DNA from: Anolis carolinensis
Taxonomy: Eukaryota
Length of the DNA stretch: 64,000 nucleotides
Assembly: GCF_035594765.1 (NCBI RefSeq)
Contig: NW_026943824.1
Span: forward strand, 18,347,237 to 18,411,236
Reading direction: 5' to 3'
Position numbers and translations under genes: made by a program
Shown: positions 1 through 64,000 of the stretch, piece after piece
Layout: the number at the start of each line of letters is the position of its first letter
Numbering within the stretch: position 1 is the stretch's first letter
Notes under the pieces: model-generated
The model's database searches: none
Told to the model about the DNA's origin: nothing
Seen by the model: only the letters and a program-made list of their open reading frames with translations

Positions 1-9
1 TTATTAGTA

Positions 10-317
10 CAGTAGAGTCTCACTTATCCAAGCTAAACAGGCCGGCAGAAGCTTGGATAAGCGAATATCTTGGATAATAAGGAGGGATTAAGGAAAAGCC
101 TATTAAACATCAAATTAGGTTATGATTTTATAAAGTAAGCACCAACACATCATGTTATACAACAAATTTGACAGAAAAAGTAGTTCATTACACATTAATG
201 CTATGTAGTAATTACTGTATTTACGAATTTAGCACCAAAAGATCACAATGCATTGAAAACATTGACTACAAAAATGTGTTGGATAATCCAGAACGTTGGA
301 TAAGTGAGACTCTACTG
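10..317. mobile_element. Tc1/mariner-superfamily MITE family A (~320 bp), representative copy
   Basis: TIR CAGTAGAGTCTCACTTATCCAA with TA on both sides. Other full copies at ~1083-1405, 3861-4182, 5471-5775, 6107-6394, 8434-8755, 21099-21421, 24055-24377, 27701-28023, 31722-32030, 32071-32393, 33390-33697, 38136-38458, 39725-40058, 48253-48575 and 53897-54219, plus partial copies. Confidence 0.9.
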
Positions 318-1404
318 TACCATTATTTCCATGTACAATACTTTATGGTATGTACATTTACCGATCCTGTATGCTCTGGTGTTCTGTTCGTTGGGCATGC
401 TTCCAAACAAAACCTTTGCTAGGTCTTACTTTCGGGGGAGGCCTTATATTTAGCAATTCAGCAAAACTTCTACTAGGTCTTATTTTCTGGGGATGTCTTA
501 TTTTAGGGGAAACAGGGTATGACTCTGGAAAGGAGGATTTGAATCCCAGATCATCTATAGACATCCCTGAGCGATTTGGGGCGAAACCACCCAGTGATGT
601 CTATGGATGAGCTGGAATTCGAAAACTGGTCTCCAGAGTCATACTAGTTATCATATCAGCTGGTGGAACCCAGGAGTTGCAGACAAACTTCTCCAAGTCC
701 AGGCCCGTAGCCAGGAGTTTGATTGGGGGGGGGGGGGGGGGGCTGAGTCTGAGTGAGAGAGGATCTACCCTAGCAAACCTTTTGTATTGTTATCCCAATG
801 CATATGGGATATATTGAATATCATATCTGGACCAATAATAGCTTTTTTATTGAAAGTATGATTTCTTCAATCCACCTCTCCGGTTGCTTGAGAGTGCTGG
901 TTAACCGAGAGTCAAGAGAAGTTTGGTGAGGATGAATGCCCACTCTCTTAGGCAGAGAAGGTGAAAGACCTTGTAAAAACGACAATCCTATAGTAATTCA
1001 AACAGTACCAAACTGCATTCAGTGTCCAATGTAGATGAACCCAGTCGTTCAGCCGAGGCATACTGCCAAGTGAATAATAATACAGTAGAGTCTCACTTAT
1101 CCAACATAAACGGGCCAGCAGAATGTTGGATAAGCGAATATGTTGGATAATAAGGAGGCATTAAGGAAAAGCCTATTAAACATCAAATTAGGTTATGATT
1201 TTACAAATGAAGCACCAAATCAACATGTTAGACAACAAATTTGGCAGAAAAAGTAGTTCAATACACAGTAATGCTATGTAGTAATTACTGTATTTACGAA
1301 TTTAGCACCAAAGTATCACGATATATTGAAAACATTGACTACAAAAATGTGTTGGATAATCCAGAACGTTGGATAAGCGAGTGTTGGATAAGTGAGACTC
1401 TACT

Positions 1405-1458
<54 letters not shown>

Positions 1459-3260
1459 TATTTTTTCTACCCCGCCACCATCTTCCTGAAGGGACTCAGG
1501 ACGGCTAACATGGAGCCAAGCCCAAAACAAAAAACAAAATAACGGTTAAAACCCAGATAAGTAATAATAATAAATAATAAAATAATAATAAAACTTTATT
1601 TATACCCCGCCACCATCTCCCCGTGGGGACTCGGGGCAGCTCACAATGTTCCAAAAGTAGGAAACAATATCAACATAACATTCGGTTATAATAAACAAAT
1701 TAAAAACACAAAATACAAAGTAATAAAACGTAAAGAAAAGTAATAAAAACAAACATCACCATCAATTGATACAATGGGGTTAACACGATGTAACACTATG
1801 ACTTTTGTCTCTGGGTTAGAAATGCCATTCCCTAATTGGGTCTATCACAAAAACATGGGGAAAGTTTATGAAAGTGCAAAAACTTTGTCATTATCCTGGA
1901 GCACATTTTGCTCTAGTTTTTCAATTAATATCTCAGTGAGTCTCAACCAATTCAACATAGTTTGTGACACAAAAACAAAGTTCCCGGAATAGAAAAACTT
2001 CTTTCAAAGAAAGGGCCACACAATTCAACAGGAAATAAAGCTTTCAAACCAGGAACATAATATTTTATCAAATGGTCAAACACCGGCTGTTAGGAATTGT
2101 GGGAGTTGAAGTCCAAAACACCTGGAGGGACAAAGTTGGCCCATGGCTAATGGAACTGCTGTATTTGTTTGCCGGCCTCACAGCTCCTTGGAGAGAGGAA
2201 TGCAAGCAGGAACGCAAGAAAGGCTTCCCCAGTTTGCAAAACTCTTCCCAAGAAAGCAGTAAGGTCTCCCTTCCAGGGCCCCTTCCTCCAGGAGAAGGGC
2301 TCACAGGTATTTATGTCCAGGGGAGAGAAAGAAGAGTCTCACCTTTCCAAAGCCGTCCATCCGCCTTGGGCTCCCGGGAAGCGGCTCCTGGCTCTGGATC
2401 CTCCCCCAGAAAGAGAGCCAGCCTTGCCACCTGTGGCACTTTGCCGCATTTCCTTCACCTGCGTTGTGCACAGGAGGCTTGCACTGCCTGCCTTTTCCCC
2501 GTCTGCTTGCTTTTGAGTTCATTCTTCCAATCTGTTAATATCTGGTGGCAGAACTTTTGTTTTCAAGACTCCATCCCTTATTATGTGTGTGTTTTTTTTG
2601 GCTGTGTTGTCAAAGGCCTTCATGGCCATTATCACTGGGTCGCTGTGGGTTTTTGGGGCTGGATGGCCACATCCCAGTAGCATTCTCTTCTGACATTTTA
2701 CCTACATCTATGGCTGGCATCCCGGCCACATGACCTTGGAGGTGTCTATGGACAACGCCGGCTCTTCGGCTTAGAAATGGAGATGAGCACCAACCCCTAG
2801 AGTCAGACATGACTGGACTTAACGTCAGGGGAACCCTTTACCTTTTATGGCTGGCATCTTCAGAGGTCTGTTGGAGGTGAGGCAAGTGGGGTGTATATAT
2901 TCCTATAATAATAAAAAGTCGACGACAGATCCTAAATGTAGACTCTGCGAGGAAGCAGATGAAACAATAGATCACAACCTCAGCTACTGCAAGAATATCG
3001 CACAGACAGCCTACAAACAGAGGCATAACACCGTTGCTCAGATGATTCATTGGAACTTGTACCACAAATACCATCTGTGACAAAGACCTGGTGGGATTAC
3101 AAGCTGGAAAAAGTTACAGAGAATGAACATGTCCAGCTACCCTGGGACTTTCAAATTCAGACAGACAGGGTCTGTCCCTTCCCTCCCCATACCTTCCTTT
3201 AGCAAACTAGAAGATGTAAATCCTTTTAAAATATTCTTTAATAAAAATGATTTTTTAAAA

Positions 3261-3439
3261 AAATAGGTACTGCTCCGGCGGGAAGGTAACGGTGCTCCAT
3301 GCAGTCATGCCAATGGCCACATGACCTTGGAGGTGTCTACGGACAACGCCGGCTCTTCAGCTTAGAAATAGAGATGAGCACCAACCCCCAGAGTTGGTCA
3401 CAATTGAACTTAACGTCAGGGGAAAACCTTTACCTTTAC
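3261..3439 (+). mobile_element. Sauria-type SINE 3' part
   Basis: GGCCACATGACCTTGGAGGTGTCTACGGACAACGCCGGCTC core and (ACCTTT)n tail. Related pieces at ~2722-2846, 30610-30755 and 63095-63263. Confidence 0.8.
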
Positions 3440-4269
3440 TATATATATATACAATATATTATAATATTAGTATAGAATAATATGAGTATTATATATTATT
3501 ATATTCTGGATTCTGGATGAATTGATTTTAATCTTGGATATGTTTAAAATTTTATATAATGTGATTTTATTTTGTAATGGTATCTGCTTTTATATGAATT
3601 GTTGTTTTGTACACTGTTTTTAGGCATTGAATTTTTGCCTATTTATTGTAAGCCGCCTTGAGTTTATTTATTTATTTATAAATAAATATTGTTAAATTGA
3701 TACAGGAGACATGGTGGAAAGATGTCTTACAATCATTGAAAACTTACAGTCATTGAAGGCATCCCTGAAAATTCCCTTTGTAAAACTACATCTCCCTCAG
3801 CAGGAGGGTTTTGATTTTATGGCAGAAAGAAGGGCGTTGGGCTGGATGTATACATATATACAGTAGAGTCTCACTTATCCAAGACTCGCTTATCCAACGT
3901 TCTGGATTATCCAACGCATTTTTGTAGTCAATGTTTTTAATATATCATGATATTTTGCTGCTAAATTCGTAAATACAGTAATTACTACATAGCATTACTG
4001 CACATTGAACTACTTTTTCTGTAAAATTTGTTGTATAACATGATGTTTTGGTGCTTCATTTGTAAAATCATAACCTAATTTGATGTTTAATAGGCTTTTC
4101 CTTAATCTCTCCTTATTATCCAACATATTCACTTATCCAACGTTCTGCCGGCCCGTTTACGTTGGATAAGCGAGACTCTATTGTATATGTGTGTGTATGC
4201 ATCTACACCAGGCATAGGCCCACTTCAACCTTCCAGGTGTTTTGGACTCCTTTCCCACAATTCCTAACA

Positions 4270-4408
4270 ACTTGCCTCACAACCTCTGAGGATGCCTGCC
4301 ATAGATGTGGGCGAAACGTCAGGAGAGAATACTTCTGGAACATGGCCACACAGCCCGAAAGACATACAACAACCCTGTGATCCCGGCCATGAAAGCCTTC
4401 GACAACAA
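4270..4408 (+). mobile_element. Penelope-like element terminal-repeat fragment
   Basis: CCTCTGAGGATGCCTGCCATAGATGTGGGCGAAACGTCAGGAGAGAATACTTCTGGAACATGGCC...CATGAAAGCCTTCGACAA. Copies at ~2606-2720, 7600-7735, 7795-7925, 36702-36900, 43350-43566, 59440-59532 and 62605-62713. Confidence 0.7.
4283..4323 (+). ncRNA. Minimal (type I, PLE-class) hammerhead ribozyme motif
   Basis: Stem I CCU, core CUGAGGA, stem II GCCUGC/GUGGGC, GAAAC-GUC, then AGG closing stem I. Confidence 0.6.
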
Positions 4409-4634
4409 CTTGTAGTCTGAGAGGAATTATGGAGGGAAGGCCGAAGTAGGCCCAGGCCTGGACTAGCCCCTGCTCTGCTTCATTCATCCCTTCGTTCTTT
4501 TTCCTTCCTTTCGTGACTTTTCCTCCTTCCTTCCTTCCTTTCTCCTCCTTCCTTCCTTCTCTCCCTCACTCACTTTTTCTTTCCCTTCTTTTCCTTTTTC
4601 TCTCAAGTCTGAGGACGCCTCAGGCCCTCTCACG

Positions 4635-4916
4635 GTCTCCATGGCAACAGGACTCTCTTTGGCGGCTCTTCCCGCCCTCCCCTCTCCCGGTTCTCCCATT
4701 GGCCACCTCCTTCCCTTTCCCTCTCTTCCCATTGGCTGCCTTCCTCCTCCGTCTCTTTCCCGCTCCTCCCATTGGATACGGGTGGAAAGGGGAGGGGGAA
4801 GCGTGGGGGAGCGAGAATCCCGCCTCCTCCTTCCCTCTCCCGCGACGCCCATTGGCTCCCTCCCCTGTCCATCTCTCTTTCGCTCCTCCCATTGGCTCCG
4901 GGCCGGGCCGGAAGTT
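4635..4916 (+). promoter_or_regulatory. TMC7 promoter: X-box, five reverse CCAAT boxes, ETS site
   Basis: GC/CpG-rich stretch with GTCTCCATGGCAAC (RFX X-box) at 4635-4648, cccATTGG at ~4698, 4731, 4771, 4851 and 4891, and CCGGAAGT at ~4908, just upstream of ATG 4958. Confidence 0.7.
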
Positions 4917-4957
4917 ATCGTGGGGCCGGGCCCAGGCTGGCTCCAGCGCCTGTGGAG

Positions 4958-7900
4958 ATGAGCCGGGCGCGGGAGGGCCAGAGACCCGGCGAAGGCGAAG
5001 AGGAAGGCGGCCACGGTGGGTCCCGGCGACACATTTGCACAATAATATATTATTACCACCGCTACTACAGTAGAGTCTCACTTATCCGACGTTCTGGATT
5101 ATCCGACGTTCTGGATTATCCGACGCGTTTTTGTAGTCAATGTTTTCAATACATGGTGATGTTTTGGTGCTAAATTCGTAAATACAGTAACTACTACGTA
5201 GCATTACTGCATATTGAACTACTTTTTCTGTCAAATTTGTTGTATAACATGAGGTTTTGGTGCTTACTTTGTAAATTCATAACCAAATTTGATGTTCAAT
5301 AGGCTTATTTATACAATATTATATTATATTATTAGCATAGTACCATACTGGTAATAAATTACTATATTGGACTGCATCAATATACTGTAATATTATTATT
5401 ACATGTAAAATATAATATATAATTAATATTATTATATTGTATTATTAGGATTATATCGTATTACAATATACAGTAGAGTCTCACTTATCCAACATAAACG
5501 GGCCAGCAGAACGTTGGATAAGCGAATATGTTGGATAATAAGGAGGCATTAAGGAAAAGCCTATTAAACATCAAATTAGGTTATGATTTTACAAATTAAG
5601 CACCCAAACATCATGTTATACAACAAATTTGACAGAAAAAGTAATTCAATACGCAGTAATGCTATGTAGTAATTACTGTATTTACGAATTTAGCACCAAA
5701 ATATCACGATGTATTGAAAACATTGACTACAAAATGCGTTGGATAAGCAAGTGTTGGATAAGTGAGACTCTACTGTAATTACTATGTAGCATTACTGCAT
5801 ACTGAACTACTTTTTCTGTCAAATTTGTTGTATAACATGATGTTTTGGTGCTTAATTTGTAAAATCATAACCTAATTTGGTGTTTAATAGGCTTATTTAA
5901 TTATTTGCTACATTTATATGCTGCCCTTCTCACCCCGAAGGGGACTCAGAGCGGCTTACAAATTGAATTTACATACAATATTATATTATTAGCATAGTAC
6001 AATACTGGTAATATATTACTATATTGTACTGTATCAATATATTGTAATATTATTAGTAATATTACATGTAAAATATAATATATAATTAATATTATTATAT
6101 TGTATTACAGTAGAATCTCACTTATCCAACGTTCTGGATTATCCAACGCATTTTTGTAGTCCATGTTTTCAATACATCGTGATATTTTGGTGCTAAATTT
6201 GTAAATACAGTAATTATTACATAGCATTACTGTGTATTGAACTACTTTTTCTGTCAAATTTGGTTCTTAATTTGTAAAATCGTAACCTAATTTAATGTTT
6301 AATAGGTGTTTCCTTAATCTCTCCTTATTATCCAACATATTCGCTTATCCAACATTCTGCCGGCCTGTTTACATTGGATAAGCGAGACTCTACTGTATTA
6401 GTATTATATCGTATTACAATATAATATTATGAATATTATATGTATATACAATATGTTATAATTATTATATATTATTGTAAATTATATTGTATATATAATT
6501 AGTTAATTATATATATAATTAATATATTTAATAGGCTTCTCCTTAGTCTCTCATTATCCAACATATCCGCTTATCCAACGTTCTGCCGGCCCGTTTATGT
6601 TGGATAAGTGAGACTCTACTGTAGCAATAAATATTATTATTATTATTGCTAGCTTGGGTACCCGACAGTGCTCGGGTTATTTGAGAAGGGCCTTGTTTGT
6701 TTTTAGATGTGAGGTAATATCAGTTTGGTCAAATGTTACACTATTTCGTAGAAAAGAACTCAGTCTTTCCTTTTTTTTTAATGAATTCTCCCATTAAAAA
6801 TGCATAAGGATGTGGGTGAACTACAATTCCCAAAAATCTTGGGTCAGTCTTCCCCAAACTCCGCCAGTATTCACAGTTGGCCGTGTTGGGACTGTGTGCC
6901 AAGTATGTGCCAGATTCATCATCTGCTGGGTTCAGTGTTCTTTGAATACAGGTGAACTATAACTCCCATATGTCAGGGACAATCACCGCACAACTCCCAC
7001 AATTCCTAACAGCCTCAGGCCCTTTCCTTTTCCTCCTCAGCCACTTAAGCTGTTAGGAATTGTGGGAGTTGGAGTCCAAAACACCTGGAGAAAAATCCCA
7101 AGTTTGACTGTGCCTGCTCTAGATCAAGCCTTGCAATTCCTAAGCTCGTATTGCTAACTCTTTGTCTCTTTCTGTCTCCTTTTTTCTGGATAGAGGTTTT
7201 CCTTCTTGATCCTCAGAGCGCATCACCCACTGTTGCCTTTCTGCAAGAATTGCCCAGTTTCCAGTCTATGCGAAGGAGGAAACCCTCGGCCAGAGGCTCA
7301 CAGGATTATTACAGTTTAGTGCGGGTCACTTCTGCAGAGACAAACAACTTGTTGGACGGGGTTGGACCAAGCCCCTCGCACCCTCTTCGAGAATATGCCT
7401 TAACGATTGCAGAGAAACGGCGCTTAAGGTTTGACCCAATTTTTTTTCTGTAGATTTTTTTTCTGTAAGTCCTTCTGGAATCCATTTGTGGTTTAAAATG
7501 ATATTCGGGGATATCAGTCAGTCGGTAGCCTTTATTTCAGCCAACAAATCTTTGGCTGAAGTCAAATGAGGACAGAATAGTAAAATCCATCACTTGAATA
7601 CTGGGTTGCTGTGAGTTTTCCGGACTGCCTGGCTATGTTCCAAAAGCATTCTCTCCTGATGTTTTGCCCACATCTATGGCAGGCGTCCTCAGAGGTTGTG
7701 AGATCTGTTGGAAACTAGGCAAGTTTGGTTTATATACGAGGGTTATCCAGAAAGTCAAATGAGGACAGAATAGTAAAATCCATCATCTGAATACTGGGTT
7801 GCTGTGAGTTTTCCGGACTGTCTGGCTATGTTCCAGAAGCATTCTCTCCTGATGTTTTGCTCACATCTATGGCAGGCGTCCTCAGAGGTTGTGAGATCTG

Positions 7901-10900
7901 TTGGAAACTAGGCAAGTTTGGTTTATATATGAGGGTTATCCAGAAAGTAGATTACGTTTTGGAATTAAAAATGAACCAAGTATAGGAGAAAGCATTTACC
8001 ATATGCAGTTGAAAGCCACATCCAAATACCACTTCTCAACATAGTCGCCATTCAAATCTAGGTACTTACCATAGCGATGAATGAGCTTGGCAACTCCTCC
8101 CTCACCAAACTCTGCCGCTTGTGTCCTCAACGCAGCGTTTTGGCAACGATGCGCAGCTGCGGAGAGGGGTGACCGGCTGGTTGAGGACGCAAGTGGTAGA
8201 ATTTTGTGGGGAAGGAGTTGCCAAAATAGACCGGATATAAAATCATGGCTCAATAAAATCTTAGAAATTATGAACTTGGATAAATTAACATATCTGTTGT
8301 CAAACACTCAAGGAAAACCAAGAAAACAAATAGACTGGGAGTTAATCAAGATTTATTTTAAAAAAGAAAACTATAAAATGATGAGATAAAGATGTCTTAA
8401 ATAGGAAGAATAGAAAAAATATTCTTAAAAGTACAGTAGAGTCTCACTTATCCAACATAAACGGGCCGGCAGAATGTTGGATAAGCAAATATGTTGGATA
8501 ATAAGGAGGGATTAAGGAAAAGCCTATTGAAAATCAAATTAGGTTATGATTTTACAAATTAGGCACCAAGACATCATGTTATACAACAAATTTGACAGAA
8601 AAAGTAGTTCAATACGCAGTAATGCTATGTAGTAGTTACTGTATTTACGAATTTAGCACCAAAATATCACGATATATTGAAAACATTGACTACAAAATGT
8701 GTTGGATAATCCAGAACGTTGGATAAGCGAGTGTTGGATAAGTGAGACTCTACTGTAAATAGAAATAAGTATATCAAATGTACTAAGAGAACACTGTATA
8801 AAACACTACACAATAGAGGGAAGTCATTTTTAATTATTTGTTCTATGCATAGGCCATAGTCTTTTATGTCAAACTATTGATTTTTCTCTGTTTGATCTTG
8901 GTTACCATTATTTTAGTTCTATGTTATTTCGTGTGCCTTTTTTTTTGTATATGGGTAGGTGCGTGTACGTATGGTTTTGATTTTTTTTTGTTTCATTTTT
9001 GTTATTTTCATCCAATGTACTCCCCACTCATTCCCCCACACTTACCACCCCTCTGTATATATTGGTCTATTTGTTTTGTCACTATTAATTTAATTTAAAA
9101 AATTTAAAAAAAGAAGGTTCAGTAAGGTAACCGACCTTTTCAGGCCTCAAAAACCCAACGCCCTTCTCATATTTTATTTCCTATTTCCAGAGATATCCAG
9201 GAAGCCAACAGGAAATACCTGTCAGGTTGGAATCAGTGGAGGCAGTCAAGCAAAAAGTCCCTGAAAAGAATTGTAGAGGATACCAAAGAACTCTCCTCCT
9301 ATTTGGAGCTTTGGAGGCACGATATCCACAGCATTGAAGGTACCGTCATGCTTTTTATTTCTAGCATCTTTTGTTTTTCCCAGAATGTAAGAGGCTGAGT
9401 TTGGGTTAGCCGGAAAAAGGAAGGCTTTCTGGTGTCCCATTTGGGGGAGCAGACCCTATGAAGCCAATCTTGTTTTACTCTTCTGCTTTTAATATTTTAT
9501 GCTATATGTTGATTACTATGATGGTTTTATTGATATTGATGTTTTATTGTTGGTATAATTGTTTTATCATTTTATTGTTGTATGTTTTCGGGCTTGGTCC
9601 CCATGTAAGCCGCTCCGAGTCCCCATTGGGGAGATGGGGCGGGGTATAAAAATAAAGTTATTATTATTATTATTATTATTACCTTTTTCCTGCCTATTTC
9701 TCTGATAGGACGTATTGGATAGCACTTTTTCTTTTGTCAGAAGGCCTACCAAGCTAGTTTTGAGTATGAATTCTAAACTTGTGTCCTTAGTTCAATCTCT
9801 GTTCTGTGTATTTTAATATATATTTTATAGAAGTAGGTTTTTTTAAAATATAATCTTTATTAAGGCTTTTTCCAATATACATGTTAAAATACTAGGGAAA
9901 AATGCATAAAGAAAAAGAGAAAAGAAAGAAAGAAGAGTAGAAGGAAGAGAATAAGAGAAAGAGAGAAAGAGAGAAAACAAAAATAAAATAAAATAGGTTG
10001 AGGTGCAGAAATAGAAGGAATGTGAATAGAGTAGTTGGAGAGGAGTGGTCCAGGTAGAAAAAAAAGTTTAAAATCACAATTAAAAAAGAAAAAGATTTGT
10101 GTAATTTTGACTTCCGGGCATCTTCTGGAGGTCTTCTTCCTTTTCTTTCTTCTTCCATTTTTCTCTCTTTCTCTTTCTCCTTTTCTTTTTTCTCTTTTTC
10201 CTGTTCTGGTGATGGTTTCCCTTCTCTTTCCCTACTATTTGTTGTTTATTCTATTCCCTCATATTATCCTATCTCTATATGTTATTATTATTATTTATTG
10301 TTATTTATTCGTTTTATTTAGCTACTGTTTTTCCAATCTTTATTTTTGTTATTATTATTATTATTGTTTTTGTCTTCTTATTAAATTATGTTTATTTTCT
10401 ATTCTCCTCCTAAATATTTTGTTACACTGTCCCAATCTGTTTCCTTTATTGGTTTTCCCTTACTTTTTGCAAGTAGGAAAGTAAGCCTATCCATATTTTT
10501 TGACATGTTTATTTTATCGATATACATTTTAATATGTGTACTTGTGGCATTTTTACAATGTTTATGTGTTATTATTATTATCATCATCATTATATTTATT
10601 TATACCCTGCTTTATCTCCCCAAAGGGGACTCAAAGCGGCAATCCTCACTCAAGAGGAGAAAGAAATGGTTTCTGACTTGATAACTGCAGCAAAATTATT
10701 AATAGCAAAAAAACTGGAAAGAAAAAAAGGAAGAAATCCAATTAGAAGAATGGTACAGGGAAATTTGGAACATAGCTATTAATGACAAGCTGACTTGCAG
10801 TATTAAAATTAAAAAGGGAATATCGAAACAAACAGATTTTTGGAAAATATGGGGAAAATTTATTGAGTATATTTTTAATGAGGGAAACAATATGAGTTGG

Positions 10901-10933
10901 TTGGTCTTGGTGAAGGGGAAGGGGGGAAAGGTA

Positions 10934-10967
<34 letters not shown>

Positions 10968-11381
10968 CAGTGCATTCCATTCTAAATACCTCCTTTCTTT
11001 TTCTTTTGGTAGGGAAATTTGGCACTGGGATCCAGTCTTACTTCTCCTTCCTTCGGTTCCTTGTGATCCTGAACTTGGTGATCTTTCTCCTTGTGTTCAG
11101 CTTTATCACTCTCCCAAGTGCTGTTTTCCGACATGGGGTTGTCAATGGCAGCTACGTTAAAGTCTCTCCGCAGGAAGCAGGTAGGCACCTACATCCTGCA
11201 GCGCAATTAGCATTATTTTTGCAGAAACAAAAATATCCAAGATTTTATCAGTATATTTTCTATGTGATTTTTTATGACTTGTTTTTATTGTTGATGGTTC
11301 TGTTTTATTGCTTGTTTTTATATTGTTGATGTATGCCACCCCGAGTCCCTTCAGGGAGATGGGGCGGGGTATAAAAATAAA

Positions 11382-11434
<53 letters not shown>

Positions 11435-14400
11435 TCTAATTATTACAAAAAATCTTGTTACTTACAGAGACACATTGCACAATTTATGAAGTCACTGGTA
11501 CCAAGGGACTTATTTACTTCTACAATTATATTATAGATCTCCTGTCTGGCACAGTAAGTAATTGAATATACTCTTCTTTTTTAGTTCAAGAAATACGTGT
11601 AGAATAAGAAAAGTTTAAAGAAAAGTTCTGCCTTCTTGGTAGAATTTTTGTTTACCAGACTTGGTTTTGGCTTCCAGTCTGGTGAGGTTAAACAGCTTGC
11701 CATCTGTCGATAGGTAGATAGATGATTTCTGTGCCGGTGGTTAGCTTCCCATTGTAACGAAGTGTGAATTTTTTAGTTTACAGATGTCATGTTTAATTGC
11801 GTTTTAAAAGGGTCAGTATTTCAGTTACTCTGCTCTCATGAGTTGGTTGCCATGGAGAAGTGGGCGGAGCCAACTGCCGTTTTGGTGGAGAAGTGCAGGT
11901 TTGAAAAAGAAGCAGTCTGTGCCCTGATGAGGTACAGTGAAGACTGACCCTCAGTTGAAGGGATCAGGGAGACTCAAATGCTTATTTCTGAGTCAATTTA
12001 AAATAAGTTTGGTGACTTATTTTAAGGTAGTCTGTCTCCTGATGAGGAACAGATAATCTGTGATTGTAATTCACAGGGTGACTGCAGTTTAGAGCAGTAA
12101 AGAAAGAAGTGACATTTTAAGAAGTTTGAAACACCTCATTCTAGAATCATAGAATCATAGAATCATAGAATAGTAGAGTTGGAAGAGACCTCAAGGGCCA
12201 TCTAGTCCAACCCCCCGCTAAGAAGCAGGAAATTGCATTCAAAGCACCCCCGACAGATGGCCATCCAGCCTCTGCTTAAAAGCCTCCAAAGAAGGAGCCT
12301 CCACCACGGCCCGGGGGAGAGAGTTCCACTGCCGAACAGCCCTCACAGTGAGGAAGTTCTTCCTGATGTTCAGGTGGAATCTCCTTTCCTGTAGTTTGAA
12401 GCCATTGTTCCGTGTCCTAGTCTGCAGGGCAGCAGAAAATAAGCTTGCTCCCTCCTCCCTATGACTTCCCCTCACATATTTGTACATGGCTATCATGTCT
12501 CCTCTCAGCCTTCTCTTCTGCAGGCTAAACATGCCCAGCTCTTTAAGCCTCTCCTCATAGGGCTTGTTCTCCAGACCCTTAATCATTTTAGTTGCCCTCC
12601 TCTGGACGCTTTCCAGCTTGTCAGCATCTCCCTTCATCTGCGGTGCCCAAAACTGGACACAGTATTCCAGGTGTGGTCTGACCAAGGCAGAATAGCCTTG
12701 CAACTGTTAACCAAAGTGCCTCTAAAGAGAAAGTTACTGTAACCATTAAGCTTTGTGCCAGAATAAACGTGTTATTGTTCTTTTAAACATCTCAGCTTCT
12801 GTCATATATATATATTACCATCAAAAAGAAACAACAAGAAGAAAAACAAAATTTAAAAGGTCTCCTCTCTAAGTAGCTAGTGGCTATATCTTCCCATAGT
12901 GGTGGCAAGCGTGGATAATCCCCTTTACATCTGGTGGCCGCATTATAAACATCTTTACAATTGGTGGCAGCGGTCATAATATAATAATATAAATTAAATA
13001 AACAATTCGACGTCTCTCTTCACCGCACCCATCAACAAGGTGCAGGATCATAGGTGTCAAACAGTGATATGTTATTGCCCCAATCTTATTCTCCATCTTC
13101 ATTGCTATGATACTGCGCCTTGTTCCCCATTGTGTATATGTCCATATGTAGTAACGTGACCTTCCTCTGTGCTCCCCTCTTGCAGGGTTTTCTTGAGATG
13201 ACCAGTCTTTTCTATGGTTATTACACAGTCGATGCAATACATTTGGGCCACCTGACATACCAAGTGCCGCTCGCCTATTTGCTCACCACGCTGGCCTACC
13301 TTTCATTGAGCTTCCTGTGGATTGTCAAGAGGTAAAAGTTGCTTGAAATGTCTGATGCAAGGGCACATTGTTGGCTTTCATGCTGTTTTTAGTCACACCT
13401 GCCACCCAAATAATACATTTAAAATGGGAATAATTAAAAATGTTTTTAGGATGTCTAGAAAAGAAAAGGCTTTATGTGTTTTTTATTACTGTATATACTC
13501 GAAGATAAGCCGAGTATTTCAGCCCTTTTTATGAGCTGAAAAATCCTCCCCCGGCTTATAATCGAGTCAAAGTCAAGCTGGCAGAGGAGCCTGGAGGCCG
13601 TTGCTTGCAATACCCCCATTTTAGAATGTATTTTAGAATGTTTTTATGATTGTTGACCTAAGTTATAATTTTTAAATTGATTTATATTGTATACAGAGCT
13701 AGTTTACTGTTTTTCTTTGAAATACGGTAAATATTAAAAAACCTTTAACCTTCTGATGCCTCAATATAATTTTATTGGGATCTATTTTCATTTTGAAATT
13801 GACCCATAGCTGCCGCATTTTCCACCCTCGGCTTATACTCGAGTCAATACGTTTCCCCAGTTTTTTGTGGTAAAATTAGGTTCCTCGCTTATATTAGGGT
13901 CAGCTTATACTCGAGTATATACGGTAATTGCATTTCAAGTCCACCGGTTCATTGCTCAAATCATGGATTTCTTTTTCTTAGAGCCGTTGAAGGGTTTAAA
14001 CAAAGCCTGGTGTGCAGCGACGACCGGTTTCAGAGCTATTGCAACAAAATATTTGCTGGCTGGGATTTCTGTATTACGGACGTCAATGCTGCGCGGCTGA
14101 AACACTGCAGTTTACATTATGAACTCAAAGTGAGTATGTGCGTTCTCTCTCACCTAGTAACAGGCTAATAATGCATGCAGTGAAATAAACACGATAATAC
14201 CAAACAACCACAAATGTTCTTATGGGAGAAAAACTGAATTAGTGATGAGGCAAACTTCAACAAAACAGTTAGTTTCAACTACAAGAGTCCTTTTTATGGG
14301 GATACTAGCTGTGCCCGGCCATGCGTTGCTGTGGCTAGGACTTAATTTTTCTTTTCTTTTTGTTGTATGAACGTAGAGGCGTGGATGAGATGTTGTGCTG

Positions 14401-17400
14401 TCAATTTTCGAGGTGGTGGGGCGTTTAGTTGTTTTGTCCGGTGTCGTGATTCCATTACCCTTTTATATATATAGATTATTACTATTAAACCAGGCTCCTG
14501 AGGGTCTGCAGGTGTGCCATAATATTAACAAATTATTATTATTATTATTATTATTATTAAACCAGGCTCCTGAGGGTCTGCAGGCATGGCATAATAATAT
14601 TAATATTAATTTATTATTATCATTATTATTATGATTATGAAACCCGGCTCCTGAGGGCCTGCAGGTGTGCCATAATATTAACAACTTACTATTATTATTA
14701 TTATTATTATTACTTGTTGTGCCCGGCCACACGTTGCTGTGGCTAGGACTTAATTTTTCTTTTCTTTTTGTTGTATGAACGTAGAGGCGTGGATGAGAGG
14801 TTGTGCTGTCAATTTTCAAGGTTGTGGGGTGTTTAGTTTAGTTGTTTTGTCCGGTGCCGTGATTCCATTACCCTTTTATATATATAGACTAGCTGTGCCC
14901 GGCCACGCGTTGCTGTGGCGAAGTATGGTGGTATGGGAAATAAAGTATTGAGGAATTGGTGGTAGTTAAGGTAAAGGGTCCCCTGGGCTGAGTGGGTTGC
15001 TAGGAGACCAAGTGAACGGAGCTTAGCCTTCTAACTGGCAGCAATTGGATAAAAACAATTATTCCTCTCCCTCTAATTAGGACTTTATTTTTCTTTTCTT
15101 TTTGTTGTATCAACCTAGAGGCATGGATGATGGGTTGTGTTGTCAAATTTCGAGGTTGGGGGGCCTGTAGTTTTGTTGTTTTGTCTGGTGCCGTGATTCC
15201 ATCACTCTTTTATATATATAGATGGACTAAGTTTGTTTTATCTTTGAATATTTCTGCTTGCAGACTGACTTGGAGGAAGAGCGGCTGAGGCAGAGAGTAG
15301 CGGAAAGAACGGCCAAAGAGAAGATACGCATCTATTGCTTGAGGATATTCCTAAACGTTGTCGTCCTTGCTGTTTTGTCAGCTTGTTTTTATTCCATTTA
15401 TAGAGCAACTGTCTACTCGCAAGAAAATATTCCCACTGTAAGTGACAGGCAAGCGTTGTTCATTGTGTTTAGATCTTATCTTGAGGCCGAGGTGCTCAAA
15501 GCAGGGCATGTAGTTCATTCCAACCACTGCCCAACTTTTAATCTTACACAACGAGCTTGGAAAATTAATTGTGCGGTCCTCACTTTGAGAGTTGTTCTAC
15601 TCCAAAAACTTTGTTTTTGTGGCTGCCACAAACTAGGTTGAGTTGGTTGAGACTCGATGATGAGAGACATTCAATGCCCATATACACATATAGAACCAAG
15701 ACAGACGCAGAGGCAATTTAACCTTCTCCTGAGGGGATGTTTGATTCTGGCCACAGGGGGGAGCAGCTGCTTCATCATCCACTGTGATGGCACTTCCTCA
15801 TTCCAACGTTGTGAATTAGTTAAATTTGCCTCCCCACTTTATAAGTGGTACCTTATTTCCTACTTGATAGATGCAACTATCTTTTGGGTTGTTAGGTCAG
15901 CAATGAGCAGGGGCTATTTTTTATTTTTTAATTGACGGGTGCTCACCCCGCCACGGGCTGGCCTTGGACTCATGACCTCATGGTCAGAGTGATTTATTGC
16001 AGCAGGCTGCTCACCAGCCTGCGCCACAGCCCGGCCCCTAATGACTAAGTTCTGTTCCTGGCTTGAAAGTGTGTGTTCCTGTTGGATTGTGTAGTACTGC
16101 CTTTGGAAGTAGTGGTCCTACTCCACAAACTTTGTGTACCAGAAACTTCATTAAATGTTTGGATGGCAAAGTTTCTCTTGTCAGGACAAAGTTGTCACCC
16201 TGTAGTCATCTTTTCACGATACAGTGTCACGGGAGTTACGTTCCAGGACTACCTGCGACAAGTGAAAATCAGCGAAGTAGGGATGCTAGGCTTCTCCTTG
16301 GGAAGGAAGTAGAAGGAGGGAGGGAGGAAAGAAGGAAGGGAAGAAAGAGGTAGGGAAACATGGTGCCTCCTCCTCCTCCCACTGCCGTTTGGGCTCCGCC
16401 CCGCCGTCCACACCCAACTGAGACCACCGCCACTGTAAATCATATTTTTTTATGATTTATAATATTGCTTTACCTGACTAAACCTGACTAAAAACCACGA
16501 TTTGGTGCTGTCTGGAAGCACCCATAATGTAATAGATTTTGTGGGCAGCAGGTTAAACAAATGTCTTTGTGTACCACAAAACTGTGGAATCATTTTAGAA
16601 CCAATCGGAGACAAGCTGAATGTGTCTGCCTCTCCTATGCACAGGACAGCAAGACTCGATTTGAAGATAACCTCCTGGTGCAGTACCTCCCTTCGATGGT
16701 GATCACCATGGCCAACTTTGTGGCCCCCCTGATATTCTCAGGGATCATCAAACTGGAAGACTATTCGCCAGGCTTTGAAATCCGGTTAACGCTGATGAGG
16801 TAGGAAGGAAGACTCGTATTTCCGTTCGGATGTAGTATCAAAAGGAATGCTTTCCCCACCTCCATGTGCCTCTTCTCTTTCTTTTCTGCCGGCCTTGCAT
16901 CCTATAGTCACTTGTGCCTTCATGGGCCATGTATTCCTCACTCCCACTTTGAGCATCTTTGTGTAGCCCATTTCTTTTCTGCATACCTTTTGGCAAGAAT
17001 GCCTCAAATTATACACTCCTTCTCCTCCTCTTCTTTTTCTTCTTCCTCTTCTCCTTTTTCCTCGTCCTCTGACCCACATCTTTATTTCTATGAGGGTTGA
17101 ATGAAAAGTAAGGCCTCCACCTTTGTAACTCCTCAACAGATGGCAGTCCTGGTCTGCGGCAGGTCCTGGATTGTTCAGTAGACTCTCCTATACAGTTCCA
17201 TTTGGCAGGAAGCCTTAGCATTGAACGGTTGTGTTGTTACAGTGCCAAGTATGGAACCCTGAGCAGACAGAGAAGCCTTAGCATTGAACGGTTGTGTTGT
17301 TAAAGTGTGAAGTATGGAACCCTGCGCAGATGGAGAAGCCTTAGCATTGAACGGTTGTGTTGTTACAGTGCCAAGTATGGAACCCGGCGCAGACGGGGAA

Positions 17401-20400
17401 GCCTTAGCATTGAACAGTTGTGTATTTAAAGGGCGAAGTATGGAACCCTGTGCAGACGGTCAGTCAATGCGACTTAAGCAACATGCAGTCATTGAATTCT
17501 TGACAGCAGAAGGTGTCACTCCAAAGTAGATTAATCAGAGAATGCAAGCTGTTTGTGGGGATTGTGTTGATGTGAGTCCTGTGCGTCGCTGGGCAAGTAA
17601 GTTTAAAGATGTTGAGGTGGGAACATCTGACTTGCGTGACAAACAAAGAGTTGGACGTACTGTGACAGCAACCACCGAGTTTCACAAGCAAAGGGTTGAC
17701 AGATTGATTCAGGACGATTGTCGTATCACTCAGAGAGAAATGTCAAGCATAATCGGCATTTCACAAGAACGTGTGGGTCACATTATTGCTTTGCTTGGCT
17801 ATCGGATGTTGAAAGAACTGTGAGACACTGGTTGCGGAAACTGAGTGTCGACTTCTTCCATGACAACTTCAGAAAACTTTTTCATTGTTGGCAGAAATGT
17901 CTCCAATTGTCTGGTGATGATGTGGAAAAGTGAACAGTGGTAGTTAAAGAGCACATTCTAAAGATTATTTCTGCGTTTGATTTATTAAAGTACTCCCATC
18001 CAAACCCAAGTAGCGAAGGTGGAGGCATTACTTTTCATTCAACCCTCGTATTCCATGGTTTTCTTCGTAGGGACTCCAGGCAGCTAGCAATCACTTTCAC
18101 AGTTGCCCCTTCCTCTTCTGCAACCAGAGCCTTGCATTTTAGCCGTCCTTGTGTACAAGTCAGAGTATTGAGAAGGGTTTTTCCTCCCTCGTTTCCCCTG
18201 TGAAGGTGCGTCTTTGTGCGGTTGGCCAATATCGGCGTTCTCTTGGCCTCTCTCTGGATCCGGATCAAGTCCTGTGCCGATGCAAAGTGTGCGGCCTGTG
18301 GATACAACTACCAGGACTATCCTGTAAGTAATGTAAAGCATCGTCATTCCTAGACTAAGGTTTCTGGAGAAATTGGTCGTAGGAGCAAAGGAACGCTGCA
18401 GGAGCTAGATGCGGTGTTTGGTAACTAGATCAGAACACTTGGAAAGCTTCTTTGAAAAAGTAATTCTAACCACAAACTCTTTATACTATAATCCAGGGGT
18501 CCCCAAACTAAGGCAAGGGGGCCGGATGCGGCCCTCCAAGGTCATTTACCTGGCCCCCGCCCTCAGTTTTATAATATAATATATTGTATATACATATAAT
18601 ATTGATAATAATATTATAATGTAATACAATATAACACTAATAATAATACCATACAATAGTATTAATTATATATTACTAATAATATTACTAATAATATTAC
18701 AGTATAGTGGTATAGTTCAATATAGTAATATATAATGCTAATAGTGTGCTATGCTAACAATATAACGTATTGTATGTACATATAATTTGTAAGCCACTCT
18801 GAGTCCCCTTTGGGGTGAGAAGGGTGTGATACAAATGTAGTAAATAAATGCAGTAAATAAATAAATAAATTTCAGACTTAGGCTCGCCCAAAGTCTGAAA
18901 TGACTTGAAGGCACACAACAACAACAACAACAACAACAATAATCCTAATTAACTTGACTATCTCATTGGCCATAAGCAGGCCCACACTTCCCATTGAAAT
19001 CCTGATAAATGTATGTTGGTTAAAATTGTTTTTATTTTTAAATATTGTATTGCTCTTTTATTGTTATTTCATTGTTCTTGTTGTTGTTTTTGCACTACAA
19101 ATAAGACATGTGTAGTGTGCATCGGAATTTGTTTGTATTTTTTTCAAATGATAATTTGGCCCCTCAACAGTTTGAAGGATTGTGGACTGGCCCTCTGCAT
19201 AAAAAGTTTGGGGACCCCTGCTATAATCTGTCACTGTTTTTGAAAGCTGATCGATTGTATCGTATGCCACCCTTTTATTAATCATTCATTAGAAGTGGGC
19301 AACAAGTGTTGGGTGATTTCAAAAAGGAAAGAATGGAGACGCAGAATCTTACTATGTGGCTAGAAAATGAATAAAGAGGCATGTCCCTGAGAAGTACCGT
19401 GTTTCCCCAAAAATAAGACAGTATCTTATATTAATTTTTGCTCCCAAAGATGCGCTAGGTCTTATTTTCAGGCGATGTCTTATTTTTCCATGAAGAAGAA
19501 TTCATATTTATTGTTGAACAAAAAAGTGAACATTTATTATATACTACCGTGTTTCCCCGAAAATAAGACAGTGTCTTATATTAATTTTTGCTCCCAAAGA
19601 TGCGCTAGGTCTTATTTTCAGGGGATGTCTTATTTTTCCATGAAGAATTCACATTTATTGTTGAACAAAAAAATTGAATATTTATTATATACTGTACTGT
19701 AGTTGTTATCACAAACCAGCATAACCAGACTAACTGTGAATCCTATCAAGAATTTCTTGTTATAACAATTATTTCCATGTACAACTGGTATGTACATTTA
19801 CCAATCCTGCATGCTCTGGTGTTCTGTTTGGCAGGCGCTGGGCAAGCTTCCAAACTAAAACTTTGCTAGGTCTTACTTTCGGGGGAGGCCTTATATTTAG
19901 CAATTCAGCAAAACTTCTACTAGGTCTTATTTTTTGGGGATGTCTTATTTTCGGGGAAACAGGGTAGCTATGCCCGACCACGCATTGCTGTGGCATAGTC
20001 TGGTAGTTAGGAAGCAGCCTGGCTTTGAAGCTGCAAGGCTGTTCAGTGATATTCAAGGTGGCCAACGGAGGATCCCCCTGGTTAGGAAACAGCCTGGCTT
20101 TGAAGCTGCAAGGCTGTTCCATCATGGCAACATTTTTTCGAAGTGGTGTTACACTCCGAATACAGTTATGAGGTCCTCTGGATAATGTAGCTGTTTCAGT
20201 TCTGCGGGGGCCTCTGCGTAGTAAGCAATGGGGGTTTTTCTGTTATTTGGACTTTATTTTTCTAGGGATTTTTGATTGAAAGACATAGATTGGATGACTA
20301 TGTCTTTTGTGGCCAAATTTGGTGTGATTTGGTCTCGTGGTTTTGTTGTTTACTCCATGGGAAAAACGCACATTACATTTTTATATATATAGATTGTTCA

Positions 20401-23400
20401 GTAGTTGTCATCACAAACCAGCATAACCAGACAAACTGTGAATCCTATCAAGAATTTCTTGTTGCTACCATTATTTCCATGTACAACAATCTATGGTACG
20501 TACATTTACCGATCCTGCATACTCTGCTCTTCTGTTTGGTGTACATGCTTCCAAACAAAAACTTTGCTAGGTCTTACTTTCGGGGGAGGCCTTATATTTA
20601 GCAATTCAGCAAAACCTATACAAGGTCTTATTTTCAGGGGATGTCTTATTTTTGGGGAAACAGGGTAGCAAGTCTAACGAACAGAAAATTGCAGGAGAGA
20701 AAGCGAGAGAGACAGACAAAGAGGAAGGAATTTCCCTGTTTGTCTATTTCCTTGATCCGGACTATAAACGTGTCCAGGATGTGGTTGAATTCCAACAACA
20801 AGAAACTGAAAAAATACAGTAAAATGCCTTTTAATGAGATTTTAATGATTTGTTTCAGTAATCATGTAATTCCCACTCATTATATCACTGTTGATGTCTA
20901 ACCTTATTATGTCTTCATTACCAAAAAGATACTGTATATACTCGAGTATAAGCCTAGTTTTTCAGCCCCTTTTTAAGACTGAAAAAGCCCCCCTCGGCTT
21001 ATACTCGGGTGAGGATCCTGGTTGGCTTATATTTGGGTCAGCTTATACTCAAGAATATATGGGACATTTATTATTTTTCTCTATTATTATTGGTATTACA
21101 GTAGAGTCTCACTTATCCAACCTAAACAGGCCGGCAGAACGTTTGATAAGCGAATACGTTGGATAATAAGGAGAGATTAAGGAGACGCCTATTAAACATC
21201 AAATTAGGTTATGATTTTACAAATTAAGCACCAAAACATCATGTTATACAACACATTTGACAGAAAAAGCAGTTCAATACACAGTAATGCTATGTAGTAA
21301 TTACTGTATTTATGAATTTAGCACCAAAATATCAAGATATATTGAAAACATTGACGACAAAAATGCATTGGATAATCCAGAAAATTGGATAAGCAAGTGT
21401 TGGATAAGTGGGACTCTACTGTATTACATTTATTATTTTACTCTATTATTATTACATTTATTATTGTCCTCTATTATTGTTGCTACTATTACATTTATTT
21501 CCCTCTATTTTTATTATTACTAATAATACATTTATTATTTCACTCTGATCTTATTATTATTACATGTATTATTCTACTCTATTATTACATGTATTATTTT
21601 CCTCTATTGATTATTATTATTACATGTATTATTTTACTCTGTTTTTATTAAAAGGATACATAAGCACATTTACATTGAAGAAGATGAGAATAATGATTTA
21701 ATCAGTTGGACAGTCTTATCTTAAATTGGAGCTTGATGTAAATATTCAAAAACATTTAACCTACTGATGCTTCAATTAATGTAATTTTATTGGTATCTGT
21801 GTTTATTTCTGAAATTTCCCACCCTCGGCTTATACTCGAGTCAATGTTTTCCCAGTTTTTTGTGGTAAAATTAGGTGCCTCTGCTTATATTCGGGTCGGC
21901 TTATACTCGAGTATATACGGTATATATTATTATATTGTTATATTGATGCAGGAGACATGGTGGAAAGATTCTTTTTTAAATTCTTTTTTTCCTGAGGTAT
22001 TCTGATAATCCTCTTGCCTTTTCTTTCAGTGCTGGGAGTCTCGCGTCGGCCAGGAGATGTATAAGCTTATGATCTTTGACTTTATCATCATTTTTGCTGT
22101 TACTGTCTTCATTGACTTTCCTAGAAAGTGAGTGTGAAACCATGGTATCCTTCTGGAATGGGGCACGGGGACACATCTATCTATCTATATAAAAGAGTGA
22201 TGGCATCACGGCGACCCACAAAACAACAAAACTACAGGCCCCCCAACCTCGAAATTTGACAACACAACCCATCATCCACGCCTCTAGGTTGATACAACAA
22301 AAAGAAAAGAAAAATAAAGTCCTAATTAGAGAGAGAGGAATAATTGCTTTTATCCAATTGCTGCCAGTTAGAAGGCTAAGCTCCGCCCACTTGGTCTCCT
22401 AGCAACCCAATAAAAAATAATAAAAAACACTAAAAATAATTAAAAACACTAAAAAATCAATACAATAAAATACTATAACAACAGAAAATAACTAAAAATA
22501 ATACAAGAAAATAATAAAATATAATAAATGAAAAGATAACTTACAATAAAATTAATTAAAAAAATACAAATAACGTCAAATAAAAATTACACAACAGTTT
22601 TTAACTAATACCACCACCACTTTGCCACAGCAACACGTGGCCGGGCANNNNNNNNNNNNNNNNNNNNNNNNNNNNNNNNNNNNNNNNNNNNNNNNNNNNN
22701 NNNNNNNNNNNNNNNNNNNNNNNNNNNNNNNNNNNNNNNNNNNNNNNNNNNNNNNNNNNNNNNNNNNNNNNNNNNATTCTATTATTATTGTAGTATATTA
22801 TCATATATATATGATAATATACAACAGATTGCTAAGACATTGTTTCCTTTAGTGGCTGTGAATAAGCTGTTGTTGTTCTAATTGTTATTAGATTGATGGT
22901 TACCCATTGTTCGGTGAAGGCCTTCCGGTGGTGTGGGCTGCAGGAGTTTGCCATCCCTGACAATGTTTTGGAGATAGTTTACGGACAAACCATTTGTTGG
23001 ATTGGAACTTTCTACTGTCCGCTCCTCCCCGCCATTGCGACCATAAAGTATTTCATTGTATTTTACATTAAAAAGGTGAGTGGTCTTTTTTTTTTGCCTT
23101 TACACAGAGGTTTTGATAATAATTCTGGCTATGGGTTATTGTCGTTGTTATCCAGCACAACTGGAGGATGCCAGGTTGGAAGCTGTTGTGTTATGGACCT
23201 TCTTGTCAGATCTTTATAAAAAAAATCCACATCTGTTTCGTTGAAAGCAGATGCTTGTTTTGTGGAGCAATGAGCCCAGTTGCTGTGAAATGAAGGAAAG
23301 CTGGTGGAAATCAAGCATTGTGTGCATTTCTCTCCTGTAATATTTGCAAGCCCTATATATCTATATTCATATCTATCTATCTGGACATCTCTCTATATAT

Positions 23401-26400
23401 AGATGAGGTGGAAAATGGGCTCAGTTGACATAAAATCCTGAAGGTAGAATACAAGGTCCAAGTGTTGTTGACCTCCAGTTGGACCTTACCTTAAAGGTTA
23501 GGGTTAGGGTTGTATTTGCCACCTCATGGATATGTACAAGACGGCCATAGATTACCGTATATACTCGAAGATAAGCTGAAAAAGCCTCCCTTGGCTTATA
23601 ATGGGGTCAAGCCCATATATCAAATATGATATATTTCTTTCTCCTCTTTCCCTCCCTTAACAGTGTGTTTTCTTTTCCAGTCAAAAGGGAGGAAAGGAGG
23701 GAGAGGAGGTATATTTCATGTCCTTGTTTGTATGGTTCTCTTTCAAACCCACCCAATTTCCTGGCTTTTTGTGTGTGTGTATAAATGTATTAATCTTACA
23801 TGTACATTTATTTCCGATATTTCATTTTTGTTCCCTTGGAAGTGTACACTGGCCTTTGCAAGCCCTATAGATCTATAAATATGTTTCTATAGATGCATGT
23901 TTCTCCTGAAGTCTTTGCAAACCATACATATATCCATTAATCTTATAAAAGCATTTTCCCCTGAAATATTTTTTAATCTCCCCTACAGATATACAGGCAT
24001 TTCCCTCTGCAAGCCTTTGCAATCCCTATGTACCTATATATCTGTATCTATCTACAGTAGAGTCTCACTTATCCAAGCTAAACGGGCCGGCAGAAGCTTG
24101 GATAAGTGAATATCTTGGATAATAAGGAGGGATTAAGGAAAAGCCTATTAAACATCAAATTAGGTTATGATTTTACAAATTAAGCACCAAAGCATCATGT
24201 TATACAACAAATTTGACAGAAAAAGTAGTTCAATACGCAGTAATGTTATGTTGTAATTACTGTATTTACGAATTTAGCGCCAAAGTATCACAATATGTAG
24301 AAAACATTGACTACAAAAATGGCTTGGATAATCCAGAGGCTTGGATAAGCGAGGCTTGGATAAGTGAGACTCTACTGTATATACATTAATTTTTCCCCTC
24401 ACATGTTTGCAGGTCTTTGCAAATCCTATATACATATAGATCCATGTACCTGTATATCTATATCCATATATACACATTATTTAACCCATTGATGCCTCAA
24501 TTAATATAATGTTATTGGTATCTATTTTTATTTTGAAATTTACCCATAGCTGCTTCATTTCCCATCCTCGGCTTATACTCGGGTCAATAAGTTATCCCAA
24601 TTTTTTGTGGTAAAATTAGGTGCCTCGGCTTATATTCAGGTCGGCTTATCCTCAAGTATATACGGCAATTGATATCTGCAGGAGTGGTGCTTTTTGGCAG
24701 GCACATGTTTATAAGACTTGTGCCTGATTTTGTCTAAAGGTGTGTGAGAACAATACAAAGGAGTCACAGTCTCCTTGAAACCCAAATATTAACCTTCCGG
24801 CACCTAAACAAAGGTACTTTCTTCTCTCCAGGTCAGTCTGATGCACACCTGTAAGCCTTCAACGCGTCCTTTCAGGGCGTCCAGCTCCAACTTCTTCTTC
24901 TTGGTGGTGCTCTTGATCGGCCTCATCTTAGCTTTCATTCCATTGGGACTTAGCATGACACGGTAAGTCAGACTTCATATAGGTTTTCCTGCCATTTTCA
25001 CATGTCAATCCATGTAGGTGAACTTGCTATTACCGTGAAACAAAATAGACTTTGTACTTCACGCTGGATCTTGCCAAAAATCTGGAAATATCCATTAGCA
25101 TGTTATGAAAGTGAATGGAATACAAGATGGATTGTATTTAACTGATTGTTGTTGTTATTTATGTTTTATGTATTTACTTGCTGTGCCCAGCCACGCGTTG
25201 CTGTGGCAAAGTGGTGGTGGTATTGGTTAAAAATTGTTGTGTAATTTTTATTTGACGTGATTTGCATTTTTTTTAATAATTTTATTGTAAGTTATATTTT
25301 TATTTATTATATTTTATTATTTTCTTGTATTATTTTTAGTTATTTTCTGTTATTATAGTATTTTATTGTATCAATTTTTTAGTGTTTTTTATTATTTTTA
25401 TTGGGTTGCTAGGAGACCAAGTTGGAGGAGATTAGCCTTCTAACTGGCAGCAATTGGATAAAAGCAATTATTCCTCTCTCTCTAATTAGGACTTTATTTT
25501 TCTTTTCTTTTTGTTGTATCAACCTAGAGGCGTGGATGATGGGTTGTGTTGTCAAATTTCGAGGTTGGGGGGGCTGTAGTTTTGTTGTTTTGTGGGTCGC
25601 CGTGATGCCATCACTCTTTTATATATATAGATTATGCTTAATTTTACTGGTTGTTTTTTAATCTGTTGTCGTCTGGGCTAGTCCCCATGTATCCCTGGGG
25701 AGATGGTGGCGGATACAAAAATTAAATTATTATTAAATTATTATTATGGAGGGACCATGTTCTTCCAGCTTCTTTCGTTCCCATAAATGTGGTCAGTAGT
25801 CCTTCAAATAAGGGATTTGTGGGAGCAATACAGCCCAACACATTGAAACAGCACTTTGCTTACTGTGTCTGGTCAACCATAAAGGAGGTGGATAACTTAT
25901 TATTATTTTTTTATTAGCGACATTTATATCCCACCTTTTTCACCCCAAAGGGGACTCAAGGCAGCATTACAAGTTATATATACATACAATATATTAAATT
26001 ATTAGTATAGCACAATGTAAGCATTATATATTACTATATTGTACTATACCACTATATTGCAATATTATTAGTAATATTACATGTAATATAAATATACAAT
26101 TATAATAGTGTATTATTATTATATTGTATAAGGAGCCTCCGGTGGCCTAGGGGATAAAAGCCTTGTGACTTGAAGGTTGGGTTGCTGACCTGAAGGCTGC
26201 CAGGTTTGAATCCCATCCGGGGAGAGCGTGGATGAGCTCCCTCTATCAGCTCCAGCTCCATGCGGGGACATGAGAGAAGCCTCCCACAAGGATAGTAAAA
26301 CATCAAAACATCTGGGCAATGTCCCCTGGGCAACGTCCTTGCAGACGGCCAATTCTCTCACTCCAGAAGCACCTCCGGTTGCTCCTGACACGAAAAAAAA

Positions 26401-27052
26401 TTATATTGCATTACATTATAATATTGTTATCAATATTATATGTACATACAATATATTATATTATTAGTATAGCACAATATAAGCATTATATATTACTATA
26501 TTGTGCTATACCACTATATTGCAATATTATTAGTAATATTACATGTAATATAAATATACAATCATAATAGTATATTATTATTATATTGGATTGCATTATG
26601 ATATTGTTATCAATATTATTAGCATAGCATAATATGAGTATTATATATTGTTATATTGACACAGGAGGCATGGTGGAATGATGTCTTCCTTGCCCCCTTC
26701 TTCACTTCCACATCTTGTTCTCTTTCTCGCCCCCAACCGAACAGCATTCCCTCCTCAAAGGCATGTGGACCTTTTGTGACGTTTGAGCATTCGTGGGACA
26801 TTCTGCATCACACTGTCAGTCAATTCCCAGATGTCTTGAGGGCAGTCCTGGATGGCCTCGCATCTGAAGCCTTTGCGGTGCCTTTCTTCATATTAATCTG
26901 GTGAGTGTGGCCAGGGGTGACTTTTAATATTTAATAATAATAATAGCAACAACAACAACACTTGGGAAGTGTTTGACTTGTGATTTTGTGATACGAAATC
27001 CAGCATATAGATCTTGTTTGCTGTGTCATGCTATGTCTTTGCGTCAATAATG

Positions 27053-27084
<32 letters not shown>

Positions 27085-28406
27085 GAGGGTTGGAAGAGAC
27101 CCCTTTCTGCCTTGGTGCCGTGGGGGCCGGATAAATGGCTTCGATGGGCTGCATGTGGCCCATGGGCTGTAGTTTGGGGACCCCTGGTTTAGGACCCCTG
27201 CTTTCCTATTTAATTTGATGAATCCATCTCATGATGTATCTGTTTTCTAGATTGTGTGTTATGCATTTAAATCCATCCGTATTAATGTCCGCTGTTGTAT
27301 TCTTCCCCCATTTGTTTGACAGCCTTGTAATGTTCTATCTCATGGCCTTGGCTGGTGCACATAAACGAGTCGTTAATCAGCTCAGGGAACAATTAGTGAT
27401 GGTAAGTTCTAATCCAGTCGTGCCATTTCTTTATTATTTCCCTATTCCATTGAAATGCACCAATATTTTTAAAATTATGAAGGAGGAATGGATTGTCATA
27501 TCTATCCAGACATCTCTCTTTATATAGATATTTGCAGAAACTTGCAAACATATGAGGGTAAATTCATATATAAAAATAATGTGTATATATATATATATAT
27601 GGATACAGATATACAGGTACATGGATCTATATGTATATAGGATTTGCAAAGACCTGCAAACATATGAGGGGAAAATTCATATATAAAATTAATGTAGATA
27701 CAGTAGAGTCTCACTTATCCAACATAAACGGACCGGCAGAACGTTGGATAAGCGAATATGTTGGATAATAAGGAGGGATTAAGGAAAAGCCTATTAAACA
27801 TCAAATTAGGTTATGATTTTACAAATTAAGCACCAAAACATCATGTTATACAACAAATTTGACAGAAAAAGTAGTTCATTACACATTGATGCTATATAGT
27901 AATTACTATATTTACGAATTTAGCACCAAAATATCACGATATATTGAAAACATTGACTACAAAAATGCGTTGGATAATCCAGAACGTTGGATAAGCGAGT
28001 GTTGGATAAGTGAGACTCTACTGTACATGGATCTATATGTATATAGGATTTGCAAAGACCTGCAAACATATGAGGGGAAAAATCATATATAAAATTTATT
28101 TATTTATTTATTTATTTATTTATTTCCATCATTTATATGCCGCCCTTCTCACCCGAAGGGACTCAGGGCGGCTCACAATACAGTAGAAAAATAAAACATA
28201 GCAATATAAAACAATCAATTTAAAACAATCCCATAAATACATTTAAAACAGTATAATAAAATACTTAATCCATTCGTCCACATAAACCTTGCACGTAAAC
28301 CCTAGTCCGGACCGAGTTAAAGCCATCATAATTCATTCATTAAACGCTTGTTCGCAAAGCCAGGTTTTTACCTTTTTTCTGAAACTCAGAAGATAGATAT
28401 AGACAT

Positions 28407-28467
<61 letters not shown>

Positions 28468-29022
28468 AATACATAGGTACATAGGGATTGCAAAAGCTTG
28501 CAGGGGGAAATGCCCGTATATCTGTGGGAGTTTGACAAATATTTCAGGGGAGAATGCTTTTATAAGATTAATGGATATGTATTTTTCTTCTTCCTGACTT
28601 GCAAGGGCTTTTTTCCCTTTTCAAAACATTCCCTTGGTTAAAAGCGAGGGAGACTCTGGAAAAGAAAACACACTGATAAGGGAGGGTAAGAGAGGAATAT
28701 ATCCTCTCCTTTTGAAAATTTTCAAGTATATATGGTAGATTCTCATAGTAACCTTTCCAAGTTGTGTTCCCTGCATGAAAGTGTTTTCTATTTTGTACAA
28801 AGCGCTTCAGGTTGTCACCACTAAAAAAATGGCGAAAAACATGCTGACATTTATATGCATTTTACTTGATCCCGGAGCAATTTTTAGCCATCTTGACCTC
28901 TGTTTGCATTTGGCAGATTGAAGGATTTGCATTTACGATATCTTTCCTTCTCATTGCCATAGGAGAGCCGGGACAAACTCTTCTTGATCAGGAAGTTGAC
29001 TGAAGCCCAGAGACTTTGCTGA
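4958..29022 (+). CDS. TMC7: Transmembrane channel-like protein 7, 16 coding exons, 714 aa
   Basis: Exons, all GT-AG and phase-consistent, 2145 nt total: 4958-5015, 7194-7428, 9191-9339, 11013-11180, 11468-11553, 13186-13331, 13982-14129, 15264-15437, 16645-16799, 18206-18323, 22030-22127, 22892-23075, 24832-24962, 26745-26900, 27323-27401, 28963-29022 (TGA). Recognisable TMC7 peptides: [39 protein letters not shown], the TMC signature [43 protein letters not shown] and C-terminal [17 protein letters not shown]. Exon 1 is the least certain (chosen on Kozak context, phase and promoter position). Confidence 0.96.
7930..8190 (-). mobile_element. 3' fragment of a different mariner element
   Basis: TA-TGAGGG terminus and minus-strand transposase C-terminus [20 protein letters not shown]. 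Confidence 0.7.
10640..10890 (+). mobile_element. L1-like ORF2 C-terminal fragment
   Basis: [12 protein letters not shown] and [16 protein letters not shown]...WKIWGKF across a frameshift. Similar fragment at ~8205-8400. Confidence 0.55.
11753..12974 (+). mobile_element. Gypsy-type LTR interrupted by CR1, followed by a tRNA-Leu primer-binding site
   Basis: TGTAA (11753)...TTACA (12959) termini, AATAAA at ~12762, then TGGTGGCAGCGGT at 12962-12974, complementary to the 3' end of tRNA-Leu(AAG/TAG). Confidence 0.65.
12141..12695 (-). mobile_element. CR1 LINE 3' fragment
   Basis: [21 protein letters not shown]...[15 protein letters not shown]...RRLRGDMI is the CR1 ORF2 C-terminus, and the 3' end has an (ATTCTATG)n tail. 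Confidence 0.95.
13489..13924. mobile_element. Tc1/mariner/Tigger-like MITE family B
   Basis: TIR C(C/T)GTATATACTCGAGTATAAGCC with TA flanks. Other copies at ~20932-21920, 23555-24665, 34007-34750, 43570-43872 (partial) and 63314-64000. Confidence 0.8.
14889..15222 (-). mobile_element. Non-autonomous Helitron-like element, representative copy
   Basis: 5' TC(TA)n start and 3' hairpin GCCACAGCAACGCGTGGC before terminal CTAG, no TSD. Copies at ~14306-14472, 14713-14888, 22175-22647 (+), 25177-25630, 35666-36141, 49393-50110 and 53718-53892. Confidence 0.7.
15660..16038 (-). mobile_element. tRNA-headed SINE
   Basis: Minus-strand head GGGGCCGGGCTGTGGCGCAGGCTGG...GAGGTCATGAGTCC. Related copy on + at ~61590-62015. 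Confidence 0.55.
17091..18048 (+). mobile_element. Internally deleted mariner element with transposase remnant and ~4 units of a 63-bp repeat
   Basis: TA-flanked TIRs GAGGGTTGAATGAAAAGTAA...TTACTTTTCATTCAACCCTCG. Remnants [34 protein letters not shown] and C-terminal GDDVEK, with stops and frameshifts. Confidence 0.88.
18494..19220. mobile_element. hAT-type MITE with intact 8-bp target-site duplication
   Basis: TIR CAGGGGTCCCCAAACT...AGTTTGGGGACCCCTG flanked by direct repeats CTATAATC (18486-18493 and 19221-19228). Confidence 0.9.
19397..19964. mobile_element. Tc1/mariner-like MITE family C
   Basis: TIR CCGTGTTTCCCC(A/G)AAAATAAGAC...GTCTTATTTTCGGGGAAACAGGG with TA flanks and a duplicated left end. 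Partial copies at ~320-517 and 20400-20666. Confidence 0.75.
22648..22775. other. Assembly gap
   Basis: Run of N. Other gaps at 29692-29846 and 54274-54430. Confidence 0.99.
26131..26400 (+). mobile_element. tRNA-derived SINE with A tail
   Basis: A-box-like GGTGGCCTAGGGG, B-box-like GGTTTGAATCC and a terminal A run. Confidence 0.65.
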
Positions 29023-29846
29023 GAAAACTTTCACAGCCTTTTATTTTTCTAGCGATTTTTGAAACGACTACTAAACGAACACCAGAATAGTTGAACCCTG
29101 AGCAAATAGACACTCATTGTTGCCTCATTGTTTCAGTGAGAATAATGGGTTCTTTCTTATTTTCTGGCTCTTGACCGCCTTGCTGTGTCCTCTTCTATGC
29201 ATAAATGAGTGGTTGATTGACTCAGGGAACCTTCACGTTGACCTGTTATACTTGTCATCAAGTGTTCGCCTTCCTTTTTAAATTAGGATTTCTGTATTTC
29301 CCCCTTTTACAGAATTAAGAACCTCTTAATGACTCCGCACAAAAAAACGACTGTATTAGGGGCCTGTGTGATGATATCTTTATATATTTTAAGCCTCTAT
29401 TTTTCAGGGGCCTTATTTTTGTATTACGTATTGCTTTCTAGGGTTGGAAAGTTGCTCGTAGAAACCTTTACCCCAGTATTATAGCTGTTTTAATCCGAAT
29501 AACAGTAGAAACAGGGCTGGAAAGTTAAGTCATATGATGGTGTGGGTCCAGAAGAACATCTCCCTTCCATATATATGTTTTTCAGTCTCCTCTAGCACAC
29601 GTGTGCAACTCCCCATGTGCAGAGAGTGGGGTGACAGATACATTGCCTATCAGTAACTCAAGACTGTGTTGGTAATTGTGTCTGAAGATTTNNNNNNNNN
29701 NNNNNNNNNNNNNNNNNNNNNNNNNNNNNNNNNNNNNNNNNNNNNNNNNNNNNNNNNNNNNNNNNNNNNNNNNNNNNNNNNNNNNNNNNNNNNNNNNNNN
29801 NNNNNNNNNNNNNNNNNNNNNNNNNNNNNNNNNNNNNNNNNNNNNN

Positions 29847-29873
29847 CATATATATAAGGCGAGTAGGCTTTGC

Positions 29874-29917
<44 letters not shown>

Positions 29918-30049
29918 GCCCAGGCTTTGCATATATATATATATTGAGAGCAGGCTTTGCATATATGCCCAAGCTTTGCATATATATATATATATATATA
30001 TTTGGAGAGCAGGCTTTGCGTGTATATATATATATGCCCAGGCTTTGCG

Positions 30050-30096
<47 letters not shown>

Positions 30097-30128
30097 GAGA
30101 GAGAGAGAGGGAGAGAGCGCGCAGGCTT

Positions 30129-30182
<54 letters not shown>

Positions 30183-30380
30183 CACACACACACAGGCTTT
30201 GCATATATGTGTGTATGCCCAGGCTTTGCATTGATATATGGGGAGCAGGCTTTGCATATATGTGCAGTCTTCAGACACAATGCAAAACCTGCTCCCGATA
30301 TATATATGCAAAGCCTGGGTGCGTGTATGTATGTATGTATGTGTATGTATGTATATATATATGCGCAAAGCCTGCTATAT
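29847..30380. repeat. Compound (TA)n / AGGCTTTGCA repeat in the presumed TMC7 3' UTR
   Basis: About 10 AGGCTTTGC motifs each followed by a TA run, with inverted GCAAAGCCTG copies at the right end. Confidence 0.85.
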
Positions 30381-30461
30381 ATTTTTTTTCCCAATTGTGA
30401 ACAAGCAGCATCAGTCAGTACTGCTGTTAGCTCTGGTTTTATGGTGGGTAACTTATATGTA

Positions 30462-30467
30462 AATAAA
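30462..30467 (+). terminator. Candidate TMC7 polyadenylation signal
   Basis: AATAAA ~1.4 kb after the stop codon, followed by T/GT-rich sequence. Confidence 0.45.
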
Positions 30468-31009
30468 ACAGCTTTATGTTGAATGGATTTTATATACTCA
30501 TTCCAATTGTATCCTTGTAGTGTTTGAATCCAGACTTGCTCGTGGTTTTTATACAGCCAGTGAAATCAACATGCCTTCTTGATTTTAGCGTACAGTATGT
30601 GCTGTCACGGGTAGCCTCCGATGGTGCAATGGGTTAAAATGCTGAGCTGCTGATCAAAAGGTTGGTGGTTTGAATGCGTGGAGCAGGGTGAGCTCCCGCT
30701 GTCAGCCCCAGTTTCTGCCAACTTAGCAGTTTAAAAACATGCAAATGTGAGTAGAGCTTTGAATCAGAAGACTCCCACAGGAATGACTGTCAAGTGTCTA
30801 GTCACTGACCTAAACTCAAACAACATGCTGTTGGCTCATAATGACTATTTGGAAAGCTTAAATCACTGGGTAGAAGCACAGAACTGGACGAGGAAGGAAA
30901 AATGGGCTTCCTGCACAACATGAACACAATGCTTTTACTATACAAAATGCATGACTTTGCTCAGTGTTGCTGAGAATTGTCTGAAAACTCAGTTCTTTTC
31001 ATAGACCCA

Positions 31010-31476
31010 CAGAATCAGAGTCAGAAGAGACTTGGTGGACCATCCAGTCCAACCCCTTTCTGCCAAGAAGCAGGAAAATCGCATTCAAAGCACTCCTGAC
31101 AGATGGTCATTTAGCTTCTGCTTAAAAGCCTCCAAAGAAGGAGCCCCCACCACACTCTGGGGCAGAGAGTTCCACTGCTGAACAGCCCTTTTCACCGTGA
31201 GGAAGTTCTTCCTAATGTTCAGGTAGAATCTCCTTCCTTTCCTGTAGTTTGAAGCTATTGTTCCATTGTGTCCTAGTCTCCAGGATAGCAGAAAGAAAGC
31301 TTGCTCCCTCTTTCCTTTGATTTTCCTTCCCATCTTGATCCATGGCCCTCTTGTCTCCTCTCAGCCTTCTCTTATGCAGGCTTAACATACCCAGCTCTTT
31401 AAGCCACTCCTCAGAGGGCTTGTTCTCCAGACCTTTGATCATTTGAGTTGCCCTCCTCTGGACACATCCCAGCTTA
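31010..31476 (-). mobile_element. Degenerate CR1 LINE 3' fragment
   Basis: [15 protein letters not shown] and [12 protein letters not shown]...WNSLP in different frames. Confidence 0.9.
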
Positions 31477-32405
31477 AAGGACATGGTTAGTTTCAAAGTC
31501 TAACATTTTTTCCTAGCCATTTTGAGAAACAAAACATTTTAAAGGGTGTAAAATATGTGTTAATAAATATGCTACAGAGGTTTTAATGAAATGAGTTTAT
31601 TTGTATTTATTTTGGGCTGCGTTCTAAAGCACGGCCAAATCTCATGATTTGCATTTATATGCATTTATATGCTAAAAATAGTTCCACGCTTCAAAATAAA
31701 AAAAATTAAAATATGTTTGTACAGTAGAGTCTCACTTATCCAACATTCTGGATTATCCAACGCTTTTTTGTAGTCAATGTTTTCAAAACATCGTGATATT
31801 TTGGTGCTAAAATTCGTAAATACAGTAATTACTACATAGCAGTACTGCATATTGAACTACTTTTTCTGTCAAATTTGTTGTATAACATGATGTTTTGGTG
31901 CTATATTTGTAAAATCATAACCTAATTTGATGTTTAATAGGCTTTTTCTTAATCCCTCCTTATTATCCAACATATTCACTTATCCAACGTTCTGCTGGCC
32001 CGTTTATGTTGGATAAGTGAGACTCTACTGTATTTATAAACAAATGGCAGATTCACAACAAAGGTAAATACAGTAGAGTCCCACTTATCCAAGCCTCACC
32101 TATCCAAGCTTCTGGATAAACCAAGCCATTGTTGTAGTCAATGTTTTCAATATATCGTGATATTTTGGTGCTAAATTCGTAAATACAGTAATTACAACAT
32201 AACATTACTGCAAACTGAACTACTTTTTCTGTCAAATTTGTTGTATAACATGATGTTTTGGTGCTTAATTTGTAAAATCATACACCAATTTGATGTTTAA
32301 TAGGCTTTTCCTAAATCCTTCCTTATTATCCAACATATTCACTTCTCCAACGTTCTGCCGGCCCGTTTATGTTGGATAAGTGAGACTCTACTGTATTTCC
32401 TAATT

Positions 32406-35400
32406 CTATGGTGGATTTAAACAAGAATGTGTGCTTTGATTTCCGTCAGTTTCATCTGTAGTCACAGACCTGTTCGTCAACATATCCGCTGGCGAATCTT
32501 GGTCCATTTCCTGGCAGAGTTCATACAGAAAAGATGATCCGTGCTTTAGTGTGGCAACGGGGCCATTGCGATCCTCTTGAACACATGCCACGTGTCCAGT
32601 GGGTTTATCTACCACGGCAGGCGCCAGAGCTGCATCTTCTGGGACTCTAAGGTGATGGAGGTTGCCACCATCCGAGCAATGATATTCCTGAGCAAGACCG
32701 CCCGGGATATAGCCTTGCTGATTTTTTTCATAATAAACCTGATTGTATTCAGAGGCTCCATATCCAGGAACTGCAACACACCTAGAAACTACTATAGAAT
32801 TGCCTTGTTCTTCCATCTTTTTCCCAGTCATTGAAAGTTGGGTACTTATCGCTGCTGTTGTTGGCTCTGCAGAGTATTTGGTGTTATCACTTTTTGATAC
32901 TCTGGATTTTTTATTCTTTGGGGAGCGTAGAACTGGCCTCGGATCCAAACCCTTGGCTTTGCTTGAAGCTATTTCCCCAGGTCTAGGACTCCGCGAGTCT
33001 TCTCTTTCCGTTTTATTGAAACGTCCACCAGAATCGTGTGGGTTTTCCTCAGAAAGTGAACGGGTCTTTTCTTGAGCGTTTAGTGTTGTCTTATCTTTGT
33101 GTTCAGAGATGGAGGCTTTGCTTTTAAGTTTGCTTTGCCAACGCGCTTTGTTTTCTCCAGTTTGAAAACTTGAAACCAAGGAACCTCTATTCAGTGAACT
33201 TCTAGCAGTTGGTTTAGGACGAGGTTCAGACAAAAATCTTTTTGATTTAGCAGAGTTGCTGGGGATGCTTGAAAATTCACCTGTCCTCTTTACATCTTCC
33301 CGACTTTTTCTTTCTTGCTTAGCTCTGAAAGGCACCAAAAGATGAAAGTGTTAAAACTTCTAATTGGCTATACCCTCTTTAGAGAAGTACAGTAGAGTCT
33401 CACTTATCCAACGTTCTGGATTATCCAACACATTTTTGTAGTCAATGTTTTCAATACATCGTGATATTTTGGTGCTAAATTTGTAAATACAGTAATTGCT
33501 ACATAGCATTACAGTGTATTGAACTACTTTTTCTGTCAAATTTGTTGTATAACATGATGTTTTGGTGCTTAATTTGTAAAATCATAACCTAATTTGATGT
33601 TTAATAGGGTTTTCCTTAATGCCTCCTTATTATCCAACATATTCGCTTATCCAACATTCTGCCGGCCTGTTTATGTTAGATAAGTGAGACTCTACTGTAT
33701 AATCTCTAATACCAGGACAGTAAATAAAGAGCAACACTCTGAAAGCAGGGAAATTGGGAATTCCAGAAACATTCTGCCGGCCCGTTTACGTTGGATAAGG
33801 GAGACTACTGTATTCCCTAAAAAGTCAGGAAGAAAACTAGAATTCAGACAACTTCCACACTGCAGGAGATACAGACAGTAGCTGTATCTCAACTTAATAA
33901 TAAATTATATATATATATATATATAAATGTTATGTGCTTTTTTCCCATGGAGTAAACAACAAAACCACTGAACTAAATCACACCAAACTGGGCCACAAAA
34001 GACATGCTGTATATACTCGAGTATAAGCCTAGTTTTTCAGCCCCTTTTTTAAGACTGAAATAGCCCGCCTCGGCTTATACTCGGGTGAGGGTCCTGGTTG
34101 GCTTATATTTGGGTCAGCTTATACTCGAATATAAGCCGAGGCACCTAATTTTACCACAAAAAAACTGTGAAAACATTGACTCAAGTATAAGCCGAGAGTG
34201 GGAAATTTCAGAAATAAGAACAGATACCAATAAAATTACATTAATTGAGGCATCAGTAGGTTCAATGTTTTTGAATATTTACATAAAGCTCAAATTTAAG
34301 ATAAGACTGTCCAACTCTGATTAAATCATTATTTAATCAGTGTAAACGTGCTTATGTATCCTTTTAATAATAATAGAGTAAAATAATACATGTAATAATA
34401 GTAATAATAATAATAAATAATAATACAGGAAAATAATACATGTAATATTAAATAGAGTCAAATAATAAATGTAATAATAATAATAATATCAGAGTGAAAT
34501 AATAAATGTATTAATAATAATAATAAATAGAGTAAAATAAATGTAATAGTAGCAACAATAATAGAGAAAAGTAATAAATGTAATACCACCAATAATAATA
34601 GAGAAAAATAATAAATGTACCATATATTCTCGAGTATAAGCTGACCCAAATATAAACCAACCAGGACCCTCACCCAAGTATAAGCCGAGGGGGGCTTTTT
34701 CAGTCTTAAAAAAAGGGCTAAAAACTAGGCTTATACTCGAGTATATACAGTAATTTGACGTTTAATAGGCTTTTCCTTAATCCCAACATTTTTGCTTATC
34801 CAACATTCCGCCGGCCTGTTTATGTTGGATAAGTGAGGCTCTACTATATATTAACTTTAAAATGCAAATGGCACAATGTCATCGAGTGTGCATACCTCCT
34901 TGCTCCATCCTTGCAGGAAAGTGTAGAAGAAAACTGTTGCCTGATACTATTATCCGAAGTCTGGATGCTTTTTACATCTCTTCTCTTTAGAAATGAAGCA
35001 TCTTCTGGAGTTGTTCTGGGTTTTTCTGGAGGAATTTCCGAAATCTCAGGGGAGAAAAAAAAACAGCAATTTTGGCTCAAGTTGTCTTCTTTTCGAATCA
35101 ATCATTACATAATTGCCTTCATAAACTTTGCACAAACGCACTGCGGAATTAAAGCAACAGCAGTGAAAATACTGTTGTCATAGTTGTTGGAATGCAAATT
35201 ATCGGGTCCTCCCAGATCTCTTGATGGGTAGGGCTCATACACTGCTCATCATCATGCTTTGTACATTTGTATCAATAGCTTAATCCAGTGATGGCCAACC
35301 TATGACACGCGTGTCACCACTGACACGCCTAGCCATTTTGCTGACACGCTGCCGGATGCAGATTGATTGGATGACTAGAGTCTTTTGTGGCCAAATTTGG

Positions 35401-38400
35401 TGTGATTTGGTCCAGTGGTTTTGTTGTTTACTCCATGGGAATTATGCACATTACATTTATATATAATATTATTATATCATTCTATTATTATTGTAATATA
35501 TTATCATATTATTACTACTATATTATTATTCATTATTCATGACTACATTGAAACTAGAATAGAGAGAAATCAGCGTGGAAACTGCAAGAGGTCCCATAGA
35601 TTGTTGTACATGGAAATAATGGTAGTCAATAGTTTTTGATTTATTAAATACAGTTATATATTACAACTAGCTGTGCCCGGCCACGTGTTGCTGTGGCAAA
35701 GTGGTGGTGGTATTGGTTAAAAATTGTTGTGTAATTTTGATTTGACGTTATTTGCATTTTTTTAATTAATTTTATTGTAAGTTATATTTTTATTTATTAT
35801 ATTTTATTATTTTCTTGTATTATTTTTAGTGATTTTCTGTTATTATAGTATTTTATTGTATTAATTTTTTAGTGTTTTTAATTATTTTTTAGTGGTTTTT
35901 TATTATTTTTTATTGGGTTGCTAGGAGACCAAGTTGGAGGAGCTTAGCCTTCTAACTGGCAGCAATTGGATAAAAGCAATTATTCCTCTCTCTCTAATTA
36001 GGACTTTATTTTTCTTTTCTTTTTGTTGTATCAACCTAGAGGCGTGGATGATGGGTTGTGTTGTCAAATTTCGAGGTTGGGGGGCCTGTAGTTTTGTTGT
36101 TTTGTGGGTCGCCATGATGCCATCACTCTTTTATATATATAGATTATATATTTTTGTTATTTAAACTATATATATTGTGAAATTATGGTTTGTTTTTTTT
36201 CTCGAAGTGACACACCACCCAAGTCATGCTAGGTTTGTTGGTGAATTTTGACACACCAAGCGCAAAAGCTTGCCCATCATTGTATTATTGAGTCCTCTTT
36301 AGGGTGAGAAGGGCAGGATATAAATGTCGCTAATAAATGATAAATACAATGCAGGAGGAACATAAAGAAACAGTAAAGATTAATTCAGTAAAAAGGTGGG
36401 AATTGATACATACTGTAGCCACAATGAGCTTGGAAGCTGATGAAACAAGCCTCTCTACTTCTTCCGGTGACATAAATGGGGTAGCAGTTCTGTGTAGACT
36501 TTTTTGAGAGGCTCTGTGCAGCCCTTTTTGCCTAATGAAAGATGAAGTGGCATTTCAGTAATTCTAGTAAATAGCTGGTAGTTACAGCAAGAGATATATT
36601 TTCCAGAGGGAAGTCAATTTCTGTATAAACGAGGCATCTAATGGTGACAAGGCCACATACAATTATGAATCCCCCTATCCAGAGTATTCCAAATTTTTAT
36701 ATTGTTGAAGGCTTTCATGGCTGGAATCACGGGGTTGCTGTGAGTTTTCCAGGCTGTCTGGCCATGTTCCAGAAACATTCTCTCCTGACGTTTCACCCAC
36801 ATCTATGGCAGGCATCCTCAGAGGTTGTGAGGTCTGTTGGAAACTAGGCAAGTGGGGTTTATACATCTGTGGAATGATGTCCAGAGTGGGAGAAAGACTT
36901 CTTGCCTGGCCTTGCAGCTTCAAGGTCTGCCTGGGGAATCTTTTGTTGGGAGGTGTTAGCTGACCCTGATTGTTTCCTGCCTGGAATTCCCCTGTCTGGA
37001 ATTGCATTGTATTGGTTTCACTGGATGCCTTTTTTAGAGAGAAAAGTGGGAAAATAAAAAATGTGCACACGTTTTAAAAAGATCTGATAACATTCATGGA
37101 TGTGTATTATTGATTCCAGCCATGAAAGCCTATAAAAGATAAGCCTATAAAAGATTCACTTATCCAAGGTTCTGCCGGCCTGTTTAGCTTGGATAAGTGA
37201 GACTCTACTGTATTTGAGTCTCACTTATCCAAGCTAAACGGGCCGGCAGAACCTTGGATAAGTGAATATCTTGGATAATAAGGAGGGATTAAGGAAAAGC
37301 CTATTAAACACCAAATTAGGTTATGATTTTACAAATTAAGCACCAAAACATCATGTTCTACAGCTAATTTGATAGAAAAAGTAGTTCAATACGCACTAAT
37401 GTTATGTTGTAATGACTGTATTTACGAATTTAGCATCAAAATATCATGATATATTGAAAACATTGACTACAAAAATGCCTTGGATAATCCAGAATCTTGG
37501 ATAAGCGAGTCTTGGATAAGTTAGACTCTACTGTATTATTGTTTCCTAGCTCACTTGAAACAAGTGGGGAAAGAACGGTTTAGAGCAATTACATTGGTTC
37601 AGCAATATGTCATACCATCGCACATTCTTTACTTTTCCTTCATTCCTTCTCTCTGGTACGTAGCTCTACAAAAAAAAAAAAAGACAGACCCCATCATTAG
37701 CATGGTTTGCTGTTATAAGTGACTTAAAACAACTCTTAGACCAGGCATGGGCAAACTTCGGCCTTCCAGATGTTTTGGACTTCGACTCTGACAATTCCTA
37801 ACAGCCTCAGGCCCCATCCTTTCCCCCCTCAGCCGCTTAAGCGACATGCATCTACCTCCACTGAGGTGTAAAGCAGACTGACTACAAAATGGAGTTCTGA
37901 GTCTGAACATGCTCAGTACAATCAAATGTCTATAACCCTTCCTATACCACATGCTTAAGAGGCTGAGGGGGGAAAGGAAAGGGCCTGAGTCTGTTAAGAA
38001 TTGTCAGAGTTGAAGTCCAAAACACCTAGAGGGCCCAAGTTGTTGTTGTTGTTGTTGTTGTTGTTATTATTATTTGCAATATTTGCTCAGAGGGGGCTTG
38101 ACTTTGCATTCCCCTGGTACAGGCATATGAAATTACAGTAGAGTCTCACTTATCGAACACTCGCTTATTCAATGTTCTGGATTATCCAACGCATTTTTGT
38201 AGTCAATGTTTTCAATACATCGTGATATTTTGGTGCTAAATTCGTAAATACAGTAATTACTACATACCATTACTGTGTATTGAACTACTTTTTCTGTCAA
38301 ATTTGTTGTATAACATAATGTTTTGGTGCTTAATATGTAAAATTATAACCTAATTTGATGTTTAATAGGCTTCTCCTTAATCTCTCCTTATTATCCAACA

Positions 38401-41195
38401 TATTCGCTTATCCAACATTCTGCCGGCCTGTTTACGTTGGATAAGCGAGACTCTACTGTATATTCTAAGCATTACCTGTGCCATCTTTTTAATACGATTT
38501 TCCAAATCCTTTTGCTTTTCTGGAGCTTTCCGGAGCTTTCTGTGGCAGTCTTCAGCGGTGCCCATAAAGGCACGAAGGGAAGCTTCCAATTTAATGTTGG
38601 AAAAATCATGCTCCTTCTGGTCCGTCAAGCAAGCAGGCTTCTGCAAGAAAAAAAAAATTAAAATAGTTCGCAGTCAGCGAGGGAAGTGTACAGCAAATCG
38701 TCAACAGACATTTATAGTGAAGCAAAAAGTGGGTGCTAGAAATAATATATGAAAGCTGACCGGCACAACCAGGAATCACAACCAGACACTGTGAAGACAT
38801 CTGCCTTTGTGCTTGGCTACTCTGCTGCTGAATACGCATGTCCAGTATGGGACACATCTCACCACGTTAAAACAGTGGATGTGGCTCTTAATGAGACTTG
38901 CCACATTACCACAGTATTTATAATTGGAGAAATTATACTGTTTAGCTGGTATTGCAGCAACTCATATCCATTGGAAAGTAGCAGTCAACAATGAAAGGAC
39001 CAAGGCAGTGACATCTCGGGCCCATCCTCTGTTTGGATGTCAGCCAGCAAGTCAATGCCTTAAATCAAGAAACAGCTTCCTAAGATCTACAGAGACACTC
39101 ACAGGAAGACCTAAGCAAATAAGAGTCCAAAAGTGGCAGGCTAAAACCCAGAACCTCAATCCATGGCTGAGACTGGAGGATAGATCCCTTCCTGAGCAGA
39201 CAGAAGACTGGGCGACATGGAATAATAATAATAATAATAACAACAACAACAAAATTACGATCTGCCAACTGCAAAAGGCCACCCAACTAGGATCTGCACG
39301 CATAATCCGAAAATACATCACACAGTCCTAGACACTTGGGAAGTGTTCGACTTGTGATTTTGTGATACGAAATCCAGCATATCTATCTTGTTTGCTGTGT
39401 CATAATAAAATAATAATAATAATAATAATACATCACACAGTTCTAGACACTTGGGAAGTGTTCAACTTGTGATTTTGTGATACGAAATCCAGCATATCTA
39501 TTTTGTTTGCTGTGTCATACAATATAATAATTATAATAATAATACTTTATTTTTCTATCCCGCCACCATCTCCCCGAAGAGAGCTAGCCCAAAATAGAGA
39601 CAAAGTATAACAGGATTAAAACCAATATCAATAACTAAGAAACAATTATCACAACAATCAAGTAAAATAAACAATTAAAACATAGCATACAATAAAACAC
39701 ATAGTGATCATACAAAATGAGGTTCAGTAGAGTCTCACTTATCCAAGCTTCACTTATCCAATGTTCTGTATTATCCAACGCAGTCTGCCTTTTAGTAGTC
39801 AATGTTTTTGTAGTAAATGTTGCAATGTTTTGGTGCTAAATTTGTAAATACAATAATTACGACATAACATTACTGTGTATTGAACTGCTTTTTCTGTCAA
39901 TTTCTTGTAAAACATGATGTTTTGGTGCTTAATTTGTAAAATCATAATGTAATTTTATGTTTAATAGGCTTTTTTCTTAATCCCTCCTTATTATCCAACA
40001 TTTTAGCTTATGCAATTTTCTGCCGGCCTGTTTATGTTGGATAAGTGAGACTTTACTGTAATAATACAAGCGTCACCACTATGGATAAAAAGGGGTTGGT
40101 CATGAGACCAAGTCCAGATAATCAGAATAACACAAAATAAAATACATACATAAAGCAAATCAACAACAAATAGAAATTAAAACCAGATAAAAACACATTT
40201 AGGAGTAATCAATGCAAAACAGAACAAGGATTAAAATGAGAGCGAACTGGGCCAAAGTGCAAGGAGTATATATTGTAAACTGTACCCTCGGTTTCGCTTC
40301 TGATATGAGAAATAAATAAATAGCAGACATTTATAACCCAGGAACAAAAATTGTGTGACATGCGGTAACTATGCTGCATAAGCCGCATAGCAGCTAGAAA
40401 ATGCTTACCCCATACAAGCTTTCAGAGTCAGCATGGATGACTCCACACGAAGTGAAGGAATCTTCTTTTCTCTGCACATCAATGTAATATTTTCTAGGGG
40501 GAATAATAAAAATAATAATAATAAATAATAATGAACAAATGCAATTAAGGGCAAGATCGAAAAATCAGCTGATGACCCAAAATGCAGACTGTGCAAGGAA
40601 ACCGACGGAACCATGGATCATATCCTCAGCTGCTGTAAGAAAATCGCACAGACAGACTACAAACAGAGGCACAACTATGTGGCGCAAATGATTCATTGGA
40701 ACTTATGCCTCAAGTACCACCTCCCAGCAGCAAAGAACTGGTGGGATCACAAATCTGCAAAAGTATTGGAAAATGAGCACGCAAAGAGACTGTGGGACTT
40801 CCGAATCCAGACTGAGAAAGTTCTGGAACACAACACACCAGACATCACAGTTGTGGAAAAGAAAAAGGTTTGGATCATTGATGTCGCCATCCCAGGTGAC
40901 GAAAAACAACAGGAAAAACTCAGCCGCTCTCAGGACCTCAAGATTGAGCTTCAAAGACTCTGGCAGAAACCAGTGCAGGTGGTCCCGGTGGTGGTCGGCA
41001 CACTGGGTGCCGTGCCAAAAGATCTCAGCTGGCATTTCGAAACAATAGACATTGACAAAATTACAAAAAAGGCCACCCTACTGGGATCTGCACGCATCAT
41101 CCGAAAATACATCACACAATCCTAGACACTTGGGAAGTGTTCGACTTGTGGTTTTGTGATATGAAATCCAGCATATCTATCTTGTTTGCTGTGTC

Positions 41196-41240
<45 letters not shown>

Positions 41241-41496
41241 TAGTGGTTATCCCTCAGGCAGCCTTCTCCTAGCGCAAGCCTGGGCCTACTTCGGCCTTCC
41301 CTCCAGGAGTTTTGGACTACAACTCCCACAATTCCTAACAGCCGGCTGTTAGGAATTGTGGGAGTTGTAGTCCAAAACTCCTGGAGGGAAGGCCGAAGTA
41401 GGCCCAGGCCTGCGCTAGGAGTTCCAGCGCTTCTTCCTCGGTGCCTTACAGGCGGTGGGCCACCGCGCGAGCCAGGCCCCGCTCCCACGACGCCAT
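32406..41496 (-). CDS. Uncharacterised 7-exon protein-coding gene (~510 aa), head-to-head with COQ7
   Basis: Minus-strand exons 41496-41450, 40493-40409, 38640-38476, 37665-37616, 36531-36414, 35044-34896 and 33324-32406 give 1533 nt with no internal stop. Kozak ggcggccATGG. Donors GTAAGG, GTAAGC, GTAATG, GTATGA, GTATGT, GTATGC. Acceptors have pyrimidine tracts (one is GAG). Protein: MASWERGLARAVAHRLKYYIDVQRKEDSFTSCGVIHADSESLYGKPACLTDQKEHDFSNIKLEASLRAFMGTAEDCHRKLRKAPEKQKDLENRIKKMAQSYVPERRNEGKVKNVRWQKGLHRASQKSLHRTATPFMSPEEVERLVSSASKLIVATISEIPPEK...SCLNPP*. Confidence 0.8.
35286..36282. mobile_element. hAT-like MITE with nested Helitron
   Basis: CAGTGATGGCCAAC...CTTGCCCATCATTG termini. No TSD evident. 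Confidence 0.55.
36784..36824 (-). ncRNA. Minimal hammerhead ribozyme motif, sense to the novel gene's intron 4
   Basis: Minus strand reads CCT CTGAGGA T GCCTGC CATAGAT GTGGGT GAAAC GTC AGG. Confidence 0.55.
38750..39220 (+). mobile_element. Vingi/Ingi-like LINE fragment
   Basis: PDTVKTSAFVLGYSAAEYACPVW...VDVALNETC and LYCLAGIA...LKSRNSF, typical of the post-RT region of this clade. Confidence 0.7.
40530..41240 (+). mobile_element. R4/Dong-clade non-LTR retrotransposon 3' fragment
   Basis: CRLC...HILSCC zinc knuckle, RHN, WDFRIQ and PDITVV...IIDVAIPGD (restriction-like endonuclease), then 3' UTR and (TAA)n tail. Other fragments at ~2912-3165, 26957-27080, 39250-39520 and 59620-59885. Confidence 0.88.
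41267..41420. repeat. 154-bp near-perfect palindrome (hAT-type MITE hairpin)
   Basis: Centre CAGCCGGCTG at ~41339-41348. The arms are reverse complements with one mismatch that I can see. Confidence 0.9.
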
Positions 41497-41866
41497 GGCC
41501 GCCAAAGCTCCGTCGTTGTTTTGGCGTCGCCACGGCAACCGCCGTTCTTGGGATTGACTACCCTTTCCCACCAATGGGGACGCGAGGCTCCGGAGGGCGG
41601 TGACAAAACCAGCCAATCACAGCCCAGCAGAGGAGAGCAAGAGAAGGGCGGGGCCTCTCGCTGTCATGATATCCCACTTTAGGAATTGACGAACCTTTCC
41701 ACCAATGGGAAAACGAAGCTCGACAGAGCGGTGACCGAATAGACCAATAGAAATCCAGAAGAGGAGAGAGGGGCGGGACCTTCTCTTGTAAACTAAGAAT
41801 CTTATTTAAGGAAGGTTTACTCATCATTGGTGCGTCATCACTGTGCGCCGGGAGGTAAAGAGAAAT
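41497..41866. promoter_or_regulatory. Bidirectional promoter shared by COQ7 and the minus-strand gene
   Basis: 370 bp between divergent ATGs, CpG-rich. X-box GTCGCCACGGCAAC at 41526-41539. CCAAT at ~41571, 41613, 41702, 41744 and reverse at ~41826. GGGCGGG at ~41646 and 41771. TGCGTCA at 41831. A YY1-like AATATGGCGGC overlaps the COQ7 ATG. Confidence 0.75.
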
Positions 41867-42475
41867 ATGGCGGCGGCTGCTTCTTTGCTGTGTGGTACGG
41901 AGAGGCCTTGTTGTTGTTGTTTTGTTTTGTTTTTGTTGTTTTTCAGGATTTTTAATGCCCAGAGTCGTGGTTTGAGCCTTGGGCTGTGACTCTGACACTC
42001 TCTCAGCCCCTCTTGCCACATCCCAGCATTCTTTTTTAAACTATTATTATTATTATTATTATTGACACAAAGACATAGTATGACACAGCAAATGAGATCT
42101 ATATGCTGGATTTCGTATCACAAAATCACAAGTCGAACACTTCCCAAGTGTTTAGGACTGTGTGGTGTATTACTATTATTATTATTTGACAAATTACTTG
42201 ACGCCCCGAGTCCCTCTGGGGAGATGGAGGTGGGATATAAAAATAAAATTATTATTATTATTATTATTTTATTATGACACAGCAAACAAGATAGACATGC
42301 TGGATTTCGTATCACAAAATCACAAGTTGAACACTTCCCAAGTGTCTAGAACTGTGTGATGTATTATTATTATTATTATTATTTTATAATGACACAGCAA
42401 ACAAGATAGATATGCTGGATTTCGTATCACAAAATCACAAGTCGAACACTTCCCAAGTGTCTAGGACTGTGTGAT

Positions 42476-42510
<35 letters not shown>

Positions 42511-42713
42511 TTATAATGACACAGCAAACAAGATAGATATGCTGGATTTCGTATCACAAAATCACAAGTCGAACACTTTCAAGTCTCTAGGACTGTGTAA
42601 TGTATTATTATTATTATTATTTTATAATGACACAGCAAACAAGATAGATATGCTGGATTTCGTATCACAAAATCACAAGTCGAACGCTTCCCAAGTGTCT
42701 AGGACTGTGTGAT

Positions 42714-42748
<35 letters not shown>

Positions 42749-43290
42749 TTATAATGACACAGCAAACAAGATAGATATGCTGGATTTCGTATCACAAAAT
42801 CACAAGTCGAACACTTCCCAAGTCTCTAGGACTGTGTAATGTATTATTATTATTATTATTTTATAATGACACAGCAAACAAGATAGATATGCTGGATTTC
42901 GTATCACAAAATCACAAGTCGAACACTTCCCAAGTCTCTAGGACTGTGTAATGTATTATTATTATTATTATTTTATAATGACACAGCAAACAAGATAGAT
43001 ATGCTGGATTTCGTATCACAAAATCACAAGTCGAACACCTCCCAAGTGTCTTCCCAAGTGGTTATGATTTTACAAATTAAGCACCAAAACATCATGTTAT
43101 ACAACAAATTTGACAGAAAAAGTAGCTCAATACGCAGTAATGTTATGTTGTAATTACAGTATTTACGAATTTAGCACCAAAATATCATGATATATTGAAA
43201 ATATTGACTACAAAATGGCTTGGATAATCCATAAGCTTGGATAAGCGAGGCTTGGATAAGTGAGACTACTGTACATGTATTATTTTCCTG

Positions 43291-43336
<46 letters not shown>

Positions 43337-46110
43337 ATGTATTAATTTTGTTGTCGAAGGCTTTCATGGCCCGGATCACAGGGTTGTTGTATGTCTTTTG
43401 GGCTGTGTGGCCATGTTCCAGAAGTATTCTCTCCTGACGTTTCGCCCACATCTATGGCAGGCATCCTCACAACCTCTGAGGATGCATGCCATAGATGTGG
43501 GCGAAAGGTCAGGAGAGAATACTTCTGGAACATGGCCACACAGCCCAAAAGACATACAACAACCCTATTACATGTATTATTTTACTCTACTATTATTAAA
43601 AGGATACATAAAGCACATTTACATTGAAGAAGATGAGAATAATGATCCAATCAGAGTTGGACAGTCTTATCTTAAATTTTAGCTTGATTTAAATATTCAA
43701 AAACATTTAACCTACCGATGCCTCAATTAATGTAATTTTATTGGTATCTGTTTTTATTTCTGAAATTTACCGCTCTCGGCTTATACTGGAGTTAATGTTT
43801 TCCCAGTTTTCTTGTGGTAAAATTAGGTGCCTCGGCTTATATTCGGGTCGGCTTATACTCGATTATATACGGTAATTCTCTGGTCATAACTATTCCTTGT
43901 AGTATATTGTTTCCAAAAGTAGGTAGCAAAATCTGGTGATCAAAATTTGTGAACCTTAGGCCTTACCAAAAACAGCCCGGAGGGCAGAATCCTTGGTCTA
44001 CTTCTCTATGTTTGTTTGTCTTTGTTCTATGTTAAAAGGCATTGAATGTTTGCCTATATGTGTAATGTGATCCGCCCTGAGTCCCCTTCGGGGTGAGAAA
44101 GAAGGGCGGAATATAAATGCTGTAAATAAATAAATAAATAAAATACTGTATTTTTGACAGGTGCAAGAAGAAGATGGACTTTGCAGCCCATATACTCATC
44201 TCTCAGATTTTGTGGAACTGGAATGAACTCGGATAACGTCAATAAGGCAGTTCTTGATCGCATAATCAGAGTGGATCATGCAGGCGAATATGGAGCAAAC
44301 CGCATTTATGCCGGGCAAATGGCAGTGCTTGGTAGAACGTCAGTAGGACCAGTTATCCAGGTGCTTGTCCACATGTTTCTGATTTATTTTTTCTCATATG
44401 TATCAGAGTGTGAGTGCTGGTTCTGAGATCCAAAGCAAAATCACAAAACAGATCACACACTCTTTGATTGTGTGTTTTGATTGTGTGCTTCTACATGCAA
44501 GGGTTGGACTGGATGGCTTTTGTGGTTTCCTCCAACTCTAGGATTCTATGCATTTGCACTGTTTATGAGTCTATAATGTTGGCTGCATTCAGAGGAAACA
44601 CTCCTGAGCCCCCAAAGTGTGATTTGAATGATTGGGAGCCAGTTTCCATGCTACTCAGAGTGATCGTTCATGAACTGGTGCTAGTCTGCAAGACATTCAG
44701 TGGTAGGTTTCCAGGAAAGAAAAAAATCAGTTGTAGCCAATGGGGAAAAAAATTAAGTGCCCCAATGTATGATTAGAGATAAGAGCATAGAAAGTGTGCG
44801 CGCGTATACATGATATACTGGTCTTAAACCACTTCATTTGATGTGTTGCAATAGCAGATTCCCAGATTAGCTTAGTGTTTGCACCTTATTTTATTTTTTT
44901 TGGTGATTTAATATTTAATGTTTATTTTACTTAAGTGATATTTGTCTTTACTGTTCTAATGTAGCACAAATCCTATGTAAAATCATACTATGTATTTTTG
45001 ACATTAATATTGAAATCTGAAATATATACCGCTGCCTGTTTGTGATCATCCCAGATAGTAATTTGCCAAGGTATGCATGCAAACATGGGACTTGTTACTG
45101 AAACTTAAGTGAGATTGTTTGAAAGTTCAATGATATGGTGTCTAAATGACGTAATGATAATGTTCAGATGTGTAGCTTTGTGTTTGTCTGTGGGGATGAG
45201 AGAGGCTGAGGGGTTTCAAAATCCTTTGTCATGAATACTGGAGAGTGTTAGCATTAGATAGCTAACCCCGTACGGTATTATCCGGTATTTATTAGGTCTT
45301 TATTTTATTATCTATGCATTTTATCTCATTATTGTATTCTTGCATAGATGTTTCAGTTCCTCCACCCATGTAGACGACAGAATTGTAATTGATGGTTGAT
45401 TGATATTATTAACTATTCTAATACCTTTGTTTTATATTGTATTTTGTTTTAATATTGTTATATTGTGATTGTATGTATGTTGTTTTTATCTGATTATGTT
45501 GTTCAGGCTCTGCCCCATGTAAGCTGCCCCTAGTCCCCTTGGGGAGATGGTGGTGGGGTATAAATAAAGTTTTATTTATTTATTAGCGACATTTATATCC
45601 TGACATTCTCACCCCGAAGGGGACTCAGGGCGGCTTACAAGTTATATATACATACAATAAATTATATTATTAGTATAGCACAATATAAGCACTATATAAG
45701 CATTATATATTATTATATTGTACTATATGACTATATTGCAATATTATTAGTAATATTACATGTAATATAAATATACTATTATAATAGTGTATTATTATTA
45801 TTATATGGTATTACATTATATTATTATCAATATTATATGTATTTACAATAAATTATATTATTAGTATAGCACAATATAAGCATTATATATTACTATATTG
45901 TACTATACCACTGTATTGCAATATTATTAGTAATATTGCATGTAATATAAAGATACAATTGTAATAGTGTATTATTATTATTACATTGTATTAAATCATA
46001 ATATTATTATCAATATTATATGTATATATGTATATACAATATATTATATTAGTATTGTATAATATGAGTATTATATATTATTATATTGTTAAATTGATAC
46101 AGGAGACATG

Positions 46111-46151
<41 letters not shown>

Positions 46152-49061
46152 TCTCCTAAGCCAGTGTGGTCCAACCTGTGGCCAATTCATTTTTGTTGGC
46201 CCTTGCCCTTCTTAATGGAAAAATATTTTAATTTAACATTGGGAAAAAATTATTTACCCTTCTTACTGCTTTAAGTTTTTAAGGAACGTGTGACGATGAA
46301 TGCCATTTTCTTTGACTATGTGTGTTGTTTTTAAACACAGGAAATGTGGAATCAGGAAAAGGAACATTTGAAAAAATTCAAGGATTTAATGATCACGTAC
46401 AGAGTCCGGCCAACTGTTCTGTTGCCCTTTTGGAACATTGCAGGGTTTGTGTTAGGTGAATTTCCCAAATTGTTTTGTTCATTTTTAACCCAAATCTATA
46501 TATGAGGCACACATTTGATTTTTCAAATACACTTAAAACAAACAGGAGCCGGAACCGCCTTACTTGGAAGAAAAAGTGCAATGGCTTGTACCGTGGCTGT
46601 AGAAGAGAGCATCTCCGATCATTATAACAACCAGATCAGGACACTCATGGAAGAAGATCCAGAAAAGTACAGAGAATTGTTAGAGGTATCCTTTAACCGT
46701 ATGGTAATCTATATATATATATAAATGTAATGTGGCGTTTTACTATGGAGTAAACAACAATAAATAAATAGATTATAAATATAATATGTAATAATTACTA
46801 TGGTATAATAATGCAGAACAATATAATCTCTAAAACGAGGATAGTAAACAAAGAGCAACACTCTGAAAACAAGGAAATTGGGAATTCCAGAAAGGAAAAA
46901 ATCAGGGCCAGCTAACACCTCCCAACAAAGGATTCCCCCAGGCAGGAAGCCAACCAGGCTTTGAAGATGCAAGGCAATTAAATGCTAATCAAGGTGGCTA
47001 ATTGCAGCATTCCTACCTGCTACACCGAGACTATTAATTGCTATTCAAACTGGCCGACCAAGGATTCCGCAAGGGAGAAAGCGGCCAGGCTTGCAAGCAG
47101 CAAGGCTATTCAGTGCTTCTCAACCTAGCCAACCAAGATTTCCCCTAGATAGAAAATCCCCAGGCTCTGAAGCCACAAGGCTACTCGGTCCCATCCAACA
47201 AGGCCTAGCAAGGATGCCCTATGTAGAAAGCGGCCAGGCTTTGAAGCTGCAAGACTATTCAGTGCAATTCATTCTGGCCAAACAATGATTCTCTAACTAA
47301 GGAAGTAGCCAGGCTTCAAAGCGACTCTTTGATTGAGGGTGATACTCCAGCTACTCCAGAAAACGGCCAGGCTTTGAGGCTGCAAGGCTATTCACTGCAT
47401 TTCAAAAGATGTAGAGTGCACATTCTTTATACCTTTTATTCTTATTTGTTTTTAAACCAGACAATAAAGAAATTTAGAGATGAAGAGTTGGAGCATCACG
47501 ACACTGGACTCGACCATGATGCAGCACTGGTAAATATACGTAACATGAACTTTGCTAGCTAGGGATTAGGGTACTTATTAGACACTAATACCCTCCCCTC
47601 AGCATCAGCATAGTACTATATAATATAATAATATTCTGCTATGGTAATAATATAATATATTGTATATACATGTAATATATTCTACTAATAATACAATATA
47701 ATAATAATACACTATTATAATTGTATACTTATATTACATTTAATATTACTAATAATGTTGCAATATAGTGATTTAGTACAATATATAATGTTTATATTGT
47801 GCTATATGAATAATATAATATATTGTATATCCATATCATATTGATAATAATATTATAATATAATACAATATAATAATAATACACTATTATAATTGTATAT
47901 TTATATTACATGTAATATTACTAATCATATTGCAATATAGTGGTTTAGTACAATATAGTAATATATAATGATTATATTGTCCTCTATGAATAATATAATA
48001 TATTGTATATACATATCATATTGATAATAATATTATAATATAATACAATATAATAATAATACACTATTATAATTGTATATTTATATTACATGTAATATTA
48101 CTAATCATATTGCAATATAGTGGTTTAGTACAATAAAGTAATATATAATGATTATATTGTCCTCAATGAATAATATAATATATTGTATATACATATCATA
48201 TTGATAATAATATTATAATATAATACAATATAATAATAATAATACACTATTACAGTAGAGTCTCACTTATCCAACATAAACAGGCCAGCAGAATGTTGGA
48301 TAAGCGAATATGTTGGATAATAAGGAGAGATTAAGGAAAAGCCTATTAAACATCAAATTAGGTTATGATTTTACAAATTAAGCACCAAAACATCATGTTA
48401 TACAACAAATTTGACAGAAAACGTAGTTCAATACGCAGTAATGCTATGTAGTAATTACTGTATTTACGAATTTAGCACCAAAATATCACGATGTATTGAA
48501 AACGTTGACTACAAAAATGCATTGGATAATCCAGAACGTTGGATAAGCGAGTGTTGGATAAGTGAGACTCTGCTGTATAATTGTATATTTATATTACATG
48601 TAATATTACTAATAATATTGCAATATAGTGGAATAGTACAATATAATAATATATAATGCTTATATTGTGCTATGCTAATAATATAATATATTGTATGTAC
48701 ATATGACTTGTAAGCCGCCCTGAGTCCCCTTCGGGGTGAAAAGGGCGGGATATAAATATCACAAATAAATAAATAGTAAATATTTTTGACAGCCTGGAAA
48801 ACTCACAGCAACCCACATGGAGGGCCACATGTTCTCACCTCTGTTTTTCTTTTATCTTCACATTCCATGCATTAGTCTTTTTTCTGATGTGTCATTTTAA
48901 AAATTACTACAGTTTTCAAAGTAATTTAGTATGAAATATACTAAATAGCCTTATCTTCTATTTTTCTTTTTCTTTTGTTACAGGCTCCAGCATATTCAGT
49001 CCTGAAGAATACAATACAGATAGGATGTAAAGCTGCAATATTTTTATCAGAAAGAATATAG
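41867..49061 (+). CDS. COQ7: 5-demethoxyubiquinone hydroxylase (CLK-1), mitochondrial di-iron enzyme, 6 exons, 209 aa
   Basis: Exons 41867-41894, 44161-44360, 46341-46455, 46546-46685, 47461-47529 and 48984-49061 (TAG), 630 nt. Motifs [64 protein letters not shown] and [12 protein letters not shown]. Confidence 0.97.
42080..43050 (-). repeat. Tandem array of 8 R4/Dong 3'-end units separated by (TTA)n
   Basis: ATGACACAGCAAACAAGATAGATATGCTGGATTTCGTATCACAAAATCACAAGTCGAACACTTCCCAAG recurs at ~42080, 42274, 42389, 42516, 42627, 42754, 42865 and 42977. Confidence 0.9.
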
Positions 49062-50759
49062 CAAACGTTTTTGACAATAATAGAATAACAGGTATAAATT
49101 AAGGATTTATCAGGACATTCAAATAATATAAAATAAAAGTTATACAATAATCGTTCTCATTTTCCATTCTGTCCATCTGAATTTTGTTACCACATTCTGA
49201 GTAGAGTGCTAAAGTATCCCAAGATTGAAGGAATGTCACGCTAGTTAATATTACAAAAGACTATGCTTTCATAGCACCTCCTTTCTAATGTTTAAAATTG
49301 TTAATACCTGTGGTATTTGCAAATAAGATAGTTGATTGTGTTATTAGTATCTATGTGCGAAGTTTCGCAGATCAAATTGAATATATACTGTACTAGCTGT
49401 GCCCGGCCACGCGTTGCTGTGGCTTATGGGAATCGTTTATTGGCCAGGTGGAATAGCACTGAATAGCCTTGCAGCCTCAAAGCCTGCCCGTTTTTTTTCT
49501 TATGTGAATCCTTATTTAGTAAGCTGGAATACAATGGAATACAATGGAATAGGCTTGCTGGTTGGGAGGCTGGGTACTTGCGTTCCAGGGGAATAATTTT
49601 TGGGCTGGTAGAATTGCACTGAATAGCCTCGCTGCTTCAAAGCCTGGCCGCTTTCTACATAGGGGCATCCTTCACTGGCCAGGTTAAATGGGATGAAGTA
49701 GCCTCGTGGCTTCAAAACCTGAGGATTTTCTATCTAGGGGAAAATCTTGGTTGGCCAGGTTGAACAGCACTGAATAGCCTTGCTGCTTGCAAGCCTGGCC
49801 GCTTTCTATCATGTGGAATCCTTGGTTGGTCAGGTTGAATAGCAATTAATAGTCTCAGTGTAGCAAGTAAAAGGTACAATTAGGCACCTTGATTAGCATT
49901 TAATGGCCTTGCAGCTTCAAAGCCTGCCTGCTTCCTGCCTGGGAGAATCCTTTGTTGGGAGGTGTTCGCTGGCCCTGATTGTTTCCTTTCTGGAATTCCC
50001 AATTTCCCTGCTTTCAGAGTGTTGCTCTTTGTTTACTGTCCTCGTTTTAGAGATTATATTGTTGTATATTATTATACCACAGTAATTATTATATATTTAT
50101 AATCTTATATTATCTGCTAAGAGCTGGATTATATGAGGCCCCTTCTACACAACTGTGTAAAATGCACACTGAAGTGGATTATATGGCAGTGTGGACTCAA
50201 GATAATCCAGTTCAAAGCAGATACTCTGGATTATCTGCCTTGGTATTCTGGGTAATATAGCTGTGCAGTAGGGCCTTGAGTCTACACTGCCATATAATCC
50301 AGTTCAAATCAGATAATCTGTATTTTATAGGCAGTTTCTATTTCCCCTAGACAACCACTGTCACCAGTAGCCCTTGCTGTTGATTTGTGAGTTAGCAACT
50401 GGGATTCTCCCAGGTTATGTTTTGGGCACAATTCTGTTTTGCTGCTAAGGAACGCCAGGGTGCTTGCGGAGGGCAGTGTGTACCTGGAATGCTTTGTGTA
50501 TACACACAGCCATGGAGATGAGCCAGGGAATAAGTTCCTTACAGTAGGTGTTTGGAAAACAAACAGTTGCTTTAAGTGTCCCACATTCCATGCCATTTTT
50601 ATCATCTTTGTACATGAACAGGAATAACGGGTTCAAGGGAGGAGAATGGAGCAGCAATAACAACTCAGATGACCCAGGACCGTGTTGCAATATAGTGTTG
50701 TAGTGCTATTACTCCACTTTAACTCACCATGGGAGAAATTTGTAGAACTTGGGTTTGTA

Positions 50760-53700
50760 CGAGGGTTGAATGAAAAGTAATGCCTCCATCTTCGTAACTC
50801 CTCAACAAGGGGCAGTCCTGGTCTGCGGCAGGTCCTTCCTTGTTCAGTAGACTCTCCTCTACAGTTAGTTCCATTTGGAGGGAAGCCTTAGCATTGAACG
50901 GTTGTGTTGTTAAAGTGTGAAGTTTGGAACCCTGTGCAGACGGGGAAGCCTTAGCATTCAATGGTTGTGTTGTTAAAGGGCGAAGTATGGAACCCTGCGC
51001 AGACGGGGAAGCCTTAGCATTGAACGGTTGTGTTGTTAAAGTGTGAAGTTTGGAACCCTGCGCAGACGGGGAAGCCTTAGCATTGAACAGTTGTGTTGTT
51101 AAAGTGCCAAGTATGGAACCCTGCGCAGACGGGGAAGCCTTAGCATTGAACGGTTGTGTTGTTAAAGTGCCAAGTATGGAACCCTGTGCAGACGGGGAAG
51201 CCTTAGCATTGAACGGTTGTGTTGTTAAAGTGTGAAGTTTGGAACCCTGCGCAGACGGGGAAGCCTTAGCATTGGACGGTTGTGTTGTTAAAGTGTGAAG
51301 TTTGGAACCCTGCGCAGACGGGGAAGCCTTAGCATTGAACAGTTCTGTTGTTAAAGTGCCAAGTATGGAACCCTGCGCAGACGGGGAAGCCTTAGCATTG
51401 AACGGTTGTGTTGTTAAAGGGCGAAGTATGCAACCCTGCGCAGACGGGGAAGCCTTAGCATTGAACGGTTGTGTTGTTAAAGTGTGAAGTTTGGAACCCT
51501 GCGCAGACGGGGAAGCCTTAGCATTCAATGGTTGTGTTGTTAAAGGGCGAAGTATGGAACCCTGTGCAGACGGGGAAGCCTTAGCATTGGACGGTTGTGT
51601 TGTTAAAGTGTGAAGTTTGGAACCCTGCGCAGACGGGGAAGCCTTAGCATTGAACAGTTGTGTTGTTAAAGTGCCAAGTATGGAACCCTGCGCAGACGGG
51701 GAAGCCTTAGCATTGAACGGTTGTGTTGTTAAAGTGCCAAGTATGGAACCCTGTGCAGACGGGGAAGCCTTAGCATTGAACGGTTGTGTTGTTAAAGTGT
51801 GAAGTTTGGAACCCTGCGCAGACGGGGAAGCCTTAGCATTGGACGGTTGTGTTGTTAAAGTGTGAAGTTTGGAACCCTGCGCAGACGGGGAAGCCTTAGC
51901 ATTGAACAGTTCTGTTGTTAAAGTGCCAAGTATGGAACCCTGCGCAGACGGGGAAGCCTTAGCATTGAACGGTTGTGTTGTTAAAGGGCGAAGTATGCAA
52001 CCCTGCGCAGACGGGGAAGCCTTAGCATTGAACGGTTGTGTTGTTAAAGTGTGAAGTTTGGAACCCTGCGCAGACGGGGAAGCCTTAGCATTCAATGGTT
52101 GTGTTGTTAAAGGGCGAAGTATGGAACCCTGTGCAGACGGGGAAGCCTTAGCATTGGACGGTTGTGTTGTTAAAGTGTGAAGTTTGGAACCCTGCGCAGA
52201 CGGGGAAGCCTTAGCATTGAACAGTTGTGTTGTTAAAGTGCCAAGTATGGAACCCTGCGCAGACGGGGAAGCCTTAGCATTGAACGGTTGTGTTGTTAAA
52301 GTGCCAAGTATGGAACCCTGTGCAGACGGGGAAGCCTTAGCATTGAACGGTTGTGTTGTTAAAGTGTGAAGTTTGGAACCCTGCGCAGACGGGGAAGCCT
52401 TAGCATTCAATGGTTGTGTTGTTAAAGGGCGAAGTATGGAACCCTGCGCAGACAGGGAAGCCTTAGCATTGGACTGTTGTGTTGTTAAAGTGTGAAGTAT
52501 GGAACCCTGCGCAGACGGAGAAGCCTTAGCATTGAACGGTTGTGTTGTTAAAGTGCGAAGTATGGAACCCTGCGCAGTCAGTGCAACTTAAGCAACGTGC
52601 AGTCATTGCATTCTTGACAGCAAAAGGTGTCACCCCAAAGGAGATTCCTCAGAGAATGCAAGCCGTTTGTGGTGATTGTGTTGATGTGAGTCCTGTGCGT
52701 TGTTGGGCGAGTAAGTTTGAAGATGTTGAGGTGGGAACATCTGACTTGTGGGACAAACCAAGAGTTGGTCATCCTGTGACAGCAACCACTGAGTTTCACA
52801 AGCAAAAGGTGGACAGATTGATTCAGGACAATCGTCGTATCGCTCAGAGAGAAATTCCAAGCATCATCGGCATTTCACAAGAACGTGTGGCTCATATTAT
52901 TGCTTTGCTTGGCGATCGGATGTTGAAAGAACTGTGAGACACTGGTTGAGGAAACAGAGTGTCGACTTCTTCCGTGACGGCTTTGTCGTTGGCAGAAATG
53001 TATCCAACTGTCTGGTGATTGTGTGGGAAAGTGAATAGTGGTTTTTTAAAGATCACATTCTAAGGATTATTTCTGCACTTGATTTATTAAAATACTAGCT
53101 TGGGAACCTGGCGGTGCCCGGGTCTTTTGAGAAACCTGTGTGCCAAGTTTGGTCCAGATCCGAAGTCGGCTGGGTTCAGTGCTGTCTGTATAAGGGTGAA
53201 CTACAACTCCCAGAGCCAAAGGACAATCACCTCAAAACCCTGCCTGTATGCTCAGTTGGGCATGATGAGACAGTGTCTCAAGTTTGGTCCAGATCCAAAG
53301 TCGGCTGGGTTCAGTGCTGTCTGTGTAAGGGTGAACTACAACTCCCAGAGCAAGAAGTGAGTGAAGCTAATTGGTCCATCCTCCCCCAATCTGCCCCAGG
53401 ACGGAAAGGGATTCATGTGGGTTCTATGTGCCAAGTTAGGTCCAGTTCCGTCACTGGTGGGCTTCAGAGTGGCCTGTGGGTTTTGTAGCGATTGAAAATA
53501 CTACAAATCCCATCATCCATGGTCCATCATCCCGCAAACGGCACCAGGACGTAAAGTGCGTCATGGGGGTTAAGCGTGTCAAGTTTGGTCCAGATCCGTC
53601 ATTCCTGGTGGTCTCAGTGGCCTGTGAAAGTGGCGGCCAATCAGAAAGCTGCCACATACTCGCATACATACATACCCACATACGTATCCGCATACAAACA

Positions 53701-54273
53701 TTCACTTTTATTATATACTAGCTGTGCCCGGCCACGCGTTGCTGTGGCTAGGACTTAATTTTTCTTTTCTTTTTGTTGTATGAACGTAGAGGCGTGGATG
53801 AGAGGTTGTGCTGTCAATTTTCAAGGTTGTGGGGCGTTTAGTTTAGTTGTTTTGTCCGGTGCCGTGATTCCATTACCCTTTTATATATATAGATATAGAG
53901 TAGAGTCTCACTCATCCAAGCCTCGCTTATCCAAGCTTCTGGATTGTCCAAGCCATTTTGTAGACAATGTTTTCAATATATCATGATATTTTGGTGCTAA
54001 GTTCGTAAATACAGTAATTACAACATAACATTACTGCCTATTGAACTACTTTTTCTGTCAAATTTGTTGTCTAACATGATGTTTTGGTGCTTAATTTGTA
54101 AAATCATAACCTAATTTGATGTTTAATAGGCTTCTCCTTAATCCCTCCTTATTATCCAAGGTATTCGCTTATCCAAGCTTCTGACGGCCCGTTTAGCTTG
54201 GATAAGTGAGACTCTACTGTATATAGATATACATAGATTACCATCCAAACCCAAGTAACGAAGGTGGAGGCAT
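50760..54273 (+). mobile_element. Second copy of the same mariner, with expanded minisatellite and nested insertions
   Basis: Left TIR at 50760 and transposase remnant at ~52575-53035. Interrupted at ~53096 by other repeats. The subterminal sequence CCATCCAAACCCAAGTAACGAAGGTGGAGGCAT resumes at 54241 just before the gap. Confidence 0.85.
50880..52576. repeat. 63-bp minisatellite, ~27 units
   Basis: Unit GGGAAGCCTTAGCATTGAACGGTTGTGTTGTTAAAGTGTGAAGTTTGGAACCCTGCGCAGACG. It explains the 563-aa repetitive ORF. Confidence 0.95.
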
Positions 54274-54880
54274 NNNNNNNNNNNNNNNNNNNNNNNNNNN
54301 NNNNNNNNNNNNNNNNNNNNNNNNNNNNNNNNNNNNNNNNNNNNNNNNNNNNNNNNNNNNNNNNNNNNNNNNNNNNNNNNNNNNNNNNNNNNNNNNNNNN
54401 NNNNNNNNNNNNNNNNNNNNNNNNNNNNNNTAGGAAGTGTGAACGCCTTCCTGTGAGGTTTCCTTTGCTGCCTGTAACTCTGTTGGGAAGCTTCCCCAAA
54501 CTTTCTGTCTGTAAGAATTTGCAAAACGTGTCTTGTTGTGGAAAGAAGGATTGGGGATAAAGTTTCAGTGGAGAAGCTTTTCCCCCCTGAGGATAACTTT
54601 TCCAGGAGGGGATTTCCCTTCTTTTCTTTGTCTTCAGTCCCGTTGGGAACCGGGAGTTGTTTGCGAGTGGGGTGCCTGTAACTGGAGGAGAGGATCCTGA
54701 AGTGTAGCCTTTCCTCCTCCTCCTCCTCCTCCTCCTCCTCTTCCTCCTCCTCCTTTCTGAGCTCAACAGGGCGGTGACTTTCCTGGGTCCCTTTTTGCCA
54801 AGGAGGAGGAGGAGAAGTAACGGTCTGGAAGAAGGAAGCAGGCGGAAAAGGAGAGGAGATTTTGCCGGGCTTGGCCTCTT

Positions 54881-55114
54881 GCGCCTCTGCAGCCCAGCCC
54901 AGTCCCGGGACAGGAGAAGCCGCCTCTGCAGCCCAGCCCAGTCCCGGGACAAGAGAAGCCGCCTCTGCAGCCCAGCCCAGTCCCGGGACAAGAGAAGCCG
55001 CCTCTGCAGCCCAGCCCAGTCCCGGGACAAGAGAAGCCGCCTCTGCAGCCCAGCCCAGTCCCGGGACAAGAGAAGCCGCCTCTGCAGCCCAGCCCAGTCC
55101 CGGGACAAGAGAAG
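54881..55114. repeat. 39-bp GC-rich minisatellite, 6 units
   Basis: Unit GCCGCCTCTGCAGCCCAGCCCAGTCCCGGGACAAGAGAA. Confidence 0.92.
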
Positions 55115-55649
55115 CAAGCAAGCAAGCAAGCTAGGAGCCGGCTTCCTCTGCCGTCGGAAAGAGGCCGATGCAAAAAAGAGTAGGAGTTGTCCTTCCTTTC
55201 GAAGACATTGCATGGCTTGAGACTCATGGGCAAGAGTCCCGATGCTGTTGAGCTGCAGTTTTGCATCCTGGGCTTTGCAATTCCTTGCACTTCATTCCCT
55301 GGGAAGGAGGCTGAAACAGGACCGGGTTGTTGCCATCTGTCTCCTTGTGGAGACTAAGCCAGGATGCCAGGCTTAGTCATGGAAAGCTTTGATTCATAGT
55401 GACCTCGTGCATGAGGCGTCCTTCCTGTTCGCAACTGGCCTTGTGTTCGGGATTCCTCTTCTTCAGAGAGCAGGAAAGTGGTCATGAATCGGAGAGGCAG
55501 TTGGAATCTGAGGAGGAGATTTTGCAAGCACCCACATTTCAGGAGAGGCGAAAGAAAACAGAGCAGAGACGTCATTCAGCTAGAATAGCTGTCAGAAATG
55601 CAGCTGAGTAATTAGGAACTGCCTTAGCAGCTGAGAGGAGACTCAGAGC

Positions 55650-56200
55650 TAAAAAGCAGAATCAGGTGCAGCCAGCTCTTGCTGGCAACAAACTGACTCT
55701 AATGCCTAAGCCTTCACTCCTCTTGTGCCTGCTTCGAGTCTGCATCTGGGAAATTGCTCCTAAGGATTTATTGCTGTTTCTTTGTCTGAAGTAAGACTGC
55801 TATTTGAATCTGAGGTTGAGTTGGAATCTGAGGAGGAGAATGGGGGGGACTCAGGGCTATACAGCAGAAGCAGGTGCAGCCAGCTCTTGCTGGGAACAAA
55901 CTGACTCTTTGCTCCCCTTGTGCCTGCTTCGAGTCTGCATCTGGGAAACTGCTCCTAAGGATTTATTGCTGTTTCTTTGTCTGAAGTAAGACTGCTATTT
56001 GAATCTGAGGGTGAGTTGGAATCTGAGGAGGAGACTGGGAGGGGACTCAGGGCTATAAAGCAGAAGCAGGTGCAGCCAGCTCTTGCTGGCAACAAACTGA
56101 CTCTTTGCTCCCCTTTTGCCTGCTTCGAGTCTGCATCTGGGAAACTGCTCCTAAGGATTTATTGCTGTTTCTTTGTCTGAAGTAAGACTGCTATTTGATT
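55650..56200. repeat. Three ~200-bp tandem copies inside a probable LTR-like insertion (~55246-56341)
   Basis: CAGGTGCAGCCAGCTCTTGCTGG...TCTGAAGTAAGACTGCTATTTGA occurs three times. The LTR assignment (TG...CA ends) is tentative. Confidence 0.6.
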
Positions 56201-56433
56201 TGGGAATTTATCATAGACTAAGAACTGTGCTTGCCCTAAGACTTCCTTGCTTCCTTTTGCATTATTCCACTGAGTGTGCTGTACTTTATGTTTTGCTGTT
56301 TTAAGTGTTTTAAGGCTGTTCTTGAAAGACAAAACAGGACACCTTGAGAGACGGACAGAGAGACAGAGACTAAGAACCCCATGCGCCCAGAGTTGGGCAC
56401 CATGCACTCTTCGCATACTCAGAAACCCCCTCG

Positions 56434-57861
56434 ATGCCAGCCATGACTACAGCCTCCTCCTCCTCCTCGTATTACCGCCTCAACGAGCGGGTCTTCTGGC
56501 CTTTGGCGCTGCTGTGTCTCTGGCAGGCCTGGAGGAGCCGTGCCATTGAAGGCGCCGTGACCTCCTCGTCCTCCTTCCTGAAAGAGCGCTCGTTGTTGCT
56601 GCTGGTGGTCCTGCTGCTGTTGGGCGCCTGGGCCTTGAGGCGACGTCTCCGTTGCCAGCAAGGTGCCAAGGAGGCGAGAGTGGTGCAGTCCTCGAGGGTC
56701 GAAAGCAAGACTCGTGGCGGTCGTCGCTTGGCCTTGGAGGCCTTCTCCGCCGAGCAGCAGCTTCTCCGTCCGTCCCCGCACGTCTTGGGCCACAGCAAGG
56801 CACGCCTGGCCCAGGTGGCGGCTGCGCTGGCCAAGGCCGGGAGAGAAGGAAGACCCTCGGGGATGTCGCTGCGGGGCGACTGGGTCCTGGGTGGTGCCCA
56901 CAAACAGCCTCGACGACCCGGTGCCGCCTTCGAGGTGCTACTGCCCTTGCGCCTCCCGCTGGGAGTCCGCCTCCGAGTGGCCCCCTCCGAGGACCCCCGA
57001 GGGGTCTTCTCCTGCGCTCTGGAGGTCTCTCTCAAGGAAGACGGGGCCGCAGTCGGGGCGCTGTGTGTCGAGGGGCCCCAAGGAGACACCTGCTTGTCGT
57101 CAGCTCTGACCCTGCGCTGGTTCGCGGCCCAACTGAAGCGGAGCCTGCGGGCGGTGCGTTGCGGTCTGCAGGAGCAGCCGAGCCTGGACGCGGGCCCCGG
57201 ACGGGCCCCAATCCTCCGCCTCGGCCCCTGCCCCGACGACTACGTCTGCAGCCACCTCTGCCTGTCCTTACGCCTCATCCCGGCCCTCCCTGTCGGCAAG
57301 GGCCTCTTCTTGACCCCTTTGCCGGGCCACCAAGGTGCCCTCTGGACGCTGGACACCTCCCGCCTGTGGGACTGGGTGCGGGAACATGCCCCCCAAGACG
57401 CCTGCCACCTCCAGTGCCTCCGGATCCTGGAGGGGCTCCGGGACCGCACCGGGCACGCCTTGGGGCCCCCGTTGCGCAAGCAGTGGAGCCGGATCCTCCG
57501 CTTTGAGGTCCTGGAGATGGCCCTCCTGCGCCTGCTTCTGTTGCAGCGAGGTCCTTGGGGTGCCTGGGGTGGACGGCGGCTGGAGGAGCGCCTGGGGGAG
57601 CTGGTGGCCTTCCTGGTAGGTGCTCTGCAGAAGCGCAGGATGATGCATCTTTTCCTGGGCAGCGGCGCCAGTCGGCTCCCCCCGGCTCTGGGCCTGCCCC
57701 GGATGCTCAAGGAGGCCGACCCCGTCAACCTCCTGGCCGGCTTTGAGGAGCCCTCCTTGGACCGGGTGGCCCTCCGGCTGTGGGACGCCTGGCAGCAGGC
57801 CGAGACCCTCCTGGGCGGGAACGAGGCTCGCTACCAGGACGGCAGGAAGCACCCCCACTGA
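56434..57861 (+). CDS. ITPRIPL2: ITPRIP-like 2, intronless, N-terminal hydrophobic segments plus Mab-21/cGAS-like fold
   Basis: 475-aa GC-rich ORF. YRLNERVFWPL, SPHVLGHSKA, LLPLRLP, LSSALTLRWF, DYVCSHLCLSLRLIPA, ACHLQCLRILEGLRD, QWSRIL and PVNLLAGF resemble ITPRIPL2 as I recall it, and it lies downstream of COQ7 as in the human locus. The true start may be the second ATG (56443). Confidence 0.92.
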   Translation: MPAMTTASSSSSYYRLNERVFWPLALLCLWQAWRSRAIEGAVTSSSSFLKERSLLLLVVLLLLGAWALRRRLRCQQGAKEARVVQSSRVESKTRGGRRLALEAFSAEQQLLRPSPHVLGHSKARLAQVAAALAKAGREGRPSGMSLRGDWVLGGAHKQPRRPGAAFEVLLPLRLPLGVRLRVAPSEDPRGVFSCALEVSLKEDGAAVGALCVEGPQGDTCLSSALTLRWFAAQLKRSLRAVRCGLQEQPSLDAGPGRAPILRLGPCPDDYVCSHLCLSLRLIPALPVGKGLFLTPLPGHQGALWTLDTSRLWDWVREHAPQDACHLQCLRILEGLRDRTGHALGPPLRKQWSRILRFEVLEMALLRLLLLQRGPWGAWGGRRLEERLGELVAFLVGALQKRRMMHLFLGSGASRLPPALGLPRMLKEADPVNLLAGFEEPSLDRVALRLWDAWQQAETLLGGNEARYQDGRKHPH

Positions 57862-58675
57862 CACCCTTGGCGAAGAAGCAAGGACGGAGGAGCCTAGAAC
57901 CCTCGAGTTGGAAGGGACCAATTCCCTCCGGCAAAGGCCCGGCCTAGGGAAACGCGGGGTGCGTTGCTGTTTCCTAGAACTTTTGTTTGCCTGCCACTCT
58001 CTCTCTCTGTCTCTGGGCACTGAACCGGGCGCCTCAATAGCGCCCCCAGGGGACTGGCGCCTTCCGCAATTGCGTACTTTGCTTACCGGTTGAGCTGCCC
58101 CTGCTTAGAGGTCACTTAGTGTTATATGAAGTGTACGACTGACATAAGCCATCTCTTTTGTTATTAATATTATTATTTGAAATCACAGTGTATGTGAGGG
58201 AGGTGGTTGAGACTTTCTTTCCCGTCCCCTTCCCATCAGAACGACCTTTGGACGCCTTCCAGCTCCAAACACACGCCAAGAACTGATGTTGGACAGGGAA
58301 CTGGTTGGTATCAATCTTCCCTCCTGTGATCAATCACAGATTCCAAGATGGGGTTGAGTTCTCTTAGAGCTGTGATGGAGGAAGGTGAGTGGGCCGCTTT
58401 CCCTTCTTTCCTCAATCTCAGATTAAAATAGGCCAGTTTGAATGTTGTAATTAATCACCTTGATTAGCATTAAATAGACTCCCCAGCCTCACATCCTGGC
58501 CTGGGAGGAATCCTTTGTTCAGAGTCGTTAGCTGCCCCCTGACTGATTCCTGTCTGGAATTCTTCTGTTTTCAGAGTGCTGCTCCTTATTTGCTGTTCTA
58601 TAATCTGTTACAGAGTGTTATCTGGCAGTGTAGATCCAGCCTAAGCAAATTTCCTGTTGTAAGGAGACGTCAGCA

Positions 58676-59070
58676 ATGCTCCAAAAGTCCCGGTCTTGGC
58701 ACTTAGGGTGCTCACTGCTCCAAATTTCCCAGCCTTGGCACTCAGTGTGCTCGCTGCTCCAAATTTCCCGGCCTTGGCACTCAGGGTGCTCGCCGCTCCA
58801 AATTTCCCGGCCTTGGCACTCAGGGTGCTCGCTGCTTCAAATTTCCCAGCCTTGGCACTCAGGGTGCTCACTGCTCCAAATTTCCCGGCCTTGGCACTCA
58901 GGGTGCTCGCTGCTCCAAATTTCCCAGCCTTGGCACTCAGGGTGCTCACTGCTCCAAATTTCCCGGCCTTGGCACTCAGGGTACTCGCTGCTCCAAATTT
59001 CCCGGCCTTGGCACTCAGGGCACTCGCTGCTCCAAATTTCCCGGCCTTGGCACTCAGGGTGCTTGCTGCC
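58676..59070. repeat. 39-bp minisatellite, ~10 units
   Basis: Unit GGCACTCAGGGTGCTCGCTGCTCCAAATTTCCCGGCCTT. Confidence 0.92.
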
Positions 59071-59558
59071 CCTGGTGCCTTTCACCACAGATAGGGATAA
59101 AGCCCTTGCAAGGCACTTGGAGACTATTTTTAGGGGCTGTTTTGTGTTGTCTGGCCTCTACTTTGGAGATAACGTGCTTGGCGTGACCGCAAGTGCATTC
59201 TTCCTGAAGAAATCAAAGCGAGAGGGCACCCTGTGATTTGGCTTTTATCCCCAGGGCTCGGAGAAGTCTGCTGGTGGCAGGGCGCATGATGGGAGTGCGA
59301 GAGAGCATGCATTCACAACCATGCTGAGTTTGAAACCACAACTACAAACGCAAATCCTGTGACCAAAAATAATAGCACTTTATTTTCATAAATCTATTTT
59401 TTAAAGTAATTTTTAGTCTGCGTTTAAATGTATGAAATGTGTTGTCAAAGGCGTTCAGAGCCAGAATCAGACTTGCTGGCCATGTTCCAGCAAGTATTCC
59501 CTCCTGACGTTTCGCCCACATCTATGGCAGGCATGTTTTTGTATGTCTTGTAATAATG

Positions 59559-59623
<65 letters not shown>

Positions 59624-59821
59624 GAACCTGCTTTGATTGAAGTCAAAAATCAGAAACTCCTCAAAGCACAGCAGACAAAAAAAATCAGTACAAGAAAACC
59701 GCACTACAAACTAGAGCTGACAGCTGGCAAAACAAAGCATCAGTCCTAGACACTTGGGAAGTGTTCGACTTGTGCTTTTGTGATACGAAATCCAGCATGT
59801 CTATCTTGTTTGCTGTGTCAC

Positions 59822-59885
<64 letters not shown>

Positions 59886-60404
59886 TTCTTAGGTACATCC
59901 ATGTATGGAACAAATCGTTGCACTTAACAGAATATCATAGTTGTAAAAATATGCAATGCAATGCAGGATGTCCGTCCGGCAGAAACGACAATTTTGCAGT
60001 TTAGTAACAAATTTTCAGTGTTTTTATGATAGACCCAATTAGGAAATGACATTGATCACCCAGGAACTAGAATGGTTTCACATTGTGTTGTCATTGATCA
60101 GACCCAATGTTTCGTAAAGGTCGCTTTGGACTCAACAGGGCGGAAAACACGCACCAAAAAAGGGAAGCGTGTCACGGGATCCTCAGCCGTGTTTTCCTCC
60201 CGAGACGTTGTGAAAAGAGGAAGAAGCCACGTGTGTTTTCCATGGGTTGCAAAGTTTTTTTGGATGATACCAAAGCACTTGTATTTGGCGTTGTATTGAA
60301 GCACTTACACCAGGCATGGACAAACTTCGGCCCTCCTTCCAAGTGTTTTGGACTGCAACTCCCACCATTCCTAACAGCCTCAGGCCCTTTCCTTTTCCAC
60401 CTCA

Positions 60405-61110
60405 TGTGTGGGAGAGGTTATAGACATTTGATTGTACTGAGCATGTTCAGACTCAGAACTCAATTTTGTACTCAGTCTGCTTTACACCTCAGTGGAGTAA
60501 GTGTGTGGTGTGGGAGGTGTTATAGACATTTGATTGGACTGAGCATGTTCAGGCTCAGAACTCCATTTTGTACTCAGTCTGCTTTACACCTCAGTGGAGT
60601 AAGTGTGTGGTATGGGAGGCGTTATAGACATTTGATTGGACTGAGCATGTTCAGACTCAGAACTCCATTTTGTACTCAGTCTGCTTTACACCTCAGTGGA
60701 GTAAGTGTGTGGCGTGGGAAGGGTTATAGACATTTGATTGGACTGAGCATGATCAGACTCAGAACTCCATTTTGTAGTCAGTCTGCTTTACACCTCAGTG
60801 GAGTAAGTGTGTGGTATGGGAGGCGTTATAGACATTTGATTGGACTGAGCATGTTCAGACTCAGAACTCCATTTTGTACTCAGTCTGCTTTACACCTCAG
60901 TGGAGTAAGTGTGTGGTGTGGGAAGGGTTATAGACATTTGATTGGACTGAGCATGTTCAGACTCAGAACTCCATTTTGTACTCAGTCTGCTTTACACCTC
61001 AGTGGAGTAAGTGTGTGGTGTGGGAGGTGTTATAGACATTTGATTGCACTGAGCATGTTAGGGCTCAGAACTCCATTTTGTACTCAGTCTGCTTTACACC
61101 TCAGTGGAGG
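60405..61110. repeat. 102-bp minisatellite, 7 units, inside a CAGGCATGG-type hAT MITE (~60311-61232)
   Basis: TAGACATTTG recurs at 60421, 60523, 60625, 60727, 60829, 60931 and 61033. Confidence 0.92.
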
Positions 61111-62723
61111 TGGATGCATGTTTGCATTACACTTCAGTGGAGGTTGGATGCATAAGGGGGAAAAGGAAAGGGCCTGAGGCTGTTAGGAATGATGGGAGTT
61201 GAAGTCCAAAACACCTGGAAGGAAGCCATGCCAGATCCACACCATAGACTCAATGCAGTTTGACCCACAGTCAACTGCTGTGACTCAATGCTATGGAATT
61301 ATAATTATTATAATATTATCGTATAGTGATATAGTAATTTAATGCTTATATTGTGCTATGCTAATAATATATTGTATGTACATTTGATTTGTACGTACAA
61401 TATATGTACAACAGGGGAGAAGAGCGGGATATAAATGTAGCAAATAAATAAATAAATTAGGGCACGTGCAATTTAGCAAGGTCCTTAGTTTCCTTTGCCA
61501 AAGAGTCCTGGCGCCTCACCAAACTACAACTCCCATGGTTCCTTAGCATTGAGCCATGACACTATCGATAGGATGGTCTGCAGGAGGACCAGCCATTTGG
61601 TTAGTAGCCAGCTGCAATAAATCACTACTGACCGAGAGGTCATGAGATCGGATTGAGCGCCCGACCATTAAATAGCCTAGCTCGCTGTTGACCAAAGCAG
61701 CCCGAAAGACAGTTGCATCTGTCGAGTAGGAAATATAGGTACCACTTTATGCAGGGAGGCTAATTTAACTAATTTACAACACCATAAAACTGCCAGCAGT
61801 GCGCGGAAAGGAATGAGGAAGTAATACCATCAAGGACTCGGTGTCACAAGTGGCTGGAATCGATCCTACCTTTGTGAAGCTGGAAGCTGGAGGATGTTAA
61901 ATTGCCTCTGTGTCTGTCTATATATGTCGTATGTCTAATGGCATTGAATGTTTGCCACGTATATGTGCCTTGTGATCCGCCCTGGGAATATAAATACTGT
62001 AAATGAATAAATAAATCACGGGATTTTTTAATCTGGGTTTCTTCCTGGTTTTTGGATGTTTGTTCCTGATTGGTCGGTTCCTAAAAATAAGGCGGCACTT
62101 GAGTAGAAGGCACAAACTTTGTCCTGGGAAGAGGAACTTCGTCCTTCGCCTGTTTCATGAAGTTTGTGGCAGGAAAATGAAATTTGCTCATTTGCTAGCT
62201 CGCGGTATTTCACCAAAGTAGGTTGGCCATCCAGTCCAACCCCATTCGGCCAAGAAGCAGGAAAATCGCATTCAAAGCTGTCACTGGCAGCCGAATCCTT
62301 GCAGATGGAAAATGCTTCCCACGTTGTCATCCATGGAAGGATATCTTGGAGTGATTCATTGCGATGACTGGCTTCTCGACAAACTCACAAAAGGCAAGGC
62401 CGTCTGTCATCCAACGGTGGTTGTGCTTCCTGCGTGAGTGGCAGATTGGGGCTGGACTAGATGGCCCCTTGGGGTCCCTTCCAACTCGAGGATTCCATGA
62501 TTCAAGCAGTGAGCATCGCGTCTCCAAGGAAAGCCCAGGAGATGCCAAGCTGGCAAAAAGCTTCAAAAAAATTCTTCATCCTTTTTGTTGGCTTCATCTA
62601 GATGTGTTGTCAGAGGCTTCACTGGGTTGCTGTGCGTTTTTCAGGCTGTACGGCCATTATCCAGTAGCATTCTCTCCTGACATTTCACCCACACCTATGG
62701 CAGGCATCCTCAGACATTATTCC

Positions 62724-62759
<36 letters not shown>

Positions 62760-63263
62760 GTAATGTACATTTGTAGGACTATGTAAACAACAAAACCAGT
62801 GAACCAAATCACACCAAAGTAGCCAATCCCCTTGTTGCCTCTTCTACCTTCTGGACCATAAAAGACATAGTCATCCAATCTATGTCTTTCAAACTATGTC
62901 TTTCAAATCTATGTCTTTCAAACAAAAAAAAAACTAGAAAAATAGTTCAAATTACAGAGGGTGAGGAAGAGCCGTCCCCCCCCCCCTAACTGCCAGTTAG
63001 AAAGGTAGGCTCCGCTGCCTTTAGCCCCCCCTACTGCCTTTAGGCCACGCCCCCTTTGTATCCTAGCAACTCCCTCAGCCAAAATGGCACCCAGGGGTAA
63101 GCTCCCGCTGTTAGCCCCAGCTTCTACCAACCTAGCAGTTCGAAAACATGCAAATGTGAGTAGATCAATAGGTACTGCTCCGGCGGGAAGGTAACGGAAC
63201 TCCATGCAGTGATGCCAGCCACAGGACCTTGGAGGTGTCTATGGATGATGCCTTTACCTTTAC

Positions 63264-63315
<52 letters not shown>

Positions 63316-64000
63316 GTATATACTCGAGTATAAGCCTAGTTTTTCAGCCCCTTTTTAGGACTAAAAAAAGCCCCCCTCGGTTTGTACTTGGGTGAGGCTT
63401 ATATTTGGGTCAGCTTATACTTGAGACTATATGGCACATTTATTATTTTTCTCTATTATTATTGGTATTATTACATTTATTATTTTTCTCTATTATTATT
63501 ACATTTATTATTCTACTCTATTATTGTTGCTATTATTATATTTATGTTTCTCTATTTTTATTATATTAATACATTTATTATTTCACTCTGATATTATTAT
63601 TATTATTACATTTATTATTCTACTCTATTTATTATTACATGTATTATTTTCCTGTATTTATTATTATTATTATTATTATTACATGTATTATTTTACTCTG
63701 TTATTATTAAAAGGATACATTATTATTATTACATTTATTATTTTACTCTATTTATTATTACATGTATTATTTTCCTGTATTTATTATTATTATTATTATT
63801 ACATCTATTATTTTCCTGTATTTATTATTATTATTATTATTATTACATCTATTATTTTACTCTATTATTATTATTAAAAGGATATATAAGCACATTTACA
63901 TTGAAGAAGATGAGAATAATGATTGGATCAGAGTTGGAGAGTCTTCTCTTAAATTTGAGCTTGATGTAAATATTCAAAAACATTTAACCTACTGATGCCT

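Follow-up and report, generated by a model that had tools for sequence, protein, structure and literature searches.

A gene between TMC7 and COQ7 in Anolis carolinensis belongs to an unnamed animal-wide family and has lost part of the ancestral architecture

A seven-exon gene between TMC7 and COQ7

The window analyzed here is a stretch of 64,000 nt from Anolis carolinensis in which TMC exons (plus strand, about 11045-29023) and COQ7 exons (44229-47532) flank a further gene, placed tail-to-tail with TMC7 and head-to-head with COQ7. A preliminary description of this DNA had located the gene between these neighbors and had assembled seven minus-strand exons into a 1533-nt frame of 510 aa, with a strong Kozak ATG and junction phases 2,0,0,2,0,2. 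That model proved exact: there is a single stop, which is terminal, all six introns are GT-AG, the phases are as given, and the start codon lies in the context GCC-ATG-G. Exon 1 (41450-41496, minus strand, as are all that follow) carries the start codon at 41496 and the beginning of conserved helix A, and the position and phase (2) of its intron are identical in shark, sterlet, Xenopus and Nematostella. Exon 2 (40409-40493) encodes the most conserved motif of helix A, KYY.DV.R.E; exon 3 (38476-38640, phase 0-0) the central helices; exon 4 (37616-37665) a basic linker; and exon 5 (36414-36531) the conserved helix C (E..RL.SSASKLIVAT), with which the N-terminal domain (N-domain) ends. Exon 6 (34896-35044) is a fast-evolving linker, at a place occupied by linker and PLAT exons in amphibians and sharks. 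The coding part of exon 7 (32406-33324, stop codon TAG at 32406-32408) corresponds to the first three-quarters of the large low-complexity exon of the family. Exon 3 is lacking in isoform X2 records of A. sagrei and of the shark Heterodontus and is a probable cassette exon, perhaps an old one.

The matching phases had been judged unlikely to arise by chance, and comparison with other species bears this out. Junctions and phases are identical in Podarcis, Eublepharis and Phrynosoma; introns 1-5 also have the same positions and phases in sterlet, Xenopus and white shark, as do introns 1, 2, 4 and 5 in Nematostella. These shared junctions and introns confirm the gene model and, at the same time, refute its reading as a lineage-restricted gene.

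Several other features of the window were recorded. A non-LTR retroelement fragment (40613-41125) lies in intron 1 of the gene, and about eight tandem copies of the short 3′ end of the same retroelement, with (ATT)n tails, occupy 42040-43050 in COQ7 intron 1. Beyond COQ7 is a single-exon ORF of 475 aa (56434-57861), which from its position we take to be ITPRIPL2, and long tandem arrays at 50719-52410, 54138-55290, 58676-59236 and 60107-61177 open spurious repeat ORFs.

The gene had been described as unrecognized, which does not hold: its 510-aa product is letter-for-letter identical to XP_062820649.1, the uncharacterized LOC134294224 of Anolis carolinensis. Since this NCBI model exists already, the finding is ordinary as a discovery of annotation. 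The record itself gives no family, domain or function. The accompanying statement that no family could be recognized stands, in that no characterized family was matched in Pfam, NCBIfam or the PDB. Literature searches by locus and accession found no paper on any family member, and a homology search with the last exon returned a sole match, the gene itself.

Distribution and predicted structure of the N-domain

A homology search with the N-terminal region, as the preliminary description had proposed, found homologues widely. Residues 1-160 retrieved orthologues from lizards, snakes, turtles, sharks, rays and sturgeons, with single-sequence E values from 1e-50 (squamates) to 2e-8 (shark). A profile built from those orthologues matched 85 proteins among 1.84 billion, including Nematostella (E 2e-16) and Oscarella (E 2e-11). 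The named vertebrate matches include frogs, a newt, coelacanth, gar, bowfin and two early-branching teleosts; the others comprise tunicates, a hemichordate, an annelid, a snail, a brachiopod, Nematostella, Trichoplax and two sponges. With homologues of the N-domain reaching sponges, the suggestion of a lineage-restricted or orphan gene fails. Mammals, birds, crocodilians, arthropods and nematodes are missing from the named profile matches, as are protists; about half of the 85 are unnamed to species, and we regard the absence from these five animal groups as provisional. The anole gene is thus real, already annotated, and a member of an unnamed and unstudied animal-wide family with an undescribed domain.

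Tree and neighborhood agree with descent of a single gene. An N-domain tree of the 84 rows with at least 110 aligned residues, rooted at the midpoint only, follows the species tree: sharks, ray-finned fishes, amphibians, turtles and squamates group as expected of one orthologous gene. The head-to-head neighbor is COQ7 in shark, Podarcis, gecko and turtle; at the other end, a TMC gene is placed tail-to-tail with the gene in sterlet, Xenopus, Podarcis and gecko. In Xenopus no COQ7 gene is called within 10 kb upstream. The COQ7/TMC synteny is maintained across jawed vertebrates. At the sterlet locus (L002 1-9237) the head-to-head neighbor is NOMO instead of COQ7. That the anole gene is the orthologue of a single-copy, unnamed animal gene, its identity and history taken together, we consider nearly certain.

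Alignment of the N-terminal 155 aa revealed a domain of three conserved segments joined by variable basic linkers. This region had been called helical from its residues, and the AlphaFold prediction agrees, giving confident but separate helices at residues 3-27, 58-101 and 138-155. Because these helices are separate and the pTM is 0.23, the N-domain is not expected to be a stand-alone globule. The fold search that had been proposed along with structure prediction gave no match: Foldseek and VIA-align with the AlphaFold model reached a best Z of 3.7, to generic helices. PDB searches with one sequence and two profiles gave best E values above 0.2 and matched no solved axoneme structure. An exon-by-exon Pfam scan found no match, for the N-domain or otherwise; NCBIfam gave scattered single matches, none significant; and the ESM Atlas gave no usable match for the anole or Nematostella N-domain. 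Matches of one family member to RIB43A (E 0.0002) and of one to SPMAP1-like (E 0.007-0.02) are each single-member matches among 48 scanned, and we do not count them as support. The central motif of the invertebrate N-domains may resemble the N-termini of ERICH3 and FSIP2.

Ancestral architecture and its erosion

The N-domain followed by a linker, a PLAT domain, a long low-complexity stretch and 3-5 ankyrin repeats is found in Oscarella, Nematostella, the annelid, the snail, the hemichordate, sharks and amphibians. The ancestral product consisted of a helical N-domain, linker, PLAT domain, large low-complexity exon and 3-5 ankyrin repeats. Neither PLAT nor ankyrins occur in tunicates, ray-finned fishes, coelacanth or any reptile, which, on the accepted animal tree, amounts to about four independent losses, although errors in gene models are possible, most of all for coelacanth. 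A kinase-like ending of the sterlet protein was dropped from consideration, as a kinase domain occurs in no other member.

The anole protein is accordingly without PLAT and without C-terminal ankyrin repeats. PLAT is missing from all reptile proteins, and no relic of it was found in reptile introns. The last two reptile exons occupy the place of the first two ankyrin exons of shark and Xenopus, with equal phases, and reptile C-termini align to the first amphibian and shark ankyrin exons (hhalign P 0.019, above 60 of 60 column shuffles). This modest but consistent evidence suggests that the reptile ankyrin exons decayed in place into a short tail; the last reptile exon apparently continues past the former donor site and ends at a new stop.

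In carolinensis the erosion has gone further. Other squamates mostly have 650-770 aa in nine or ten exons, against 510 aa in seven in the anole. The annotated Phrynosoma gene (L004 6378-22065) is a mis-annotation of 540 aa that omits exons 1, 2, 5, 6 and 9; we rebuilt a complete nine-exon, 733-aa frame at this locus and read the anole lesions against it. Relative to Phrynosoma, a 10-nt deletion creates the TAG at 32406-32408. Ten bases past this stop, a TA-flanked MITE (32069-32395, with terminal inverted repeats of ~27 nt) sits at the junction of a deletion, where it replaces ~4.8 kb; exons 8 and 9 were lost with this segment, together with the remainder of the large exon and some of the 3′ untranslated region. 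A 38-nt relic of the ancestral 3′ untranslated region follows (32034-32071, minus strand), matching Phrynosoma L004 22943-22980, and a second copy of the same MITE (31720-32032) lies within this relic region. Beyond it is a conserved distal 3′ block (31532-31641, minus strand; 85% to Phrynosoma) with two AATAAA motifs (31611-31606 and 31601-31596), a candidate poly(A) signal. Since the deletion has brought the large exon next to the old poly(A) region, no exon junction is left downstream of the new stop, and an ordinary mRNA from the truncated gene is plausible. The lost C-terminal exons were not found elsewhere between the gene and TMC7. In all, carolinensis lost ~220 C-terminal residues and two exons, comprising the short tail and one quarter of the large exon; what remains is the N-domain plus ~350 low-complexity residues.

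Selection acts unevenly on what remains. A dN/dS comparison across squamates had been suggested, and among four lizards the N-domain (0.18-0.40) falls below exons 6-7 (0.56-0.85); the low-complexity tail, which had been described as S/K/R/E-rich, has that composition and evolves fast (dN/dS 0.6-0.7). On the carolinensis branch since the A. sagrei split, with exon 3 left out, 1 change falls in the 99 columns compared for the N-domain, against 40 in the 337 of the tail (Fisher p 0.0003). So little change in the N-domain indicates that the anole core is still constrained, and from these substitution patterns we conclude that it is under purifying selection.

Could the anole copy be an early pseudogene all the same, its function gone and its frame unbroken as yet, in a family decaying among amniotes? 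The loss of ~220 residues with two exons would fit, as would the nearly neutral evolution of the tail on the anole branch (about 1.0 from parsimony counts) and the lack of any bird or mammal among the named matches. So would the state of a turtle orthologue (L009 6573-24185, GCA_015237465.2; probably a sea turtle): exon 2 contains a stop and the frame is broken in exon 1, the large exon and the last exon. Its X-box is intact. The Caretta and Lepidochelys records are short as well. The anole copy, however, shows neither a broken frame nor neutral change in its conserved part, the marks of a pseudogene: no damage is seen in its seven exons, splice sites, start context or X-box, the N-domain is nearly unchanged since the A. 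sagrei split, the new stop has no junction past it, and the tail of Phrynosoma is just as relaxed though untruncated. We therefore regard decay to a pseudogene as improbable. Less probable still, and by our estimate very unlikely, is that the truncation is an assembly error, a collapse between two MITE copies, and that living anoles carry the full nine-exon gene. The truncation is known from one assembly and its junction falls exactly at a high-copy MITE; but there is no sequence gap at that junction, and a collapse would not produce the separate 10-nt deletion that makes the stop just before the MITE.

The locus is a clean case of stepwise erosion, in which two domains were lost repeatedly and ankyrin exons decayed in place; further steps are the MITE-linked cut in the green anole, the broken sea-turtle copy and an apparent loss in birds and mammals.

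The shared promoter and a possible ciliary role

The gene and COQ7 have in common a head-to-head spacer of 370 nt (41497-41866) with several CCAAT boxes and a candidate COQ7 start at 41867. In this spacer, 43 nt before the start codon, is an RFX X-box-like 14-mer (41526-41539) with 2 mismatches to the palindrome. Such a 14-mer lies no more than 85 nt from the annotated start in seven of nine testable loci, among which the reptile sites share ancestry and hence are not independent. The matches are at -49 in gecko and Podarcis, at -85 in Phrynosoma and, with three mismatches, at -58 in shark; in Xenopus and turtle the match overlaps the annotated start codon (L003 9995-10008 and L009 6567-6580), and the true start there may be the next in-frame ATG. 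No X-box was found near the start in sterlet or Nematostella. The background is 0.003-0.011 per 120 nt, and a strict match occurred in 10 of 2000 spacer shuffles. The only other close match in the window (4635-4648, two mismatches, G+C-rich) lies upstream of the TMC7 exons and is probably the TMC7 promoter, an assignment that fits the testis-specific expression of mouse TMC7 (PMC11398861).

Genuine RFX targets are enriched among genes whose X-box is kept between species, whereas the mere presence of an X-box predicts little (PMC2375033). Functional X-boxes tend to be close to the start (PMC5838959), and in spermatids RFX2 drives genes of cilia and flagella (PMC4498915). With a conserved X-box beside its start, the best guess for the gene is a ciliary or spermatid role, towards which the promoter sequence inclines us slightly. 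Against such a role are the promoter held in common with COQ7, the occurrence of RFX sites at non-ciliary genes and the lack of a named protist homologue, unlike core axonemal proteins. The protein may instead be real but non-ciliary, for example a scaffold of germ cells or a general one between membrane and cytoskeleton; the X-box would then serve COQ7 or respond to a housekeeping RFX factor. This would agree with retention of the head-to-head COQ7 promoter from shark to lizard and with the failure to match anything in a ciliary database or structure, and PLAT and ankyrin domains occur in many non-ciliary proteins. Yet the X-box is 43 nt from the start of this gene and about 330 nt from that of COQ7, and Xenopus has the site too, despite the lack of a called COQ7 within 10 kb upstream; on balance we think a non-ciliary protein unlikely, though less so than a pseudogene. 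Every named carrier belongs to a group of animals that has motile cilia. Motile cilia and sperm are also present in mammals, birds and most teleosts, groups without a named match.

Under the ciliary or sperm-tail interpretation, RFX factors would act through the X-box to turn the gene on in cells assembling motile cilia or sperm tails. The N-domain, not folding alone, would bind with its three helical segments along the surface of a partner, for example the axoneme or the axonemal base; such binding would be the core function. PLAT, for membrane or lipid contact, and the ankyrins, for contact with proteins, would then be accessory tethers that several lineages could drop. The explanation as a whole, an orthologue with eroded architecture and an RFX-driven role in cilia or sperm tails, seems to us reasonably probable; the stronger proposal, that the family is a component of motile cilia or sperm tails found across animals and so far undescribed, with the N-domain as a new binding module, we put forward tentatively, as something short of an even chance. 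If that proposal is true, a new ciliary component has kept its N-domain while shedding its PLAT and ankyrin tethers independently in tunicates, ray-finned fishes, coelacanth and reptiles. In either case a gene family and domain as old as animals are now defined, and the link to the cilia programme is testable, most easily in Xenopus skin, Nematostella and Ciona sperm. Under the stronger proposal, the family would have been overlooked because it is apparently missing in mammals, birds, zebrafish, fly and worm. The gene could not be traced in the Xenopus Rfx2/Foxj1 tables, where most entries go by human gene name.

Several known systems invite comparison. The closest are the PLAT-type relatives Nematostella A7RYU3, Xenopus LOC108701546, Pleurodeles A0AAV7M0Y7 and white shark LOC121287976, on which no paper was found in the literature searched: their N-domain, introns and large exon are homologous to those of the anole gene, and the vertebrate locus is identical, but they keep the PLAT domain and ankyrin repeats that the anole protein has lost. 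Polycystin-1, LOXHD1 and the lipoxygenases have PLAT in common with the ancestral form of the family and not with the anole protein; none of these other PLAT proteins is known to join PLAT to such an N-domain and to terminal ankyrins. Extended helical axonemal proteins such as RIB43A and SPMAP1-like resemble the N-domain in having non-globular helices and short Y/H/F motifs, although profile and fold searches of the N-domain gave no significant match to known axonemal helical proteins. Finally, RFX-target genes of cilia and spermatids (PMC4498915), including those of the Xenopus Rfx2/Foxj1 programme (PMC5245798), carry a conserved 14-bp X-box-like site by the start, and so does the gene described here.
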